Shown here piece by piece: positions 1 to 64,000 of a DNA stretch of 64,000 bases. This DNA is from Pseudomonadota bacterium (GTDB taxonomy: Bacteria > Pseudomonadota > Gammaproteobacteria > Pseudomonadales > Pseudomonadaceae). A program made the position numbers and the translations under genes. The notes below the pieces were generated by a model. It did no database searches, was not told the DNA's origin, and worked only from the letters and a program-made list of their open reading frames with translations. Numbering within the stretch: the first letter of the stretch is position 1; each line of letters starts with the position of its first letter. The stretch spans positions 2,545 through 66,544 of the forward strand of contig JAZKHB010000015.1 in NCBI GenBank assembly GCA_040385585.1, in the 5' to 3' direction.

Positions 1-533
1 GTACGCGGGTTGCGGCGCAGGCCCAGGCAGCCCATCAGGTCGTTGCCGCCGATGCGCAGGGCGATGATCCGCCGGGCGTCGCCAGCCAGCAGGGCGGCGC
101 GCAGCTCACTCATGGCGCCGGGGTCGAAGACCTCGGCGGTTTCCAGGGTCGGCATCAGACACAGGTGCGAGGCGGCGACCGCCACTTCCCAGGCCCGCAG
201 GTTGTTCAGGCCCAGCTTGGGCAGGACGAAGCCGTCGACATGACGGATCAAGGGCCAGTCATTGAGCCGCGCCGCCATCTCCGAGGTGCGTGGGCGCACG
301 AACAACAGCGGCCCGCCGGCCGGACGGCCGCCACGGGCGTCGATCGCCTCCAGCAGGCCCTGCAGGTTGAGCAGCGCGACGTTGACGTCCAGTTCGGCCA
401 CCGCGTCCTCCAGGCACACCACCAGGGAGCGCAGACCGATGATCTTCTGGCCGAACACCACGTCCAGCAGGTCCTGGCGGGTGGCGGGCATATAGAGCGT
501 GGCGCCCAGTGCGTAGGGCGAGTGCTTGTCCAT
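1..533 (-). CDS. HpcH/HpaI aldolase / citrate-lyase-beta-like C-C lyase (Ter-associated); 3' end lies outside the window
   Basis: Own translation from ATG 533-531: MDKHSPYALGATLYMPATRQDLLDVVFGQKIIGLRSLVVCLEDAV...ALRIGGNDLMGCLGLRRNPR, which reads as a TIM-barrel lyase. Absent from the ORF track because it runs off the edge. Its ATG overlaps the upstream stop (TAATG). Confidence 0.7.
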   Translation of the reverse strand, partial: MDKHSPYALGATLYMPATRQDLLDVVFGQKIIGLRSLVVCLEDAVAELDVNVALLNLQGLLEAIDARGGRPAGGPLLFVRPRTSEMAARLNDWPLIRHVDGFVLPKLGLNNLRAWEVAVAASHLCLMPTLETAEVFDPGAMSELRAALLAGDARRIIALRIGGNDLMGCLGLRRNPR

Positions 534-1636
534 TAGCGGACCCTTTTGATGATGGTGACGGCCCGGTAGGGCCCCAAGGCCGCGCCGGCTTCTTCGACTT
601 CAATGCCCAGGCGGGCGGCCAGGTGCAGCAGCAACTGCACATCCTGGTCGGTCCGCGCGCGTACCAGCACGCTGTGCGGCACCCGCCGCAGCACGGCCCG
701 GGTGGCCTCGGCGATACCCGGCTTGATGCGGTTCGGGTTGTCGATGGCAAACCGCGCCGCCAGGTCGCCGATGGTCTGCCGGGCGCTGGCCTGCAGCATC
801 CGGCGCTGTTCGGTCGACCAGGGCTGGGCGGCGGCCACTGGAGCGCTCAGGCCCCGGCGCAGGCCATCGATTGTCTCGACAAAGGCGCGGGTGACATCAT
901 AAGGCCGTAGATTCTCATACTGCATGCAGCCGTGGTAGCCGCCGTCCTCGGTCCAGATGGTCCGCGAGATCAGCCCCGACACCGTGGCGCCGAGAATCCC
1001 CGAAGGAATCAGCCAGTCGTCGCTGGAGGGCGCGAGCCAGGCGTGACCACAGGGGTCGGCCAGGGTCACCAGCGGCGGCTCGCCGACGAAGCGCGGGTCG
1101 CCCCCCAGGCTGCGCGCCAGCTCCCCGGCGATGGCGCCCTTGCCGGTCCAGCCGTCGACGAAGACGATATTGGCCGCGCCATGGCGGGCGATCACTGCGT
1201 CCAGCGCGACCCGGTCCAGGCCGCGGTCGCGGATGATGCTCAGGCCGTAATGCCGCACCGCGCGGCCCCGCTCGGCCAGCGCCCGGCGCAGCAGCGCACC
1301 AAGGGGCGCGCCGGCGCGCACGAAGGACACCAGGGCGATGCTCGGCCCGGCGAAGCGCGCGTCCAGGGCGACCGCCAGGGCGGCCACGTCCGCGGCCATG
1401 CGCTGGCCGTTCTGCGCCAGGGCCTGGGCATAGAGTGCCTGGTGCACCTCGCCGGGCGGGTTTTCCGCGCCGATCATCTCGGAATAATGCCGTTGCTGGG
1501 ACTGGATCAGCCGCTCCTTCTCCTCGGCCGAGGTGATCTCGATCTGCAGCGGCTGCAGCAGAAAGTCCACGTCCTCGGGCAGGTAGCTGCCGTGCAGGCT
1601 GCGCAGGGCCTCAGACACCGGCGCCTCCCTGGGCAT
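533..1636 (-). CDS. Ter-associated PRTase-fold protein of the 'StiP' family
   Basis: 367-aa ORF starting at ATG 1636. Contains a PRPP-loop-like IVFVDGWTGKGAIAGEL and an N-terminal GSYLPEDVDFLL typical of the family as I recall it. Overlaps both neighbouring genes. Confidence 0.65.
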   Translation of the reverse strand: MPREAPVSEALRSLHGSYLPEDVDFLLQPLQIEITSAEEKERLIQSQQRHYSEMIGAENPPGEVHQALYAQALAQNGQRMAADVAALAVALDARFAGPSIALVSFVRAGAPLGALLRRALAERGRAVRHYGLSIIRDRGLDRVALDAVIARHGAANIVFVDGWTGKGAIAGELARSLGGDPRFVGEPPLVTLADPCGHAWLAPSSDDWLIPSGILGATVSGLISRTIWTEDGGYHGCMQYENLRPYDVTRAFVETIDGLRRGLSAPVAAAQPWSTEQRRMLQASARQTIGDLAARFAIDNPNRIKPGIAEATRAVLRRVPHSVLVRARTDQDVQLLLHLAARLGIEVEEAGAALGPYRAVTIIKRVR

Positions 1637-2396
1637 CCAGGCCCAGCACCGCGTCGGCCAACTGACCGCGGGTCGGCGTGCCCCACCAGTCGCACTCGCT
1701 CATAAAGCCCAGGTCGGACAGGCTGTCGCCGAATCCCAGCAGCGGGCGCTCGCCATGCAGGGCCCGGTCGCGGCGGATCCACTCCTGCACCGCCGTGCGC
1801 TTGCGCAGGCACTCGGGCAGAAACGCCAGGTTGTTGCCGTTGCGGTGCACGTACAGGCCCGTCAGGGGGTTGCGGGCGCGCACGGCGGCCAGCACCCGCG
1901 CCAGCACTTCGTCGTCGTCCTGGTTGTGCTTGATCACCACGTAGTTGGCCAGGCCGGCCTCCTCCACCACCCAACCGCGCAGGGAAATTTCCAGCGCTTC
2001 GCCCAGGCCCAGCACCTGCGCGCAGAGCAGCGGCAGGCTGTCCTGCTGGTCGGCCAGGCGCGCGCTCATCTGCGCGTGCCAGGTCGACTCCAGTTGACCC
2101 TCGGGCGTCAGCATCGCACCGCCATGGGCGCAGATGGCGCCGTGGCTGAAAGGCAGCTGCACCCGCTGATAAGCCTCGACGCTGCGCGCTGTCACTGGCA
2201 CCACGTCGGCGCTGGCCAGCAGCCATTCCACGAACTGCTTCTGCACCGGACGCATAAAGCCGATGGGCGCGCCCTGCAGATCCAGGGCCGCGGAGTGCCG
2301 CGGGCCGTCGCGCCAGGGGCCGGCGTCGAGCTTGCGGGCGCTCTGGAACAGGGTGTCGTCCAGATCGACGAATACCAGCGGACGTTCAAGGGCCAT
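1611..2396 (-). CDS. HAD-superfamily phosphatase (Ter-associated)
   Basis: 261 aa. HAD motif I is VFVDLDDTLF (DxDxT); the C-terminal GFGDSLSDLGFM resembles motif IV. Overlaps the upstream PRTase by 11 nt and the downstream gene by 26 nt. Confidence 0.8.
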   Translation of the reverse strand: MALERPLVFVDLDDTLFQSARKLDAGPWRDGPRHSAALDLQGAPIGFMRPVQKQFVEWLLASADVVPVTARSVEAYQRVQLPFSHGAICAHGGAMLTPEGQLESTWHAQMSARLADQQDSLPLLCAQVLGLGEALEISLRGWVVEEAGLANYVVIKHNQDDDEVLARVLAAVRARNPLTGLYVHRNGNNLAFLPECLRKRTAVQEWIRRDRALHGERPLLGFGDSLSDLGFMSECDWWGTPTRGQLADAVLGLDAQGGAGV

Positions 2397-3513
2397 CGAC
2401 TATCACCTCGGCATTCAGGGCGGCGACCAGCCGCGGATCGACCGCCGCGGCCGGCGTTTCGCTGCACAGCAGCACCCGGTCGAACTGACCGGGGGCGACG
2501 TTATACAGGAAGTTGGCGATACCCAGGCCATAGTTGTCGGTAAACGCCAGGGCGTGCTGCACCGCATGGCCCAGGGCGATGGGCGAGCGGCTGGTGGAGG
2601 AAAAGTGCACGTCGGCACCGCGCTGCTCCAGGGCCTCGGCCAGCAGAAAGGGCCGCCACACATGCTCGCTGGTGCCCAACACCAGGATCCGCTCGCCGGG
2701 ACGCAGCTGCACCTGGCGGCTGAGGGTCTCGCGGTGGCTGCGCACGCCCAGGCGCGCCCAGTCGTTTTCCGGCTGCAGGGGCCAGTCGCCGCGGGCCACG
2801 CTGTCGACCTTGGGCATGTCCGGCAACGGCGCGTCAGGATCGGCATGCCACTGGTAACGGCCCTCGAGCAGCGCCACCGAGCGGGCGTGTGGCCCCAGGG
2901 CCTGGCTGACCGCGCCTTCGGACCAGTCGGTCAGGGTCGCGGTGACCACCTGTTCGATCCGGCTCAGGCCCGCCTCCAGCAGCGCCCGGTACAGGTTGAT
3001 AAAGGTCTTGCCGGTGCTGGCCTCGTCGTCCACCAGCACCAGGCTGCGCGCCTGCATGACCCGGCGCAGGGTTTCCGGGTCCTGGGGCAGGTGCATCAGG
3101 TGCGCGCTGGCGTGGCTGTGCTCTTCCTCGAAGCGGCAGAGCAGCGGCGTGCCCAGCGGGTGGCGGGTGCTGGTCAGGTAGACGCTGTCGTCGCGGCGCC
3201 GGCTCAGCTCGCGCTGCACCCCGGCGCCCAGACCCACCGCGGTTTCCGCCATGCCCAGCACCAGCACCGGTCCCGGCAGGTCGGCGGGAATCAGCGCGGC
3301 CAGGGCGCCGAACGCCTCGGCCATGCGCGCCGGGCGCACCGGGATATGCCGGCCCAGCACCTTGGAGACGAACAGAAAGGCGCGCTTGGGGTTGCGCCGC
3401 TCGGCGAAGCCGAACAGGGCATCCGGCGCCTCGCTGGCACGGCTGACCTGCACATCCAGGCGTCCGCGGGCGAGCTGCACCTGCCGATCAGGGGGGAGAG
3501 AAACGTCGGTCAT
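2386..3513 (-). CDS. Phosphoribosyltransferase-domain protein (Ter-associated PRTase with C-terminal extension)
   Basis: PRPP-binding motif SLVLVDDEASTGKTF. The ORF opens at a TTG (3537); I chose the first ATG (3513, MTDVSLPP). Confidence 0.75.
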   Translation of the reverse strand: MTDVSLPPDRQVQLARGRLDVQVSRASEAPDALFGFAERRNPKRAFLFVSKVLGRHIPVRPARMAEAFGALAALIPADLPGPVLVLGMAETAVGLGAGVQRELSRRRDDSVYLTSTRHPLGTPLLCRFEEEHSHASAHLMHLPQDPETLRRVMQARSLVLVDDEASTGKTFINLYRALLEAGLSRIEQVVTATLTDWSEGAVSQALGPHARSVALLEGRYQWHADPDAPLPDMPKVDSVARGDWPLQPENDWARLGVRSHRETLSRQVQLRPGERILVLGTSEHVWRPFLLAEALEQRGADVHFSSTSRSPIALGHAVQHALAFTDNYGLGIANFLYNVAPGQFDRVLLCSETPAAAVDPRLVAALNAEVIVDGP

Positions 3514-3554
3514 GGGGGTTCCACGCAAAACCAGCAAGAAACAAGGCAGAGCAT

Positions 3555-3585
3555 AACGAAAACAGCCGCGAGCAGAGCCCGCGGC
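3555..3585 (-). terminator. Possible intrinsic terminator/attenuator inside the minus-strand Ter operon
   Basis: Minus strand reads GCCGCG-GGCTCTGCT-CGCGGC followed by TGTTTTCGTT. It lies in the 95-nt gap between the DUF1523 gene and the PRTase gene. The stem is short (6 bp), so this is tentative. Confidence 0.35.
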
Positions 3586-3632
3586 AGGTCAGGGTCGACG
3601 AGAAGTGGCGATGGCCTCGGGCGCAGCCCTGG

Positions 3633-4181
3633 CTAGCGTTGCGCAACCTCGCGGTTGGCCCGGCGCGTGCGCAACAGGCTTGCCACGCGCCAGCCGATAA
3701 ACAGCAGCAGCGCCGCCAGCAGCGTCAGAAACAGGGTATTGAACAAGGGGAACGGCTCATCGCGGCTAGTGGTGGCCTCGATGGAGATCAGGTTGGGGAA
3801 TGTCGAGAGTATCTGGATGCGCCAGCCGTAATAGCGGATCAGCGCCAGTTGATCGGCATCGCGGGACAACCCCTGGGCCCGGGCCTGCACATCGGCCGAG
3901 TCGAACTTGAAGTGCCAGGGGAAGCCCCAGCCGGTGTCCTCGTTGCGATAGACCCTGACTTCCTGGGTATCCGGGTGCTGAGTGTTGATGTAATAGACAT
4001 CGCGTGTCGGGCCGTCGGCCAGGTTTTCCGCATTGATCACGCCATCTTTATCGACCCGCTTGACCTCCACCCCGGTCACCTGCACCACCTCGTGGCGCGG
4101 CAGCAGGTAGTCCAGGGCGACGCCCGTGGCCAGCACCAGCAGCACGACCAGTGCAGCCAGTATCTTCTTCAGTACGCTCAT
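3633..4181 (-). CDS. DUF1523-like membrane-anchored protein
   Basis: 182 aa. N-terminal TM helix (ILAALVVLLVLATGVAL) and C-terminal TM helix (LFNTLFLTLLAALLLFIGW). The central YYINTQHPDT...VYRNEDTGWGFPWHFKFDSADVQA matches my memory of DUF1523. Own Shine-Dalgarno GGAGAGGG. Confidence 0.6.
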   Translation of the reverse strand: MSVLKKILAALVVLLVLATGVALDYLLPRHEVVQVTGVEVKRVDKDGVINAENLADGPTRDVYYINTQHPDTQEVRVYRNEDTGWGFPWHFKFDSADVQARAQGLSRDADQLALIRYYGWRIQILSTFPNLISIEATTSRDEPFPLFNTLFLTLLAALLLFIGWRVASLLRTRRANREVAQR

Positions 4182-4254
4182 ATCCCTCTCCAGTTAAACC
4201 TTGTAAGTGCCGCTAGCGGCCTATCAGCTCAGAGCCCCTTGGGCCCCCAGGCGT

Positions 4255-5400
4255 TCAGTGAACCTTGGCTTCGACTCGCCACAACGACGCCTGCACCTGA
4301 CGGATCAGTTCCGGCGTCGTCATGCTCCGCTCAGGGCGGGCCCGGGCCACCGGCACCCCCGCGGCCTCGAGAAAAGCCAGCACCAGGGCGCTCTTGACCG
4401 CGAAATTCATGTTCTGGGTGTCGCGCATCGAGGAGGTCACCACCCCGGCCACCAGACCGCTGGGGTCGAACACCGGACCGCCGCTGGACCCCGGCTGGAT
4501 CGGCGCGGTGAACTGCAGCAGCCCGGCATCGTCGAACGGCCCGAACAGCCCCGACACGCAGCCCTGGGTCACCTGCACCCCGCCGCCGGCCACGCCAGCC
4601 AGGGGAAAGCCCAGGGTGACGATATTCTCCCCCAGCTCGCAGCCCGGTCCCTCGCGAAAGGTCACCGGCTGAAAGCCACGGGTATCGGGCACGCGCAGCA
4701 GCGCCAGGTCGTTCTTGCTGTCCATCACCACCAGTTCGGCGCCGTGACGGCCATCGAAGGAGACGATACTAAGGCTGTCGACGCCTTCGATCACATGGGC
4801 ACAGGTAAGGATATGTTGCGAAGACACGGCAAAGCCGGTGCCGGTGCAGCTGCGCCGCTCGGCCGCCGCACCGCCGCCTTGGGGCCGTTGGGGGTGGCGC
4901 TCATCCAGCTCCACGCCCAGGCGCCGGCCCAGCGCCGCCAGGCCGTAGGCCGAACCGTCGGCCAGGGCACGCACCTTCCACTGGCCTTGGCGCCGGTACA
5001 GCTCCGCCAGGACCATGGCCGACTCACCCGAATCGCTCAGGTCGTGGCTGTATTCGATGCCGGCATCGACTTTCAGGCTCACCCGGCCCAGGCGCTGCAA
5101 CGGGCCGATGGCCTGGAACACATAGAGAATCACCAGCACCCGTTCCACCGCCGGCGGCAGTTGCGCCAGGGTACAGCTGCAACTCAGCTCGTCTTTCTGG
5201 CCCTGCCAGGTGAGCCAGGCGGTGTCCGGGCGATGGATCAGCGCCACCTCGCCCTGGGGCGTGCGCCGCTCGTCCACCGGCAGCAGGGCCAGGCCGGCGT
5301 AATCGCCCAACAGGCCGTCGCTGACGCTACGATCCAGGATCAAGCGGCACTGCTGCTGATCGGCCAAGGGCGCATTGGCACCCGGGGTCAGGGTGATCAT
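4255..5400 (-). CDS. TerD-like domain fused to a trypsin-like (S1/Trypsin_2-type) serine protease
   Basis: 381 aa. The N-terminal ~165 aa resemble TerA-N/TerD (MITLTPGANAPL..., AMVLAELYRRQGQWKVRALADGSAYGLAALGRRLGV). The C-terminal half carries TCAHV (His202), NDLALL (Asp231) and GSSGGP (Ser306). ATGA overlap with the ATP-grasp gene. Confidence 0.8.
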   Translation of the reverse strand: MITLTPGANAPLADQQQCRLILDRSVSDGLLGDYAGLALLPVDERRTPQGEVALIHRPDTAWLTWQGQKDELSCSCTLAQLPPAVERVLVILYVFQAIGPLQRLGRVSLKVDAGIEYSHDLSDSGESAMVLAELYRRQGQWKVRALADGSAYGLAALGRRLGVELDERHPQRPQGGGAAAERRSCTGTGFAVSSQHILTCAHVIEGVDSLSIVSFDGRHGAELVVMDSKNDLALLRVPDTRGFQPVTFREGPGCELGENIVTLGFPLAGVAGGGVQVTQGCVSGLFGPFDDAGLLQFTAPIQPGSSGGPVFDPSGLVAGVVTSSMRDTQNMNFAVKSALVLAFLEAAGVPVARARPERSMTTPELIRQVQASLWRVEAKVH

Positions 5401-6413
5401 CCGTGCAATTCCTGGGTGGCGGGCGGGAGGGCAACTGGCGTGGTAATGGCTTTGACCGTCACCCCGTCGCGCCAGGCGCTGACCGGCTCCGGCAAGCCGA
5501 GACGGCGAGTGGCGAAGATACCCGGCAGGTTGATCCCGGCCAGGGCCGTGTAACCGATACCGCCGGAGGGGCGCAGGTTGATTTCCAGCAGATGGGGCAG
5601 GCCCTCCGCGTCCTCGCGGGTCTGTACGTTGACAATCCCGTCACAGCCGAAATACGCCGCCGCCGCCAAGGCCAGGTCCACCGCCGGGCTCTCGCGCTCC
5701 AGGCGCTGCACCGTGCCAGCCTTGCGCCGCGCGACCCAGGCCACCACCGTACCAGCCTCGCAGACCATGTCCACCGAGCACTCCTCGCCCGCCAGGTAGC
5801 GCATCACCAGCTGCGGCTTGAGCTTGCGCGCGCGGGCATAAGCCTCGACAAAGGCCGGGGCGTGCACCCGGCGCGCATCGGGATTGGCGAAGCAGGCGAA
5901 GGGATCGCAATCCGCTTCCAGCCGCCAGAAACCCTGGCCATAGATGCCGTGAGTGGGTTTGACGCACACCGGGCCGTCGGCGGCCAGCCGGTCGATGGCC
6001 GTCTGCAGCTGCTCGGCCGACTCGACCACGATGGATTCGGCGCAGCGCAGGCCCGCGGCCTGGGCCGCGGCGGTGAACAGGCCCTTGTCGTCGACACGCT
6101 CGAAGCAGGCCAGGGACAGGGCGCCGGTGACCAGCTGGATACCGGCCGCCTCGAACTGTTGACGCGCCGGCTCGAACAGCTGCCCCGCGCGCCCGGCCAG
6201 CACCACGCGGATGCCGTGTTCGCGGGCCCGGGCCAGGACCCAGGGGATGCGCTCGGCGTCCTCGGCCGGCTCGCGCCAGGCCTGGTCGGCCATGCCGGTG
6301 ATTTCCGGGCGGTGCTGGCGATGGGAGGCATAGACCGTGACCGCGGCCGGCAGGACGCGCCGGGCCGCTTCGATCACTTCACGCTGGCTGGATTGGCCTT
6401 CCAGGAACCACAT
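5397..6413 (-). CDS. ATP-grasp enzyme (Ter-associated)
   Basis: ATP-grasp signatures VCVKPTHGIYGQGFW and HLLEINLRPSGGIGYT. The track ORF extends to 6560, but its N-terminal 49 aa look non-coding, so I chose ATG 6413 (MWFLEGQ). Confidence 0.75.
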   Translation of the reverse strand: MWFLEGQSSQREVIEAARRVLPAAVTVYASHRQHRPEITGMADQAWREPAEDAERIPWVLARAREHGIRVVLAGRAGQLFEPARQQFEAAGIQLVTGALSLACFERVDDKGLFTAAAQAAGLRCAESIVVESAEQLQTAIDRLAADGPVCVKPTHGIYGQGFWRLEADCDPFACFANPDARRVHAPAFVEAYARARKLKPQLVMRYLAGEECSVDMVCEAGTVVAWVARRKAGTVQRLERESPAVDLALAAAAYFGCDGIVNVQTREDAEGLPHLLEINLRPSGGIGYTALAGINLPGIFATRRLGLPEPVSAWRDGVTVKAITTPVALPPATQELHG

Positions 6414-6748
6414 ATCTTTATCCTTAAAGGTACGGCAGGGCCGGCGCAGGGCAGTTATCGCCGGTGCTGGCCGGCAGAATCGGGCCCGGGGTCGGGCGTT
6501 GGCAAACAAAGTAAGACACATCCGGAAAAAGGTCGGCTGGCTACCCGCCCGGAGGATCATTTACCATCTTAATAGTGTATGGCTAATGAAGGCGAATCAG
6601 TCGCATCGTTATGCCAGAATCGTCCTTCACCGGCGATCACCTGCAGGCATGCCCGGCCCCTATCGGCTGAGGGCGCTTCCAGGCGCAGGCTAGAGCCCCG
6701 GCACGGGCACCGATGTTCCCTTTCCAACCACGGCACGGATTCCTACCG
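6414..6748. promoter_or_regulatory. Divergent control region between the Ter enzyme operon and terZABCDE
   Basis: 335-bp non-coding gap between divergent first genes. It has an AT-richer core at ~6555-6640 within an otherwise GC-rich sequence. Confidence 0.55.
6561..6589 (+). promoter_or_regulatory. Candidate sigma70-type promoter for terZ
   Basis: TTACCA, 17-nt spacer, TAATGA. This would give a ~155-nt leader. It is a pattern match by eye only. Confidence 0.25.
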
Positions 6749-7336
6749 ATGAGCATCTCCCTCGCGAAAAACCAGACCATCTCCCTGGAAAAGCAAAGCA
6801 GCAGCCTGAGCAAGGTCAGCATGGGCCTGGGTTGGGATCCGGCAAAACCCACTGGCTTCTTCGGCAAAATGCTGGGCGGCGCCAGCGACATCGACCTCGA
6901 CGCCTCCTGCATCCTCTTTGACGCCCAGAAGCAGCCACTGGACAATATCTGGTTCCAGCAACTGCAATCGCGCGATGGCGCCATCCAGCACTCCGGCGAC
7001 AACCGCACCGGTGAAGGCGACGGCGACGACGAAACCATCCAGGTCGACCTCGATCGCCTGCCGGCCAACGTGCAGACCCTGGTCTTCACCGTCAACTCCT
7101 TCCAGGGCCAGACCTTCGACAAGGTCGCCAACGCCTATTGCCGCCTCGTCGACCTGGGCTCGCGCAAGGAACTGGCCCGCTTCGACCTGACCGGCAAGGG
7201 TTCGCACACCGGCGTGGTCATGGCCATGCTCAAGCGCACCGCCAACGGCTGGGACATGACCGCCATCGGCACGCCGACCAACGGCCGCACCGTGCAGGAC
7301 CTGCTGAACCTGGCCGCCCAGGCCATTCCGGCATGA
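6749..7336 (+). CDS. terZ: TerD-family protein, TerZ position
   Basis: MSISLAKNQTISLEKQSS...GLGWDPA; Ca-binding motif GDNRTGEGDGDDE. Start chosen by the canonical TerD N-terminus (M13 of the track ORF). ATGA overlap with terA. Confidence 0.88.
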   Translation: MSISLAKNQTISLEKQSSSLSKVSMGLGWDPAKPTGFFGKMLGGASDIDLDASCILFDAQKQPLDNIWFQQLQSRDGAIQHSGDNRTGEGDGDDETIQVDLDRLPANVQTLVFTVNSFQGQTFDKVANAYCRLVDLGSRKELARFDLTGKGSHTGVVMAMLKRTANGWDMTAIGTPTNGRTVQDLLNLAAQAIPA

Positions 7337-8571
7337 GTCTGCTGACGCCGGGCGCCAACGCGTCCGTGCCTAGCGGCACACTCAGCGCCACTGTGCGTTT
7401 CAGCCCGACCAGCGTGGCGGGCGCCGATATCGACGTCTCGGCGTTTCTGCTGACCACCGCGGGCAAGGTGCGCGGCGACCAGGACATGATTTTCTATGGG
7501 CAAAAAAGCAGCGCCGACACCAGCGTCACGCTCAGTGCCTCGAACCCCGGCCAGGTGAGCTTCAGCCTGGACCTGGAGCGCCTGGACCCGGCCATCGAGA
7601 AGATCGCCCTGACCGCGACCATCTACGAGAACCGCGCCACCTTCGCCACGCTGCAGAGCCTGGCCCTGAGCATCGAGCAGACCGGCACAGTGCTTATAGA
7701 AGCGCCCATCCCCACCCAGGGCATGGCGGAAACCGCGTTGATCCTCGGTGAGTTCTACCGTCGCCAGGGCGCCTGGAAATTCCGCTGCATCGCCCAGGGC
7801 TTCGCCGGCGGCCTGCAGCCCCTGGCCGAGCACTTCGGCATCACGGTAGCGGCGGCGGAACCGACTCCGGCGCCCCCGCCAGCGGCCGCGGCACCGGCTC
7901 CTTCGCCTAGCCCTGCACCGAGCCCCGCGCCACCGGCGAAAAGTACGGTCTCCCTGACCAAGATCACCCTGGACAAGCAGCGCAGCAGTATCAGCCTGGA
8001 GAAGACCGCCAGCGGCTTCGGCGAGATCCGCATCAACCTGAACTGGAACCGCGGCACACCCCAGGCCAGCAAAGGCCTGCTCTCCGGGCTGTTCGGCCGC
8101 GCCAGCAACGGCATCGACCTGGACGTCGGCTGCCTGTTCGAGCTGGCGGACGGCCGCAAGGGCGCGGTGCAGGCCCTGGGCGACGCCTTCGGCAGCTTCG
8201 AGCACCCGCCCTTTATCGAACTCAAGGGCGACGACCGTACCGGCGCGGTCAGCGACGGCGAATGGATGCGCATCAATGGCGGCCAGTGGGACGCGGTCAA
8301 GCGCGTCCTGATCTATGCCTTCATCTACGAAGGAGCACCCAACTGGTCCAATACCGGCGGGGTGATCACCCTGTATGTGCCGGGCCAGCCGCCGATCGAG
8401 GTGCAGCTGAGCGAGGGCACCAATAACATGAACATGTGCGCCATCGCCCTGCTGGAAAACGTCGGCGGCGCGGTTAAGGTGTCGCGCCAGGTGCGGTATT
8501 TCAAGGGTCACCAGGAGGTCGACCAGGCCTTCGGCTGGGGCATGCGCTGGGCCGCCGGTTCCAAGGACTAA
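7333..8571 (+). CDS. terA: TerA-like protein with two TerD-like domains joined by a Pro/Ala/Ser linker
   Basis: N-terminal half: MSLLTPGANASVP...[34 protein letters not shown]. Linker: AAAEPTPAPPPAAAAPAPSPSPAPSPAPPA. C-terminal half: ISLEKTASGFGEIRINLNW...GDDRTGAVSDGE. Confidence 0.85.
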   Translation: MSLLTPGANASVPSGTLSATVRFSPTSVAGADIDVSAFLLTTAGKVRGDQDMIFYGQKSSADTSVTLSASNPGQVSFSLDLERLDPAIEKIALTATIYENRATFATLQSLALSIEQTGTVLIEAPIPTQGMAETALILGEFYRRQGAWKFRCIAQGFAGGLQPLAEHFGITVAAAEPTPAPPPAAAAPAPSPSPAPSPAPPAKSTVSLTKITLDKQRSSISLEKTASGFGEIRINLNWNRGTPQASKGLLSGLFGRASNGIDLDVGCLFELADGRKGAVQALGDAFGSFEHPPFIELKGDDRTGAVSDGEWMRINGGQWDAVKRVLIYAFIYEGAPNWSNTGGVITLYVPGQPPIEVQLSEGTNNMNMCAIALLENVGGAVKVSRQVRYFKGHQEVDQAFGWGMRWAAGSKD

Positions 8572-8596
8572 TACGTTTCGCTTAGAGGAAAACATC

Positions 8597-9046
8597 ATGC
8601 TTAACTGGCTCAAAACCAACACCGCCGCGGCGCGTACGCGCCTGGCAGAAGAAATCGGCAAGTTCAAGAACCGCGAGTTCATGGAAGCGGTCGTTGCCGG
8701 CTGCGCCTTGGTATCGGCAGCCGATGGCGATATCAACGCCAGCGAAAAACAGAAAATGATCGGTTTTATCCAGAATTCGGACGAACTCAAGGTGTTTGAC
8801 CTGACCTTGGTGATCGATACCTTCAACAAGATCTGTGGCAAGTTCGAATTCGACGCGTCCATCGGCCGCGCCGAAGCCTTGAAACTGGTCGGTCGCCTGC
8901 GCAACAACACCGACGCGGCACGCTTGCTGGTGCGCGTATGCTGCGCGGTGGGCAATGCCGACGGTAACTTCGACAGCAGCGAGCAGGCGGCCTGCCGGGC
9001 CATCTGCACCGAGCTCGGGCTGTCTCCCTCTGAATTTGATTTGTGA
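8597..9046 (+). CDS. terB: Tellurite-resistance protein TerB
   Basis: 149 aa; the helical TerB pattern (AADGDINASEKQKM..., VGNADGNFDSSEQAA) occurs twice. Good Shine-Dalgarno AGAGGAAAA. Confidence 0.88.
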   Translation: MLNWLKTNTAAARTRLAEEIGKFKNREFMEAVVAGCALVSAADGDINASEKQKMIGFIQNSDELKVFDLTLVIDTFNKICGKFEFDASIGRAEALKLVGRLRNNTDAARLLVRVCCAVGNADGNFDSSEQAACRAICTELGLSPSEFDL

Positions 9047-9055
9047 GTATCTGAA

Positions 9056-10087
9056 TTGGAAAGCACCGCTATCGGCTTCCCGCCGTTAACCATCGCCGTC
9101 TTCGTCGGCCTGGCCCTCGTGGCCCTGGCCATCGACCTGTTTACCCACAAGGGTGACAAGCCGATCAGCCTGCTCAACGCCTCGCTCTGGTCGGTGTTCT
9201 GGGTGGTCATTTCCATGGCCTTCGCCGGCTTTCTCTATGTGTCCCACGGCTCCCAGGTCGCCAGCCTGTTCGTGACCGGCTACGCCCTGGAGAAAGTCCT
9301 GAGCGTGGACAACCTGTTCGTCTTCATGGCGATCTTTTCCTGGTTCAGCATCCCCGACAACCTGCGGCACCGGGTGCTCTACTGGGGCATCATCGGCGCC
9401 ATCGTGTTCCGCCTGATCTTCGTGGTCATCGGCACCGGCCTGCTGGCCTTCGGCCCCTGGGTCGAGGTGCTGTTCGCGGTGGTCGTGGCCTGGACCGCGG
9501 TGATGATGCTCAAGAGCAGCGGCGACAGCGAGGGGATCGAGGACTATTCCGGCCATATCGCCTACCGGGCCACCCAGCGCCTGTTCCCGGTCTGGCCCAA
9601 GCTGCATGGCCACAATTTCTTCATCTCGCGCAAGGAAGCCGAAGGCGAGCTGAGGAAGCCCGGCAACGGCGGCATCAGCCTGGCGGCCAAGGGCGCCTGG
9701 TTCGCCACTCCGCTGCTGCTGTGCGTGGCCGTGGTCGAGGTGTCGGATGTGATGTTTGCCTTCGACTCGGTGCCGGCCATCATCGCCGTTAGCCGCGAGC
9801 CGCTGATCGTTTACTCGGCGATGATCTTCGCCATCCTGGGTCTGCGGACCATGTACTTCGTGCTCGAAGCCCTCAAGCGCTACCTGGTGCACCTGGAGAA
9901 GGCAGTTATCGCCTTGCTGTTTTTTATCTCCGCCAAGCTTGCACTCAACGCAACTGACCACATATTCCATACCGGGTATGCCATCGATGCCAATACCAGC
10001 CTGATCGTGGTGCTGGTGGTGCTGGCGATCGGCATCGTGGCCAGCGTGCTGTTTCCGGAAAAACCGGATGAGGCCAGCGAAAAGTAA
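9056..10087 (+). CDS. terC: TerC-family integral membrane protein
   Basis: 343 aa, multi-pass hydrophobic; YALEKVLSVDNLFVF and FAFDSVPAI are TerC signatures. TTG at 9056 is the only start codon available in the open frame after the in-frame stop at 9044-9046. Confidence 0.88.
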   Translation: MESTAIGFPPLTIAVFVGLALVALAIDLFTHKGDKPISLLNASLWSVFWVVISMAFAGFLYVSHGSQVASLFVTGYALEKVLSVDNLFVFMAIFSWFSIPDNLRHRVLYWGIIGAIVFRLIFVVIGTGLLAFGPWVEVLFAVVVAWTAVMMLKSSGDSEGIEDYSGHIAYRATQRLFPVWPKLHGHNFFISRKEAEGELRKPGNGGISLAAKGAWFATPLLLCVAVVEVSDVMFAFDSVPAIIAVSREPLIVYSAMIFAILGLRTMYFVLEALKRYLVHLEKAVIALLFFISAKLALNATDHIFHTGYAIDANTSLIVVLVVLAIGIVASVLFPEKPDEASEK

Positions 10088-10111
10088 CCATCGAGGATAA
10101 GGAGACCTCTC

Positions 10112-10687
10112 ATGGCGATTACTCTGCAGAAAGGCGGTAACCTGTCGCTGTCCAAGACCGACCCGAGCCTCAAGCGCATTTTGATTGGCTTGGGTTGGGA
10201 CGAACGGGCCACCGACGGGACCGATTTCGACCTGGATGCCAGCGCCTTCATGCTGACGGCCCAGGGCAAGGTGCGCACTGACGCGGACTTTATCTACTAC
10301 AACCAGCTGCGCTCGCCGGAAGGTGCCCTGGAGCACACCGGCGACAACCGTTCGGGGCAGGGCGAAGGCGACGACGAAACCCTCCGAGTCGACCTGAGCA
10401 AGATTCCGGCAGGCATCGAAAAGATCGTGATCACGGTCACCATCCACGATGCCGCTGCACGCAAGCAGAACTTCGGCCAGGTGGCCAACGCCTTTATCCG
10501 CGTGGTCAACGAAGAGTCGAATGTGGAAATCGTGCGGTATGACCTGGCCGAGGACTATTCCACCGAAACGGCGATGGTCTTCGGCGAGCTCTACAGCCAC
10601 AACGGCGAATGGAAATTCCGCGCCGTGGGCCAGGGCTACGCGGGCGGCCTGGCCGCCATGTGCAATCAATACGGCATTGTTGTTTAA
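10112..10687 (+). CDS. terD: TerD
   Basis: 191 aa. MAITLQKGGNLSLSK..., GDNRSGQGEGDDE, FGELYSHNGEWKFRAVGQGYAGGL. Shine-Dalgarno AAGGAGA. Confidence 0.93.
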   Translation: MAITLQKGGNLSLSKTDPSLKRILIGLGWDERATDGTDFDLDASAFMLTAQGKVRTDADFIYYNQLRSPEGALEHTGDNRSGQGEGDDETLRVDLSKIPAGIEKIVITVTIHDAAARKQNFGQVANAFIRVVNEESNVEIVRYDLAEDYSTETAMVFGELYSHNGEWKFRAVGQGYAGGLAAMCNQYGIVV

Positions 10688-10714
10688 CGGCAGTCAACTA
10701 AAGGGAAAACGAAC

Positions 10715-11290
10715 ATGGCTATCAGTCTGAGCAAGGGCGGCAACGTCTCGCTGTCCAAGGAAGCACCCGGCCTCAACGAAATCACCGTGGGCCTGGGCTG
10801 GGATGCACGCGTTACCGACGGCACCGACTTCGACCTGGATGCCTCGGTGTTCATCACTGGCGAGAACGGCAAGGTGTTGTCCGATGCGTCCTTCATCTTC
10901 TACAACAACAAGACCTCGGCCTGCGGCAACGTCGAACACCTGGGCGACAACCGCACCGGCGACGGCGACGGCGACGACGAGAAGGTCAACGTCAAGCTCA
11001 ACGGCCTGGCCGCGGACGTGAAGAAGCTGGTCTTCGCCGTCACCATCCACGACGCCGATGCCCGCAAGCAGAGCTTCGGCCAGGTCAGCAACGCCTTTAT
11101 CCGTGTGGTCAACAAGACCGACGGCAAGGAAATCGCCCGCTACGACCTGTCGGAAGACGCCTCCACCGAAACCGCTATGATCTTCGGCGAGCTGTACCGC
11201 CACGGCGACGAGTGGAAGTTCAAGGCCATCGGCCAGGGCTTCGCCGGCGGTCTGCAGCCGTTAGCCGCCTCCCACGGCGTCGGTGTATAA
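10715..11290 (+). CDS. terE: TerD paralog, TerE position
   Basis: 191 aa. [15 protein letters not shown]..., [37 protein letters not shown]. Confidence 0.92.
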
Positions 11291-11304
11291 GCTTTAAGCG
11301 CCTA

Positions 11305-11335
11305 ATAAAAAACCCGCCAAGTGCGGGTTTTTTTA
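11305..11335 (+). terminator. Rho-independent terminator of terZABCDE
   Basis: AAAAAACCCGCCAAGTGCGGGTTTTTTT, 15 nt after the terE stop. Confidence 0.85.
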
Positions 11336-11373
11336 TGGGCGCTGCTTCCAGAATGGCGCTGCGCCCATGCCTG

Positions 11374-11418
11374 TAGCAGGCCGTTGAAAAACGTAGGTAG
11401 TTTTTCAACGGCCTGCTA
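11374..11418. repeat. REP-like perfect palindrome (19-bp stem, 7-nt loop)
   Basis: TAGCAGGCCGTTGAAAAAC-gtaggta-GTTTTTCAACGGCCTGCTA. A related half-copy lies at 23731-23759 (25 of 29 nt identical). Confidence 0.6.
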
Positions 11419-11425
11419 GCCGCGG

Positions 11426-12220
11426 CTACACCGCCACCGGCGCCTTTATATGCGGATGGGCCTGGTAGTCCAGCAGCTCGAAATCCTCGAAGCGGAAGGC
11501 GAACAGGTCCTTGACCACCGGGTTCAGCCGCATGCGCGGCAGCGGATAGGGCTCGCGGGTCAGCTGCAGGTCGGCCTGTTCCAGGTGGTTGGCGTACAGA
11601 TGGCAGTCCCCGCCGGTCCAGATGAAGTCCCCCGGCGCCAGGTCGCAGACCTGGGCCACCATCAGGGTCAGCAGCGCATAGCTGGCGATATTGAATGGCA
11701 CGCCGAGGAAGATATCCGCCGAACGCTGGTACAACTGGCAGCTGAGCTTGCCGTCGGCCACGTAGAACTGGAACAGGGCATGGCAGGGCGGCAGGGCCAT
11801 CTGCTCGACCAGCGCCGGGTTCCAGGCCGATACCATCAGCCGGCGCGAATCCGGGTTGCGCTTGATCATGGCGATCAGCTGACTGATCTGGTCGATGGAC
11901 TCGCCGTTGGGCGCCGGCCAGTTGCGCCACTGGTAGCCGTAGACCGGGCCGAGGTCGCCGTTCTCGTCGGCCCATTCATCCCAGATGCGAACCCCATGGT
12001 CCTGCAGGTACTTGATATTGGTGTCGCCCTGCAGGAACCACAGCAGCTCGTGGACGATGGACTTCAAATGGCACTTCTTGGTGGTCACCAGGGGAAAGCC
12101 CTGGGCCAGGTCGAAGCGCATCTGGTGGCCGAACAGGCTGTAGGTGCCAGTGCCGGTGCGGTCGCCCTTGACCGTGCCGGTCTCGCGCACCAGGCGCATC
12201 AGGTCCAGGTACTGTTTCAT
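11426..12220 (-). CDS. thyA: Thymidylate synthase
   Basis: [26 protein letters not shown]...[11 protein letters not shown]...[16 protein letters not shown], 264 aa. The track ORF has a spurious N-terminal extension into lgt. Confidence 0.97.
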
Positions 12221-13020
12221 CGTGCACCTCCATGGGCGGCCTGGCGGCGATAGGCGAAAAGGATAAGAGCGATGCCGCCGAGCATCATCGGCAGACTGAG
12301 AATTTGGCCCATGGTCAGCCAGCCGCCCGCCAGGTAGCCGAGCTGGACATCCGGCACCCGGACGAACTCGACGATAAAACGGAACAGCCCGTAGCACAGG
12401 GCGAACATCCCCGAGACGGCCATGGTCGGCCGCGGCTTGCGCGAATACAGCCAGAGAATGGCGAACAGGGCGAAGCCTTCCAGGGCCACCTGATACAGCT
12501 GCGACGGGTGACGGGCCAGCTGTTCGGGGTCGGTGGGGAAAACCATGGCCCAAGGCAGGTCGGTGGCCTTGCCCCACAGCTCGGCGTTGATAAAATTACC
12601 GACCCGGCCGGCACCCAGGCCAATGGGCACCAGGGGGGCGATAAAGTCCATCAGCTCGAAGAAGCTCTTGCCGTTGCGCTTGCCGAACCACCAGGTGGCC
12701 AACATCACGCCGAGCAACCCGCCATGGAACGACATGCCGCCCTTCCACACTTGCAGCACCAGGCTGGGGTCGTTCAGGTAGGCCTGCAGGTCGTAGAACA
12801 GCACATAGCCCAGGCGCCCGCCGAGTATCACGCCCATGGCCACCCAGAACACCAGGTCCGAGAGTTTCTCGCGGCTCCAGGTGGCATCGAAACGCTGCAA
12901 CCGGCGCGAAGCCAGCCACCAGGCGCCGCCGATGCCGATCAGGTACATCAAACCGTACCAGTGGATCTTGATCAGCCCCAGGTCCAGGGCCACCGGATTG
13001 ATCTGCGGGTAAGGCAACAT
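12217..13020 (-). CDS. lgt: Prolipoprotein diacylglyceryl transferase
   Basis: [29 protein letters not shown]...; 4-nt overlap with thyA. Confidence 0.95.
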
Positions 13021-13030
13021 TAAAAACTCC

Positions 13031-13813
13031 TTAGATCAGGAAATTCACGCCCACTACCAGCAGTAGCAGGGCGAATAGACGCTTGAGCAGGCGAGGCGAC
13101 AACTTGTGTGCCAGGCGCGCGCCAAAGCGGGCGAAAAACATGCTGGTCAGGGCGATCCCGACCATGGCCGGCAGGTAGATATACCCCAAACTCCAGGCCG
13201 GCAGCTGCGGCGCGTTCCAACCGGTAAACATGAAACCCAGGGCGCTGGCCAGGGCGATCGGCAGGCCGCAGGCCGAAGAAGTGGCCACCGCCTTTTGCAT
13301 CGGCACGCTGCGCCAGGTGAGAAACGGCACGCTGAGCGAGCCGCCGCCGATACCGAAAATCGCCGAAGCCCAGCCGATAAACGACCCGGCAACCGCCAGA
13401 CCGAACTTGCCGGGTACCTCGCGGCCGGGCTTGGGCTTGAGCTCCAGGGCCATCTGCAGCGCGATGCACAGGGCGAACACGCCGATGATCTTCTGCAACA
13501 AGGGGCCCTTGATAGCCGCCGCGGTCAGCGCGCCGGCCGCGGCGCCCAGCAGAATCCCCACCGTCATCCAGGCGAATACCGCCCAGAGCACCGCACCCTT
13601 ACGCTGGTGCTCCAGCACGGCATTGATCGAGGTAAAGATGATGGTCGCCAGGGAAGTGCCCACGGCCAGGTGCGTCAGTATCGCCGGCTCGAACCCCTGG
13701 GCGCCGAAGCTGAAGACCAGCACCGGCACGATGATCAGGCCACCGCCGACGCCGAACAGCCCGGCCAGCACGCCGGCGCAAGCACCCAGCAGCAGATACA
13801 GCAGAAATTCCAT
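13031..13813 (-). CDS. TauE/SafE-family anion exporter
   Basis: [30 protein letters not shown], with a second [10 protein letters not shown] repeat; multi-TM. Start set at the ATG at 13813. Confidence 0.85.
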
Positions 13814-14105
13814 CAAGAGCCCCCACACGCGAAGCGGCATGGTACCGGAAGCGCCCCTCCGCGCTCCACACCGATGGCGACAAAGCGACCCCGGGAGAGG
13901 CCGCTCAATTCCCTTGCAGTGGACCTCTACCATTGAGCAAGCCGCATCAACCGTCGGCCACAAACACCTACGCAGAGGTGATCAGTCCTCGAATAAACGC
14001 CCAGGCTTGCGTTAGTCTTGGCACGGGCGCGCCAGACGCGTCACATGGAGCGAAATCGGATGCCAGGGCGCGCACGGATGCCTGGCGACTTAAGGAGTGG
14101 TCTCG

Positions 14106-14894
14106 ATGTGTCTGATCGTATTTGCCTGGCGTCCCGATCATGCCCAGCCCCTGCTGCTGGCGGCCAACCGTGACGAATTCTATGACCGCCCGACCCAGGG
14201 GCTGGCGTCCTGGGACGACGTGCCGGGTTTGATCGCCGGTCGCGACCTGCAGGCCGGCGGCACCTGGCTGGGCGTGGGCCGCGATGGCCGCTTCGCCGCC
14301 CTGACCAATATCCGCGACCCTCGCCGCCCGCCCATCGGCCGCTCCCGCGGCGAGCTGCCGACCCAGTTCCTGACCAGCGCCCTGAGCCCGGAAGCCTTCT
14401 TCCATGAGTTGGCGCAACGGGCCGACGACTACGCCGGTTTCAACCTGCTGGCCGGCGACCGCGACGAGTTGTGGTTCTATCACTCCTGGGAAGGCACGCC
14501 GCAGCGCCTGCCAGCCGGGCTTTACGGCTTTTCCAATGCCCAGCTGGACACACCCTGGCCGAAGGTGCAGCGCGCCAAGGCCGCCCTCGCCGCCCAGCTG
14601 CCGGCACCGCATCCAGGGGCCCTGCTCGACCTGCTGAGCGACCCTCAGCAGGCCGATGCCGCCAGCCTGCCGGACACCGGCGTCGGCATGGCTACCGAGA
14701 TCCTGCTGTCCAGCGTGTTTATCGCCAGCCGCAGCTACGGCACGCGTGCCAGTACCGCGCTGATCGTCCAGGCCGATGGCGCCCGGCAGATCGTCGAACG
14801 CAGCTACGGCCCCCATGGCGAACTGCTGGGAGATATCGGCTTGAGCGAACCGGCCGTGCGCCGGCGCGACAGTGCCCTGCTCGAAGACCGCTAA
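14106..14894 (+). CDS. NRDE-family protein
   Basis: MCLIVFAWRPDH..LLLAANRDEFYDRPT (the literal NRDE motif). ATG at 14106. Confidence 0.85.
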   Translation: MCLIVFAWRPDHAQPLLLAANRDEFYDRPTQGLASWDDVPGLIAGRDLQAGGTWLGVGRDGRFAALTNIRDPRRPPIGRSRGELPTQFLTSALSPEAFFHELAQRADDYAGFNLLAGDRDELWFYHSWEGTPQRLPAGLYGFSNAQLDTPWPKVQRAKAALAAQLPAPHPGALLDLLSDPQQADAASLPDTGVGMATEILLSSVFIASRSYGTRASTALIVQADGARQIVERSYGPHGELLGDIGLSEPAVRRRDSALLEDR

Positions 14895-14987
14895 CCCTGC
14901 TGGCCGAGGCTCAGCGGCCCGTCCTGGCAGGCTAGACTGTCGGCCTGGGTTTTAACCGACCAAGACTTGAACAAGAAGGATTTCGCC

Positions 14988-16310
14988 ATGCAACTCACCC
15001 GTGGACAACGCCTGCGCCTGACCGACCTGATCGGCCCAGACCTGCGCTTTCAGATCGGCCTGGATGCCCGTGTCGGTGGCACCACGCCAGACTTCGCCTG
15101 TTTCGGCCTGGATGGCGCCGGCAAGCTGGCTGACGAACGCTACATGACCTTCTTCAACCAACCCACGAGCCCCTGCGGCGGCGTCAGCCTGCTGCCCGGT
15201 AGCGAAGCAGTATTCGCCTTCGACCTGCAGCGCCTGCCGGCCAGCCTCGAGCGCCTGGTGATCACCGCCACGGTGGATGCGCCCGTCACCCTCGGCCAGC
15301 TCAGCAGCGGCTCGCTGCGTGTGCTCGACGGCCCACTGGAAACCGGACGCTTCGACCTGCAGGCCAGCGATTACGCCGCCGAGCGCGCGCTGATGCTGCT
15401 GGAACTCTACCGCAAGGACGGCCAATGGCGCGTGGCGATCACCGGTCAGGGATTCAATGGCGGCCTGGCCGCGCTGGTCGAGCATTTCGGCGGCGAAGTC
15501 GCGGCGCCGGCCGCGGCCCCTCAGCAGAGCGCCGCGCGTATCAACCTGGAAAAGCGCCTGGAGAAGGAAGCCCCGCACCTGATCAGCCTGGTCAAGAAGG
15601 CTGCCGTGTCCCTGGAAAAGAAGGGCATGACGGCTCACCGCGCCAAGGTCTGCCTATGCCTGGATATCTCGGCCTCCATGTCTCAGCTGTACGATTCGGG
15701 CCAGGTACAGGCCTTTGCCGAGCGGGTATTGGCCCTGGGTTGCCAGTTCGACGACGACGGCGAGATCGATGTCTTCCTGTTCGGCAAGGACGTTCACCAA
15801 CCCGAGCCCATGGGCCTGGGCAATAACCGCGACTACGTGCAGCAAATCAGCCAGCGCCACAAACTGGAGTTCGACACCCGCTACGGCGCGGCGATGCAGG
15901 CCATCCGCCGCTTCTACTTTCCCGACAGCGCCGGCGGCGCGCGCACCACGCCCCATAAGGCCCAGGTGCCGGTCTATGTGATGTTTATCACCGACGGTAC
16001 CACCAGCGACCAGGCTGTGACCCAGCAGCAGCTGCGCTGGTCTAGCAATGAGCCGATTTTCTGGCAGTTCATGGGCATCGGCCGCGGCCGCAAGGGTGGT
16101 TTCTTCGGCGGTTCCGCCAGCACGGGCAGCGCGTCCGACTTTCCCTTTCTAGAAAAACTCGACGACCTGGAGGGTCGGCTGGTCGATAACGCCGACTTCT
16201 TCTCGGTCAGCTCGCCCGGTGAACACCCCGACGAGGCGCTCTACGATCTGCTGATGAACGAATACCCGGGCTGGGTGCAATTGGCCAGGCAGAACGGCCT
16301 GCTCGGCTGA
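14988..16310 (+). CDS. TerF-like protein: N-terminal TerD-like domain plus C-terminal vWA domain
   Basis: N-terminal MQLTRGQRLRLTDL...LLELYRKDGQWRVAITGQGFNGGLAALVEHFG. C-terminal MIDAS-like CLCLDISASM and VMFITDGTTSD. ATG 14988 is preceded by AAGAAGGA. Confidence 0.82.
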   Translation: MQLTRGQRLRLTDLIGPDLRFQIGLDARVGGTTPDFACFGLDGAGKLADERYMTFFNQPTSPCGGVSLLPGSEAVFAFDLQRLPASLERLVITATVDAPVTLGQLSSGSLRVLDGPLETGRFDLQASDYAAERALMLLELYRKDGQWRVAITGQGFNGGLAALVEHFGGEVAAPAAAPQQSAARINLEKRLEKEAPHLISLVKKAAVSLEKKGMTAHRAKVCLCLDISASMSQLYDSGQVQAFAERVLALGCQFDDDGEIDVFLFGKDVHQPEPMGLGNNRDYVQQISQRHKLEFDTRYGAAMQAIRRFYFPDSAGGARTTPHKAQVPVYVMFITDGTTSDQAVTQQQLRWSSNEPIFWQFMGIGRGRKGGFFGGSASTGSASDFPFLEKLDDLEGRLVDNADFFSVSSPGEHPDEALYDLLMNEYPGWVQLARQNGLLG

Positions 16311-16334
16311 GTCGAGCTTGGCCTTGGACGCGAC

Positions 16335-17177
16335 TCAATCCAGCGCCGACGACTCCAGCCGAAACAGCGGTGCCGGCACCGCAGGATCGTCGGCGTCGGC
16401 CACCAGCAGCAGGCCGCCGTCCGGGGCGAAGGCCAGTCCTTCGATCTTCGCCCGGGGTTCCAGGCGCGCCAGGCCGACCAGGGCGAAATCGGCGTCCAGG
16501 CAACCCAGCACGCTGCCGGCGCAATCGCCGTCCAGGTAGCTGGAGTCGGTGGCCTCCGCCGCCGCGCTGAAATACAACCGGCCATCGGGGGCCAACGCCA
16601 GGTCGGTCAGGCTCAACGGCACAGCATCCAGCAGGCCCAGCTGCAGCGGTACGCTGCGCAGCAGGGCCGCCGAGCTCAACTGGCCGGCTTCCAGGTCGCG
16701 CAGCACCTGAGGTAAGTCGAGCACCAACAGGGCATTTTCGCCGCCCTGGCCATTGCCGCGCTGGGCCAGCAGCAGGGTCTGGCCCTGCACCACCGCGCCT
16801 TCCAGGTTGAGTTCCTGCAGTTGCGTTTCCAGGTGCAGGTAGAGCGGCGCCAGGTCGATGACCCGGACCTCGCCATTGAGTACCCGGCAACCGCGCCGGC
16901 GGCGCGGGGTCGAGCCCGACCCCAGGGCCAGCAAGGCGCCGTCGGGCAGCAGCGCCACGGCCTCGAAGTCGGGCTTGACCTTCTTGCGCGCCTTGGCATC
17001 CGCGGGCAGCTCGCCGGGCAGCAGCGGCCATTCGCCCCGCCATTGGCCCTGCAGGTCGTAGTGCTGCAGGCACAGGGCGTCGTCCGCCACCAGCCACAGC
17101 TGTTGCTGATGACAGACCAGGGCGCTGGCGGCCGAAAGACGCAGGTGGCCGAGCAGGGTCAGCGGCAGGCTGCGCAT
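16335..17177 (-). CDS. Hypothetical protein with repeated propeller-blade-like segments
   Basis: 280 aa. Recurrent motifs DFEAVALLPDGALLALG, NLEGAVVQGQTLLLA, LTDLALAPDGRLYFS and KIEGLAFAPDGGLLLVAD. Lies 7 nt downstream of ptsP on the same strand. Family not identified. Confidence 0.6.
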   Translation of the reverse strand: MRSLPLTLLGHLRLSAASALVCHQQQLWLVADDALCLQHYDLQGQWRGEWPLLPGELPADAKARKKVKPDFEAVALLPDGALLALGSGSTPRRRRGCRVLNGEVRVIDLAPLYLHLETQLQELNLEGAVVQGQTLLLAQRGNGQGGENALLVLDLPQVLRDLEAGQLSSAALLRSVPLQLGLLDAVPLSLTDLALAPDGRLYFSAAAEATDSSYLDGDCAGSVLGCLDADFALVGLARLEPRAKIEGLAFAPDGGLLLVADADDPAVPAPLFRLESSALD

Positions 17178-17184
17178 GCCCGCC

Positions 17185-19464
17185 TCAGGCCAGGACGATG
17201 GCGGCGGGGTTGAGCACCCGGCTCAGGCCCAGGTTGCGCAAGGCCAACTGCAGGGAGCTGTGGATCACCTGGGGATTGTCGATGGTCATCAGCTGGTCCA
17301 GCAGCTCCTTGGCCTTGCCCAGGCTGATCTGGCGCAACAGCCATTTCACCTTGGGCAGGTTGGTGGCGTTCATCGACAGGCTGTCGAACCCCATGGCCAT
17401 CAGCAGCACGGCGGCCGAGGGATCGCCGGCCATCTCGCCGCAGATGCTCACGGTCTTGCCTTCGGCATGGGCGCCGTCGACCACCAGCTTCAAGGCGTGC
17501 AAGACCGCGGGATGGAGGAAGTCGTAGAGGTCGGCGACCCGCGGGTTGTTGCGGTCCACCGCCAACAGGTACTGGGTCAGGTCGTTGGAGCCGACCGAAA
17601 GGAAGTCCACCTGGCGCGCCAGTTCGCGCACCTGGTAAACCGCCGCGGGGATTTCGATCATCACCCCCACCGGCGGCAGCGGCACATCGGTGCCCTCGTC
17701 GCGCACCTCGCCCCAGGCGCGGTGGATCAGGTGCAGGGCTTCTTCCAGCTCATGGGTGCCGGAGATCATCGGCAGCAGGATGCGCAGGTTGTCCAAACCC
17801 TCGCTGGCCTTGAGCATGGCGCGGGTCTGCACCAGGAAGATTTCCGGGTGGTCGAGGGTCACGCGGATGCCGCGCCAGCCGAGGAAAGGGTTGTCTTCCT
17901 TGATCGGGAAATAGCTCAGGGCCTTGTCACCGCCGATATCCAGGCTGCGCATGGTCACCGGCAGCGGGTGGAAGGCGGCCAGCTGCTCGCGGTAGATCAG
18001 CATCTGCTCCTTCTCGCTGGGGAAGCGGTCCTTGATCATGAAGGGTACTTCGGTGCGGTACAGGCCGACGCCTTCGGCGCCGCGTTCCTGGGCGCGCTTC
18101 ACATCGGCGAGCAGCCCGGTGTTGACCCACAGCGGCATGCGGTGCCCGTCCAGGGTCTCGCACGGCAGCTCGCGCAGCGCATCCAGGCCTTGGGTCAGCT
18201 GGCGCTCTTCTTCCACCATTTCGCTGTACTGCTTGCGCAGCATCTCGCTGGGGTTGGTGTAGACCTCGCCGTGGAAGCCGTCGACGATCAGCTGGATGCC
18301 GTCGATCTTCGAATAGGGCAGGTCGACCACGCCCATCACCGTGGGAATGCCCATGGCCCGGGCGAAAATCGCCACATGGGAGTTGCCCGAGCCGAGTACC
18401 GAGACCAGGCCGACCAGCTTGCCTTCCGGCACCTCGCCGAGCATGGCCGGCGACAGTTCCTCGCTGACCAGGATGCAGTTGTCCGGATAGACCAGGGTCT
18501 GCTGGCGGGCCTGCTGCAGGTAGGCCAGCAGGCGCCGGCCGAGGTCCTTGACGTCCGAGGCGCGTTCGCGCAGGTAGGCATCGTCCATCAGCTCGAAGCG
18601 GCTGACGTGGTGGCCCACCACCTGGCGCAGCGCGCCCTGGGCCCATTGCCCGGTCTTGATGACCGTGGTCACCTCGCTGCCCAGGGCCGCGTCGTCGAGC
18701 ATCATCAGGTAGACGTCGAACAATGCACGCTCTTCCGGGCGCAGCTGGGTCGCCAGCTTGGCCGACAGCGTGCGCATGTCGCTGCGCACGCCCTCCAGGG
18801 CGGTATTGAACAGCACCAGCTCCGCATCGATGTCCTTGACCGCCTTGTCCGGCACCACCTCCAGGTCCGCCGGCGGCAGCATCACCACCGCCGTGCCCAC
18901 GGCGGCGCCGGGCGAACCGGGCACGCCGACGAACTTGGCTTCCTGGATACCCTTGCCCTGCTTGCCCAGGCCACGGATCGAACCGGTGGCCTCGGCATGG
19001 GCGATCACCCCGGCCAGCTGCGCGCTCATGGTGACCAGGAAGGCTTCCTCGCCCTCGTCGAACTGGCGACGCTCCTTCTGCTGGATCACCAGCACGCCGA
19101 CCACCCGCCGGTGGTGGATGATCGGCGCGCCGAGGAAGGAGGCATAACGCTCCTCCCCGGTTTCGGCGAAGTAACGGTAGCGCGGGTGCTCGGAGGCGTG
19201 TTCGAGGTTGAGCGGTTCCTCGCGGGTGCCCACCAGGCCCACCAGGCCTTCGTTGGGCGCCATGCTGACCTTGCCGATGGCGCGCTTGTTCAGGCCGTCG
19301 GTGGCCATCAGCACGAAGCGGTTGGTTTCCGGGTCGAGCAGGTAGACCGAGCAGACGTGGCTGCCCATGGCTTCCTTGACCCGCTGCACGATGATCGTCA
19401 GCGCCGCCTTGAGGTCCTTGGCGGCATTTACTTCCTGGACGATCTTGCGCAGCGTATTGAGCAT
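17185..19464 (-). CDS. ptsP: Phosphoenolpyruvate-protein phosphotransferase PtsP (EI-Ntr, GAF + EI domains)
   Basis: 759 aa. N-terminal GAF domain (MLNTLRKIVQEVNAA...) and EI motifs GGxTSH-like SGNSHVAIFARAMGIPTV and LSVGSNDLTQY. Confidence 0.96.
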   Translation of the reverse strand: MLNTLRKIVQEVNAAKDLKAALTIIVQRVKEAMGSHVCSVYLLDPETNRFVLMATDGLNKRAIGKVSMAPNEGLVGLVGTREEPLNLEHASEHPRYRYFAETGEERYASFLGAPIIHHRRVVGVLVIQQKERRQFDEGEEAFLVTMSAQLAGVIAHAEATGSIRGLGKQGKGIQEAKFVGVPGSPGAAVGTAVVMLPPADLEVVPDKAVKDIDAELVLFNTALEGVRSDMRTLSAKLATQLRPEERALFDVYLMMLDDAALGSEVTTVIKTGQWAQGALRQVVGHHVSRFELMDDAYLRERASDVKDLGRRLLAYLQQARQQTLVYPDNCILVSEELSPAMLGEVPEGKLVGLVSVLGSGNSHVAIFARAMGIPTVMGVVDLPYSKIDGIQLIVDGFHGEVYTNPSEMLRKQYSEMVEEERQLTQGLDALRELPCETLDGHRMPLWVNTGLLADVKRAQERGAEGVGLYRTEVPFMIKDRFPSEKEQMLIYREQLAAFHPLPVTMRSLDIGGDKALSYFPIKEDNPFLGWRGIRVTLDHPEIFLVQTRAMLKASEGLDNLRILLPMISGTHELEEALHLIHRAWGEVRDEGTDVPLPPVGVMIEIPAAVYQVRELARQVDFLSVGSNDLTQYLLAVDRNNPRVADLYDFLHPAVLHALKLVVDGAHAEGKTVSICGEMAGDPSAAVLLMAMGFDSLSMNATNLPKVKWLLRQISLGKAKELLDQLMTIDNPQVIHSSLQLALRNLGLSRVLNPAAIVLA

Positions 19465-19483
19465 GGCTCGGCTCTAATCAGTG

Positions 19484-19963
19484 TCAGTCCCGCGCCAGCA
19501 GGCGTGGAGCGAGTTCCTTGAGGGCGCGGCGATAGACTTCGCGCTTGAATGTCACCACCTGGCCCAGCGGGTACCAGTAACTCACCCACCGCCAGCCGTC
19601 GAACTCCGGTTTGCTGGTCAGGTCCATGCGCACCCGCTGCTCGTCGGAGGTCAGGCGCAACAGGAACCACTTCTGTTTCTGGCCGATGCACAGCGGTTGG
19701 CTGTGGGTACGCACCAGACGTTGAGGCAGACGATAACGCAACCAGCCGCGAGTGCAGGCGAGAATCTGCACATCCTGCTGATCCAGGCCCACTTCTTCGT
19801 TCAATTCGCGGTACAACGCCTCTTCCGGCGACTCGTGGTCATTGATACCCCCCTGGGGAAACTGCCAGGCATCCTGGTTGATGCGGCGCGCCCAGAGCAC
19901 CTGGCCGACATCATTGGTCAGAATGATGCCGACATTCGGGCGAAAACCTTCGCAATCGATCAC
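19484..19963 (-). CDS. rppH: RNA pyrophosphohydrolase (Nudix)
   Basis: (V)[14 protein letters not shown]... with Nudix box [26 protein letters not shown] start at 19963 chosen to match the canonical N-terminus. Confidence 0.93.
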
Positions 19964-20103
19964 GGCACACAACCTTGTAAACCCATGTTCCAGCATTGTT
20001 CCACAAAGGCCGTGACAGCAGCAACGCGGCCTGCGGCGGAATGGGAATGACCGGCAAAAGCCGCTATTCTGGCGCCCCGATACCGACCGACAGGCTGCTT
20101 ACC

Positions 20104-20757
20104 GTGCGTTTGGCTCTCTTCGATCTCGACAACACCCTGCTGGGCGGTGACAGCGACCACGCTTGGGGCGATTACCTGTGCGAGCGCGGCATTCTCGACG
20201 GCATCGCCTACAAGGCGCGCAACGATGCCTTCTACCAGGATTACCTGGCCGGCAGCCTGAACATCACCGACTACCTGAACTTCAGCCTGGAAATCCTCGG
20301 CAGCAGCAGCATGGAACAGCTCGCGCAATGGCACCGCGACTTTATGCGCGACTGCATCGAGCCGATCATCCTGGCCAAGGGCGAGGCGCTGCTGGCCGAG
20401 CACCGCGCCGCCGGCGACAAACTGCTGATCATCACCGCCACCAACCGCTTCGTCACCGGCCCCATCGCCGCGCGCCTGGGCGTGGAGACGCTGCTGGCCA
20501 CCGAGTGCGAGATGCTGGACGGTCGCTACACCGGGCGTACCACCGATGTGCCCTGCTTCAAGGCCGGCAAGGTCACCCGCCTGAACCGCTGGCTGGCGGA
20601 AAACGGCCTGGACCTGGCCGGCAGTTACTTCTACAGCGACTCGATCAACGACCTGCCGCTGCTCGAACAGGTCAGCCAGCCGTTCGCCGTGGACCCCGAC
20701 CCGAGCCTGCGCGCCGAAGCCCAGCAGCGCGGCTGGCCGGTGATCTCCCTGCGCTGA
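20104..20757 (+). CDS. HAD-IB family hydrolase (phosphoserine-phosphatase-like)
   Basis: (V)[17 protein letters not shown]..., [15 protein letters not shown] 20104 chosen by the conserved N-terminus; upstream ATGs at 20041 and 20047 are possible alternatives. Confidence 0.8.
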
Positions 20758-20760
20758 AGC

Positions 20761-20827
20761 GTAGGGTGGATGACGCTTTAGCCATCCACCACAGCGATGG
20801 TGGATGAAACAGCGCCATCCACCCTAC
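20761..20827. repeat. REP-type double palindrome between convergent genes
   Basis: GTAGGGTGGATG-10nt-CATCCACC-acagcgat-GGTGGATG-9nt-CATCCACCCTAC. The outer 12-mers are exact reverse complements. Confidence 0.7.
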
Positions 20828-20857
20828 TTAGATCCACAGGGCGCCAGGGCCCATCGC

Positions 20858-21298
20858 TTAAACGGGCTTGGCGCCCATCAGGCCCATGATCGCCAGCAAC
20901 AGCAGCAGGATCAGCCCGGCATAGGCGGCGGTGAAGCGCAACAGACGGGCCGGCGCCGGGGCGCCGCCCAGGGCCTGCCAGGCACCCAGGCGGCCAGCCA
21001 GCAGCAGGCCGATGATCACCAGCACCCCGAACAGCGCACTGCTGACCAGCAGCCAGGTCTGCCCCAGGGGCCAGCCGGCCAGGTGCACCAGCCACCAGCC
21101 ACTGACCGGCAGCGTCAGCGCCAACAGGCCCAGCACCGGCAGGCTGATCAGCCGGGTGCGCTTGAGCTTGCGTTGCAGCACCAGCGCATCGCCGCCGCGT
21201 GCCGCCTTCCACAACATCAAGACATGCGCCAGCAGGCCGACCAGCAGCAGGATGCCGGGCAGCATGTGGGCCATTTTCAGCAGGGGATAATGCTCCAT
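20858..21298 (-). CDS. Small inner-membrane protein (about 4 TM), function unknown
   Basis: 146 aa, hydrophobic helices (LPGILLLVGLLAHVLML, ISLPVLGLLALTLPVSGWWLV, ...). No family recognised with confidence. Confidence 0.6.
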   Translation of the reverse strand: MEHYPLLKMAHMLPGILLLVGLLAHVLMLWKAARGGDALVLQRKLKRTRLISLPVLGLLALTLPVSGWWLVHLAGWPLGQTWLLVSSALFGVLVIIGLLLAGRLGAWQALGGAPAPARLLRFTAAYAGLILLLLLAIMGLMGAKPV

Positions 21299-21367
21299 GG
21301 GTCGCTCAAGGCTCGTCGTTGATTTAAGTAAGAAGAAGGGGTACGTCCCCAGAGCCGGCAGGCAGCC

Positions 21368-22882
21368 CTAGCCGAGAAACAGCTGATAGGCCGGGTTGTC
21401 CGTCTCGTCCCAATAGGGGTAGCCGATCTCCGCCAGGGCCGCCGGCACCAGGTGGCGCTCGGCCGCCGGCACCTGCAAGCCGGCCAGGACCCGGCCGTCG
21501 GCTGCGCCATGGTTGCGGTAATGGAAGAGCGAGATGTTCCAGCGCCCACCCAGTTTCTGCAGGAAATTGAACAAGGCACCGGGGCGCTCGGGAAACTCGA
21601 AACGGAACACCAGCTCGTCGCTGACGCCCACCGCGTGGCCGCCGACCATATGGCGGATATGCAGCTTGGCCAGCTCGTTGTCGGTCAGGTCCTGCACCGG
21701 AAATCCCTGGTCGCGCAGCTGGCCGAGCAGCCGCTCGCGAGGGTCGTTGTCCGGATGGGTCTGCACGCCGACGAAGATGTGCGCTTCTTTTTCGCTGTGG
21801 TAGCGGTAGTTGAATTCGGTGATCTGGCGCTTGCCGATGGCCTCGCAAAACGCCTTGAAGCTGCCGGGCTGCTCCGGGATGGTCACCGCGATGATCGCCT
21901 CGCGGCCCTCGCCCAGCTCGGCGCGCTCGGCGACATGGCGCAGGCGGTCGAAATTGACGTTGGCCCCCGAGTCGATGGCCACCAGCACCTGGCCGCTGCA
22001 GCCCTCGCGCTCGATGTACTTCTTGATGCCGGCCACGCCCAGGGCGCCGGACGGCTCGGCGATCGAACGGGTGTCGTCGTAGATGTCCTTGATCGCCGCG
22101 CAGATCTCGTCGGTGCTGACCGTGATCACCTCGTCCACATGGTCCTTGCAGACCGCGAAGGTGTGCTGGCCGATCTGCGCCACCGCCACGCCATCGGCGA
22201 ACAGCCCCACCGAGGGCAACACCACCCGCTCGCCGGCGGCCATGGCGGCCTGCAGGCAATTGGAGTCGTCCGGTTCGACGCCGATCACCTTGATCTCCGG
22301 ACGCAGGTATTTGACGTAGGCGGCGATGCCGGCGATCAGGCCGCCGCCGCCCACCGGGACGAAGATCGCATCCAGGCGGCCGGGGTGCTGGCGCAGGATT
22401 TCCATGGCCACCGTGCCCTGGCCGGCGATGGTGTAGGGGTCGTCGTAGGGGTGGATATAGACGTAGCCCTTCTCGTCCACCAGTTTCAGCGAATAGGCCA
22501 GCGCCTCGGGGAAGGAATCGCCATGCAGCACCACTTTGCCGCCGCGCGAGCGCACGCCCTGGATCTTGATCTCCGGGGTGGTGCGCGGCATCACGATGGT
22601 CGCCTTGATGCCCAGCACCTTGGCCGCCTGGGCCAGGCCCTGGGCATGGTTGCCGGCCGAGGCCGTGACCACGCCGCGGGCCAGCTCTTCGGCGGTCAGC
22701 TGCGCCAGCTTGTTGTAGGCGCCGCGAATCTTGAAGGAATAGACCGACTGCAGGTCCTCGCGCTTGAGCAGAATCGAGTTGCCCAGGCGCTCGGAGAGCT
22801 GCGGGGCGACTTGCAAGGGGCTTTCCATCGCCACGTCGTAGACGCGCGAGGTCAGGATCATCTTGACGTACTGTTCGAGCAT
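21368..22882 (-). CDS. ilvA: Biosynthetic threonine dehydratase
   Basis: [24 protein letters not shown]...SFKIRGAYN (PLP lysine motif), followed by two ACT-like C-terminal repeats. An alternative ATG lies at 22894. Confidence 0.95.
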
Positions 22883-23061
22883 CGAAGGCTTCATCGGTCC
22901 GGATCGTTCTGGGCAAGGAGGGCGGGCAGGGACCGGTGAGTCTACCTCAGCGCTTCGCCGGGCGACCACCGGCAATCCCGGCTCGACCGACCCGCGCCCT
23001 TCTCCCGGTCGCCCATGGGGCTATAATCGCCGCCTTCGGCTTTCCCTCTCAGGCGCAGACC

Positions 23062-23733
23062 ATGACCCAGGATCAACTCAAGCAGGCGGTGGCCCAGGCC
23101 GCCATGGACTTCATCCTCCCGCAGCTGGACAGCAAGAGCGTGATCGGCGTGGGCACCGGTTCCACCGCCAATTGCTTTATCGACGCCCTGGCCCAGCACA
23201 AGATGGCGTTCGACGGCGCCGTGGCCAGCTCCGACGCCACCGCGGCCCGTCTCAGGGGCCACGGCATCGCGGTCTACGAGCTGAACACGGTCGGCGACCT
23301 GGAGTTCTATGTGGACGGCTGCGACGAAAGCAACGAGCGCCTGGAACTGATCAAGGGCGGCGGCGCGGCCCTGACCCGGGAGAAGATCGTCGCGGCGGTG
23401 GCCAGGACCTTCGTCTGCATCGCCGACGGCAGCAAGCTGGTGCCCCTGCTCGGCGCCTTCCCGCTGCCGGTGGAAGTCATCCCCATGGCCCGCAGCCATG
23501 TGGCCCGCGAGCTGGTCAAGCTCGGCGGCGACCCGGTCTACCGTGAAGGGGTGGTGACCGACAACGGCAATGTGATTCTCGACGTGCATAACCTGCAGAT
23601 CGTCGATGCCCGCGGCCTGGAGGCGCAGATCAACAATATCGTCGGCGTGGTCTGCAACGGCCTGTTCGCCGCCCGCCCGGCCGACCTGCTGCTGCTGGGC
23701 ACCGCCGAAGGCGTCAAGACCCTGCGCCGCTAG
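23062..23733 (+). CDS. rpiA: Ribose-5-phosphate isomerase A
   Basis: [18 protein letters not shown]...[15 protein letters not shown]...[18 protein letters not shown], 223 aa. Confidence 0.96.
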
Positions 23734-23785
23734 CGGGCTATTGAAAAACTACCTGCGTTGCCGATGCATCGTTAAAAACAGGCTC
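23731..23785. repeat. Degenerate copy of the 11374-11418 palindromic element
   Basis: TAGCGGGCTATTGAAAAACTACCTGCGTT matches the first element at 25 of 29 nt. It is followed by a second GTTAAAAAC. It begins on the rpiA stop codon. Confidence 0.5.
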
Positions 23786-24133
23786 GGGATGCCAGCTGGG
23801 CGCGCGGCTGGCCATCACCCCACAGCTGGGGATGTTCGTCGAGGCCAACAGCCGCTTCGCCCATGACGAAGGCCGCCAGACCGGTTATGCCCTTAACAGG
23901 CCATTGAATCACTGCCGGCTTCCAGGGCCGGCCGGAACCGGGACAGCGTCGGCTCTGCGCAGCCTGGCGTTATTCTTGCTTATGCCAGACCGGCCTGAAC
24001 CGGAAAATGCCCTGCTCGCCCCCGCCTCAAGGCCGTGGCGGCGGGCGCCAGGGGTAGTCAGGCGCCTATCCGTCCGCCATCGCCTCACACGGGGACGATT
24101 CGCGCGCTTGAACGCTACCAAAAGAGACGCCCC

Positions 24134-25150
24134 ATGGGATTGCCATTACTACCGGAAGAGCGTGCCCTGACCACCCTGCACACCATCGCCCTGGCGGTGA
24201 GCCAACCCAGCCTCAGCGCGGTAGCGCGCCAGCGCTTGTTGCAGGACAGCGGCCTGACCAGCGCCGACCTGGCGACCCCGGACAAGCTGATCAGCCACGC
24301 CCAGGAGCTGAGGGTCTTCGCCAACGCCATCCAGTGCACCCGCGACCCGGCCCTGGGCCTGTCACTGGGCCTGCGCATGCATGTATCGGCCTATGGCATG
24401 CTCGGCTACAGCATGCTCGCCAGCCGTACCCTGCGCGACGCGCTGGAACTGGCCCTGGCCCATCCGGCGCTGCTCGGGACCTACTTCAAGCTGAGCCTGC
24501 AACAGGAAGGCGACGAGGCCCGCCTGCTTGCCACCGGCTATCGCTACGCCCCCGAGCTGACGGTGTTCAACACCGAACTGTGCCTGACCTCGCTGCTCAC
24601 GGTGATCCAGGACCTGCTAGGCGAGGCGGTACGCCCGCGCCGGCTGCAGCTCCCGTTTCGCCGGCCGCTGCACGCCCAGGCCTACACCGACAAGCTCGGC
24701 TGCCCGGTGGATTTCGGTGCTCCCAGCGGCGCCCTGTGCTTCAACGCCGCGCTGCTCGATCGTCCCTTGCCCCTGGCAGACCCGGTGACCTGCCACTATG
24801 GCGTGCAACAATGCCTGAAGCTGGACGCCCAGCTGAACAGCGGCCACGACGTGCTCGAACAGATCCGCCAGCACCTGGGCAGCCACCTGCGCGAAGCCAG
24901 CAGCCTGGAGCGGGTCGCCGCCCAACTGCACCGCAGCGCGCGCACCCTGCGCCGCCACCTGCAGCGCATGAACACCAGCTACCAGCGCCTGCTCGACGAG
25001 GTGCGCTACGACAAGGCGCGCCAGCTGCTGCTGCAGACCGACCTGCCGATCTACCTGATCGCCGAGCAGCTGGGCTACAGCGAAACCGCCAGCTTCCGCC
25101 ACGCCTTCCTGCGCTGGAGCGGCCAGACACCCAGCCTGTACCGACGCTGA
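24134..25150 (+). CDS. AraC-family transcriptional regulator
   Basis: The C-terminal HTH region (LERVAAQLHRSARTLRRHLQRMNTSYQRLLDEVRYDKARQLLLQTDLPIYLIAEQLGYSETASFRHAFLRWSGQTPSLYR) is typical AraC/XylS. Confidence 0.88.
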   Translation: MGLPLLPEERALTTLHTIALAVSQPSLSAVARQRLLQDSGLTSADLATPDKLISHAQELRVFANAIQCTRDPALGLSLGLRMHVSAYGMLGYSMLASRTLRDALELALAHPALLGTYFKLSLQQEGDEARLLATGYRYAPELTVFNTELCLTSLLTVIQDLLGEAVRPRRLQLPFRRPLHAQAYTDKLGCPVDFGAPSGALCFNAALLDRPLPLADPVTCHYGVQQCLKLDAQLNSGHDVLEQIRQHLGSHLREASSLERVAAQLHRSARTLRRHLQRMNTSYQRLLDEVRYDKARQLLLQTDLPIYLIAEQLGYSETASFRHAFLRWSGQTPSLYRR

Positions 25151-25320
25151 GGATCCCCGTGCGCATCGAGGCTCACCTGGCGCGGATCAAGGCGAACTGA
25201 GAACGAACCGACCCCGGGCGCGGTGCAACTTGGCCTGGATTATCCCCTTTTGTCCTGTTCTATCGTTCTGCCCCGCGCGGCACGCTGCCAGAATCGAGGC
25301 AGGCTGGAGAGACCCGCCCG

Positions 25321-25369
25321 AATTGCATGAAAAGCCAACTATAACAATTAGTTAGAGTTAACTATCAGC
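25321..25369. promoter_or_regulatory. AT-rich promoter/operator region of the polyamine ABC operon
   Basis: 49 nt of ~30% GC directly upstream of the ABC ATPase gene. Holds three copies of the hexamer CAACTA / TAGTTA / TAACTA (25336-41, 25349-54, 25359-64); the last two form an inverted repeat. Confidence 0.4.
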
Positions 25370-26419
25370 ATGTCCAGCGCGATCAGCATCGAACACCTGA
25401 GCATGGAATTCGGCGACCCGGGCAAGGGCGTCAAGGCCCTCGACGACGTCTCGCTGGAGATCCGCGCCAACGAGTTCTTCACCCTGCTCGGCCCCTCCGG
25501 CTGCGGCAAGACCACCCTGCTGCGGCTGATCGCCGGCTTCGAGCAACCCAGCGCCGGCTCCATCCGCCTGTACGGCGAGCCGATGCAGGACCTGCCGCCG
25601 TTTCGCCGGCCGGTGAACACCGTGTTCCAGAGCTATGCGCTATTCCCGCATATGTCGGTGGCGCAGAACATCGCCTTCGGCCTGGAAATGCGCGGCCTGG
25701 CGCGCCGCGAGATCGACGCGACCGTGCAACAGATGCTGGCCCTGGTCAAACTGCCAGAGGTCGGCAGCCGCCGCGCCGACCAGCTGTCCGGCGGCCAGCA
25801 GCAACGCATCGCCCTGGCCCGCGCCCTGGCCAATAGGCCCAAGGTGCTGCTGCTCGACGAGTCGCTGTCGGCCCTGGACATGAAACTGCGCAAGGACATG
25901 CAGATCGAGCTCAAGCGCCTGCAAGGCGAAACCGGCATCACCTTTATCTTCGTCACCCACGACCAGGAGGAAGCCCTGGCCATGTCCGACCGCATCGCGG
26001 TGATGAGCAAGGGCCAGGTGCTGCAGATCGGCACCCCCAGCGAAATCTACGAAGCCCCGGCCAACCGCGCGGTGGCCGACTTTATCGGCGAAACCAACTT
26101 TCTCGAGGCGGTGGCGACCGGCAGCCAGCTGCGCCTGGCCGACGGACAAATGCTCGAAGCCCCCAGCTCGCGCGCCGGTTCGGTGACCCTGGCGATTCGC
26201 CCGGAGCGGGTGAGCCTGGCCGAGACCGGCGAGCTGGATGCCGAGGTGGAGAACGTGGTCTATATCGGCACCGACACCCTTTACCTGCTCAAGGTCGCCG
26301 GCCAATCCGGCTTTCGCGTGCGCCAGCAGAACCACGAAGGTGCCCGCGAACCCCAGCGCGTCGGCGCCCGGGTGCGGATCAGGGTACCGGCCCACGCCAT
26401 CCGGGTGCTCTGCGAATGA
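25370..26419 (+). CDS. Polyamine-type ABC transporter ATP-binding protein (PotA-like)
   Basis: Walker [10 protein letters not shown], signature [15 protein letters not shown], Walker B LLLDESLS, and a C-terminal TOBE-like domain. Confidence 0.9.
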
Positions 26420-27330
26420 GCAACCTGCAGGCGCGGGCCGAACGCCGCCAGCTCAACCGCCGGCTGCTGCTGACCGCTCCGGCGATGCTGACCCTGCTGG
26501 TCTTCCTGCTGATGCCGCTGGGCATCATGTTTCTCGTCTCGATCCTGCAGGCGGGCGACTACGGCGGCGTGAAGTGGGGTCAGTACTCGCTCGAGGCCTA
26601 TATCAACTTCCTCTACGAGCGCGACCTGGACGACAGCTGGGTGTTCAACGCCGATTACCTGACCATCTTCAAGCGCTCCCTGCTGCTCGCGCTCGCCACC
26701 ACCGGCGCCTGCCTGCTGATCGGTTTTCCGACCGCGCTGTACCTGGCCCTGCAGAGCGAGCGCAAACGCAAGCTGCTGCTGTTCCTGGTGACGGTGCCGT
26801 TCTGGACCAACCTGCTGGTGCGCACCTATGCCTGGATCCTGTTGCTGCGCAACGGCGGCCTGGTGGATGCCGGCCTGCAGGGCGCCGGCCTTACCGAGCA
26901 GCCCCTGGGCCTGCTCTACACCGACACGGCGGTGATCATCGGCCTGGTCTACAGCTTCCTACCCTTTATGGTGCTGCCGATCTACACCAGCCTGGAAAAA
27001 CTCGACTGGCGCCTGGTGGAGGCCGCTTTCGACCTGGGCGCCAACCACTTTCAGGCGCTCAAGCGAATCATCCTGCCCCTGGCCATGCCGGGAATCGCCG
27101 CCGGGCTGATCCTGGTGTTTATCCCCGCCCTGGGCAACTACATCATTCCCGAGCTGCTGGGCGGCGGTAAGGCCCTGATGATCGGCAACCTGATCCAGCT
27201 GCAATTCGGCAGCTCGCACAACTGGCCGTTCGGCGCCGCGCTGGCTTTCGCCCTGCTCAGCCTGGTGCTGCTGGCGATGCTGATCCATGGCCTGCGCTTC
27301 AAGGCCGACGCCGGCGGGAGCCGCCCATGA
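26416..27330 (+). CDS. ABC transporter permease (PotB-like)
   Basis: 304 aa, multi-TM, with EAA-loop-like [24 protein letters not shown] overlap with the ATPase gene. Confidence 0.88.
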
Positions 27331-28118
27331 ACACGCGCAACCCCCTCTGGCGCTTCGCCGGCGCGCGACCGGTGGCCTGGCTGTTCTTCCTGTTCCTCTA
27401 CCTGCCGATCATCGTGCTGGTGGCCCTGAGCTTCAATGGCGGCCAGTCCGCCACCCTGTGGGGCGGGTTCAGCCTGAAGTGGTACGCCGTGGTCGCCCAG
27501 GACCCGGAAATCGTCCGGGCGGCGAAGAACTCGCTGATAATCGCCAGCCTGGCCACCCTGATTTCCACCGCGCTGGCCACCCTGGCCGCGCTCGGGATGC
27601 AGGGGCGGGCGTTTCGCGGCCAGACGCTGATGGGCGGGGTGCTCAGCCTGCCGCTGCTGGTGCCCGACATCGTCTGCGCCGTGGCGATCCTGATGTTCCT
27701 GGCCTTTATCGGCCTGAAGCTCTCGCTGTTCACCATCCTGATCGCCCATGTGGTGTTCTGCACGCCCTTCGCCTACCTGCCGATCCGCGCGCGCCTACAG
27801 GGCCTGAACCCGGCCCTCAACGAAGCGGCGGCCGATCTCTATGCCACGCCCTGGCGGATCTTCTGGCGGATCAGTGTCCCGCTGCTGGCACCCGGCATCC
27901 TCGCCGGGGCGATGATGGCGTTCATCATTTCCATGGACGATTTCGTCATCACCTATTTCGTCGCCGGGGCCGGTTCGACCACCCTGCCGGTCTATATCTT
28001 CAGCTCCATCCGCATGGGCATCTCGCCGAAGATCAATGCGATTTCCTCGATCATCCTGCTGATTTCCATAGTGTTCGTCACTCTGTCGTACCTCTTGTCC
28101 CAGAAAAAAACACCCTGA
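27327..28118 (+). CDS. ABC transporter permease (PotC-like)
   Basis: 263 aa with EAA loop NEAAADLYATPWRIFWRISVP. ATGA overlap with the upstream permease. Confidence 0.88.
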   Translation: MNTRNPLWRFAGARPVAWLFFLFLYLPIIVLVALSFNGGQSATLWGGFSLKWYAVVAQDPEIVRAAKNSLIIASLATLISTALATLAALGMQGRAFRGQTLMGGVLSLPLLVPDIVCAVAILMFLAFIGLKLSLFTILIAHVVFCTPFAYLPIRARLQGLNPALNEAAADLYATPWRIFWRISVPLLAPGILAGAMMAFIISMDDFVITYFVAGAGSTTLPVYIFSSIRMGISPKINAISSIILLISIVFVTLSYLLSQKKTP

Positions 28119-28165
28119 CCGCGCGGCGGCACCTGCCGCACCCCAGACCCGCAAGGAGCTTGACC

Positions 28166-29209
28166 ATGATCCGTCGCACCCCGCTGGCACTGTCTGTCCT
28201 GTTCGCGTTCGGCCTCACGGGCACGGCCCAGGCCGCCGGCACCCTGAGCCTGGCCAACTGGTCGGATTATTTCCCGCCGGAGCTGCTGAAGAAATTCGAG
28301 GCCGATACCGGCATCAAGGCCAGTCTCGACGCCTACGACAGCAACGAAACCCTGCTGGCCAAGCTCAAGGCCGGCGGCGGCAGCTACGACGTGGTGGTGC
28401 CGTCCGACAGCTTCATCCAGATTATGGTGCAGGAAGACCTGCTGCAGAAATTCGACAAGAGCAAGCTGCCGAACCTGAAAAACCTCACCCCGACCTTCCA
28501 GACCCTGGCCTTCGATCCCGGCCACGACTACAGCACGCCCTACCTGTGGGGCACCACCGGCTACAGCTACGATTCGGCCAAGGTGCCCGGTGGTACGCTG
28601 GAGGAAAGCTGGGGCCCGTTCTTCAACCCGGCGCCCGAGCTGAGCGGTAAGGTGGTCGCCCTCAATTCGCCGGATGACCTCTATCCGCCCGCGGCGCGCT
28701 ACCTGGGCATCGATGTTTGCACCGAGGACCCGAAAGAGGCGAAGAAAATCCAGGACCTGCTGCTAGCGCAAAAAACCGCGCTGGCCATGTACAACAGCGA
28801 CGGCACCATCGAACGCATGGCCGCGGGCGAGGTGAGCATGCACCAGCAATGGAACGGAGCCTTCCACCGGGCCCATGCCCAGCGCGACAGCCTGGTCTAC
28901 GTCTATCCGAAAGAAGGCATCGCGGCCTTTATCGACAACTTCGCCATTCCCAAGGGCGCGACCCATGTCGAGGAAGCCCACGTCTTCATCAACTGGATGA
29001 TGGAGCCGGAAAACATCGCCGCCGCCTCCAACTTCGCCAAGTACAACAACGCCATCGCCGGCGCGGAAAAATTCATGGACAAAGAACTGTTCGACGACCC
29101 GGCCATCAACACCCCGGCGGACAAGCTCGATCGCCTGCGGCCTTTCCAGCTCTGCTCGCCGAAGGCGCTGAAACTGCGCAGCACGGTCTGGACCAAACTG
29201 AAGAAATAA
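28166..29209 (+). CDS. Periplasmic polyamine-binding protein (PotD/PotF-like)
   Basis: Signal peptide MIRRTPLALSVLFAFGLTGTAQA, then LSLANWSDYFPPELLKKFEADTGIKA. The track ORF 27287-29209 carries a false N-terminal read-through. Confidence 0.88.
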   Translation: MIRRTPLALSVLFAFGLTGTAQAAGTLSLANWSDYFPPELLKKFEADTGIKASLDAYDSNETLLAKLKAGGGSYDVVVPSDSFIQIMVQEDLLQKFDKSKLPNLKNLTPTFQTLAFDPGHDYSTPYLWGTTGYSYDSAKVPGGTLEESWGPFFNPAPELSGKVVALNSPDDLYPPAARYLGIDVCTEDPKEAKKIQDLLLAQKTALAMYNSDGTIERMAAGEVSMHQQWNGAFHRAHAQRDSLVYVYPKEGIAAFIDNFAIPKGATHVEEAHVFINWMMEPENIAAASNFAKYNNAIAGAEKFMDKELFDDPAINTPADKLDRLRPFQLCSPKALKLRSTVWTKLKK

Positions 29210-29284
29210 TCCGTCCCGGGGCGAGCCGACTCGCCCTTACTCTCCACGACCCAGGTGTCCAGGGCGACGCCTGAGGAGTCCTGC

Positions 29285-30316
29285 ATGCTGACGATTTACA
29301 GCGACGACCATCACCTGCACCACGGCAAGGTGGAACTGATCGATGGCCAATTCACCCCCTGCTTCGAGATGCCCAGCCGCGCCGACATGGTCCTGGCCCG
29401 CGCCAGGCGCGTCGGCCTGGGCGAGGTTCGCGGCCCCCTGGACTTCGGCCTGGCGCCGATCCGCCGGGTGCACGGCGAAGGCTTTCTGCGCTTTCTGCAA
29501 CATGCCTGGCGCGATTGGCAGGCCCTGGGGCGCAGCCACGACATGCTGCCGATGACTTGGCCCATCCGGCGCCTGCGCCAAATCGAACCCGAGGACATAG
29601 ACGGCAAGCTCGGCTACTACTCCTTCGACGCCGGCGCACCCATCACCGCCGGCACCTGGCAGGCCATTATCAGTTCGGCCAACGTCGCCTTGACCGGCCA
29701 GGCCGAATTGAGCAAGGGCGCGCGCGGGGCGTTCTCGCTCTGCCGTCCGCCGGGCCATCACGCCGCCGCCGACTACATGGGCGGTTACTGCTACCTGAAC
29801 AATGCCGCCATCGCCACCCAGGCGCTGCTCGACCTGGGCGCCAAGCGCGTGGCGGTGCTGGATGTGGACTACCACCACGGCAACGGCACCCAGGACATCT
29901 TCTACGACCGCGCCGACGTGCTGTTCGCCTCGATCCATGGCGACCCGCGCGCCGAGTACCCCTATTTCCTCGGCTTCGCCGACGAGAAGGGCGTCGGGGT
30001 CGGTGCCGGGTTCAACTTCAACTATCCGCTGGCCGCTGGCAGCGGCTGGGCGAACTGGAGCCTGGCGCTGGCGGATGCCTGTCGGCAGATTCGGGCCTAT
30101 GCCCCGGATGCCCTGGTGGTCTCCCTTGGCGTGGACACCTACAAGGACGATCCGATTTCCCAGTTCAAGCTGGACAGCCCGGATTACGTGCGCATGGGCG
30201 AAGCCATAGGTGCCCTGGGCCTGCAGACCCTGTTCGTGATGGAGGGCGGCTATGCGGTCGAGGAAATCGGCGTCAATGCCGTCAACGTGCTGCAGGGATT
30301 CGACAGCCGGGCCTGA
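29285..30316 (+). CDS. Histone-deacetylase-family acetylpolyamine amidohydrolase
   Basis: MLTIYSDDHHLH..., RPPGHHA, DVDYHHGNGTQ (Zn/catalytic motifs of the HDAC fold). Shine-Dalgarno GAGGAG. Confidence 0.88.
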   Translation: MLTIYSDDHHLHHGKVELIDGQFTPCFEMPSRADMVLARARRVGLGEVRGPLDFGLAPIRRVHGEGFLRFLQHAWRDWQALGRSHDMLPMTWPIRRLRQIEPEDIDGKLGYYSFDAGAPITAGTWQAIISSANVALTGQAELSKGARGAFSLCRPPGHHAAADYMGGYCYLNNAAIATQALLDLGAKRVAVLDVDYHHGNGTQDIFYDRADVLFASIHGDPRAEYPYFLGFADEKGVGVGAGFNFNYPLAAGSGWANWSLALADACRQIRAYAPDALVVSLGVDTYKDDPISQFKLDSPDYVRMGEAIGALGLQTLFVMEGGYAVEEIGVNAVNVLQGFDSRA

Positions 30317-30333
30317 AGCCAGTGCCCCGGCCG

Positions 30334-31269
30334 CTATTGGTCGGTCGAGGGCGCAGGCGCCTTGCGAAATACATAGAAGAGGTTGGGTTCGCTGACCAGG
30401 TACAGCGTGCCGTCTCTATCCATGGCCAGGCCCTCGGCCTGGGGCACGGCCTTTTTCAGGCCATGCTGACCACGCCGCAGCGACAGGCTGCTGATCGGTC
30501 GGCCCTCAGCATCCAGCTCGATGATCAGTTGCGACTCGTCGGACAGGGCCAGCAAATGACCGCTGCGCGTATCGAACTGCAGGCTGGAGAGGTCGCGCAC
30601 GAACAGCCCGGAGTCGCGCTCGGCGTCGTCCACCACATGCACGGCGAAGGGCTTGTCCGGGTCGGTGTGAGGAAAGCCGTGGATCTCGTAGATACGCACC
30701 GGGTCGCGCTCCTTGGCCACGAACAGGCGCTCGCCGCGGGTGTCGTAGGCCAGTCCCTCGAAGCCCTTGTTGCCGTTCATGCCGATACCCAGGCTCAGCT
30801 GCTGGGCCTGGGCCGCGTCGATCACCCGGGTGGTTTCATCCACCCGGATCTTGACCAGCCGCTGCAGGCGCTCGTCGGCGATCACGTACAGGCCCGGGCC
30901 GATGTACTCGATGGCCTCCGGATCGCCGAAACCCACCAGGGGGATCTGCCGCAGCACCCGCCCGTCCAGGGACAGCTCGATCAAGCGAGGCTTCTGGTTG
31001 GTCACGCTGAACAGGCTGTTGCGGTCTGGATCGTAGGTCAGGGCCGAGACGTCATCGTCCAACCCCATAAGGGGCTGCCCCTCCAATTGCACCTCGTAGT
31101 CCGGCAGCCAGATCGACTGCTCGCGCCACTGGGCGGCGTGGCGCCACTGCTGCACGGCGAACCAACCGCGTTCGAACAGCCGCCACTCCTGGCCGGCCAG
31201 GGCCGCCACCAACAAAACGCCCAGCAGCAGGGCCAGCAACAGGCGTTTCAGGGTCAACACGGAACGCAT
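30334..31269 (-). CDS. SdiA-regulated/YjiK-type beta-propeller protein, paralog 1
   Basis: N-terminal TM/signal segment, then SIWLPDY, NKGFEGLAYD, RDLSSLQFD, LSDESQL, QAEGLAMD, EPNLFYVF. An alternative GTG start lies at 31278. Confidence 0.75.
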   Translation of the reverse strand: MRSVLTLKRLLLALLLGVLLVAALAGQEWRLFERGWFAVQQWRHAAQWREQSIWLPDYEVQLEGQPLMGLDDDVSALTYDPDRNSLFSVTNQKPRLIELSLDGRVLRQIPLVGFGDPEAIEYIGPGLYVIADERLQRLVKIRVDETTRVIDAAQAQQLSLGIGMNGNKGFEGLAYDTRGERLFVAKERDPVRIYEIHGFPHTDPDKPFAVHVVDDAERDSGLFVRDLSSLQFDTRSGHLLALSDESQLIIELDAEGRPISSLSLRRGQHGLKKAVPQAEGLAMDRDGTLYLVSEPNLFYVFRKAPAPSTDQ

Positions 31270-31344
31270 CGGACGCACTCACAGGCAATGAAAAGAGAAA
31301 GGAGTTAATACCCGGTGGCTGAACCCGAGCTGAATCGGCACGGT

Positions 31345-32295
31345 TTACTGGGCGGGCGGCGCGACCTTGAGCAGCGGGATCGCGGTCACGGAGGGGGTCT
31401 TGCTGAACACGTAGAACAGGTTCGGCTCGCCGACCACATAGATATTGCCCGCGCCATCCATGGCCACGCCTTCGGCCTGCCTGATCGCCTGATCCAGGCC
31501 GTTGAGCCCACCGATCAGGCTGATAAAGCTGACCGGCTCGCCCTGCTCGTCCACCTCCAGCAGCAACCGCGACTCGTCGGACAGCAGCAGGGTGTGGCCG
31601 GTGCGCGGGTCGACGGCCAATGAGGACAGGTCGCGGATAAACAGCGATCCGGCAGGCAGCGCGGTCATCAGCCCCGCCGCGCCATCGGCCGTGGGAAACG
31701 GCAGGCTAAACAGACCCAGCGGGTTGCGCTCGTGGGCCAGTAACAGACGCTGGTGGCGCCCATCCCAGGCAATGCCCTCGAACCCCTTGTTGCCGGTCTC
31801 GTCCAGCCCCAGATCGAAGCGCGGCAGGTCGCTGGCATCGATGCGTTCGGCGCCATCCGGCAGCACGAAGGTGGTGAGCTGGCGGCGGCGCTCGTCAATG
31901 ATCGAGATTCGCCCATCCCCCATCACCTCGACGCCCTCGGGGTTGGCGAAACCGATCAGCTCGATGCGTCGCAGCACCTCGCCCTCCAGGCTGAGCTCGA
32001 CTAGCAATGGGTGTTTGCCGGTGACGGTGAACAGGGTGCCGGTCACCGGATTGAAACTCAGGCCGGACGTTTCGTCTCCTTCCAGACCCGCCAGGGACCT
32101 GGCCTGGACCACCGCCGTGTAACCCGGGAGCCAGATGCTCGCCTCGCGCCCCTCTTCGGACAAACTGCCCTCCTGAAGCCAGAACAGGGCGCGCGCATCC
32201 AATTGCAAGCCGTGGATCAACGCCGTCGACCCGAGCAGCACGCAGGCGGCGAACAGCCAACGGGGGCGGAGCAGGCAACGGGGGAACGCAGGCAT
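31345..32295 (-). CDS. SdiA-regulated/YjiK-type beta-propeller protein, paralog 2
   Basis: Same motif series as paralog 1: SIWLPGY, NKGFEGIAWD, RDLSSLAVD, LSDESRL, QAEGVAMD, EPNLFYVF. Start at ATG 32295 (MPAFPRCLL). Confidence 0.75.
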   Translation of the reverse strand: MPAFPRCLLRPRWLFAACVLLGSTALIHGLQLDARALFWLQEGSLSEEGREASIWLPGYTAVVQARSLAGLEGDETSGLSFNPVTGTLFTVTGKHPLLVELSLEGEVLRRIELIGFANPEGVEVMGDGRISIIDERRRQLTTFVLPDGAERIDASDLPRFDLGLDETGNKGFEGIAWDGRHQRLLLAHERNPLGLFSLPFPTADGAAGLMTALPAGSLFIRDLSSLAVDPRTGHTLLLSDESRLLLEVDEQGEPVSFISLIGGLNGLDQAIRQAEGVAMDGAGNIYVVGEPNLFYVFSKTPSVTAIPLLKVAPPAQ

Positions 32296-32414
32296 GGGCA
32301 GGGCTCGGCAGAGGATGCACGCCGGACGAAGTCGCGGCGTAGAGTCACAAGACGGTTGGGCAGCGCCCGCAGGCACGTCCGATATCCTTGTCCAAGGGTT
32401 CCCTTAGGGTCGCA

Positions 32415-33080
32415 TCAGTTCACGCGACTGGCGAAACGCCCGTGGCCGACCAACTCCAGCACCAGCTCGTCGCCCGACTTCAGAGGCCCGACGCCCGCCG
32501 GTGTTCCCGTCAGCAGCACATCGCCGGCCTGCAAGCTGAAGTGGCCGCAGACATGCTGGATCATCGCCAGAATCGGATTGAGCATGTCGCGGCTGTTGCC
32601 GTCCTGACGGACTTCGCCGTTGAGGCTCAGGCGGATGCCCAGATCGGTCAGGTCCTGCACCGCATCGCCGGGCACGAAGGGTGCCAGCACGCAGGCGCCA
32701 TCGAAGGACTTGGCCACTTCCCAGGGATAGCCCTTGTCCTTGAGGCGGGCCTGCAGGTCGCGCAGGGTCAGGTCCAGGGCCGGGGCGAAGCCGGAAATGG
32801 CGTCCAGCACCTCTTCCGCGCTCGGCGTGGGCGACAGCGGCTTGCCAATCAGCACGGCGATTTCCGCCTCGTAGTGCACCGCGCCACGGTCCTGGGGAAT
32901 GCTGAAACCGCCCTCCAGGGGCACCACGCAGCTGCCCGGCTTGATAAACAGCAGGGGCTCGCTGGGCACCGGATTGTTCAGTTCCTTGGCATGTTCGGCG
33001 TAGTTGCGACCGATACACACCACCTTGCCCATGGGGAAGTGGATCGGTGTGCCGTCGCTGTAGTGGTGCTGGTAACTCAT
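32415..33080 (-). CDS. Fumarylacetoacetate-hydrolase-family protein (YcgM-like)
   Basis: MSYQHHYSDG...KVVCIGRNYAEHAKELNNPVP..PLLFIKP...YEAEIAVLIG...GDVLLTGTPAGVG. Confidence 0.88.
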   Translation of the reverse strand: MSYQHHYSDGTPIHFPMGKVVCIGRNYAEHAKELNNPVPSEPLLFIKPGSCVVPLEGGFSIPQDRGAVHYEAEIAVLIGKPLSPTPSAEEVLDAISGFAPALDLTLRDLQARLKDKGYPWEVAKSFDGACVLAPFVPGDAVQDLTDLGIRLSLNGEVRQDGNSRDMLNPILAMIQHVCGHFSLQAGDVLLTGTPAGVGPLKSGDELVLELVGHGRFASRVN

Positions 33081-33235
33081 GGGCAACTCCTTGTGGGAAT
33101 GCGGTGCACGGCGCCTTGTGGGAGCCGGCGAGAGGTAGTCAGGTGATCATGCCGTTTTACAGGCGGGCCGTCGCTGCGACCAAGATCTAATCAACTCGCT
33201 GAAAGCATCGCGAGCGAAGGCCGAGCGCAGCCGCT

Positions 33236-34630
33236 TTAAACCGGGAAGATCTTGCCCGGGTTCATGATGCCATTGGGATCGAACACAGCCTTGATCGCCT
33301 TCATATAGGCGATCTCGGCGGGGGAACGGCTGTAGGTCAGGTAGTCGCGCTTGGTCATGCCGACGCCGTGTTCGGCGGAGATCGAACCGTTGTACTTCTG
33401 CACCGTCTCGAACACCTGGGTGTTGACCCCAGCGCAGATGGCGAAAAACGCGTCCTTGGACAGGTGTTCGGGTTTCAGGATATTCAGGTGCAGGTTGCCG
33501 TCGCCGATATGACCGAACCAGATGATCTCGAAGTCCGGGTAGCGCTCGGCGACTATGGCGTCGATGTCGTGGAGAAAGGCCGGCACCTGGGCCACGGTGA
33601 CCGAGATGTCGTTCTTGTAGGGCGTCCAGTGGGAAATGGTCTCGGAGATGTATTCGCGCAGCTTCCACAGGTTCTGCAGCTGCTGCTCGCTCTGGCTCAT
33701 CACCCCGTCCAGCACCCAGCCCTGTTCCACGCAGTGCTCGAAAGTCGCCAGGGCCTGGTTGGCCACCTCCTCCGTGCTGGCCTCGAACTCCAGCAGCGCA
33801 TAGAAGGGGCAGTCGGTGGCGAACGGTGCCGGCACATCGCCCCGGGCCAGGACCTTGGCCAGGGCCTTGTCGGAGAAGAACTCGAAAGCGGTCAGGTCCA
33901 GCTGGCCCTGAAAGGCGTGCAGCACCGGCATGATCGAATCGAAATCCGCGGCGCCCAGCACCATGGCGGTGAGGTTCCGCGGCGCGCGATCCAGGCGCAT
34001 GGTGGCCTCGACCACGAAGCCCAGGGTGCCTTCCGCGCCGATAAACAAATGGCGCAGGTCATAGCCCGTGGCGTTCTTGATCAGATCCTTGTTCAGCTCC
34101 AGCAGCTCGCCGGTGCCGGTGACCACCTTGAGGCCCGCCACCCAGTTGCGGGTCATGCCGTAACGGATGACCTTGATCCCGCCGGCATTGGTGCCGATAT
34201 TGCCGCCCAGCTGGCTGGAGCCGGCCGACGCGAAGTCCACGGGGTAGTACAGCCCCTGCTCCTGGGCATAGGCCTGCAATTGCGCGGTGACCACGCCCGG
34301 CTGGCACACGGCGGTGCGATCAAATTCGTTGAAATCGAGAATCTGGTTCATATAGTCGAACGCCACCACCACCTCGCCATTGGCCGCCACCGCGGCGGCG
34401 GACAGCCCGGTGCGCCCGCCCGAAGGCACCAGCGCCACCTGGCGCTCGTTGGCCCAGCGGACGATGGCCTGGACCTGCTCGATGCTCTTGGGAAAGGCGA
34501 TGGCCAGGGGCGCCGGGGCGAAATGCTTGGTCCAGTCCTTGCCGTAGGTCACCAGGGAATCGGCATCGGTCAGCACCTTGCCAGGCTCAACCAGGGTCTT
34601 CAGTTCTTCGATCAAGGCAGGGTTGGTCAT
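33236..34630 (-). CDS. FAD-linked oxidase (GlcD-like; probable D-2-hydroxyglutarate dehydrogenase)
   Basis: MTNPALIEELKTLV..., FAD-binding PSGGRTGLSAAAV, C-terminal SISAEHGVG. Divergent from serA. Confidence 0.85.
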   Translation of the reverse strand: MTNPALIEELKTLVEPGKVLTDADSLVTYGKDWTKHFAPAPLAIAFPKSIEQVQAIVRWANERQVALVPSGGRTGLSAAAVAANGEVVVAFDYMNQILDFNEFDRTAVCQPGVVTAQLQAYAQEQGLYYPVDFASAGSSQLGGNIGTNAGGIKVIRYGMTRNWVAGLKVVTGTGELLELNKDLIKNATGYDLRHLFIGAEGTLGFVVEATMRLDRAPRNLTAMVLGAADFDSIMPVLHAFQGQLDLTAFEFFSDKALAKVLARGDVPAPFATDCPFYALLEFEASTEEVANQALATFEHCVEQGWVLDGVMSQSEQQLQNLWKLREYISETISHWTPYKNDISVTVAQVPAFLHDIDAIVAERYPDFEIIWFGHIGDGNLHLNILKPEHLSKDAFFAICAGVNTQVFETVQKYNGSISAEHGVGMTKRDYLTYSRSPAEIAYMKAIKAVFDPNGIMNPGKIFPV

Positions 34631-34830
34631 CTCGGGAACTCTCAAACGATTCATGGTCACCCTGAGCACGCTTCATCGGCCAGGGAGGGGTGTTTCGCGG
34701 GGCTCGTATGCTAGCATACGCACCCCCTGCATCGTGCGCTCCGGCCGATCCAGGCGGCCGGCACCCGGCCGGTCCGGCCAGCCCGCGCTGTCCGCTTCCC
34801 TGACATTTTACTGGGATTACAGGTACGCAG

Positions 34831-36060
34831 ATGAGCAAGACCTCTCTCGACAAGAGCAAGATCAAGTTCCTTCTTCTCGAAGGTGTCCACCAGAACGCCG
34901 TGGACACCCTGAAGGCCGCCGGTTACAGCAATATCGAGTACCTGACCGGCTCGCTGCCCGAAGCCCAGCTCAAGGAAAAGATTGCCGATGCCCACTTTAT
35001 CGGTATCCGCTCGCGCACCCAGCTGACCGACGAAATCTTCGATTGCGCGAAGAAGCTGGTGGCGGTCGGTTGCTTCTGCATCGGCACCAACCAGGTCGAC
35101 CTGGACGCGGCCCGCGAACGCGGCATCGCGGTGTTCAACGCACCGTTCTCCAACACCCGCTCGGTGGCCGAGCTGGTACTGGCCGAGGCCATTCTGCTGC
35201 TGCGCGGCATCCCGGAGAAGAACGCCTCCTGCCACCGCGGCGGCTGGATCAAGAGCGCGGCCAACTCCTTCGAGATCCGCGGCAAGAAGTTGGGCATCGT
35301 CGGCTACGGCTCGATCGGCACCCAGCTCTCGGTGCTGGCGGAAAACCTCGGCATGCAGGTGTTCTTCTACGACGTGGTCACCAAGCTGCCTCTGGGCAAC
35401 GCCACCCAGGTCGGCAAGCTCCACGACCTGCTGGGCATGGTCGATATCGTCACCCTGCACGTGCCGGAACTGCCTTCCACCCAGTGGATGATGGGCGAGA
35501 AGGAAATCCGCGCGATGAAGAAGGGCAGCATCCTGATCAACGCCGCCCGCGGTACCGTGGTCGAACTGGATCACCTGGCCGCCGCGATCAAGGACCAGCA
35601 CCTGATCGGCGCCGCCATCGACGTGTTCCCGGTGGAGCCGCGTTCCAACGACGAAGAATTCGAAAGCCCCCTGCGCGGCCTGGACAACGTGATCCTGACC
35701 CCGCACATCGGCGGCTCCACCGCCGAAGCCCAGGCCAATATCGGCCTGGAAGTGGCGGAAAAGCTGGTCAAGTACAGCGACAACGGCACCTCGGTGTCCT
35801 CGGTCAACTTCCCCGAAGTCGCGCTGCCGGCCCACCCGGGCAAGCACCGCCTGCTGCATATCCACGCCAACGTGCCGGGGGTGATGAGCGAGATCAACAA
35901 GGTCTTCGCCGACAACGGTATCAACATCGCCGGACAGTTCCTGCAGACCAACGACAAGGTCGGCTACGTGGTGATAGACGTCGACGCCGATTACTCGGAC
36001 CTGGCCCTGGAAAAATTGCAGCACGTCCACGGCACCATCCGCAGCCGCGTACTCTTCTAG
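34831..36060 (+). CDS. serA: D-3-phosphoglycerate dehydrogenase
   Basis: 409 aa. MSKTSLDKSKIKFLLLEGVHQ..., NAD motif GIVGYGSIGTQ, catalytic HIGGST, C-terminal ACT domain. Confidence 0.96.
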   Translation: MSKTSLDKSKIKFLLLEGVHQNAVDTLKAAGYSNIEYLTGSLPEAQLKEKIADAHFIGIRSRTQLTDEIFDCAKKLVAVGCFCIGTNQVDLDAARERGIAVFNAPFSNTRSVAELVLAEAILLLRGIPEKNASCHRGGWIKSAANSFEIRGKKLGIVGYGSIGTQLSVLAENLGMQVFFYDVVTKLPLGNATQVGKLHDLLGMVDIVTLHVPELPSTQWMMGEKEIRAMKKGSILINAARGTVVELDHLAAAIKDQHLIGAAIDVFPVEPRSNDEEFESPLRGLDNVILTPHIGGSTAEAQANIGLEVAEKLVKYSDNGTSVSSVNFPEVALPAHPGKHRLLHIHANVPGVMSEINKVFADNGINIAGQFLQTNDKVGYVVIDVDADYSDLALEKLQHVHGTIRSRVLF

Positions 36061-36064
36061 TCAC

Positions 36065-36117
36065 GCCGCAGCGATAAAAAAGGGAGGCCTCGGCCTCCCT
36101 TTTTTTATCGCTGCGGA
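36065..36117. terminator. Bidirectional rho-independent terminator
   Basis: CCGCAGCGATAAAAAAGGGAGGCCTCGGCCTCCCTTTTTTTATCGCTGCGG. A long palindrome with A-run and T-run flanks, between convergent serA and the DUF523 gene. Confidence 0.85.
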
Positions 36118-36157
36118 TCGTACCGACCGCCCGGATAGACCTTGGCGCAGATGCCCT

Positions 36158-36652
36158 TCAGCCCTCGATCTCCAGCAGCGCCAGGGCCGAGACCGCGGCC
36201 TCCAGCTCCTCCTCGTTGAACACCTGTACCCCGGCGCGCCTGAGCAGGGCGGCGGTGACGCCCTCGCCCGGCACCTTGGTTCCGGTAAAGCTGCCGTCGT
36301 AGTTTTCCCGGTTGCCGCACGAAGGGCTGCGCGCCTTGAGCACGGCCAGACGGATGCCATGGGCGCGCACCAGGGCCAGGGCCTGTTCGGCACCGGCGCG
36401 AAAGGCGGCGCTGACCTCCTGGCCGTCGACTGTCATGACCGGACACAGCCCATCCAGCACCAGGGCGCCCTGGCCTCCGGGAATTTCCGCGGCGGGTCTG
36501 GGCGTACCCAGGCCGCCGGCCACCTCCGGGCACAGGCCGACCACGCGACCTTCGGCCTGCCAGCGCCCCAGCAAGTCGAAGGGCCCATGGGCGCCGCCGT
36601 CGTAGCGCACCCGATGGCCGAGCAGGCAGCGGCTGACCAGGATTTTCTGCAT
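36158..36652 (-). CDS. DUF523-family protein (2-thiouracil-desulfurase-like)
   Basis: MQKILVSRCLLGHRVRYDGG...LCPEVAGGLGTPRP...KARSPSCG. Start at ATG 36652. Confidence 0.75.
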   Translation of the reverse strand: MQKILVSRCLLGHRVRYDGGAHGPFDLLGRWQAEGRVVGLCPEVAGGLGTPRPAAEIPGGQGALVLDGLCPVMTVDGQEVSAAFRAGAEQALALVRAHGIRLAVLKARSPSCGNRENYDGSFTGTKVPGEGVTAALLRRAGVQVFNEEELEAAVSALALLEIEG

Positions 36653-36700
36653 ATAAGGTCGCTCCCCGGCAATAAATGCCAAGCCTATCGCGTCTGCCGC

Positions 36701-37039
36701 TCAGGTGCGAAAAAAGGCCGTGCAACGCTGCCTGACCGCCTCGGACAGGCTGTCGTCCGCCAGCTCGATCAGGTCCAGCGCCAGGTCCTCCGGCAGCAGC
36801 ACGGCGACCCGGGACGCCAGGCACTGACGCACCCTGGCATCGGTACCGGAGACGGCCAGCAACAGACGCGGTTGGGGGCCGAGGGCCGGGTCGCGCAGCG
36901 CGGCCAGGTAGGCTTCGCGCACCCCCAGCTCGGTGCAGGCGACACTCAACGCCTGCTCCAGCGGGGGATGGGCGACCACGGCGAGGGCCAACTCGGCACT
37001 GCCGGCATAGGTGCCGGCCTGGATCGGGGAAGACGGCAT
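36701..37039 (-). CDS. Small hypothetical protein
   Basis: ATG 37039 preceded by TGGAGC; 112 aa; codon usage looks like the host. No family recognised with confidence. Confidence 0.45.
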   Translation of the reverse strand: MPSSPIQAGTYAGSAELALAVVAHPPLEQALSVACTELGVREAYLAALRDPALGPQPRLLLAVSGTDARVRQCLASRVAVLLPEDLALDLIELADDSLSEAVRQRCTAFFRT

Positions 37040-37115
37040 GTGATTGCTCCACGACAAGGAGCACCCAGCCTAGGGATATGCACAACAGCTGTCGTAGCGG
37101 CGGATCACAGCTGGC

Positions 37116-37748
37116 TCACGCCGGCGCGCGACGTACCGTGGCCAGCAAGGCGGCCGCGGCGACGAACAGCACCGCGAAGCAGCGGTTCATCAGCCGCTGC
37201 TGGTGGGGCGCGCGTAGCACCCGCAGCACCCGCGAGGCCAGGCCGGTGTAACCGGCCATGACGATCAGGTCGACTGCCACCATGGTCGCGCCGATGATCA
37301 GGTACTGCTCCAGCAGCGGACGGTGCGGATCGATGAATTGCGGCAATACCGCCAGCATGAAGACCACCGCCTTGGGGTTGCTGGCGTTGACCAGAAAGCC
37401 GCGCAGCACCAGGGTCAGGGGCCGCCCCAAAGGCCGCTCCGCGGCCTGGTCGGCCAGGTCGCTGGGCAGCGCCCGCCACTGGACGATCGCCAGGTAGACC
37501 AGGTAGGCGACGCCGAACCACTTGATCAGGCTGAAGGCCAGCGCCGAAGTGGACAGCACCGCGCCCACCCCCGCCGCGACAATCGCGATTTGCAGGACCA
37601 GACCCAGCTGCAGGCCCAGGGCGTTCCAGTAACCGCGCCAGAAACCGTATTGCAGGCCGCAGGACATCGAGGCAATGGCCCCGGCACCGGGCGACAGGCT
37701 GATGACCCAGCACGCCAAAAAAAAAGCCAACCAGGTTTCAAGCGTCAT
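37116..37748 (-). CDS. LysE/RhtB-family amino-acid efflux protein
   Basis: MTLETWLAFFLACWVISLSPGAGAI... and the 210-aa, 6-TM pattern typical of LysE translocators. Confidence 0.85.
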   Translation of the reverse strand: MTLETWLAFFLACWVISLSPGAGAIASMSCGLQYGFWRGYWNALGLQLGLVLQIAIVAAGVGAVLSTSALAFSLIKWFGVAYLVYLAIVQWRALPSDLADQAAERPLGRPLTLVLRGFLVNASNPKAVVFMLAVLPQFIDPHRPLLEQYLIIGATMVAVDLIVMAGYTGLASRVLRVLRAPHQQRLMNRCFAVLFVAAAALLATVRRAPA

Positions 37749-37804
37749 GGCAGCACCTCAAGGGCTAGAACGGACGACATCACGACGGCAGCATAGCCCG
37801 CCCC

Positions 37805-38377
37805 CTAGCGATCCGGAAACAGCTGGCTGCCACGCCAACGGCGCACCGAGCGTTGGAAAAACAGATTATTGGGCACCTGGATGGTCGTCTCGCTGCCGCC
37901 CTCGTGCTGTTCCAGCAAGGTGGTGTAGAGCAGGTTGATGGCGATGACCCGGCCCTTGACCCCAGGCTTGTCGGTGGTGTCCACCAGTTCCACCACATCG
38001 CCGATCTGGAACGGACCCACGGTGAAGATCAGCACCGCGCAGAACAGGTTGGACAGCACGCTCCAGAGGGCGAAGAAGGCCACCGCGGCGACCGCGACAA
38101 AGCCGGAAAAGGCCGTCCACAGCACCATGGCGGACACGCCCAGGCGCTCCAGCACCAGCAGCAGCGCGCTGCCCATGATCAGCCAGCGCAGGCCGCCGCG
38201 CAGCGGAATGAGCAGCTGCGCCGGCAGGCCGTAGCGCTCGCCCAGGCGGCTGAGGCTGCGGGACACCAGGCGCTGCGCGAGGTAACCGAGCAGCAGGATC
38301 AGCAAGACCTGGCCGCCCAGCAGCAACGGCGCCAGCCAGCTCCCGGTAAAGGGTGACGTTAGATTCTGCCAGTCCAT
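37805..38377 (-). CDS. Small mechanosensitive-channel (MscS-like) family protein
   Basis: 190 aa. Three TM helices followed by PFQIGDVVELVD...GVKGRVIAINLLYTTL (MscS beta-domain signature). Confidence 0.75.
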   Translation of the reverse strand: MDWQNLTSPFTGSWLAPLLLGGQVLLILLLGYLAQRLVSRSLSRLGERYGLPAQLLIPLRGGLRWLIMGSALLLVLERLGVSAMVLWTAFSGFVAVAAVAFFALWSVLSNLFCAVLIFTVGPFQIGDVVELVDTTDKPGVKGRVIAINLLYTTLLEQHEGGSETTIQVPNNLFFQRSVRRWRGSQLFPDR

Positions 38378-38379
38378 GA

Positions 38380-40290
38380 TCAGGACAAGGCCTCGAGTTC
38401 CTGCTGCATGCGCTCGAGCTCTTCCAGCGCGCCCAGCCAGGCCTCCTCCAGCTCGCCCTCGCGGACCTTGAGGCGAGCCTGCTCGGCCAGCTGGATGCGC
38501 AGCTCGTCCTTGCGCGCGGCCTCGTAGATCGTGCTGTCGCCCAGGCGGGCCTCGACCTCGGCCAGGGCCGTGTGCAGGCTGCCCAGCTCGCGCTCCAGGC
38601 GGTCGGCCTCGCGCTTGTGCGGTGCCAGCTGCTGACGCAGCACCGCGGCGGCCTGGCGCTGGGCCTTTTTGTCGGTCTTGTCGACCGCCGCTCCGGCGAC
38701 GGCCACCGGCGCGTGGCGCACCCGGTAGTCGAGCAGCCAGCGGGCGTAGTCTTCCAGATCGCCGTCGAAGTCCTGAATCACCCCGTCGGCCACCAGCAGA
38801 AACTCGTCCGTGGTGCTTTTCAGCAGGTGCCGGTCGTGGGACACCACCAGTACCGCGCCAGCGAATTCCTGCAACGCCATGGTCAGGGCCAGGCGCATTT
38901 CCAGGTCCAGGTGGTTGGTCGGCTCATCGAGCAGCAGCAGGTTGGGCTTGCCCCAGGCGATCAGGGCCAGGGCCAGGCGGGCCTTTTCGCCGCCGGAGAA
39001 ATTCAGCACCGGCTCGTCCAGGCGCGCGCCGCGGAAATCGAAGCCGCCGAGAAAATCGCGCAGGGCCTGTTCGCGCTCGGTGGGTGCCAGGCGCTGCAGG
39101 TGCAAGAGCGGACTGGCCTTGGCATCCAGGGAGTCCAGCTGGTGCTGGGCGAAATAGCCCACCACCAGATTCTCGCCGCGCACCAGGCGCCCGCTCAGGG
39201 GTTGCAGCTCGCCGGACAGGGTCTTGATCAGGGTCGATTTGCCGGCGCCGTTGGGGCCCAGCAGACCGATGCGCGCACCGGGGGTCAGCTGCAGCTTGAC
39301 CTTCTCCAGCACGGCGCGCTCGCCATAGCCCAGACGGCCGTCGGAGAGATCCAGCAGCGGGCTGGAAATCTTGTCCGCCTCGCGGAAAGTGAAGTCGAAG
39401 GGCGAGTCGACATGGGCCGCCGACAGCTCTTCCATGCGCTCCAGGGCCTTGATCCGGCTCTGGGCCTGGCGCGCCTTGGTCGCCTGGGCCTTGAACCGGG
39501 CGATGTATTTTTCCATATGCGCGCGCTGCGCCTGCTGCTTGTCGTAAGCCTGCTGCTGCTGGGCCAGGCGTTCGGCCCGGGCCCGCTCGAAGGCCGAGTA
39601 ACCGCCGCGGTAGAGCGTCAGCCGACGCTGGTCCAGGTGCACGATATGGTCGACCACGGCATCGAGAAAATCGCGGTCGTGGGAGATCAGGATCAGGGTG
39701 CCGGGATAGCTCTTGAGCCAGTCCTCCAGCCAGAGGATGGCATCCAGGTCCAGGTGGTTGGTCGGCTCATCGAGCAGCAGCAGGTCCGAGGGACACATCA
39801 GTGCCTGGGCCAGGTTCAGGCGCATGCGCCAGCCACCGGAAAAGTCGCCGACCGGCTTGTCCATCTGCTCGTTGCTGAAACCCAGGCCGGCCAGCAGCTT
39901 GCGCGCCCGGGCGTCGGCGCTGTAGCCGTCGGCGCTGTCCAGTTCCGCATGCAGGCGGGCCAGGGCATTGCCGTCGTGGGCCGCTTCCGCGGCAACCAAC
40001 GCGTGCTGCACCTCGCGCAGGCGCACGTCGCCGTCCAGCACATAGTCCACGGCTATTCGTTCGAGGGTTTCGATCTCCTGGCGCATATGGGCGATGCGCC
40101 AGTCGGCGGGCAACAGGCAGTCGCCGGCATCCGGGGTCATGTCCCCCAGCAGCAGGGCGAACAGGGTCGACTTGCCGGCGCCATTGGCGCCGATCAGGCC
40201 GGCTTTCTGGCCGGGGTGCAGGGTCAGCTCGGCGTCTTCTAGCAGACGTTGCGGGCCACGCTGTAAAGTCAGGTTTAGAAGTCGGATCAT
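38380..40290 (-). CDS. ABC-F family ATPase (YheS-like, two ABC domains plus C-terminal coiled coil)
   Basis: MIRLLNLTLQRG...; two Walker A sites (GANGAGKST, GPNGAGKST) and two LSGG signatures (FSGGWRMR, FSGGEKAR). The track ORF has 67 extra N-terminal aa. Confidence 0.9.
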   Translation of the reverse strand: MIRLLNLTLQRGPQRLLEDAELTLHPGQKAGLIGANGAGKSTLFALLLGDMTPDAGDCLLPADWRIAHMRQEIETLERIAVDYVLDGDVRLREVQHALVAAEAAHDGNALARLHAELDSADGYSADARARKLLAGLGFSNEQMDKPVGDFSGGWRMRLNLAQALMCPSDLLLLDEPTNHLDLDAILWLEDWLKSYPGTLILISHDRDFLDAVVDHIVHLDQRRLTLYRGGYSAFERARAERLAQQQQAYDKQQAQRAHMEKYIARFKAQATKARQAQSRIKALERMEELSAAHVDSPFDFTFREADKISSPLLDLSDGRLGYGERAVLEKVKLQLTPGARIGLLGPNGAGKSTLIKTLSGELQPLSGRLVRGENLVVGYFAQHQLDSLDAKASPLLHLQRLAPTEREQALRDFLGGFDFRGARLDEPVLNFSGGEKARLALALIAWGKPNLLLLDEPTNHLDLEMRLALTMALQEFAGAVLVVSHDRHLLKSTTDEFLLVADGVIQDFDGDLEDYARWLLDYRVRHAPVAVAGAAVDKTDKKAQRQAAAVLRQQLAPHKREADRLERELGSLHTALAEVEARLGDSTIYEAARKDELRIQLAEQARLKVREGELEEAWLGALEELERMQQELEALS

Positions 40291-40340
40291 AATGGCGGCG
40301 GAGTCTACCAGCTTCCCCTGCCCCTCGCCCGGATAGCACC

Positions 40341-40811
40341 ATGCCCAGTGACCTTTGGCGATTCGCCCAGACCCTCTATGCCCAGCCGGGCGTGGAAGAC
40401 GCCTGCCTGCGACTGCAGGCGGGCGGCGCCGATGTCTGCCTGCTGCTGTGCGGCGCCTGGCTGGAGCGGCGCGACGCCGGCTGCGACGCACAGCGCCTGG
40501 CGCTGCTGCAGGCCCTGGCCGCTCCCTGGCAGGCCGAGGTGGTCGCCCCCCTGCGCCGGTTGCGTCAAGGCTGGCGCAACCCGGCTGCCAGCGACCCGCA
40601 GCTCAAACGCCTGCGTGAGCAGATCAAAGGACTTGAACTGGAGGCGGAACAGCGGCTGCTGCAACGCTTGGAAGCCGCGACCCGGAGCTGGCCCGAGCGC
40701 GGCGAAGCCGTTGAAGGCGAATCGCCAGGCGCCTGGCTGGAAGGCCTGGCGCCCGGCGTGGACGACGAGGCGCTGCGGGTGCTGCGCGCCGCCGCCCTGG
40801 CCTCGACCTAG
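40341..40811 (+). CDS. TIGR02444-like conserved hypothetical protein
   Basis: MPSDLWRFAQTLYAQPGVEDACLRLQAGGADVCLLLCGAWLE... matches my memory of this family, which sits next to the ABC-F gene in pseudomonads. Confidence 0.6.
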   Translation: MPSDLWRFAQTLYAQPGVEDACLRLQAGGADVCLLLCGAWLERRDAGCDAQRLALLQALAAPWQAEVVAPLRRLRQGWRNPAASDPQLKRLREQIKGLELEAEQRLLQRLEAATRSWPERGEAVEGESPGAWLEGLAPGVDDEALRVLRAAALAST

Positions 40812-41833
40812 ACCGCGCCGGTCGGCGCGGGCGTAGTCTCGGCAGCGGGGGTAGCCGGCGTCACCGAGGCGGCAGGCTTGGCTTGGGCCACTGCGGCAGG
40901 CTTCTTCACCGCGGGCTTGGCTGCCGCTTTTTCGGCAGGCTTGGCGGCCGGCTTGGCGGCCGGCTTGGCCGCCGGTTTTGCGGCGGTTTTAGCCGCAGGC
41001 GTGACCGCGCTGGCGGCAGGCTTTTTCGCGGCGGGCTTGGCGGCTGCTTTCTCGGGCGCCTTGGCCGCCAGCGTCGAGGCTGCTTTGGCTGCGGGCTTGG
41101 CCGCAGCCTTGGCAACAGGCGGCTTCTTCACGGCGGCCTTGGCGACTGCTTTCTCGGTCGCCTTGGCTGCCGGCGTCGAGGCTGCTTTGGCTGCAGGCTT
41201 GGCCGGGGCCTTGGCAACAGGCGGCTTCTTCACGGCGGCCTTGGCTGCAGCGGGTTTCGCCGCGGCCGGTGTGGTCGATGCAGCGGCTTTGCTGACCGGC
41301 TTGGCGGCGGGCTTGCGGACCGGCTTGGCCGCACCCTCAGGCGCCTTGGCGGTTTCAGTGGCCTTGCTCGCGGTTTTTCTCGGCGCAGCAGCGGGCTTGG
41401 TAGCGGGCGCTGGCTTGGTCGAGGCCTTGCTTAACCGGGTCTCGAGCGCCTTGCCGGCGGCCTCTTTCACCCGACTTACGCCTTGAGCCAGCTTCAGGCT
41501 GTCCTGGGCATCGCGCTTGAGCTGCTGGATATAATCACGGGTCTCGGTCTGCCGGGTCTTGAGTCCGTCGAGCAAGGCTTCAAGTTCGGCTACCGCAGCC
41601 TTGGCCTTGGCCTGCGCTTTGGCCTTGCCGGCCTGGGCCGCGTCCTGCAGTTTGCCGCGGGTTCTGTGCAGTTTGTCCTGAGCCTTGCCGCGCTGTTTTT
41701 CCAGCTTGGCCAGGAGCTTTTCGGCCTCCGCCTGGGCCTGGGCACAGGCGCTTTCCAGGTGTGCGAGCAAACTGTGGGACAGCTGCTGCAACAGGTGCAG
41801 CGGGGTGGTAACCGCTTTTTTGGTGGCCGGCAT
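40808..41833 (-). CDS. algP: Alginate regulatory protein AlgP (histone-H1-like, KPAA repeats)
   Basis: MPATKKAVTTPLHLLQQLSHSLLAHLE...LLAKLEKQRGKAQDKLH, then a long AAKPAAKP repeat tail. Start at ATG 41833. Confidence 0.92.
   Translation of the reverse strand: MPATKKAVTTPLHLLQQLSHSLLAHLESACAQAQAEAEKLLAKLEKQRGKAQDKLHRTRGKLQDAAQAGKAKAQAKAKAAVAELEALLDGLKTRQTETRDYIQQLKRDAQDSLKLAQGVSRVKEAAGKALETRLSKASTKPAPATKPAAAPRKTASKATETAKAPEGAAKPVRKPAAKPVSKAAASTTPAAAKPAAAKAAVKKPPVAKAPAKPAAKAASTPAAKATEKAVAKAAVKKPPVAKAAAKPAAKAASTLAAKAPEKAAAKPAAKKPAASAVTPAAKTAAKPAAKPAAKPAAKPAEKAAAKPAVKKPAAVAQAKPAASVTPATPAAETTPAPTGAV
41044..41247. repeat. 102-bp tandem duplication inside algP (2 copies)
   Basis: CTGCTTTCTCGG... 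recurs at 41044 and 41146, and CCTTGGCAACAGGCGGCTTCTTCACGGCGGCCTTGGC at 41107 and 41209. Encodes AAVKKPPVAKA.AKPAAKAAST.AAKA.EKA.AK twice. Confidence 0.8.
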
Positions 41834-42193
41834 AATGCGTCTCCTGACGGACATGGGGACGCCCATACTAGACGCCTGACTCGGCGGTCGCCACCCCGAC
41901 AATATCACCGGGTGCCATCACGCGTGTAATACCGCGGTCTAGGCCCGAAGCGCATCCAGATACTGTTCGAAGGTGCGAGGCCGTAAGAGGCTCGAGGAGC
42001 CGCGCGTGGCTGCAGAGCCCGCGCTAACGGCGGTGTGCAGGTGGGTGGGCTGGCAGGTAACGGGGCAGACGAGAGATGCCATGGGCGTGGACGATGTGAT
42101 CGGCGCTGAATGCGCACTCGGCGTTCGAACGGGAGCGGCTCGCCATCGCTGAGGTCCTGAACGGGCAGGACCTCAAAGCCTGGAGGCGGCGGT

Positions 42194-42667
42194 TTAAACC
42201 GTCGCGACTGCGGCCTGCTGGTGAGCGTTGTGCAGCACCTCGATCAGGCAGTCTTCCAGCTCGAAACGCTCGTGCAGCAATTGCCCCAGACGTTTGAGCT
42301 CGACCCCCAAAGACGCGCTGTCGCGATTGCTCGGGGTGTCGCAGCGGTCGTTGAAGGCAAGCGCCACCTCGGTGATCGCCTCGATGCGCGGGTAGATCTG
42401 CTTGGCCAGTTCCAGGCCGCGTTGATCGCCGAAGGCCTTGGCTTCGCTGGTCAACTGTTCGTAGACCTCGAAATGCCCGGCCGACACATAGTCGAGCAGG
42501 ATCTCGCAGAATTTCTGCAGCTCGGGGGTATCGGCCGATGGGGCCGTGGAGGCGTCATTGAGCACGTCGTAGGCGCGAACCAGTTCGTGACGTTCCAGCA
42601 ACCAGCGGTCGATCAACTGGTGGACGCCACCCCAACGTTCCTGGGCGTTCTGACAACTCTCGAGCAT
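42194..42667 (-). CDS. algQ: Anti-sigma-70 regulator Rsd/AlgQ
   Basis: [30 protein letters not shown]...[16 protein letters not shown]. Start at ATG 42667. Confidence 0.92.
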
Positions 42668-42848
42668 GATGACCTCGTTTCCCTTATCGATGATGCTGTT
42701 TACGTCCACTGCGAGACGGTTTTTATCAGACCATACCTGGTCTGGGGAAGGGCCTGCCGAAACGGCATCTTTGAACCAAACAGATGGCCAGATTATGCCC
42801 GCCTGGCATCCCCTTCAAGCGCCTCGCTGAAAAAATTCATACGAGCGT

Positions 42849-43400
42849 TTAATCGGCAAGGCCCGAACGCACTGGCTTGAAGAAGCTCAAGGTCACATCG
42901 CCCAACCCCACGCCCCACTTGGACATGTGCGCACGGTTGAGCATTACACCGTCGTCCAGCAGGTACATCCAGTCATCGAAATCGACCAGGTAGGTGGCGT
43001 CATCGACCCTGAGCCGCAGGACATAGCGCCAATGCAGGGCATTGCCGGCCACCTCGCCGATGGCCTCGCCCACCACATCGTCGGCGGTGCCGCGCCACGT
43101 GCCGTCGGCCTGGCGCTTCAGGGTCCAGACGCGGCGCTCGGTGGTGCCGTCGCTGTAGGTGAAGCGCTCATCCAGCACGCCGTGATCGTCATCCTGCCAC
43201 GTGCCGGTCATGACCACCTGGAAACGTTTGACCACCTCGCCCGAGCGGTTCTGGAACATGCCCCAGGCCTGAAGCTCGCCCTTGAAATAGTCGGCCAGCT
43301 CCAGACGCGGTTGCTCGGCGGCATAGTGCTCGATGGCGGGCCCGCTGCAGCCCACCAGCATCAGGGTGAGCAGCAGGCCGGCGGTACGCAGCAATCTCAT
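42849..43400 (-). CDS. DUF3833-like lipoprotein
   Basis: Lipobox LTLMLVGC, then LADYFKGELQAWGMFQNRSGEVVKRFQVVMTGTW. 4-nt gap to dsbB. Confidence 0.6.
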   Translation of the reverse strand: MRLLRTAGLLLTLMLVGCSGPAIEHYAAEQPRLELADYFKGELQAWGMFQNRSGEVVKRFQVVMTGTWQDDDHGVLDERFTYSDGTTERRVWTLKRQADGTWRGTADDVVGEAIGEVAGNALHWRYVLRLRVDDATYLVDFDDWMYLLDDGVMLNRAHMSKWGVGLGDVTLSFFKPVRSGLAD

Positions 43401-43404
43401 CGCC

Positions 43405-43899
43405 TCAGCCCCGGCGCAGCAACTGGAACAGCCCGAATACCAGCATGCCGACGAACGCCAGCAGGCTCCACTCGGGAATGCTCATGCTCAGAAAGGTCCA
43501 GTTGACCTCGGCGCAGTCGGCGGACCCGTGCAAAACAGTGCCGATAATCTCCAACAGCGGCTGACCCGACTCCAGCATGTAGTCCAGGCCCGGCAGACAG
43601 GCCGGCAGCTGATCGGCCGGAATATTCTGCAACCAGACCTGACGCCCGGCGGTGGCCGCTCCGCCTGCGGCCATGAGCAAGGCCAATACGGCATAGACAC
43701 GCCGACCGCCGCGAGCCGGGTTATGCAAGGCCGCCACCAGACAGATCACACCGAAGGCCACGAAGAAAGCGCGCTGCACCATGCACAGCGGGCAGGGCTC
43801 GAGCCCCACCCCGTACTGCAGGTAGAAACCCACGCCCATCAAGGCGACGCTGGTGAGAAAGGCGAGAAAAAACAGCGAACGCGTGCTGGCCAGCGGCAT
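43405..43899 (-). CDS. dsbB: Disulfide bond formation protein B
   Basis: 164 aa, 4 TM; CPLC motif (LEPCPLCMVQR) and a second Cys pair (PACLPG...SADC). Confidence 0.92.
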   Translation of the reverse strand: MPLASTRSLFFLAFLTSVALMGVGFYLQYGVGLEPCPLCMVQRAFFVAFGVICLVAALHNPARGGRRVYAVLALLMAAGGAATAGRQVWLQNIPADQLPACLPGLDYMLESGQPLLEIIGTVLHGSADCAEVNWTFLSMSIPEWSLLAFVGMLVFGLFQLLRRG

Positions 43900-44028
43900 A
43901 ACGGTTCCGAAGGAGACTGGGAAGGTTCGCTACGGTAGTGGAAAGCACCCGCCGCTTTCAAGGCGCCTGACCGGATAGAACACCGCCAGTCGCCACCCAG
44001 CGCATCCGGCGCCGGGTTCAGCGGACGC

Positions 44029-45270
44029 TCAGAGGTCGGCCCGGGCCGGTTGCGGCAAGCCGGGCAAGGCCTGGTCGAGCAGCTGCAGGCCTTCCTGGAA
44101 CAAGGCGTTGCTGCGCTCCATGTCCCCCAGGCGGGCCAGCAGGCGGGCCAGCTCGGCGCAGGCTTCGGCGCTGCGATTAAAGCGCAGGCTGGCCTCGAAA
44201 TATTCCCGCGCCTTGCCCCACAGCTGGTTGAGCAGGCACAGGCGCCCCAGGGTCAGCAGCAGCACCGGGTCCTGAGCATGGGCCTTGAGCCAGACTTCAG
44301 CGGCCTGTAGCTGCCGCGCGGGGTCGCTGCCACGGACCCGGCCGTAGAGGTAGACCAGGCGCGCGTCATAGTGACGCTTGATCGCCGCCTGCAACACCGT
44401 CTCGGCCTGCTCCGGCTCGCCCAGCAGGCGAAGTTGCTCGGCATAGGGTTGCACCAGCTCGGGCGCGTGGCGCAGCGCGGAGGGTATCCGCTGCCATTGC
44501 TCGGTCAACGGCTGCAAGGCCGCTTCACCCTGATTCAGGCCCTGCTGACCGGCCTGCTGCACCGCCGCCGCCCAGGCGCCGCGCTCCAGTTCACCAAGCT
44601 CGGCTTCGCCGAGGACCTTGTATTTGCGCAGCGCCGGCAACAGCCTGCACAGCCCCGACCACTCCTGCCGCTGGGCATAGAGCTGCTGTTGCAGCCTGAG
44701 CACCTGGCGCTGGCGCGGCTGCTGACGGTGCAACGCTTCGAGGGTCTGCAGGGCCTCGGCCGAATGGCCGCGGTCCATCTGCAACTGGGCCTGGGTCAGA
44801 CCAATGGCCACTTCGGCCGTGGGCTCGAGAATCCGCGCCTGCTCCAGCAGTTCGTTGCTCTGCTCGACTTCACCCAGCTCGCTGGCCGCCCGGGCGGCGC
44901 CGAGGTAGTACACCAGCGGCTGCGGATCGGCCTGCGCGGCCCGACGCAGATGACGCAGGGCCGACGCCCATTGCCCCTCGGCCAGGTCACGCAAACCATG
45001 ATGGGCCGCCACGCGCGCGCGCCGGTTGCGGTGACGCCGCGACCAGGGGTTGACCCAGCCACCCGAGGCGCCGAGCACACGCACCAGCAGGCGCACCCCA
45101 TAGATCAGCAACCCCAACAACAGCACCAGGGCCAGGGCGACCCAGAGGCTGGACTCGTAGCGAAAGCCCTTGTAGGCGATCAGTACATAGCCGGACTGTT
45201 CGGCGATGGCCAAACCCAGCAGCGTCGTGGCGGCGATCACCGCCAGCAGGATCAGGAAGACGCGCATCAT
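44029..45270 (-). CDS. hemY: HemY-like heme-biosynthesis-associated TPR protein
   Basis: 413 aa. N-terminal two-TM MMRVFLILLAVIAATTLLGLAIAEQSGYVLIAY, TPR-like C-terminus. Sits at the hemCDXY operon position and overlaps hemX by 4 nt. Confidence 0.85.
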   Translation of the reverse strand: MMRVFLILLAVIAATTLLGLAIAEQSGYVLIAYKGFRYESSLWVALALVLLLGLLIYGVRLLVRVLGASGGWVNPWSRRHRNRRARVAAHHGLRDLAEGQWASALRHLRRAAQADPQPLVYYLGAARAASELGEVEQSNELLEQARILEPTAEVAIGLTQAQLQMDRGHSAEALQTLEALHRQQPRQRQVLRLQQQLYAQRQEWSGLCRLLPALRKYKVLGEAELGELERGAWAAAVQQAGQQGLNQGEAALQPLTEQWQRIPSALRHAPELVQPYAEQLRLLGEPEQAETVLQAAIKRHYDARLVYLYGRVRGSDPARQLQAAEVWLKAHAQDPVLLLTLGRLCLLNQLWGKAREYFEASLRFNRSAEACAELARLLARLGDMERSNALFQEGLQLLDQALPGLPQPARADL

Positions 45271-46382
45271 GGGCGGCTGTCCTCCGCGTCCAGCGCCGGT
45301 TCTGGCTCGGAAGACGTTTCGCGGCGCTGCAGATAGGCCTGCACGGCACTCAGCGCGGGGGCGAGGTCCGGGGCGTCGACCGCAACGGGCAACTCGCCCA
45401 GCTCGTCCAGGCGCGTCCCCAGGGCACGGACCTGCGGATTGCCCAGATCGAAATGCTCGCCCAACACCGAGCGGGCTTGCACCAGGGCCTGACGGTACAC
45501 CTGGGTCTCACCGTTGAGCACCGCCCACTGCGCCTGCTCCAGGGCCAGGCTCAGCGCCAGGCGCACCTGGCTCAGGCTCTGCCCGGTCAGCAGGGGCTGG
45601 ATGTTCTGCTCGGCATCGAAGTCGATGCGCACGAAACCCGATATCTGCTGCCACCAGCGCGCCCAACGCCCCTCGCTGACCGCGGCCTCTTCCTTAGCGA
45701 CGAAAGCCGGCGTGGCGGCATTCAACCCGGCAACCTGCTCGCGCAACGCACCGAGCTGGAGAAACAGCCCGGTACGGTCCGGCTGGTCGACGCTGCGCAG
45801 CGCCGCCAGGCTCCTGGCCAGCTGTTCACGGGCGGCGAAAGCCGCCGGATCGTCCTGATCGCGCAGAATTTGGTCGGCACCCTGCACCAGGGCTCGGGCG
45901 CTGTCGACGTCCTGCAGGGCAGACAGGCGCAGGCTGGCCAGACGCAGCAAATGCTCGGCTTCGGCCAGGCGCCAGGCCTGGCGACTGGCGCCCAGCACGC
46001 CTTCCAGACGTTGATTGAGGCGTTGTTGGTCGCTCTGCAGGTCACCGAGCAACCGCCGGCGATCGGCCAGCTCCTCGGCCGAAGGCAACTGCGCCAGACG
46101 CGCGTCAAGGCGCTGCCCGCTGGCACTCAGGGTGCGGGTCTGCGCGCGAACCGCCTCCAGCTCACCGAGCTGTTGCCGCTCGCCCATTTCCAGGCCACGT
46201 AGTTGCCAAGCGGCCCAGCCCGCCAGCGCCAGGGCAGCGGCACCCAACACCAGGGCCAGCAACGCCAGGCCCGTGCCCCGGGCTTTGACCGGCGTGGCTG
46301 CCGGCGGCGTGGTGGGGGTGACGGGAGGTGGAAGGGGTGCATCGAGTACGGGTCGGGCATCGCCGGGGGTTGCTTCGCTCAC
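45267..46382 (-). CDS. hemX: HemX-like protein (annotated uroporphyrinogen-III C-methyltransferase family)
   Basis: 371 aa. Pro-rich N-terminus, one TM (GLALLALVLGAAALALAGWAAW), coiled-coil body. Sits at the operon position between hemD and hemY. Confidence 0.8.
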   Translation of the reverse strand: MSEATPGDARPVLDAPLPPPVTPTTPPAATPVKARGTGLALLALVLGAAALALAGWAAWQLRGLEMGERQQLGELEAVRAQTRTLSASGQRLDARLAQLPSAEELADRRRLLGDLQSDQQRLNQRLEGVLGASRQAWRLAEAEHLLRLASLRLSALQDVDSARALVQGADQILRDQDDPAAFAAREQLARSLAALRSVDQPDRTGLFLQLGALREQVAGLNAATPAFVAKEEAAVSEGRWARWWQQISGFVRIDFDAEQNIQPLLTGQSLSQVRLALSLALEQAQWAVLNGETQVYRQALVQARSVLGEHFDLGNPQVRALGTRLDELGELPVAVDAPDLAPALSAVQAYLQRRETSSEPEPALDAEDSRP

Positions 46383-47188
46383 GTATCCATCCTTTGCGTC
46401 AGAGGTGCATCAGGGTGCGGGTTACGGCTCAGGGCCGCCAATAAGGCCGCGGCACTTGCACCACGACAGTCCACCACTGCCTGGGCGCCGGCAGCTCGTG
46501 CCAGCTCGGCTACACGGGCACTGGGTACGAACAGGGGCAAGCGGGCCAGTTGCGGCCAGGCCTCGGCGGCCAGCCGCCGCAGGTGCTCGAAGCCCTGCCC
46601 ACTGCTGACCACCAGGCCATTCAAGCGTTCCGCCTGGATCCGCTGCACCAGGCAGTCCTTGGGGTACTCGGGCAGCTGCCTGCGATAAAGGGTCAGATAG
46701 TCGACCACAACGCCCTGGCCGCGCAAGCACTCGGCCAGGGCTTCGCGACCGCCCTCTCCGCGCAGGATCAGTACCCGCGGCGCATGGGCGGTCAAGGCGG
46801 CGGCCAGTTCGGGCAGGGCCAGCAGGGCCTCGCTGTCCTCCCCTGTCTCCGGATGGAAGACCTGCACACCGTGGTTGGCGAGTATCTGCGCGGTCGCCGC
46901 ACCCACCGCGAACCAGGGTCGATCGGCCAGGGGCGGGGGCCGGTAGCGGTCGAGCAGCGCCAGCCCCAGGCGGGCGGCGGGCTTGCTCACCGCGATCACC
47001 GCGCAGTACCGATCCAGGTCGCGGAAAGTGGCGCCCTGCTCGGCGGTTTCGGGCAACGGCTCGATGACCAGCAACGGCAGGCTGCTGCTGGCGACGCCGA
47101 CTTCTGCCAGTTGGCAGGCCAGGGCCGGACACTCTTCGGCCGGCCGCGTCAGCAGCAGGCGCCAGGCCGTCAGACCGTCGCCTGTCAC
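46379..47188 (-). CDS. hemD: Uroporphyrinogen-III synthase
   Basis: ...[24 protein letters not shown].... There is no ATG near the conserved N-terminus. GTG 47188 overlaps the hemC stop (GTGA). The track's upstream extension lies inside hemC. Confidence 0.8.
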
Positions 47189-48123
47189 CCTTGTCCAGCC
47201 TCGCCATAGACCGCCTGCAGGATGGCGGCCGCGCCTTGAGCCAGCAGCGCTTCGGCCACCTGCACACCCAGGGCCTGGGGCTCGCTCAAAGGTCCACGGG
47301 CCTCGGCCCGCAACAGCAGGCCGCCGTCCGGCTGGCCGACCAGACCGCGCAACCACAGGTGCTCGTCTTCGAGTACCGCGTAGCAGGCGATCGGTACCTG
47401 GCAGCCGCCGTTGAGGTGCTTGTTCAGAGCCCGCTCGGCCGTCACCCGCAGGGCAGTGTCGCCATGGTGCAGGGGCGCCAACAGGGCGTGAATGTCAGGG
47501 TCGGCGCTGCGACACTCGATGCCCACCGCCCCCTGGCCACCGGCCGGCAGGCTGTCCTGCACGCTGAGACTGGAGCGGATGCGCTCGGCAAACCCCAGGC
47601 GGATCAGCCCGGCGGCGGCCAGGATAATAGCGTCGTACTCGCCGGCATCCAGTTTGGCCAGACGGGTATTGACGTTGCCGCGCAGGAACTGGATTTTCAG
47701 ATCGGGTCGACGTGCCAGCAGCTGCGCCTGGCGGCGCAGGCTGGAGGTGCCGACCACGCTGCCGGCCGGTAGCGCCTCCAGGCTGGCGTAGGCGTTGGAG
47801 ACGAAGGCATCGCGCGGGTCTTCGCGCTCGCAGATGCAGTACAGGCCCAGGCCTTCGGGGAAATCCATCGGCACATCCTTCATGGAATGCACGGCGATAT
47901 CGGCCTCCTGCTCCAGCAGCGCGGTTTCCAGTTCCTTGACGAACAGGCCCTTGCCGCCGATTTTCGCCAGGGGTGCGTCGAGCAGCTTGTCACCGCGGCT
48001 GACCATGGGCACCAGGCTGACGCGCAGCCCCGGGTGGGCCTGTTCCAGGCGCGCCTTGACGTGTTCGGCCTGCCACAGGGCCAAGGCACTTTTGCGGGTA
48101 GCAATGCGGATTTCGCGGTTCAT
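47185..48123 (-). CDS. hemC: Hydroxymethylbilane synthase (porphobilinogen deaminase)
   Basis: [26 protein letters not shown]...VPMVSRGDK...[11 protein letters not shown]. Confidence 0.96.
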
Positions 48124-48243
48124 GGGCCATTCCGGAAGACGAATTGCCGCGATGATAACAGGATTGACGCGCCGGCCGATTTGGCCGGGATCAAGGAAGA
48201 CGCTGCACGCGGAGGAAGAACGCCGGGCGTTCTAGAACGGCCG

Positions 48244-48990
48244 TCAGAGGTTGTGCATCAGCTTGCGCACACCCGCCACATGACGACGGCTGACGGTCAG
48301 GGCATCGCCGTTCATGCCCTTGAGAAACAGCTGGAAGTGGCCGAGCGGGGTGCGCTGCAGGCGTTCGATGCGCTCGCGGGCGACCAGGGAATTGCGGTGG
48401 ATGCGCACGAAGCGCTCACCAAATTCGTCCTCCAGGGCCTTGAGCGGCTCGTCCAGCAGCACTTCGCCGCCCTCGTGGCGCAGGGTCACGTACTTGTGGT
48501 CGGCGATAAAGAAGATCACCTGGTCCAGGGGAATCAGCTCGATGCCCTTGCGGGTTCGCGCGCTGATATGGCTGCGCGGACCGCCACCGTTGTCCGGGAC
48601 GGGACGGGTCAGGGCGGCGAGCTGCACCCGGTTGGGTCGCTCGGCTTTTTTCAAGGCCTCGACCAGCGCTTCCTGGCGCACCGGCTTGACCAGGTAACCG
48701 ACGGCACTGACCTGGAAGGCTTCCACGGCGAATTCATCATAGGCGGTGCAGAAGATCACCGCCGGCGGCGCATCGCGCTCGCAGAGTTTGGCCGCCACCT
48801 GCAGGCCGTCCAGGCCAGGCATGCGGATATCGAGCAGCACCACGTCGGGCTTCAGGCTGTCGATCAGCTGCAACGCCTCTTCGCCATTGCTGGCGCTGGG
48901 CTCCAGCACAGTGTAACCCTCGAGTTCACCGAGCATTCGGCTCAGGCGCTCGCGGGCCAGGGGTTCGTCATCAACGATCAGGACATTCAT
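48244..48990 (-). CDS. algR: LytTR-family response regulator AlgR
   Basis: MNVLIVDDEPLARERLSRML...VVLLDIRMPGLDG, plus a C-terminal LytTR domain (HKYVTLRHEGGEVLLD). ATGA overlap with algZ. Confidence 0.94.
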   Translation of the reverse strand: MNVLIVDDEPLARERLSRMLGELEGYTVLEPSASNGEEALQLIDSLKPDVVLLDIRMPGLDGLQVAAKLCERDAPPAVIFCTAYDEFAVEAFQVSAVGYLVKPVRQEALVEALKKAERPNRVQLAALTRPVPDNGGGPRSHISARTRKGIELIPLDQVIFFIADHKYVTLRHEGGEVLLDEPLKALEDEFGERFVRIHRNSLVARERIERLQRTPLGHFQLFLKGMNGDALTVSRRHVAGVRKLMHNL

Positions 48991-50069
48991 AGTGCTCGGG
49001 CTTCCTGCGTGAGTCGCGTACATGGATAGCGTAGACAGGTGAAGTGCCGCCCGTCACGGCGATTGACGCTGAGACTCGCCCGCGACCCGAAAAGTGCCGT
49101 GAGTCGTGCATCAATATTCACCAATGCCTGCTGCGTGCCCCGTGAGGGCGGCGCTTCCAGGCTGTCCTCGTAGGGGCTGCTGACGCACAGTTCAAACACC
49201 CCGTTGCGGTAGTCGGCCTCTACGCACACCAGCCCGCCCTCGATCCGCGGCTGAATGCCATAGATCAGGGCATTTTCCAGCAGCGGCTGCAAGGTCAGCT
49301 GGGGAATCGGCAGGTCGTCCGGCACCCCCTCCACCTGCCACTGCAGCTGCAAACGCTCACCCAGGCGATAGCGCTCGATGGACAGGTAACGCTGGGCCAG
49401 TTCCAGCTCGTCGCGCCAGGGCACCAGGCTGCCCGGCTTGGCCAGGCTGGCGCGGAACAGATCGGAGAGGTCCAGCACCGCCTGCTCGGCCTTGTAGGGG
49501 TCGCTCGCCACCAGGCTGGCAATGCTGTTCAGGCTGTTGAACAGAAAATGCGGGCGGATGCGCGCCTGCAGGGACTCGATGCGCGCCCGCAGCTCGGCCT
49601 GTTGTTGCTGGCGCCACTGACTCTGCAGGTAGAAATAGCGCAGCAACAGCGCCGACATGATCAGGCCGATCAGGGCATGGCGCAGGTACAGGTTGACCTC
49701 TCCGGTGCGCTGCAAGGGCCCGCCCAACTGGTAAAAATCCGCCACGGCGGTGCACAGCAGTGTCAGGCCGACCACGATGGCGCAGCCGGAAATCCCCGCC
49801 AGGGGCGTGCTCATGCGCCGCAGAAACGGCCGCAGTCGGCACATCAGCGCGGCCGACAGCAGCACGATCCATTGCACGAACAACGAAGTCAGCGCCAGGC
49901 GCACCCAGTTGAAGCCCGGCTGCATGGGCTCGGACAGCACCAGCACCAGCACCAGCAATTCGGCGAGCAGCACCATGCTCAACAGTGCCTCGGGCAGGCA
50001 CAGTTCCGGCAGGAAGAAGTCGTCGGTGGGCGCAGGCGCGCTTTTTGTCTTGAACCAGTCGATTAGCAT
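48987..50069 (-). CDS. algZ: Sensor histidine kinase AlgZ/FimS (LytS-type, His_kinase 5TM)
   Basis: MLIDWFKT..., multi-TM N-terminus, then RIRPHFLFNSLNSIASL (H-box of the LytS/YehU family). Confidence 0.88.
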   Translation of the reverse strand: MLIDWFKTKSAPAPTDDFFLPELCLPEALLSMVLLAELLVLVLVLSEPMQPGFNWVRLALTSLFVQWIVLLSAALMCRLRPFLRRMSTPLAGISGCAIVVGLTLLCTAVADFYQLGGPLQRTGEVNLYLRHALIGLIMSALLLRYFYLQSQWRQQQQAELRARIESLQARIRPHFLFNSLNSIASLVASDPYKAEQAVLDLSDLFRASLAKPGSLVPWRDELELAQRYLSIERYRLGERLQLQWQVEGVPDDLPIPQLTLQPLLENALIYGIQPRIEGGLVCVEADYRNGVFELCVSSPYEDSLEAPPSRGTQQALVNIDARLTALFGSRASLSVNRRDGRHFTCLRYPCTRLTQEARAL

Positions 50070-50302
50070 GGCAACAGTGTCCGCGTGAGCCCGACGAACG
50101 GCAAGGCAGTGCGCCACGGCCGGGCAAAATCAGGTGCCCAAATGCAGGACCGACCTCGAAACTGTGACGGAGCCGGCATTGCCGGCGCGGCGATTTTGCC
50201 GGCAGGCCCTGTTATTATCGACGCCCTGCGTCCCACGCGCCGGTCGCCGCAGGCGAACAACCGGTTATTTGCGCCTTTTTTCTGCACCAGCCGAGCGATT
50301 CC

Positions 50303-51697
50303 ATGAGCATTGAGCAGACCAACCAATCCTGGGGCGGCCGCTTCAGCGAACCCGTCGACGCCTTCGTCGCCCGCTTCACCGCCTCGGTGACCTTCGACCA
50401 GCGCCTGTACCGCCACGACATCATGGGCTCGATCGCCCACGCGACCATGCTGGCCCAGGTCGGCGTGCTGACCGATGCCGAGCGCGACAGCATCGTCGAC
50501 GGCCTGACGCAGATTCAGGGCGAGATCGAGGCCGGCCAGTTCGACTGGCGGGTCGACCTGGAAGACGTGCACATGAACATCGAGGCGCGGCTGACCGACC
50601 GCATCGGCGTCACCGGCAAGAAGCTGCACACCGGCCGTTCGCGCAACGACCAGGTCGCCACCGATATCCGCCTGTGGCTGCGCGACGAAATCGACCTGAT
50701 CCTGGCCGAGATCACCCGCCTGCAGCAGGGCCTGCTGGAGCAGGCCGAGCGCGAAGCCGAGAGCATCATGCCCGGCTTCACCCATCTGCAGACCGCGCAA
50801 CCCGTGACCTTCGGCCATCACCTGCTGGCCTGGTTCGAGATGCTCAGCCGCGATTACGAACGCCTGGTCGATTGCCGCAAGCGCACCAACCGCATGCCCC
50901 TGGGCAGCGCGGCGCTCGCCGGCACCACCTACCCGATCCGCCGCGAGGTCACGGCCCGGCTGCTGGGCTTCGACGCCGTGGGCGGCAACTCCCTGGACGG
51001 CGTCTCGGATCGCGATTTCGCCATCGAATTCTGCGCCGCGGCCAGCATCGCCATGATGCACCTGTCGCGCTTCTCCGAAGAGCTGGTGCTCTGGACCAGC
51101 GCGCAGTTTCAATTCATCGATTTGCCGGATCGTTTTTGCACCGGCAGCTCGATCATGCCGCAGAAGAAGAACCCGGATGTGCCGGAGCTGGTGCGTGGCA
51201 AGAGCGGCCGGGTGTTCGGCGCGCTGATGGGCCTGTTGACCCTGATGAAGGGCCAACCCCTGGCCTATAACAAGGACAACCAGGAAGACAAGGAACCCTT
51301 GTTCGACGCCGCCGATACCTTGCGCGACTCGTTGCGCGCCTTCGCCGACATGATCCCGGCGATCAAACCCCGGCACGCGGTCATGCGCGAGGCGGCGCTG
51401 CGCGGCTTTTCCACCGCCACCGACCTGGCCGACTACCTGGTGCGCAAGGGCCTGCCGTTTCGCGACTGCCACGAGATCGTCGGCCATGCGGTGAAATACG
51501 GCGTGCAGAGCGGCAAGGACCTGGCCGAGATGAGCCTGGAGGAGCTGCGCCAGTTCAGCGACCAGATCGAGCAGGAGGTGTTCGCCGTGCTCACCCTGGA
51601 AGGCTCGGTGAATGCCCGCGACCATGTCGGTGGCACCGCGCCCAACCAGGTACGCGCCGCCGTGGTGCGCGGCCGGGAACTGCTGGCCGGTCGTTGA
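50303..51697 (+). CDS. argH: Argininosuccinate lyase
   Basis: [20 protein letters not shown]...[20 protein letters not shown] (fumarate-lyase signature). Confidence 0.97.
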
Positions 51698-51882
51698 CCG
51701 GGCATCGGCAGGCGCCCCGCCCATCGCGCGGCGCCGCCGGTGAAAGAGGCATTAGGTGCCGATAGCGGCTTTTGTCGCTTACACTCTCGCGCCGAAATCC
51801 AGCATCTGCTGGCGCTGCTCAGGGTCACGCGCAGTACTGAATCCATGCCTGCGGATATGCGGACCAGCCCCGACGAACCCTT

Positions 51883-52809
51883 GTGAACACTACTCCTCGC
51901 ACCGCACTGCTTCGCGCCTGCACCCGGCACACCCTGGATCGCCAGGCGTGCGCCTTGACCCTGTTTCTGACACTGCTCCTGCTCGGCGGCTGCGCCAGTC
52001 CAGTGCCGCGACCCATTTCACCCAGTGTCGCACCGATCCGTTTTCTGCTGAGTTTCGACGACGGCCCCAGCGCGAGCCTAGGGACCAACCCAACCCGTTC
52101 GATCCTCGACGACCTGGCGCGCAACCCGGTGCAACCGGGGATCAAGGCGCTGTTTTTCGTGCAGACCCGCGCGACGGGTGCTGGCGGCAGCGCCCAGGGA
52201 CGCGCCTTGCTGCGACGCGAGCAGCGTGAAGGCCATCTGCTGGGCTTTCACACCGCCACCCCCGGGCATGCCAACCATCGGCTATTGACTCCCCTGGCGC
52301 TGGAGCAATCGCTGCAGGACGGCGTGGCCGATCTCAGCGCCGTACTCGGCGCCGCGCCCAAACTGGTGCGGCCGCCTTTCTGGAGTTACGACGCCCGCAC
52401 CTTTGCCGCCTACCAGGCCCACGACCTGGAGATGCTGCTGACCGATCTGAGCGCCAACGATGGCAAGATCTGGGGCATCAACGGCAGCCTGCGTCGGCGC
52501 AGCAACCTGCGCGATCAGCTGGCCCGGGTGGCCGGGCAGATCCGAGCCGACGAGCTACCCGTGGTGGACGGGGTGATTCCCGTGATCGTGACCTTCCACG
52601 ACCTCAATACCTACACCGCCCGGCATATGCAGGAGTACCTGCAGATCCTGCTGGATGTGGCCGCAGACGTCGGCCTGGCCACGGCGACCAAGCCCTTCTA
52701 CGACCAGCACGAGGCTCTGGAACAGGCGGCTCTGGCCCGCACCCTGAAGGACACCGCGCAGCACGCCCACCTGCCGGGCATCTGGAACTGGCTCTGGCTC
52801 TCCCGTTGA
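51883..52809 (+). CDS. Polysaccharide-deacetylase-family lipoprotein
   Basis: GTG start; lipobox LLLLGGCAS; NodB-like LLSFDDGP and FHTATPGH. Confidence 0.7.
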   Translation: MNTTPRTALLRACTRHTLDRQACALTLFLTLLLLGGCASPVPRPISPSVAPIRFLLSFDDGPSASLGTNPTRSILDDLARNPVQPGIKALFFVQTRATGAGGSAQGRALLRREQREGHLLGFHTATPGHANHRLLTPLALEQSLQDGVADLSAVLGAAPKLVRPPFWSYDARTFAAYQAHDLEMLLTDLSANDGKIWGINGSLRRRSNLRDQLARVAGQIRADELPVVDGVIPVIVTFHDLNTYTARHMQEYLQILLDVAADVGLATATKPFYDQHEALEQAALARTLKDTAQHAHLPGIWNWLWLSR

Positions 52810-52816
52810 GCGGCGC

Positions 52817-53476
52817 TTAACGACCCGCGCGCACCTTGGCCAGGAAGGCAGCCATTTCCGTATCCTTGTCCGCGGCAATGCGCTGCACGTGGGGGTTCTG
52901 CTTGAACAGGGCGAACAGCGCGCTGGCCGCCGGGAAATCGGCCAGCAGGTCCAGGTCGAAGAGTTTCTTCGCCACCACGCAGGCCAGGTCCAGGCTGTAG
53001 AGAAAATACAGGTCCGCCAGGCTCAGGCTGTCGCCGGCCACATAGGGGGCGAAGCGGCCATGACGCTTGAGGGCGGCGACCCCGGCCAGCAACTCGGCCT
53101 TGCTCTTGGCCTTGATCGCCTCGTCGACCCGTCCGCCAAAGAACGCCTCGAGGTAGCAGGCCCTGGCGGGCAACTCGATATACAGCTCGATTTCGCGCAT
53201 CAACGCCCGTACCTGGGCCCGGGCGAAGGGTTCGGCGGGCAGCAGCGGCCTGCCGCCCTGGCTGTCTTCAAGGTAGTCGAGGATCACGCTGGTTTCGCTG
53301 ATGAAACCCTGCTCCGTTTGCAGAACGGGCACCTTGCCGCGCGGGCTGATGGCCAGAAAGGCCTCGTCCTGGCTGCCCGACACCTGGACCACCTCGAACG
53401 GCAGGCCTTTTTCCAGCAGCGCCAGCTTGACCATATTGAAGTAATTGCTGACGGCAAATCCGTGAAGCTTGAGCAT
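52817..53476 (-). CDS. Glutathione S-transferase family protein
   Basis: MLKLHGFAVSNYFNMVKLALLEKGLPFE...ISPRGKVPVL...ISETSVILDYLED. Confidence 0.88.
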   Translation of the reverse strand: MLKLHGFAVSNYFNMVKLALLEKGLPFEVVQVSGSQDEAFLAISPRGKVPVLQTEQGFISETSVILDYLEDSQGGRPLLPAEPFARAQVRALMREIELYIELPARACYLEAFFGGRVDEAIKAKSKAELLAGVAALKRHGRFAPYVAGDSLSLADLYFLYSLDLACVVAKKLFDLDLLADFPAASALFALFKQNPHVQRIAADKDTEMAAFLAKVRAGR

Positions 53477-53636
53477 GAGCACTCTCCAACGCAGTAACCA
53501 AAGGGGCACCGATAACACTTCATAGCCTTAACGCGACACGACGCCCAGCAGTATCGATGCACTGAATGCCAGGGTCACAGCCGCGCCCTTGACCATGGCA
53601 CACTTGCCGCCTGTTTACCTTTTCCACAGGTCACCC

Positions 53637-53909
53637 ATGAGCGAACACGACGACAACGATGAAAGCTTTGCCGAGCAGACCCTGATCCAGGCCATCGTAA
53701 ACCAGCTGGAGGCCGACAGCCCGCCGGCCGTGCGCGCCACCCTGAACAAGCTGACCCTGGTCGGTTATCCGCGCGAGGAAATCCTGCACCTGATGGCCCT
53801 GGTGCTGGCGCACGAGATCGAGGCCATGCTGCGCGAAGACCGGCCCTTCGATGGCGCCTGGTACGAGCAGGCCCTGCGCGCCCTGCCGGACCTGCCGCCG
53901 GTTCCCTGA
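53637..53909 (+). CDS. Small acidic hypothetical protein
   Basis: MSEHDDNDESFAEQTLIQAIVNQLEADSPP..., 90 aa. Family not recognised. Confidence 0.5.
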   Translation: MSEHDDNDESFAEQTLIQAIVNQLEADSPPAVRATLNKLTLVGYPREEILHLMALVLAHEIEAMLREDRPFDGAWYEQALRALPDLPPVP

Positions 53910-54084
53910 CAGGCCTGGGTGACCCGCAGATTCGCCCCGACCGGTCGCTCGCAAAGAGCCGCGACAGGGCAGGCCGGACCTGACTACACTGCAAAAACCC
54001 CGCGGCCACATGACGCCGGGGCGTCCACCGGGCACTGGTCGCTTACAGCGCCACGGTTTATCCCTTGTAGAGCCTGGAGCAATT

Positions 54085-54330
54085 ATGTCTTTTACCCCCG
54101 AGCTGGTTGCTGAACTGGAAATCCTTGCACTGTTCAATCTGGCCAATACCCAGGAGGGTCTGAAGGTTCATCACGTCGCCGCCCCCAAGGCCATCGACGC
54201 CACCCAGCGCCTGCATGACAAGGGCCTGATCACCCAGGCCGACGGTGGCTACCTGACCAGCCTGGGGCTGGAGGCCGCCAAGCACGCGCAATCGCTGTTG
54301 ACCGTTCTGGCGGTGCAAGAGCCTGCATGA
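54085..54330 (+). CDS. TIGR02647-like small DNA-binding-type protein
   Basis: MSFTPELVAELEILALFNLANTQEGLKVHH...KGLITQADGGYLTSLG. Shine-Dalgarno GGAGC. Lies upstream of cyaA, as in other pseudomonads (from memory). Confidence 0.55.
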   Translation: MSFTPELVAELEILALFNLANTQEGLKVHHVAAPKAIDATQRLHDKGLITQADGGYLTSLGLEAAKHAQSLLTVLAVQEPA

Positions 54331-54431
54331 GGCCGCTTGCCGTGTCGCCGTTCCTGGCGGCGGCGCGGCGACAGCTGCCTTCGCGCAGTACGGGCTGATA
54401 CTCTTGGGCAATCACCCGCAGTGACGACCCC

Positions 54432-57299
54432 ATGACGCGCACCCAGGAAATCCGCCCCGATCTCGAAGACGGCATCGACCGCAAGGTCATGGCGCAACTG
54501 CGCGCGCGCTTCCTCAAGGTCAACAGCGGACGCCTGGAGCGGGCCATGCAAGCCCTGTCCACGCGCCAACAGCTGGTGCTCAAGCTCCTGCCGCTGCTGT
54601 TCCACGTCAATCACCCCCTGCTGCCCGGCTATGTTTCGGCTCAGACCCCGGCCGGCCTGTCGGGCTTCGAGCCGGACGAAGCGCTGCTGGCCGAAGCACA
54701 GCGCCTGACCCGCTCCTTCGCCTACAAGCCGCGTCGCGGCAGTAACCCACCGCGCCCGATTCACGGCCTGTTTCTGATGGGCAGCCTGGGCACGCTGGCC
54801 CAGGCCGAGCAGAGCGACATGGACCTGTGGGTCTGCCACGCCCCCGACCTGTCGCCCCAGGAACTGCTCGACCTGCAAAGAAAATGCACGCACCTGGAAG
54901 CCTGGGCGGCGACCCTGGGCGCCGAGGTGCATTGCTTCCTGATCGACCCGGTGCGCTTCACCGTCGGCGATCGCGAGGCGCTGCTGACCTCGGACGACTG
55001 CGGCACCACCCAGCACTACCTGCTGCTCGACGAGTTCTACCGCACGGCGATCTGGTTGGCCGGGCGCACGCCGCTCTGGTGGCTGGTGCCGGTGTACGAG
55101 GAACCGCGCTACCAGGCCTACACCCAGGCCTTGTTGAGCAAGCGCTTCGTCCGCGCCGAGGACGTGCTCGATCTCGGTCACCTCGCGCGGATCCCGCCGG
55201 GGGAGTTTCTCGGCGCCGGCATGTGGCAGCTGTTCAAGGGCATCGAGTCGCCCTACAAGTCGGTGCTCAAGCTGTTGCTGACCGAGGTCTATGCCAGCGA
55301 GCACCCGGACGTGCAGTGCTTGAGCCTGCGCTTCAAACAGGCGGTGTATGCCAATAGCCTGGATCTGGACGAGCTGGACCCTTACACCGTGGTCTACCGT
55401 CGCCTGGAGGAGTACCTGGGTAAGCGCGGCGAGTCCGAGCGCCTGGAGCTGATCCGCCGCTGCCTGTACCTGAAGGTCGGCAAGAAACTCAGCATCCCTC
55501 CGCCCCGCGGACGTGGCAAAAGCTGGCAACGTCTGCTGCTCGAACGCCTGACCGCCGACTGGAACTGGGACAACCGCCAACTGACCCTGCTCGACAGCCG
55601 CAGCCAATGGAAGGTGCGTCAGGTCGGCGCCGAACGCCGCGCCCTGGTCAACGAGCTGACTTACAGCTACCGCTTCCTGTCCGAATTCGCCCGTACCGAA
55701 CAAGCCGTCAGCTCGCTTAACAGCCGCGACCTGGGCATTCTCGGGCGGCGCCTGTACGCGGCGTTCGAGCGCAAGGCTGGCAAAGTGGAATTTATCAACC
55801 CGGGCATCGCCCCCGACCTGGGCGAGGACATCCTGACCCTGGTGCAAAGCCCCAGTCCCGAGGCGCCCGACGAGCTGCAGTGGGCCTTGTTCAACGGCAG
55901 CTTGAACGCCCAGGAATGGCCGGATTTCGCCCCGCTCAAGCGGGCCCGCGAACTGATCGAGCTCCTGGCCTGGTGTCATCGCAACGGCGTGATCGATAAC
56001 AGCACGCGGCTGTCGCTGCACCCGGGCTCCAGCGACCTGAGCGAGTTCGAGCTGTCCAACCTGCTGACCAGCCTGCAACAGGTGCTACCCCTGCCGCTGG
56101 CGCCGGTGGTGGAAAGCGCCCTGCTGCACGCCAGCACCCCGCGCCAGGTGCTGTTGTTGGTGAATGTCGGCGTGGACCCGCTCAAGCAGCACAGCCAGCT
56201 GAACCTGCACATGACCACCGGCCGCACCGATTCGCTGGGCTATTCCGGGGTGCGCGAAAACCTGGTGCTGACCCTCGACCAGATCAGCCTGAACAGCTGG
56301 AACGAGCTGATCGTCCAGCGCTACGAAGGCCCTACGGCCCTGCTCGACTGCCTGCGCGACTTTCTCAACGGCCCGACGCTCGATGCCGCCGCCCCGGACC
56401 TGCAGGTGCGCTGCTTCTGCCGCAACCGCGCCCAGGCCATCGGCGAGCGGGTCCGGGAGCTGTTCCAGGATGCCCTGGTTCATCTGGGCGGCGCGAAAAC
56501 CCTGAGCCAGCCTCGTTACCTGCTGCAGGTCCAACAGCATTTCCACATGCTGCAGCGCAGCGCCGGCCAGGTGCGCCACCGCAGCCTGGCCGACCTGCCG
56601 GCGCTGCTCAGCCACCTGGGCGAAGCGCAGCCGCGCTACAGCCCGCTGCACCTGGACCGCTACGCCCTGGAAGGTGAAGACCTGGCGCTGATCCTGCCCC
56701 AGGCCCGCCCCGGCAGCATCCAGGTGTTCTACCGCCTGGTCGAGCAGGACCAGGCCGAGTTGACGGTGCTGGACGAGCACAATGCCCTGTGGCGTCAGCG
56801 CCTGGCCTTTCGCGACGAACACAGCCTGCTGACCCCGCTGCAGCGCTTTCTGCAATCGCAGCTGTACCGGCGCAACGCCCTGGTCGCCCTGGACAACCCG
56901 CAGCCGCCGCCGGCCCTGGAGGTGCTGTATTACCAGGTGCTGCCGTCGGCACCGTTGCGGGCCCGCAGCCTGGAACGCCGCCCGGCGCCACCGGCACCGC
57001 TCAGCCATCCCTTCTACGACGTGCAGGCGATCATAGTCCCGGCCGACGGCAAACCGGTGCACGTGACCCTGTACTGCAACCACCGGGAGTTTTCCGAACT
57101 GGAATACGGCCAGGATCTCTATGCCGCCGTGGCGCGGCATATCCTCACCCGACGCCGCACGCCCGAGCACTACCCCTGCTACATCACCGACCTGGACCTG
57201 TCAGCCGTCTTCGGCGAAGGCCAGGCCCAGACCGTGCATTGCCTGCGCTACAAGGCCGAACTGGAAGAGGCGCTGAACAGCGCTTTGCAGCGGGTCTGA
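54432..57299 (+). CDS. cyaA: Class I adenylate cyclase
   Basis: 955 aa. RFLKVNSGRLERAMQALSTRQQLVLKLLPLLFHVNHPLLPGY...SDMDLWVCH are typical class-I CyaA N-terminal motifs. Confidence 0.95.
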   Translation: MTRTQEIRPDLEDGIDRKVMAQLRARFLKVNSGRLERAMQALSTRQQLVLKLLPLLFHVNHPLLPGYVSAQTPAGLSGFEPDEALLAEAQRLTRSFAYKPRRGSNPPRPIHGLFLMGSLGTLAQAEQSDMDLWVCHAPDLSPQELLDLQRKCTHLEAWAATLGAEVHCFLIDPVRFTVGDREALLTSDDCGTTQHYLLLDEFYRTAIWLAGRTPLWWLVPVYEEPRYQAYTQALLSKRFVRAEDVLDLGHLARIPPGEFLGAGMWQLFKGIESPYKSVLKLLLTEVYASEHPDVQCLSLRFKQAVYANSLDLDELDPYTVVYRRLEEYLGKRGESERLELIRRCLYLKVGKKLSIPPPRGRGKSWQRLLLERLTADWNWDNRQLTLLDSRSQWKVRQVGAERRALVNELTYSYRFLSEFARTEQAVSSLNSRDLGILGRRLYAAFERKAGKVEFINPGIAPDLGEDILTLVQSPSPEAPDELQWALFNGSLNAQEWPDFAPLKRARELIELLAWCHRNGVIDNSTRLSLHPGSSDLSEFELSNLLTSLQQVLPLPLAPVVESALLHASTPRQVLLLVNVGVDPLKQHSQLNLHMTTGRTDSLGYSGVRENLVLTLDQISLNSWNELIVQRYEGPTALLDCLRDFLNGPTLDAAAPDLQVRCFCRNRAQAIGERVRELFQDALVHLGGAKTLSQPRYLLQVQQHFHMLQRSAGQVRHRSLADLPALLSHLGEAQPRYSPLHLDRYALEGEDLALILPQARPGSIQVFYRLVEQDQAELTVLDEHNALWRQRLAFRDEHSLLTPLQRFLQSQLYRRNALVALDNPQPPPALEVLYYQVLPSAPLRARSLERRPAPPAPLSHPFYDVQAIIVPADGKPVHVTLYCNHREFSELEYGQDLYAAVARHILTRRRTPEHYPCYITDLDLSAVFGEGQAQTVHCLRYKAELEEALNSALQRV

Positions 57300-57335
57300 G
57301 GACAGGGCCACAGCCACGTCTGACCCGCATGGTAA

Positions 57336-57737
57336 TCAGCGACGGTATTCACCGGCGGCTTCTGGCTGGTATTCCACCGCCAGCAGGGTCAGTTTGATCA
57401 GCTTGCCGCCGGGGCCCGGCCAGTCGATATGCTGCCCGACCGTCAGTCCGAGCAGGGCGCTGCCGACCGGCGCGAGAACAGATACCGTCCCGGCCGGGCC
57501 GGCATCCTGGGGATAGACCAGGGTCAGGTGATAATCCTTGCCGCTGCCGTCTTCGCGGCAATGCACCCGCGAGTTCATGGTCACCACGCCCGATGGGACC
57601 TCGTCGTGGCCGACCACCTGGGCCCGCGCCAGCTCGTGGGCCAGCGCCTCGCTGGCGGCGGAGTCCAGCCCGTCCAGCAGCAGCTCGAGGCGTTGCAGAT
57701 CCAGACGGGTAATGGTGATGGGGGGTGAGCTGTTCAT
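57336..57737 (-). CDS. rnk: Nucleoside diphosphate kinase regulator (GreA/GreB C-terminal fold)
   Basis: 133 aa. MNSSPPITITRLDLQRLELLL...VTMNSRV...LTLVYPQDA...VSVLAPVGSALLG. The track ORF is over-extended at the N-terminus. Confidence 0.88.
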   Translation of the reverse strand: MNSSPPITITRLDLQRLELLLDGLDSAASEALAHELARAQVVGHDEVPSGVVTMNSRVHCREDGSGKDYHLTLVYPQDAGPAGTVSVLAPVGSALLGLTVGQHIDWPGPGGKLIKLTLLAVEYQPEAAGEYRR

Positions 57738-57780
57738 GGTCGGCGTGAGTCTCCTGGCGAAGCTGAACGGAAGCGCTGAA

Positions 57781-57807
57781 AAAGCAAAACCCCGCCCAAT
57801 GGCGGGG
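57781..57807 (-). terminator. Rho-independent terminator downstream of the cyaY/DUF1289 unit
   Basis: Minus strand: CCCCGCC-ATTG-GGCGGGG followed by TTTTGCTTT. Confidence 0.75.
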
Positions 57808-57865
57808 TTCTGACCTGAAATTCTTTGTCCGACCCTATCACAGGGCAACAAATAAACAAGACGCC

Positions 57866-58036
57866 TCAGCCACCGCGATGCGGTTGCGCCAGGCGCGCCT
57901 GAGCCTTGCTGCAAATGGCCCGCCGCGTGGCGCTGTCGGCCTGGCCCCAGGCGAGTATTTCCGCCAGGGAGCGGCCGCAACCCAGGCAGAGGTCCTGGTC
58001 GTCCAGGCAACACTGGCGCCGGCAGGGCGACGCCAC
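57866..58036 (-). CDS. DUF1289-like small Cys-rich protein
   Basis: (V)ASPCRRQCCLDDQDLCLGCGRSLAEILAW, the Cys pattern of DUF1289. No ATG is available; GTG 58036 or TTG 58072 are candidate starts. Confidence 0.6.
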   Translation of the reverse strand: MASPCRRQCCLDDQDLCLGCGRSLAEILAWGQADSATRRAICSKAQARLAQPHRGG

Positions 58037-58052
58037 CGGCGCCCCGTCGGGC

Positions 58053-58385
58053 TCAGAGCTCTTCGAACTCAAGTTGCTCGCCCGCCTGCTCGAAGGTGAT
58101 GCGCACCAGCATCTCACCCAACAATTCGTCGCTGCTGTCGCAGATCCAGCGCTCGCTGTCCGGGTCGTAGTCGAAGTGAAAGCCACCGCTACGCGCCGTC
58201 AGCCAGAGCTGGCGAATCGGCGCCTGCCGACTGAAGACCAGCTGGCTGCCGTTCTCGAAACGCACCGTCAGTACCCCGGCGGAGTTATCCAGGTCCAGAT
58301 CCAGGTCGCAGTCATCGAAAATATCCTCCACGGCTTGCTGAGTGGCATCGACCAGGTCGTGGAAACGGGCTTCGCTCAAACTCAT
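58053..58385 (-). CDS. cyaY: Frataxin homolog CyaY
   Basis: MSLSEARFHDLVDATQQAVEDIFDD...GVLTVRFENGSQLVFSRQAPIRQLWLTARSGGFHFDY. Confidence 0.94.
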   Translation of the reverse strand: MSLSEARFHDLVDATQQAVEDIFDDCDLDLDLDNSAGVLTVRFENGSQLVFSRQAPIRQLWLTARSGGFHFDYDPDSERWICDSSDELLGEMLVRITFEQAGEQLEFEEL

Positions 58386-58659
58386 GGATTACCTCGGCGC
58401 ATCTCGGAACATAAGGGAGCGGCTCGCGCGGCTGCAGGCCGGCAACACCGCAAAACGCAGCGCATCAGGTGCCGGAGTCTACCGCCGGGCAACGCCCAGG
58501 TTAAGCCTGTTCGTGGCCGCGGATCGGTGCTAGCCCTGTCGTCGAGATGAGCGCAGCGGCGGGGCAAAGCCCCGTCCGGCGGCCCTGTGGCGCAGAGACA
58601 AGGCGTCGGGGGGCCGGTATACTCCCGCGCAATCACTGCTTTTTTACAAGGATTTCGCC

Positions 58660-58797
58660 ATGCAACGGCTGCTCTCCGCCCTGATCGCGCTCGTCGCCGT
58701 CACCACCCTGCTCGCCGGCTGCGGCCAGAAAGGCCCGCTGTTCCTGCCCGAACCGCCCGCGCCCGCCGAACAGTCCGCACAGCCCGACGCCGAATAA
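58660..58797 (+). CDS. Small lipoprotein (LppL / YifL-LptM-like) upstream of lysA
   Basis: Own translation: MQRLLSALIALVAVTTLLAGCGQKGPLFLPEPPAPAEQSAQPDAE. Lipobox LLAGC. 45 aa, below the ORF-track cut-off. Confidence 0.8.
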   Translation: MQRLLSALIALVAVTTLLAGCGQKGPLFLPEPPAPAEQSAQPDAE

Positions 58798-58806
58798 GGA
58801 AGCGCC

Positions 58807-60078
58807 ATGAACGCCTTCAACTACCGCGCAGGTCAGCTGTTCGCGGAAGGGGTGGCGCTGTCCGCCATTGCCGACCGCTTCGGCACCCCGACCTATGTTT
58901 ACTCCCGCGCCCATATCGAGGCGCAGTACCGCGCCTATGCCGACGCCCTGCAGGGCGTACCGCACCTGGTCTGCTACGCGGTCAAGGCCAACTCCAACCT
59001 GGGCGTGCTGAATGTCTTGGCACGCCTGGGGGCCGGTTTCGACATCGTCTCCCTCGGTGAACTGGAGCGGGTACTGGCCGCTGGCGGCGCACCGGACAAG
59101 ATCGTCTTTTCCGGCGTGGGCAAGAGCCGGGCCGACATGCGCCGCGCCCTGGAAGTGGGTGTGCACTGCTTCAACGTTGAATCCAGTGACGAGCTGGAAC
59201 GCCTGCAAGCCGTGGCCGCCGAGCTGGGCGTGATCGCCCCCGTGTCCCTGCGGGTCAATCCGGACGTGGACGCCGGCACCCATCCCTATATCTCCACGGG
59301 GCTCAAGGAAAACAAGTTCGGCATCGGCATCGACGCCGCCGAGGCGGTTTATGCCCGCGCCGATGCCTTGCCGAACCTGCAGGTACTGGGGGTCGATTGC
59401 CATATCGGCTCGCAACTGACCAGTCTGCCGCCCTTTCTCGATGCCCTGGAGCGTTTGCTGGGGTTGATCGATCGTCTGGCCGAGCGAGGCATCCCGATTC
59501 AGCACCTGGACCTGGGTGGCGGGCTCGGCGTGCAGTACCGCGACGAGCAGCCGCCGCTGGCCGGCGACTACATCCAGGCCGTGCGCGAACGCATCGAGGG
59601 CCGCGACCTGAAGCTGGTGTTCGAACCGGGCCGCTCCATCGTCGCCAATGCCGGGGTGTTGCTGACCCGGGTGGAATACCTCAAGCACACCGAGCACAAG
59701 GACTTCGCCATCGTCGATGCGGCGATGAACGACCTGATCCGCCCAGCCCTCTACCAGGCCTGGATGGACGTGATCCCGGTGGTCCCGCGCGACAACGCCG
59801 GGCGCTTCTACGACGTGGTCGGACCGATCTGCGAAACCGGTGATTTCCTGGCCCGCAGCCGCGAACTGGCCCTGGCCGAAGGCGACCTGCTGGCCGTCTG
59901 CTCGGCCGGTGCCTACGGCTTCGTCATGAGCTCCAACTACAACACCCGCGGCCGCGCGGCCGAGGTGTTGGTGGACGGCGAGCGAATGCTCGAGGTGCGC
60001 CGCCGCGAGACCGTGCAGGAACTCTTCGCCGGCGAAAGCCTGTTGCCGCCAGCGGTTGCACTCGCGTCTGAAGGATAG
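58807..60078 (+). CDS. lysA: Diaminopimelate decarboxylase
   Basis: [17 protein letters not shown]...[12 protein letters not shown] (PLP Lys)...[11 protein letters not shown]. Confidence 0.96.
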
Positions 60079-60082
60079 GGCC

Positions 60083-60913
60083 ATGTTGCTGCGTTTCACC
60101 AAGATGCACGGCCTAGGCAACGATTTCATGGTCCTCGACCTGGTCAGCCAGCACGCGCATATCCTGCCCAAGCATGCCAAGCAATGGGGCGATCGCCACA
60201 CCGGCATCGGCTTCGATCAGCTGCTGCTGGTCGAGGCGCCGACCAACCCGGACGTGGACTTCCGCTACCGCATCTTCAATGCCGACGGCTCGGAAGTGGA
60301 GCAGTGCGGCAATGGCGCGCGCTGCTTCGCCCGTTTCGTGCTGGACAAGCGCCTGACCATGAAGCGGCAGATCCGTGTGGAAACCGCTGGCGGCATCATC
60401 GAACTGGATATGCGCGACGATGGCCTGGTCAGCGTGAACATGGGTGCCCCGCGCCTGGCGCCGGCACAGGTTCCGTTCCAGGCCGAGGCCCAGGCCCTGA
60501 GCTACCCGATCGAGGTCGACGGCCAGACCCTCGCGCTGGCCGCCGTGTCCATGGGCAACCCCCACGGCGTGCTGCGCGTGGATGACGTGATACAGGCACC
60601 GGTGCACAGCCTGGGGCCGAAGCTGGAACAGCACCCGCGTTTTCCGCAGCGGGCCAATATCGGCTTCCTGCAGGTGCTCGACCGCCAACATGCGCGGCTG
60701 CGTGTCTGGGAACGCGGCGCCGGGGAAACCCAGGCCTGCGGCACCGGCGCCTGCGCCGCAGCGGTGGCCGCCATCAGCCAGGGCTGGATGGATTCGCCGC
60801 TGCAGATCGAGCTCCCAGGCGGCCGCCTGGCCCTGGAATGGGCAGGGCCCGGGCAGCCGGTTATGATGACCGGCCCCGCCGTACGGGTTTACGAAGGACA
60901 GGTGCGCCTATGA
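60083..60913 (+). CDS. dapF: Diaminopimelate epimerase
   Basis: [19 protein letters not shown]...[13 protein letters not shown]...[13 protein letters not shown] (both catalytic Cys motifs). Confidence 0.96.
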
Positions 60914-61608
60914 CCGATCAGGTCGCTGCAACCGAGCCGCTCGACGCCGAAGCCGTGGCCGCCTACCTGCGCGCCCATCCAGACTTCTTTGTCGAACACG
61001 ACGAGCTGCTGGCCGAACTGCGCCTGCCGCATCAGCGTGGCGACACCGTGTCACTGGTCGAGCGTCAGGTCCAGCTGCTTCGCGAGCGCAGCATCGAGCT
61101 GCGTCATCGCCTGGCCCAGCTGATGGACGTGGCCCGGGACAACGACCGGCTGTTCGACAAGACCCGCCGCCTGGTGCTCGACCTACTCGATGCCACCAGC
61201 CTGGAAGAAGTGGTCGGCACGGTGGAGGACAGCCTGCGCCATGCCTTCCAGGTCCCCTTCGTCAGCCTGATCCTCTTCAGCGAAAGCCCCCTGGGGGTCG
61301 GCCGCTCGGTCAGCATCGCCGAGGCGCACCAGGCCGTCGGCGGCTTGCTGACCGGAGGCAAGAGCATCTGCGGCGTGCTGCGCAGCCATGAACTGGCCTT
61401 CCTGTTCGGCGAAGAGCAGGGCCCGCTGGTCGGCTCGGCCGCCGTGGTCACCCTGACTTACCAGGGCTTGCATGGCGTATTGGCCATCGGCAGCAGCGAT
61501 CCGCAGCACTACAAGAGCTCCCTGGGCACCCTGTTTCTCGGCTATATCGGCGAGGTGCTGGCGCGGGTACTGCCACGCTTCGCCACGCCGCTACGCTCGG
61601 TCAGGTAG
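60910..61608 (+). CDS. DUF484-family protein (YigA-like)
   Basis: [52 protein letters not shown] overlap with dapF. Conserved dapF-xerC operon position. Confidence 0.8.
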
Positions 61609-61643
61609 GGCTGCGCAGCACTCTATCCACCCGAGGGCGTTCC

Positions 61644-62543
61644 ATGCAAAGCCAGCTCGACGCCTACCTGGATCACCTGCGCACTGAGCGGCAGGTCTCG
61701 CCCCATACCCTGACGGCCTATCGCCAGGACCTGCACAAGTTACTGGCGCTTTGCGAGCAGCAAGCCATTGACGGCTGGGCGGCCCTGGAGGTGCGCAGCC
61801 TGCGCCGCTTTGTCGCCCAACTGCACCAGCAGGGCCAGTCCAGCCGCAGCCTGGCGCGGTTGTTGTCGGCGACCCGCGGCCTGTACCTGTACCTGTCTCG
61901 TCAGGGTCTGTGCCAGCACGATCCGGCCAGCGGCGTGACGCCGCCCAAGGGCGAACGCCGCCTGCCGCGCACCCTGGACGCGGACCGCGCCCTGCAACTG
62001 CTGGACGGCACGGTAGAAGACGATTTTATCGCCCGCCGCGACCAGGCCATGCTCGAGCTGTTCTACTCTTCGGGCCTGCGCCTGTCCGAGCTGGTGGGCC
62101 TGAACCTGCAGCAGCTGGACCTTGCCGAGGGCCTGGTGCAAGTCCTGGGCAAAGGCAGCAAGGTGCGCGTGCTGCCGGTCGGGCGCCTGGCTCGCGAAGC
62201 CCTGAGCCAGTGGCTGGCGCTGCGCGTGCTGGCCAACCCGGCCGACGACGCGGTGTTTATCAGCCAGCAGGGCCGGCGCCTTGGCCCGCGGGCGATCCAG
62301 CTGCGGGTGCGCCAGGCCGGCGTGCGCGAACTGGGCCAGCACCTGCACCCGCATATGCTGCGCCATTCCTTCGCCAGTCATCTGCTGGAGTCCTCCCAGG
62401 ACCTGCGCGCGGTGCAGGAGCTGCTCGGGCATGCCGATATCGGCACCACGCAGATCTACACCCACCTGGATTTCCAGCACCTGGCCACGGTCTATGACAA
62501 CGCCCATCCGCGGGCAAAACGCAGCAAAGGCAGCGACGCATGA
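61644..62543 (+). CDS. xerC: Site-specific tyrosine recombinase XerC
   Basis: 299 aa. [55 protein letters not shown] (R-H-R-Y residues). Confidence 0.94.
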
Positions 62544-63250
62544 GTATCAAGTTGATCACCTTCGACCTGGACGACACCCTCTGGGATGTGGCGCCGGTGA
62601 TGCACGGCGCCGAAGCCACGCTGCGCGACTGGCTGGCCCTGGAGGCCCCGCGCCTGGGACCTGTCCCGGTGGAGCACCTGTGGACCTTCCGCGCACGCCT
62701 GCTGGCGGCCGAACCGGCGCTCAGGCATCGCCTGAGCGAACTGCGCCGGCGCATCCTGCTGCACGCCCTGGAAGACGCCGGCTATCCTGCGGCCGAGGCG
62801 CAGCTACTGGCCGAGGCGGGCTTTCAGGTCTTTCTCGAGGCCCGCCATCGGGTCGCGCTGTTTGCCGAGGTGCACCCGACCCTGGAACTCCTGGCGCAAC
62901 GCTTCCAGCTGGCAGTGATCACCAACGGCAACGCCGATGTGCGGCGCCTGGGCCTGGCCGATTACTTCCGCTTCGCCCTCTGTGCCGAGGAGCTGGGTGT
63001 TGGCAAGCCAGACCCGCGGCCCTTCCAGCAGGCGCTGCACCGCGCCGGGGTGAGCGCTGCACAGGCCGTGCATATCGGCGACCACCCCGAGGACGATATC
63101 GGCGGCGCCCATGCCGCCGGGATGCAGGCCATCTGGTTCAACCCGGCCGGCAAGCCCTGGACCGGCGCCACACAGGCCCATGCCGAAATCCGCAGCCTGG
63201 CCGAGCTGCCTGCGCTGCTGGGCGACTGGGGTTCCCGCACGGGAGCCTGA
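62540..63250 (+). CDS. HAD-family hydrolase (YigB-like)
   Basis: [13 protein letters not shown] (motif I), [25 protein letters not shown] overlap with xerC. Confidence 0.85.
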
Positions 63251-63251
63251 C

Positions 63252-63298
63252 GCCCTAAAGCCCTAAAGCCCTGTAGCCCTGTAGCCCTGTAGTCCGTA
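63252..63298. repeat. 8-bp tandem microsatellite (GCCCTAAA x2, GCCCTGTA x3, one degenerate unit)
   Basis: Read directly: GCCCTAAAGCCCTAAAGCCCTGTAGCCCTGTAGCCCTGTAGTCCGTA, starting 2 nt after the HAD stop codon. Confidence 0.85.
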
Positions 63299-63357
63299 GC
63301 CGAACAGATACAGCGCAGTACGCACGTCTGCTTTCTATATCGACAGCGGGCGAAGCC

Positions 63358-63390
63358 ATAAAAAACCCGCCAACAAGGCGGGTTTTTTAC
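63358..63390. terminator. Bidirectional rho-independent terminator
   Basis: ATAAAAAACCCGCCAACAAGGCGGGTTTTTTAC, between the convergent HAD gene and the sutA-like gene. Confidence 0.85.
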
Positions 63391-63399
63391 GACAAGACC

Positions 63400-63720
63400 T
63401 TAGATAGGCCGGCTGCCGTATTTGCTATCGGGCTTCTTGGGCGGATCGGCCACCACATTGGGCTCGACTTCCTGCACCTGACCGCCACGGGAGAGGAACT
63501 CTTCCATGGCGCGAGCCAGGGCATCGCGCTCCTTCTGCTTGGCCTCGACACTGGGCAATTCGTCGACTTCGACGGCCTTGGTCTTCTTGCTCGGTGCGAC
63601 TGCGCGTTCGCTTTCGCCGTCCGGGTCCTCATCGGCCTCGCCATCGTCCGCAGCTGCCAGCTCCTCGCCTTCGTCCTCGGCGTTTTCCACTTCGTCGTGT
63701 TCCAGGTCTTCGTCGCTCAT
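63400..63720 (-). CDS. sutA: Acidic RNA-polymerase-associated protein, SutA-like
   Basis: 106 aa. Very acidic N-terminus (MSDEDLEHDEVENAEDEGEE...) and conserved C-terminus LPSVEAKQKERDALARAMEEFLSRGGQVQEVEPNVVADPPKKPDSKYGSRPI, as I recall for SutA. Confidence 0.6.
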   Translation of the reverse strand: MSDEDLEHDEVENAEDEGEELAAADDGEADEDPDGESERAVAPSKKTKAVEVDELPSVEAKQKERDALARAMEEFLSRGGQVQEVEPNVVADPPKKPDSKYGSRPI

Positions 63721-63794
63721 GTTCTACCTCATGACTGCGAAAGCAGATTAGTTATAGCCCAGCGGCGCCAGCTTTCGAGCACCGCCGAAAAAAA

Positions 63795-64000
63795 TCACCG
63801 CGCCTCGCCCTGCAGGGTGGCCAGCACTCGGCGTGCCCCCCCATTGTCGCGGTGCTCACCCAAATAGATGCCCTGCCAGGTACCCAGTGCCAAGCGTCCT
63901 TCGGTTATCGGCAGGCTAAGCTGAAACCCGAGCACACTGGCCTTGATATGCGCCGGCATGTCGTCCGCACCTTCCTCGTCGTGTTCGTAACCATACCCAT
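63795..64000 (-). CDS. YjbQ/UPF0047-family protein (secondary thiamine-phosphate-synthase-like); 5' end lies outside the window
   Basis: Own translation of the minus strand: ...[67 protein letters not shown], stop at 63795-63797. Confidence 0.75.

Follow-up and report, generated by a model that had tools for sequence, protein, structure and literature searches.

A locally rearranged chromosomal copy of the Pseudomonas-type Ter locus and the putative chemistry of its linked enzyme array

The first 11,335 positions of the window (the whole 64,000-nucleotide stretch of Pseudomonadaceae DNA that was analysed) almost certainly carry an intact chromosomal Pseudomonas-type copy of the classical Ter locus. 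This locus consists of two blocks, the terZABCDE operon on the plus strand (6749-11290) and its usual companion, an enzyme array, on the minus strand (1-6413). It is genuine and tightly conserved, yet ordinary: it is a locally rearranged member of a system already known and widely annotated. Our best explanation as a whole, i.e. a Ter locus associated with a Ter-linked module that would make a nucleoside-like product, has in our estimate a probability of about 0.55. The features of the locus are the following.

1-533, minus strand: HpcH/CitE-type C-C lyase, N-terminal 177 of about 319 aa, cut by the window edge (C-C_Bond_Lyase, E = 2.5e-53)
533-1618 or 533-1636, minus strand: StiP (formerly PRTase_1) plus PELOTA_1 protein, 361-367 aa (StiP, E = 2.8e-85; PELOTA_1, E = 6.4e-25)
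1611-2396, minus strand: HAD-fold phosphatase, 261 aa (PDB 6CJ0/6D3V/6D3W, E = 4.5e-96 over residues 2-250)
2386-3513, minus strand: PRTase_2 plus TRSP phosphoribosyltransferase, 375 aa (PRTase_2, E = 5.4e-59; TRSP, E = 5.4e-20)
3565-3585, minus strand: terminator-like hairpin between the DUF1523 and PRTase_2 genes, 9 pairs (8 G-C) then TGTTTTCGTT
3633-4181, minus strand: DUF1523 protein, 182 aa, with a hydrophobic stretch at each end (Pfam DUF1523, E = 1.1e-57)
4255-5400, minus strand: TerD::S1 (trypsin-like) serine protease fusion, 381 aa (TerD, E = 7.5e-12; Trypsin_2, E = 1.1e-25)
5397-6413, minus strand: Ter-type ATP-grasp ligase, first gene of the array, 338 aa (Pfam ATPgrasp_Ter, E = 6.7e-40)
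6414-6748: divergent intergenic region, 335 bp, presumed site of both promoters
6749-7336, plus strand: terZ, TerD family, 195 aa, with the Ca2+-type motif GDNRTGEGDGDDE (Pfam TerD, E = 1.2e-48)
7333-8571, plus strand: terA, 412 aa (Pfam TerD, E = 3.2e-38)
8597-9046, plus strand: terB, 149 aa (Pfam TerB, E = 2.2e-21)
9056-10087, plus strand: terC, TerC/Alx-family integral membrane protein, 343 aa, TTG start (Pfam TerC, E = 7.4e-42)
10112-10687, plus strand: terD, 191 aa (Pfam TerD, E = 1.5e-87)
10715-11290, plus strand: terE, TerD paralogue, 191 aa (Pfam TerD, E = 1.1e-84)
11312-11336: bidirectional intrinsic terminator, A-run, 6-bp GC stem and T-run (AAAAAACCCGC-caagt-GCGGGTTTTTTT)

All 13 genes are intact open reading frames at the coordinates given by the first-pass annotation, the C-C lyase gene being cut by the window edge. 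The profile-HMM searches that it had proposed as a check were run and back its family calls for all products: the Pfam assignments all score well over the curated cut-offs (gathering scores), and the HAD is identified through its match with PDB structures. It had described the genes as mostly overlapping or separated by short gaps, and this is correct since the computed junctions range from -4 to +119 bp on the minus strand (-4, +73, +119, -11, -8 and -1 bp, from the ATP-grasp gene to the lyase gene) and from -4 to +27 bp on the plus strand (-4, +25, +9, +24 and +27 bp, from terZ to terE). The count of seven genes in the enzyme array needs correction. Judged from an 87%-identical relative (the MAG L002), the array has eight genes, the last one encoding a second HAD (PF12710) after the lyase; housekeeping genes come next in this relative, which places the end of the array there. 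The term "island" is weakly supported, the cluster being flanked by thyA/lgt and other housekeeping genes. The thyA gene (aligned at 11428-12222, minus strand) converges on the ter operon from the right, and no tRNA, integrase or transposase is in view around the cluster.

The genes terZ-A-B-C-D-E form one tight unit ending in a terminator, with terZ and terA overlapping by ATGA. The strong terminator previously noticed 3′ of terE is confirmed by the sequence at 11312-11336 and by the fold that includes it (-32.5 kcal/mol, z = -4.4). As read from the translations, TerZ, TerD and TerE each carry the acidic Ca2+-binding motif GDNR(T/S)G.G.GDDE, and TerD matches the structure of the Ca2+-binding TerD of Klebsiella (2KXT, E = 4e-90). 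The N-terminal TerD-like domain of TerA is devoid of this acidic motif, and its C-terminal half is also TerD-like. The relative L002 carries a syntenic counterpart of terA (408 aa) and an orthologue of terC (343 aa). Tellurite, phage-inhibition and colicin phenotypes have been shown for ter homologues in E. coli, Klebsiella and P. citronellolis. Resistance to tellurite was obtained in E. coli with terZ-F alone, and the minimal set required is terCD. Since terZ-F or terCD alone suffice in these other hosts, the enzyme module is not required for the tellurite phenotype.

In the enzyme array, the ATP-grasp ligase has an orthologue of 337 aa in L002. The TerD::protease fusion has a TerD-like domain at its N-terminus, which aligns to the N-terminus of TerA and does not retain the acidic Ca2+ motif. 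The catalytic triad of its protease domain (His202, Asp231, Ser305) is invariant among 16 homologues. An assignment to HtrA/DegP was considered and rejected: the S1 triad is present, but the protein has neither a PDZ domain (Pfam) nor a signal peptide for periplasmic targeting, and the HtrA, DegP and DegS models all score far under their cut-offs. Downstream of the DUF1523 gene, the stem at 3565-3585 is retained in L002 although both of its arms carry substitutions. Because of this conserved hairpin and its T-tract, the enzyme array may be split at this point into two transcription units. At the other end of the array, the full-length lyase orthologue from L002 matches CitE structures (E = 2e-4). 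As for the 335 bp separating the two blocks, the alignment with L002 reveals an AT-rich core at 6511-6612, some 100 bp long, whose conservation is limited to this 87%-identical relative. The region upstream of the ATP-grasp gene has no match in 70 other loci, and a scan of 6414-6748 for the sigma-70 consensus gave no match.

The PRTase_2 protein displays in its translation a canonical PRPP loop, VLVDDEASTGKT. In StiP, a PRPP-loop-like sequence (FVDGWTGKGAI), two cysteines (C190 and C231) and several histidines are invariant among the aligned homologues. The AF2 model of StiP is moderately confident (pLDDT 71). In a Foldseek search, the only high-probability neighbours of its N-domain were HGPRT/XGPRT (probability 0.75-0.93, TM about 0.4-0.47, with weak E-values of 0.05-0.13), and no protease fold was found among its structural neighbours. 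On these weak matches, the modelled N-domain would thus resemble purine phosphoribosyltransferases rather than a protease. NCBI and Pfam nevertheless label StiP as a cysteine protease and, given this label and the invariant cysteines and histidines, it could perform a chemistry other than that of a PRTase. The HAD, which shows the DLDDT motif in its translation, aligns over its full length with the P. aeruginosa "trehalose phosphatase" (6CJ0/6D3V, about 63% identity). Its gene sits between the two PRTase genes and overlaps both the PRTase_2 and the StiP genes.

The co-conservation of the two blocks, another check that had been named beforehand, was examined on 80 species-representative loci. 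All 13 genes are present in 64 of them, and the same pairing of blocks is found in E. coli O157 and in Pseudomonas megaplasmids. Both blocks are present in 75 loci, and they are collinear in 74 of these. Among the compared Pseudomonas-type loci, only the lineage made of the present locus and the 87%-identical MAG has its ter block inverted, and only there has the DUF1523 gene moved inside the array. Of the 80 related loci, 33 have a DUF1523 gene within 10 kb, usually in divergent orientation and immediately before the start of the ATP-grasp gene. The Pseudomonas-type locus occurs in at least 269 species-representative genomes, and ter is present in about a fifth of the complete genomes of E. 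coli (1014 of 5426). The linkage of the two blocks extends to Gammaproteobacteria, Burkholderia and a phage, Acinetobacter phage ME3, whose PRTase_2-HAD-PRTase triad adjoins TerD and vWA genes; it has also been reported in Bacillus.

The gene identities, the intact catalytic motifs and the co-inheritance of both blocks are observations; from them we infer a chemistry and a link between its product and the Ter proteins. Taken as a set, the steps that follow have in our view about an even chance of being right. The PRTase_2/TRSP protein would couple phosphoribosyl pyrophosphate (PRPP) to a base-like acceptor, giving a ribosyl-5′-phosphate compound, while assembly or modification of the acceptor or of a side chain would fall to the ATP-grasp ligase together with the CitE/HpcH-type lyase. 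The two HAD phosphatases would then strip the phosphate, yielding a nucleoside-like small molecule. StiP, putatively a degenerate PRTase that carries an additional L7Ae/Pelota-type domain, would bind ribose-phosphate or RNA and could be either a second transferase or a regulator. The product would act on or through a membrane-proximal complex of TerD, TerB and TerC, altering cation handling and the envelope state under chemical or phage stress. The Pseudomonas/Burkholderia type adds a serine protease with a TerD domain, predicted to be cytoplasmic, and the membrane protein DUF1523, which may form an output or regulatory arm. Since the ter genes confer resistance to tellurite when the enzyme module is absent, gene linkage is the sole ground on which we propose that the product and the Ter proteins are functionally connected. 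The group that defined the system models the product as nucleoside-like, which is still a prediction in papers up to 2025; no identification of the metabolite was found in the literature searched. The first-pass statement that neither metabolite nor mechanism had been shown experimentally agrees with these papers, but it is slightly too strong since a ter-cluster HAD has been crystallised and assayed on trehalose-6-phosphate.

The latter enzyme raises another explanation, in which the HAD would be a true trehalose-6-phosphate phosphatase and the module would make or recycle a compatible solute or glycoside against osmotic or oxidative stress. We regard it as very improbable, even though an orthologue of the HAD was deposited as "trehalose phosphatase" and the PGAP name of the gene is "trehalose-phosphatase". 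HAD phosphatases are often promiscuous in vitro. Furthermore, the HAD lies outside the curated TPP families (no Pfam or NCBIfam match, including the Trehalose_PPase and TPP models, at E ≤ 0.01), its gene overlaps its PRTase neighbours, and trehalose-6-phosphate synthase is absent from the 13 cluster genes across the 80 loci. Homologues of the HAD are found in 2559 plasmids, and the gene is inside a ter cluster at every locus inspected. The crystallised P. aeruginosa enzyme itself, 99.6% identical to the product of a ter-cluster gene of plasmid CP109686.1, is by this sequence identity the ter-cluster HAD. Its structures 6CJ0, 6D3V and 6D3W come from Cross et al. 2018, as cited in PMC6838324, where inhibitors are tested against the enzyme as an active TPP. 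It is a Mg-dependent phosphatase, and the substrate on which it was assayed, trehalose-6-phosphate, is a glycoside that ends in a primary phosphate. Trehalose-6-phosphate is of the same chemical type as a ribosyl-5′-phosphate conjugate. The available portion of PMC6838324 regards the protein as a drug target and as a trehalose enzyme acting on its own, and discusses neither the ter-cluster context nor a ribosyl-phosphate substrate. The sole substrate reported for the HAD is a sugar phosphate, not a nucleotide. It is less improbable, albeit unlikely, that the system is directed at RNA, StiP and PRTase_2 acting on RNA or being guided by it to give a modified base or ribosylated nucleotide in RNA, or else a regulator bound to RNA, and not a metabolite in free form. 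The PELOTA_1 match of StiP (E = 6e-25) and the superposition of its modelled C-domain on the K-turn binders L7Ae, Snu13 and eS12 (AF2 models, probability 1.0) favour such a role. However, proteins with an L7Ae-like fold also bind ligands other than RNA, the locus and its surroundings gave neither an RNA gene nor an Rfam match, and two phosphatases and a C-C lyase suit small-molecule chemistry better.

A signal-triggered anti-phage defence is the rival that we take most seriously, although it remains rather doubtful. Upon infection, the module would make a nucleotide-derived alarm molecule sensed by TerD or TerB domains, and the TerD-domain protease, with DUF1523 and TerC at the membrane, would execute an abortive or exclusion response. 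Phage inhibition belongs to the classical ter phenotypes, the defining group interprets what the PRTase and HAD make as signalling that a threat is on its way, and TerB-domain proteins belong to the validated defence systems Dionysus, Bunzi and Shango. Moreover, the abbreviated Ter set carried by a phage is expected for superinfection exclusion, and the closest defence models to the protease domain are RT-protease type XI, LmuA and Avs1b. However, this generic domain is the only match in PADLOC-DB v2, the other nine proteins tested giving none. The locus lies among housekeeping genes and not within a defence island, and the enterobacterial loci in which phage inhibition was described have neither the protease nor DUF1523. 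Finally, the two blocks could be functionally independent neighbours, the enzyme array merely travelling with terZABCDE. The sufficiency of terZ-F or terCD for tellurite resistance and the location of the blocks on opposite strands, with presumed separate promoters, are consistent with this. Nevertheless, their linkage survives rearrangement (collinear in 74 loci, divergent here and in E. coli) and spans Gammaproteobacteria, Burkholderia, Bacillus (from the literature) and a phage, and one of the proteins of the enzyme array itself contains a fused TerD domain; mere cohabitation is thus hardly credible.

Compared with known systems, the Ter locus described here shares the divergent layout of the ter loci of the E. 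coli O157:H7 island, IncHI2 R478 and Klebsiella pK2044, and the Klebsiella one is described in the literature as two bidirectional operons. In E. coli O157, the ATP-grasp, PRTase_2, HAD, StiP and HpcH lyase genes face terZ-A-B-C-D-E in the same order as here. The terC-terE DNA of the enterobacterial loci is 66-68% identical to that of the present one. However, enterobacterial loci add terF, terW and DUF4236 (on plasmids, also terXY), are devoid of the TerD::protease, DUF1523 and terminal HAD-IB, and are carried by plasmids or IS-rich islands, whereas the present locus lies between housekeeping genes. The 13-gene cluster of Pseudomonas and Burkholderia, found on chromosomes and on pBT2436/IncP-2-type megaplasmids (such as pPniHBP1_1 and pRBL16), has the same 13 families, among them the TerD::protease and a second HAD, with protein identities of 52-83%. 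The terZABCDE genes of pRBL16 confer high-level resistance to tellurite. Unlike the present locus, these clusters read in a single direction, from the enzyme genes into terZ-E (74 of 75 loci), and a DUF1523 gene, where there is one, is located upstream of the ATP-grasp gene in divergent orientation instead of lying inside the array with its own hairpin. The Ter-dependent stress-response systems were reportedly defined by Anantharaman, Iyer and Aravind in 2012. For the Ter-linked biosynthetic module, the Pfam families ATPgrasp_Ter, PRTase_2, TRSP, StiP, PELOTA_1 and C-C_Bond_Lyase each have a match here, and its HAD is likewise present between the two PRTases.

The locus at the left end of the window is almost certainly a Ter locus with a linked enzyme module. 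Since the G+C content of the window is 62-70%, spurious ORFs are plentiful on both strands; the 13 ORFs retained in the first-pass annotation are those among them that have family support. On the + strand, profile-HMM searches matched TerZ, TerA, TerB, TerC, TerD and TerE to Pfam TerD, TerB or TerC (E = 1e-21 to 1e-87), and the family calls on the − strand were likewise borne out by Pfam matches, named here with the genes:

6749-11290, + strand: terZABCDE
5397-6413, − strand: ATP-grasp gene (ATPgrasp_Ter)
4255-5400, − strand: TerD::protease fusion (TerD + Trypsin_2)
3633-4181, − strand: DUF1523 gene (DUF1523)
2386-3513, − strand: PRTase gene (PRTase_2 + TRSP)
1611-2396, − strand: HAD gene
533-1636, − strand: StiP gene (StiP + PELOTA_1)
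1-533, − strand: C-C lyase gene, cut by the left edge (C-C_Bond_Lyase)

The HAD call holds through a full-length match to the HAD-fold structures 6CJ0, 6D3V and 6D3W (E = 4.5e-96) and a visible DLDDT motif. The starts proposed for the ATP-grasp gene (6413) and terZ (6749) were reproduced by comparison with an 87%-identical Pseudomonas sp. MAG (L002). Successive genes are separated by -4, +73, +119, -11, -8 and -1 bp on the − strand and by -4, +25, +9, +24 and +27 bp on the + strand, and the terminator noticed 3′ of terE (AAAAAACCCGC/GCGGGTTTTTTT, 11312-11336) is clear (fold z-score -4.4).

DUF1523 is followed, ahead of PRTase_2, by a 9-bp hairpin (9 pairs, 8 of them G-C) and a T-tract (3565-3585, − strand), whose stem is kept in L002 despite substitutions in both arms. 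This element suggests that the enzyme "operon" may actually consist of two units or be attenuated at this point. The divergent intergenic region contains an AT-rich core of about 100 bp (6511-6612) that is near-identical in the close relative and has no counterpart ahead of the ATP-grasp gene at any of 70 other loci; neither a promoter, in a sigma-70 consensus scan, nor an operator was recognised in this region. Searching the locus against Rfam, also for a Mn riboswitch that might precede terC or terZ, gave only sub-threshold chance matches overlapping terminators. On the other side, only 90 bp (11338-11427) separate the terE terminator from thyA, and a further long hairpin within them (11370-11412) probably terminates thyA. 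An additional 150-aa ORF (3615-4067 of L002) lies between the terE terminator and thyA in the relative and is absent from the window.

The left end of the cluster was inferred from L002, which has an identical layout and 82% nucleotide identity over positions 1-11337 of the window. The seven enzyme genes initially described are all present, but their total was too low: in L002 an eighth gene, for a second HAD (HAD2) of family PF12710, closes the array and is followed by genes for a DUF3482 GTPase, DUF2868 and GDPD and then by folA. The cluster therefore spans about 17 kb between core genes (on the left side, as in L002), and thyA (11428-12222, − strand) converges on terE. In P. aeruginosa PAO1, thyA and folA lie close to each other. 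Outside the cluster, the window consists of housekeeping DNA (thyA, ilvA, aphA, argH, hemC), and no tRNA or Rfam gene was found in it; given these housekeeping matches and the absence of tRNA, we rejected the idea that the window derives from a plasmid or mobile element. In none of 78 other species does the cluster adjoin thyA, lgt, DUF3482 or GDPD, and it has therefore moved during evolution. The term "island" thus stands weakly, for an element that has changed site, and falls short otherwise: the cluster is flanked by core genes, no mobility gene is in view around it, and the GC3 of its genes (0.76-0.91) bears no sign of recent import. Although terB-terE have a lower G+C content than the enzyme genes (58-62% in 8597-11290 vs 68-71% in 1-6413), their GC3 values are close (0.76-0.88 vs 0.83-0.91); the gap sits in codon positions 1 and 2 and reflects protein composition, not recent import.

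Relatives of the TerD::protease were found in at least 269 species-representative genomes, nearly all of Pseudomonas, with some of Burkholderia, Stutzerimonas, Microbulbifer and others. The best 80 of these loci were searched by tblastn with all window proteins. The two blocks, assigned to one island in the first-pass annotation, are co-conserved: all 13 families occur in 64 of the 80 loci, and most of the remaining 16 are truncated contigs. Seventy-five loci hold both blocks, and in 74 of them the two are collinear (ATP-grasp > TerD::protease > PRTase_2 > HAD > StiP > lyase > HAD2 > terZ > A > B > C > D > E), the one divergent case being L002, the close relative of the window. Of the 80 loci, 33 have DUF1523, which is almost always divergent from the ATP-grasp gene and placed 120-600 bp upstream of it; a position between the protease and PRTase_2 is peculiar to the window lineage. 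In seven Burkholderia loci (L018, L033, L034, L064, L071, L073 and L077), TerD::protease, PRTase_2, HAD, StiP, lyase, terZ, A, B, D and E were matched, whereas ATP-grasp, the second HAD and TerC were not (tblastn, E<1e-5, coverage >=50%). Either these three have diverged or the locus is a reduced variant. In the P. aeruginosa plasmid CP109686.1 (L083), two IS1182 copies interrupt the ter cluster, at 5688-7061 and 13417-14790, one at the site expected for TerD::protease and the other at that expected for terA. In the Acinetobacter jumbo phage vB_AbaM_ME3 (L084, 3834-9880), genes for vWA, membrane and TerD-like proteins form one run with those for PRTase_2, HAD and a second PRTase, which points to PRTase_2-HAD-PRTase as the smallest conserved set within the module.

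The name "cysteine protease StiP" reportedly goes back to an Acinetobacter study. It is now given to PF11202 by NCBI and Pfam, and no protease fold was found among the structural neighbours of our StiP model. In the whole-protein AF2 model (pLDDT 76), the C-terminal domain firmly has an L7Ae/Snu13/eS12 fold. As this small domain dominated the fold search, the N-terminal 262 residues were modelled separately (pLDDT 71), and hypoxanthine/xanthine-guanine PRTases were their only high-probability neighbours (probability 0.75-0.93, about 123 residues aligned, rmsd 3.7-5 Å, weak E-values of 0.05-0.13). The invariant FVDGWTGKGAI lies in the model on a strand-loop-helix, which in PRTases holds the 5-phosphate of PRPP; of the two acidic residues usual there, one is missing. 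The initial description of StiP as a PRTase is therefore probable at the level of the fold, with catalysis putative and the cysteine-protease reading less probable. The remaining structural neighbours, PLP enzymes (rmsd 17-19 Å, probability <0.3), and the marginal matches to MurD (E = 0.002) and colicin Ib (E = 0.18) in PDB sequence/profile searches were taken as noise.

The catalytic residues of the TerD::protease (His202, Asp231, Ser305) are invariant in 16 homologues sharing 51-88% identity. Its N-terminal domain is TerD-like (27% identity to the TerA N-terminus, E = 3e-14; 30% to TerD, E = 2e-19), but the TerD GDNRSGQGEGDDE position is PDTAWLTWQGQKDE in the fusion, and the canonical Ca2+ site is therefore lost. 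As it has neither signal peptide nor PDZ domain, an HtrA-type identity was ruled out.

The HAD gene of the window has no Pfam or NCBIfam match and lies outside the curated TPP families. Its product is about 63% identical to an enzyme from the P. aeruginosa [quoted passage not shown], crystallised (6CJ0, 6D3V, 6D3W) and assayed according to PMC6838324. In the ter cluster of CP109686.1, the gene flanked by PRTase_2 and StiP (8998-9756 of L083) encodes a protein 99.6% identical to the crystallised one, which is thus, by sequence, the HAD of the ter-linked module. The accessible part of this inhibitor paper does not mention the ter context, and no mention of the structures was found in the accessible parts of the Ter papers, a literature from which they seem to be absent. 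Since the HAD is outside the curated TPP families and no trehalose-6-phosphate synthase accompanies it, the trehalose-6-phosphate activity may stand in for activity on the terminal phosphate of a glycoside or ribosyl compound. One module enzyme with crystal structures and an assay therefore offers a direct biochemical entry for ribosyl-phosphate substrates.

Reported associations of Ter are resistance to tellurite, phages and colicins, and gut fitness. [quoted passage not shown] As ter genes alone suffice, the enzyme module is dispensable for this resistance. Its product was predicted in papers of 2021 and 2025, as in the first-pass annotation, to be a nucleoside-like (or pyrimidine-like) metabolite, and no identification was found in later literature. 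The likeliest function, with a probability of about one half, is that the array makes such a nucleoside-like product acting through Ter proteins. PRTase_2 would convert PRPP into a ribosyl-5′-phosphate conjugate, the ATP-grasp ligase and the CitE/HpcH-type lyase would provide or decorate the acceptor, and the HADs would remove the phosphate; the product would then act via TerD, TerB and TerC at the membrane. StiP may be a ligand-binding or RNA-binding component, and the protease and DUF1523 lineage-specific output or regulatory parts.

Among the alternatives, phage defence gated by a signal is unlikely, even with TerB domains since found in validated anti-phage systems. More improbable is a reading in which the Pseudomonas/Burkholderia locus would be a self-contained metabolite-gated proteolytic switch: a ribosylated signal, produced by the PRTase, ATP-grasp, lyase and HAD enzymes, would be bound by the protease through its TerD domain, devoid of the Ca2+ motif, in the role that PDZ has in HtrA, and the active protease, DUF1523 and the TerC complex would remodel the envelope or abort phage infection at the membrane. 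If true, the TerD fold would act as a ligand sensor, and Ter, after 40 years, would have a concrete mechanism of signalling. An RNA-directed role, for which the L7Ae-type domain of StiP speaks, is slightly less probable again. Sugar-phosphate metabolism, with the assayed phosphatase on one side and the missing synthase on the other, is very improbable, as is mere co-travel of two blocks, which would suit a module dispensable for tellurite resistance and sits poorly with a linkage kept despite rearrangement. The nucleoside-like product remains our preferred reading.

Ter is widespread, in about one fifth of complete E. coli genomes (1014 of 5426), on thousands of plasmids (HAD homologues on 2559) and in hundreds of Pseudomonas and Burkholderia species. 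The window contributes a further intact copy, which is chromosomal and rearranged, and leaves the long-standing Ter question unchanged; the module's product and the role of Ter are no more testable here than in E. coli, in Klebsiella or on the megaplasmids. In E. coli O157, ATP-grasp, PRTase, HAD, StiP, HpcH, DUF4236 and terW face terZABCDEF, a divergent layout as in the window, and the published description of the Klebsiella pK2044 locus is divergent too. A DUF4236 gene, absent from the locus of the window, accompanies ter between HpcH and terW in E. coli O157 (11132-12340 of L085) and 3′ of terE on a Pseudomonas megaplasmid (15844-17037 of L001). Every family, the linkage between them and the divergent layout too have been described before and are annotated routinely; particular to the window are the local rearrangement of a Pseudomonas-type cluster and its chromosomal site. 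Enterobacterial ter loci lack the TerD-domain serine protease and DUF1523, whereas in the Pseudomonas type the protease, limited to Pseudomonas-type replicons, has an intact triad and the DUF1523 membrane protein is recurrent, both being easy genetic targets.

Follow-up and report, generated by a model that had tools for sequence, protein, structure and literature searches.

The DNA analysed here (the window, 64,000 nucleotides) contains a Ter gene cluster in which one gene, referred to as TDP (TerD-protease), encodes an N-terminal TerD domain fused to a C-terminal serine protease domain (Table 1). Translation of the window gave a single reading frame of 381 aa with an ATG start and zero internal stops. 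The initial annotation had described the same uninterrupted frame but named no strand, and it is found on the minus strand.

The genes for ATPgrasp_Ter, PRTase_2/TRSP, StiP/PELOTA_1 and the C-C lyase are co-directional and adjoin terZABCDE. The Pfam matches and translations of the window genes upheld the placement of TDP inside a Ter enzyme operon. The ATP-grasp gene likely starts at M50 of its long ORF, an annotated plasmid orthologue being 332 aa in length, and its stop codon overlaps the TDP start in the sequence ggATGAtc. The DUF1523 protein has hydrophobic segments at its N- and C-terminal ends. For the gene at the operon position equivalent to that of the HAD-like gene in another locus (L091), faint HAD-type Pfam matches (S6PP, Hydrolase_3) were obtained. 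In the divergent operon, terA starts at 7333, overlapping the stop of terZ, and TerF (TerD-vWA) is also encoded in the window (Pfam). The cluster is chromosomal, adjoining thyA-lgt-ptsP, with a GC content of 0.60-0.72 compared to 0.62-0.68 in the flank.

Table 1. Positions in the window of TDP, its domains and the surrounding Ter genes
Feature	Position	Strand	Basis or remark
TDP gene	4255..5400	minus	381 codons + stop; ORF list/translation, Pfam TerD and Trypsin_2, full-length orthologues
TDP residues 1-165, TerD-fold beta-sandwich, non-metal-binding type	4906..5400	minus	Pfam, BLASTP, phmmer, AlphaFold, Foldseek
TDP residues 166-183, linker	4852..4905	minus	Alignment; pLDDT
TDP residues 184-346, S1C (HtrA/DegS-like) chymotrypsin-fold protease domain	4363..4851	minus	Pfam, alignment, fold search
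TDP residues 347-381, C-terminal extension	4258..4362	minus	Helix 362-372 and strand 373-379, invariant W374
Catalytic codon H202	4795-4797	minus	
Catalytic codon D231	4708-4710	minus	
Catalytic codon S306	4483-4485	minus	
ATPgrasp_Ter amidoligase gene	5397..6413	minus	Pfam PF15632, E=6.7e-40; stop overlaps TDP start
DUF1523 protein gene	3633..4181	minus	Pfam PF07509, E=1e-57; between TDP and PRTase in the window lineage; recurrent neighbour
PRTase_2 + TRSP phosphoribosyltransferase gene	2386..3537	minus	Pfam
HAD-like phosphatase gene	1611..2396	minus	N-terminal FVDLDDTLF motif; no Pfam match
StiP + PELOTA_1 gene	533..1636	minus	Pfam
C-C bond lyase (HpcH-like) gene, 5' part, truncated by window start	1..533	minus	Translation; counterpart in locus L010 is PF15617
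terZ-terA-terB-terC-terD-terE operon, divergent	6713..11290	plus	Pfam/translation

Domain structure of TDP

To establish the identity of the N-terminal half, profile, sequence and structure searches were compared. Pfam TerD (PF02342) matched residues 63-157 with E=7.5e-12 (45.5 bits against a gathering cut-off of 25.3), and phmmer with the N-terminal 175 aa alone matched 3ibz and 2kxt, both of them solved structures of TerD proteins (E ~5e-9). The AlphaFold model of residues 1-175 had a pLDDT of 91.8 and a pTM of 0.90, and a Foldseek search with this model gave seven significant fold matches in the PDB, including 2kxt (TM 0.67), 3ibz (TM 0.65) and 2qz7 (TM 0.60). BLASTP showed homology of the domain to every Ter paralogue of the window. 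These results bear out the initial annotation, in which residues 1-165 had been aligned by eye with TerA-N/TerD, and the boundary mapping by profiles and AlphaFold that it proposed confirmed both the TerD half and the protease half. A special kinship to the N-terminal domain of TerA was rejected. The alignment to the window's TerA is valid (residues 4-165, E=3e-14), yet the window's TerD scores better (residues 39-163, E=3e-18), and the domain is therefore best regarded as a generic Ca-less TerD and not as a TerA derivative.

The canonical TerD, TerE and TerZ proteins carry the Ca2+ motifs GDN(R)TG(E)GDGDDE and DxDxDAS, at the positions of which TDP has RPDTAWLTWQGQKDE and GDYAGLA. The motifs GDNRTGEGDGDDE and DxDxDAS were absent from TDP and from each of the 12 family members in the alignment, even the most distant, so that the missing Ca2+ loop reported earlier for this protein is a feature of its relatives as well. 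Across 30 homologues, the family-invariant residues G32, A35, A38, R46, G50, W62 and W65 fall within the stretch that aligns with the Ca2+-motif segment of TerD; W62 and W65 are not conserved in the most distant family members. To our knowledge, Ca2+ is the sole ligand demonstrated for any TerD domain.

A TerD fold devoid of Ca2+ motifs and joined to a second module is likewise found in TerA (N-terminal domain) and in TerF (TerD-vWA). TDP shares the N-terminal motif LTPGANA with TerA, and is 39% identical to the N-terminal domain of TerF over 100 aa. The three differ in the fusion partner, which is a second TerD domain in TerA, vWA in TerF and a hydrolytic enzyme in TDP.

A conserved D167-x-H169-P170 motif opens the linker; the stretch behind it is variable, rich in Gly, Ala and Ser, and modelled with low confidence (pLDDT <50 at residues 172-183). 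The full-length model had a pTM of 0.56, the relative placement of the two domains being uncertain.

For the C-terminal half, Pfam Trypsin_2 (PF13365) matched residues 187-320 over its gathering cut-off (E=1.1e-25). The TDP-family profile matched the structures of HtrA, DegP, DegS, DegQ and HTRA1/2 at E ~1e-18, with H202, D231 and S306 aligned to the catalytic residues (HtrA, 1l1j), and Foldseek with the full-length model matched DegS, HtrA1 and Rv3671c at E ~1e-10. The triad was invariant in 30 homologues of 51-87% identity, which, together with the alignment to HtrA, supports the complete Ser-protease triad previously read from the sequence. The mean column identity across these homologues was 70%, and invariant positions also cluster in the protease loops; the alignment indicates that both halves of TDP are under strong constraint. 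The C-terminal extension is common to proteases of the same clade that have no TerD domain.

TDP shares the chymotrypsin fold, the H-D-S triad and the GxSGGP motif (GSSGGP in TDP; GNSGGP in HtrA 1l1j) with HtrA/DegP/DegS/DegQ (S1C) and with MarP (Rv3671c of M. tuberculosis). Unlike these proteins, it has no signal peptide, membrane anchor or PDZ domain, and carries additionally the N-terminal TerD domain and the C-terminal helix-strand extension. The TerD beta-sandwich without a Ca2+ site thus stands in TDP where a canonical HtrA has a signal peptide and PDZ. No PDZ domain was matched by Pfam in TDP. No signal peptide or hydrophobic N-terminus was detected by the hydropathy scan, the maximal Kyte-Doolittle mean over 19 residues being 0.78 for the first 40 scan starts, in agreement with the initial annotation; in the model of residues 1-175, the N-terminus forms the first strand of the TerD fold. 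The NCBIfam scores were far under the curated cut-offs, at 73.8 bits against 416 for the HtrA 'Do' family (TIGR02037) and 89 against 250 for MarP. Given the lack of PDZ and of an N-terminal hydrophobic segment, and these low scores, TDP is taken to be cytoplasmic and is no bona fide HtrA. By sequence and fold, it is a serine endopeptidase of the HtrA-like (S1C) type with an intact catalytic site.

Relatives and gene neighbourhood

A total of 753 relatives of TDP were found in the protein database. The best 120 of the 753 were all of the same length with the same two Pfam domains, and usually bore the name 'trypsin-like peptidase domain-containing protein' (NCBI). Most of the 120 belonged to Pseudomonas; Burkholderia, Stutzerimonas and Microbulbifer contributed some. 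The nearest public relative, at 87% identity, is encoded by a Pseudomonas MAG. When 1.84 billion representatives were searched exhaustively with HMMER, 84 clusters reached E<=1e-30. Among those with the highest scores, many align from inside the TerD half and have a total length of ~370-415 aa; in the rest the protease half alone was matched in proteins of differing lengths, and those examined contained Sel1 repeats, RCC1 repeats or tandem proteases.

When one genome per GTDB species was scanned, relatives were found in 350 species, the carriers of orthologues including Pseudomonas, Burkholderia, Stutzerimonas, Thiothrix and Neorhizobium, and the 80 best loci were retained for the context counts. 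Plasmids carry TDP as well, 126 of them from Pseudomonas; clinical P. aeruginosa was the source of many of these, and the records listed were 168-603 kb in size. Since relatives are encoded in 350 independent species genomes, and the 80 retained loci are almost all collinear, a chance or artefactual fusion of a TerD gene to a protease gene through a frameshift or assembly error, which the initial annotation had named as a possible refutation, can be excluded for all practical purposes. The 127 plasmid records, likewise almost all collinear over the full length, the uninterrupted ORF and the conserved motif that opens the linker further counter this explanation, and we count no point in its favour. 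The check, extended across species genomes and plasmids, showed that the fusion is genuine. Carriage by phages was also rejected, as relatives were found in just 2 of 2.9 million viral contigs.

The architecture itself is already known, being catalogued and routinely annotated. 'TerD-Tryp' was entered in 2008 for P. syringae YP_273108.1 and termed functionally uncharacterised (Tripathi & Sowdhamini 2008, PMC2605481). The initial annotation, which named no earlier characterisation, needs correction on this point; hundreds of orthologues are also annotated automatically, those on Pseudomonas megaplasmids among them. YP_273108.1 and the plasmid protein WP_010792512.1 are collinear with TDP over the full length (51-54% identity over 99% of the length) and have the same domains, triad and operon position. 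Literature searches found no functional experiment on any member of the TDP family. The fusion is suspected to be depicted also in the account of the Ter biosynthetic module by Anantharaman, Iyer and Aravind from 2012.

In the orthologue loci, the usual gene order was ATP-grasp - TerD-protease - PRTase - HAD - StiP - C-C lyase, adjoining terZABCDE. Among the 80 best loci, the genes for PRTase (76 loci), StiP (75) and HAD (75) were all located downstream of TDP, and ATP-grasp was located upstream in 70. Those with no ATP-grasp gene upstream include Burkholderia loci, and in one (L072) that place is taken by genes for PadR and HAD. In L010, the gap before terZ is filled by the C-C lyase and a second HAD gene, and in L088 a gene for an NYN-OST-HTH-TerD protein, another TerD-enzyme fusion, lies between TDP and PRTase. 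On plasmid pZPPH29-KPC, where TDP is WP_010792512.1, the order is ATP-grasp/TDP/PRTase/hypothetical (HAD-like)/StiP/HpcH-lyase/HAD/terZABCDE. The window copy belongs to a lineage with slightly altered gene order. Compared to the P. syringae and megaplasmid loci, its terZABCDE operon is divergent (downstream in theirs), the DUF1523 gene lies between TDP and PRTase, and the start of TDP is coupled to the ATP-grasp gene. This ATGA overlap, taken in the initial annotation as translational coupling, is present in the window but does not hold in general, as a spacer of 37-158 nt separates the two genes in 68 of the 70 measurable loci. Conserved coupling was therefore rejected and the overlap regarded as specific to the window lineage.

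Eight divergent lineages with 31-44% identity to TDP were also inspected. Five of these retain the Ter enzyme context. In Thiothrix, the PRTase operon starts with TDP, and ATP-grasp is encoded on the opposite strand; in a TARA ocean scaffold, the PRTase gene is next to a TDP - DUF1523 - TerB series. In both, the adjacency of TDP and PRTase has been kept despite the relocated ATP-grasp gene. The lineages with Ter context also include Neorhizobium and two metagenomic lineages. The other three, namely Competibacteraceae, a MAG with TDP directly after guaB-guaA and a MAG with TDP after the atp operon, encode the fusion far from any Ter gene. The architecture is hence not always confined to Ter clusters, a question for which a survey had been proposed at the outset, and TDP can presumably work without an adjacent Ter module.

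Conversely, a Ter cluster need not contain TDP. The cluster of a Klebsiella IncFIB/IncHI1B plasmid has the order ATP-grasp/PRTase/hypothetical/StiP/HpcH, and TDP was absent from it and from other enterobacterial Ter clusters with the same enzymes. Over all plasmids, 148 carried TDP compared to 2561 with the PRTase. Together, the enterobacterial clusters and the plasmid totals show that TDP is a lineage-specific accessory gene outside the core chemistry. TDP is neither a universal nor an obligatory arm of the Ter system; in Pseudomonas, Burkholderia and certain further proteobacteria, the Ter 'nucleoside-like metabolite' operon carries it as a conserved accessory gene.

Possible roles of the fusion

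In the description by the Aravind group (PMC7824862), the Ter system comprises signal biosynthesis (PRTases, HAD), ligand-binding domains (TerB/TerD) 'that might sense the signal', the sub-membrane TelA/TerF, and TerC. It is reasonable to infer for the fusion, as the initial annotation did, that a module for sensing or oligomerisation is coupled to a proteolytic effector. None of the analyses, however, lent support to its further suggestion that TDP could be the executing arm of the system or act in an abortive-infection-like response. More specifically, we propose that the TerD module is the regulatory or targeting input to a cytoplasmic protease which gives the Ter metabolite module an additional output, a proposal to which we assign an even chance of being correct. 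The output would be the regulated cleavage of Ter-system or other cytoplasmic proteins. TDP would thereby extend the Ter response to stress and phages by a proteolytic branch, regulatory or effector in kind, and would stand outside both the metabolite chemistry and tellurite resistance proper. For P. citronellolis, one study reports that terZABCDE alone confers high tellurite resistance, with terCD as the core, and makes no mention of the protease or of the Ter enzyme genes (PMC8779313). TDP would therefore be dispensable for tellurite resistance.

The input may take one of two forms, which we consider about equally plausible. In the first, TDP would be docked by its TerD module onto assembled TerD paralogues (TerZ/A/D/E/F), the role presumed for those domains of TerA and TerF that likewise lack the Ca2+ site. 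In the second, the loops that formerly held Ca2+, now remodelled, would bind a product or intermediate made by the adjacent enzymes. Metabolite sensing is favoured by the finding that TDP travels with the enzyme operon and not with terZABCDE, and by the second TerD-enzyme fusion (NYN-OST-HTH-TerD) at the same operon position in L088. It is also favoured by the historical 'cAMP-binding protein' annotation that TerD and TerE carry in the Klebsiella Ter cluster, a name linked to Dictyostelium CABP1. The most specific version, in which the Ca-site-less TerD domain would be a receptor for a nucleoside-like molecule made by ATP-grasp/PRTase/HAD/C-C lyase and binding would switch the protease on, is considered unlikely.

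Homology of the TDP N-terminal domain to all the Ter paralogues of the window would also fit a turnover function. HtrA-type enzymes are classical quality-control proteases, and TDP might degrade excess or unassembled TerD-family proteins through TerD-TerD contacts, thereby limiting the toxicity of TerC/TerD. In the P. citronellolis study, terCD alone was growth-inhibitory and terA or terZ gave relief (PMC8779313), which fits such a function. The travel of TDP with the enzyme operon instead of terZABCDE does not, and the idea overlaps our main proposal as a sub-case of docking; as a separate explanation we find it improbable.

In most loci TDP is flanked by the ATP-grasp and PRTase genes, and in the window it is coupled to the former. 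This would also be consistent with a maturation peptidase that trims, or hydrolyses an amide bond in, a peptide-nucleoside product or precursor of the ATP-grasp ligase and PRTase. The coupling is not conserved, however, the Burkholderia TDP loci have no upstream ATP-grasp gene, some homologues stand alone outside Ter clusters, and the fold is that of the protein-degrading HtrA enzymes. Since enterobacteria run the identical enzyme set without TDP, a purely biosynthetic role is quite unlikely.

Finally, PADLOC models for defence effectors matched the protease domain in part (RT-Protease_XI at 1.7e-16, LmuA, Avs1b, HamA). The trypsin-like effectors of Avs1b, protease-type Lamassu (LmuA) and RT-Protease class XI resemble TDP in having a Trypsin_2-type protease joined to, or controlled by, a sensing module. 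The similarity is limited to the protease domain, and their sensing and partner components are absent here. Ligand-activated proteases such as CalpL do exist, offering a parallel in concept only. An abortive-infection role of TDP would take the form of a ligand-gated suicide effector, in which a nucleoside-like signal induced by phage would be perceived by TerD and the protease would then attack proteins indiscriminately, leading to cell death or arrest. The occurrence of Sel1 repeats, RCC1 repeats and further domains in fusion with proteases of the same clade is consistent with this, as is the phage resistance reported for Ter clusters (PMC7824862). However, the defence matches span the generic protease fold alone (~183-342) and do not surpass the matches to HtrA or MarP, there is no PADLOC model for the Ter enzymes, and the window cluster is chromosomal with a GC content close to that of its flank. 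A suicide function is for these reasons regarded as doubtful. Membership of a known defence system (Avs1b, LmuA, RT-Protease_XI) was rejected, as the matches were to the protease domain alone, with none to other operon proteins and none to partner genes.

Implications for the Ter system

As a sequence observation TDP is ordinary, its architecture having been catalogued and annotated; its value is that of an experimental handle. How Ter clusters work, with resistance to tellurite, colicins and phages and a predicted signalling metabolite, has been a question for decades. TDP, with its unambiguous catalytic serine and its ties both to TerD and to the metabolite operon, offers an easy genetic and biochemical entry to it, and the gene is present in many plant-associated Pseudomonas as well as on plasmids. 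If the TerD domain proves to be a receptor, TDP would be a small-molecule-gated cytoplasmic protease. The Ter signal would then for the first time have a direct read-out, and a bacterial TerD fold would for the first time be shown to bind a ligand other than Ca2+.

TerD fusions and relatives of the protease half

A second fusion of TerD to a hydrolytic enzyme was found in the same operon position in a metagenomic lineage (L088), where a gene encoding an NYN (RNase) domain, OST-HTH and TerD is flanked by the TerD-protease and PRTase genes. The protease clade to which the C-terminal half of the TerD-protease belongs was also joined elsewhere to Sel1 or RCC1 repeats (P0131, P0161, P0164 and others), and these non-TerD members likewise carry the C-terminal helix-strand extension. 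One protein of this clade, of 2393 aa, has four protease domains in tandem.

Distant TerD-protease homologues were also present away from Ter clusters, and their TerD half covers nearly the entire Pfam profile. One of these begins 10 nt past guaB-guaA on the same strand. In Competibacteraceae, purH and purD lie 4-8 kb downstream of the homologue. The proximity to these genes may be coincidental or may reflect a link to nucleotide metabolism.

Coordinates of the genes, overlaps and homologues discussed (window or comparison locus)
Feature	Location	Strand	Remarks
NYN-OST-HTH-TerD gene	L088 3256-4815		519 aa
TerD-protease homologues, non-Ter setting	L087 3542-7829; L083/L084 10001-11218
StiP stop / lyase start	window 533		one common base (TGATG)
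HAD / StiP overlap	window 1611-1636		26 nt
PRTase / HAD overlap	window 2386-2396		11 nt
DUF1523 protein gene	window 3633-4181	-	hydrophobic segments at both ends
DUF1523 protein gene	L090 3277-3924
ATP-grasp ORF, as mechanically delimited	window 5397-6560	-	387 aa
terZ stop / terA start	window 7333-7336		a further ATGA
TerF-like TerD-vWA protein gene	window 14967-16310	+
DUF6929/DUF6910 (phytase-like) gene	window 16335-17177	-	convergent with TerF-like gene
PadR regulator and HAD genes	L072 8060-9552		upstream of TerD-protease gene

Gene overlaps and the ATP-grasp start

Overlapping genes are common in both Ter operons of the window. For the ATP-grasp gene, the start is probably M50 of the mechanical ORF (position 6413), giving a protein of 338 aa; the annotated plasmid orthologue has 332 aa.

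Variation in gene content among the loci

The seven Burkholderia loci (L017, L032, L033, L063, L070, L072 and L076) retained the order TerD-protease, PRTase, HAD, StiP, together with terZAB-DE. No ATP-grasp match was found upstream of their TerD-protease gene, nor did the flank contain a match to terC. The TerF-like gene of the window lies ~3.7 kb past terE, with thyA, lgt and other genes intervening. In 21 of 80 other loci a TerF-like gene was located immediately past terE on the opposite strand, the proteins showing 32-38% identity among the matches listed.

The DUF1523 gene recurred beside this type of Ter cluster in 32 of the 80 best loci compared. Its placement differed: between the TerD-protease and PRTase genes in the window and in L001; directly upstream of the ATP-grasp gene and divergent from it at 28 loci, of which several belong to the P. 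syringae group; and, on a distant TARA ocean scaffold, in the order TerD-protease, DUF1523, TerB. A literature search found no connection between DUF1523 and Ter. The DUF1523 protein is a candidate partner or substrate.
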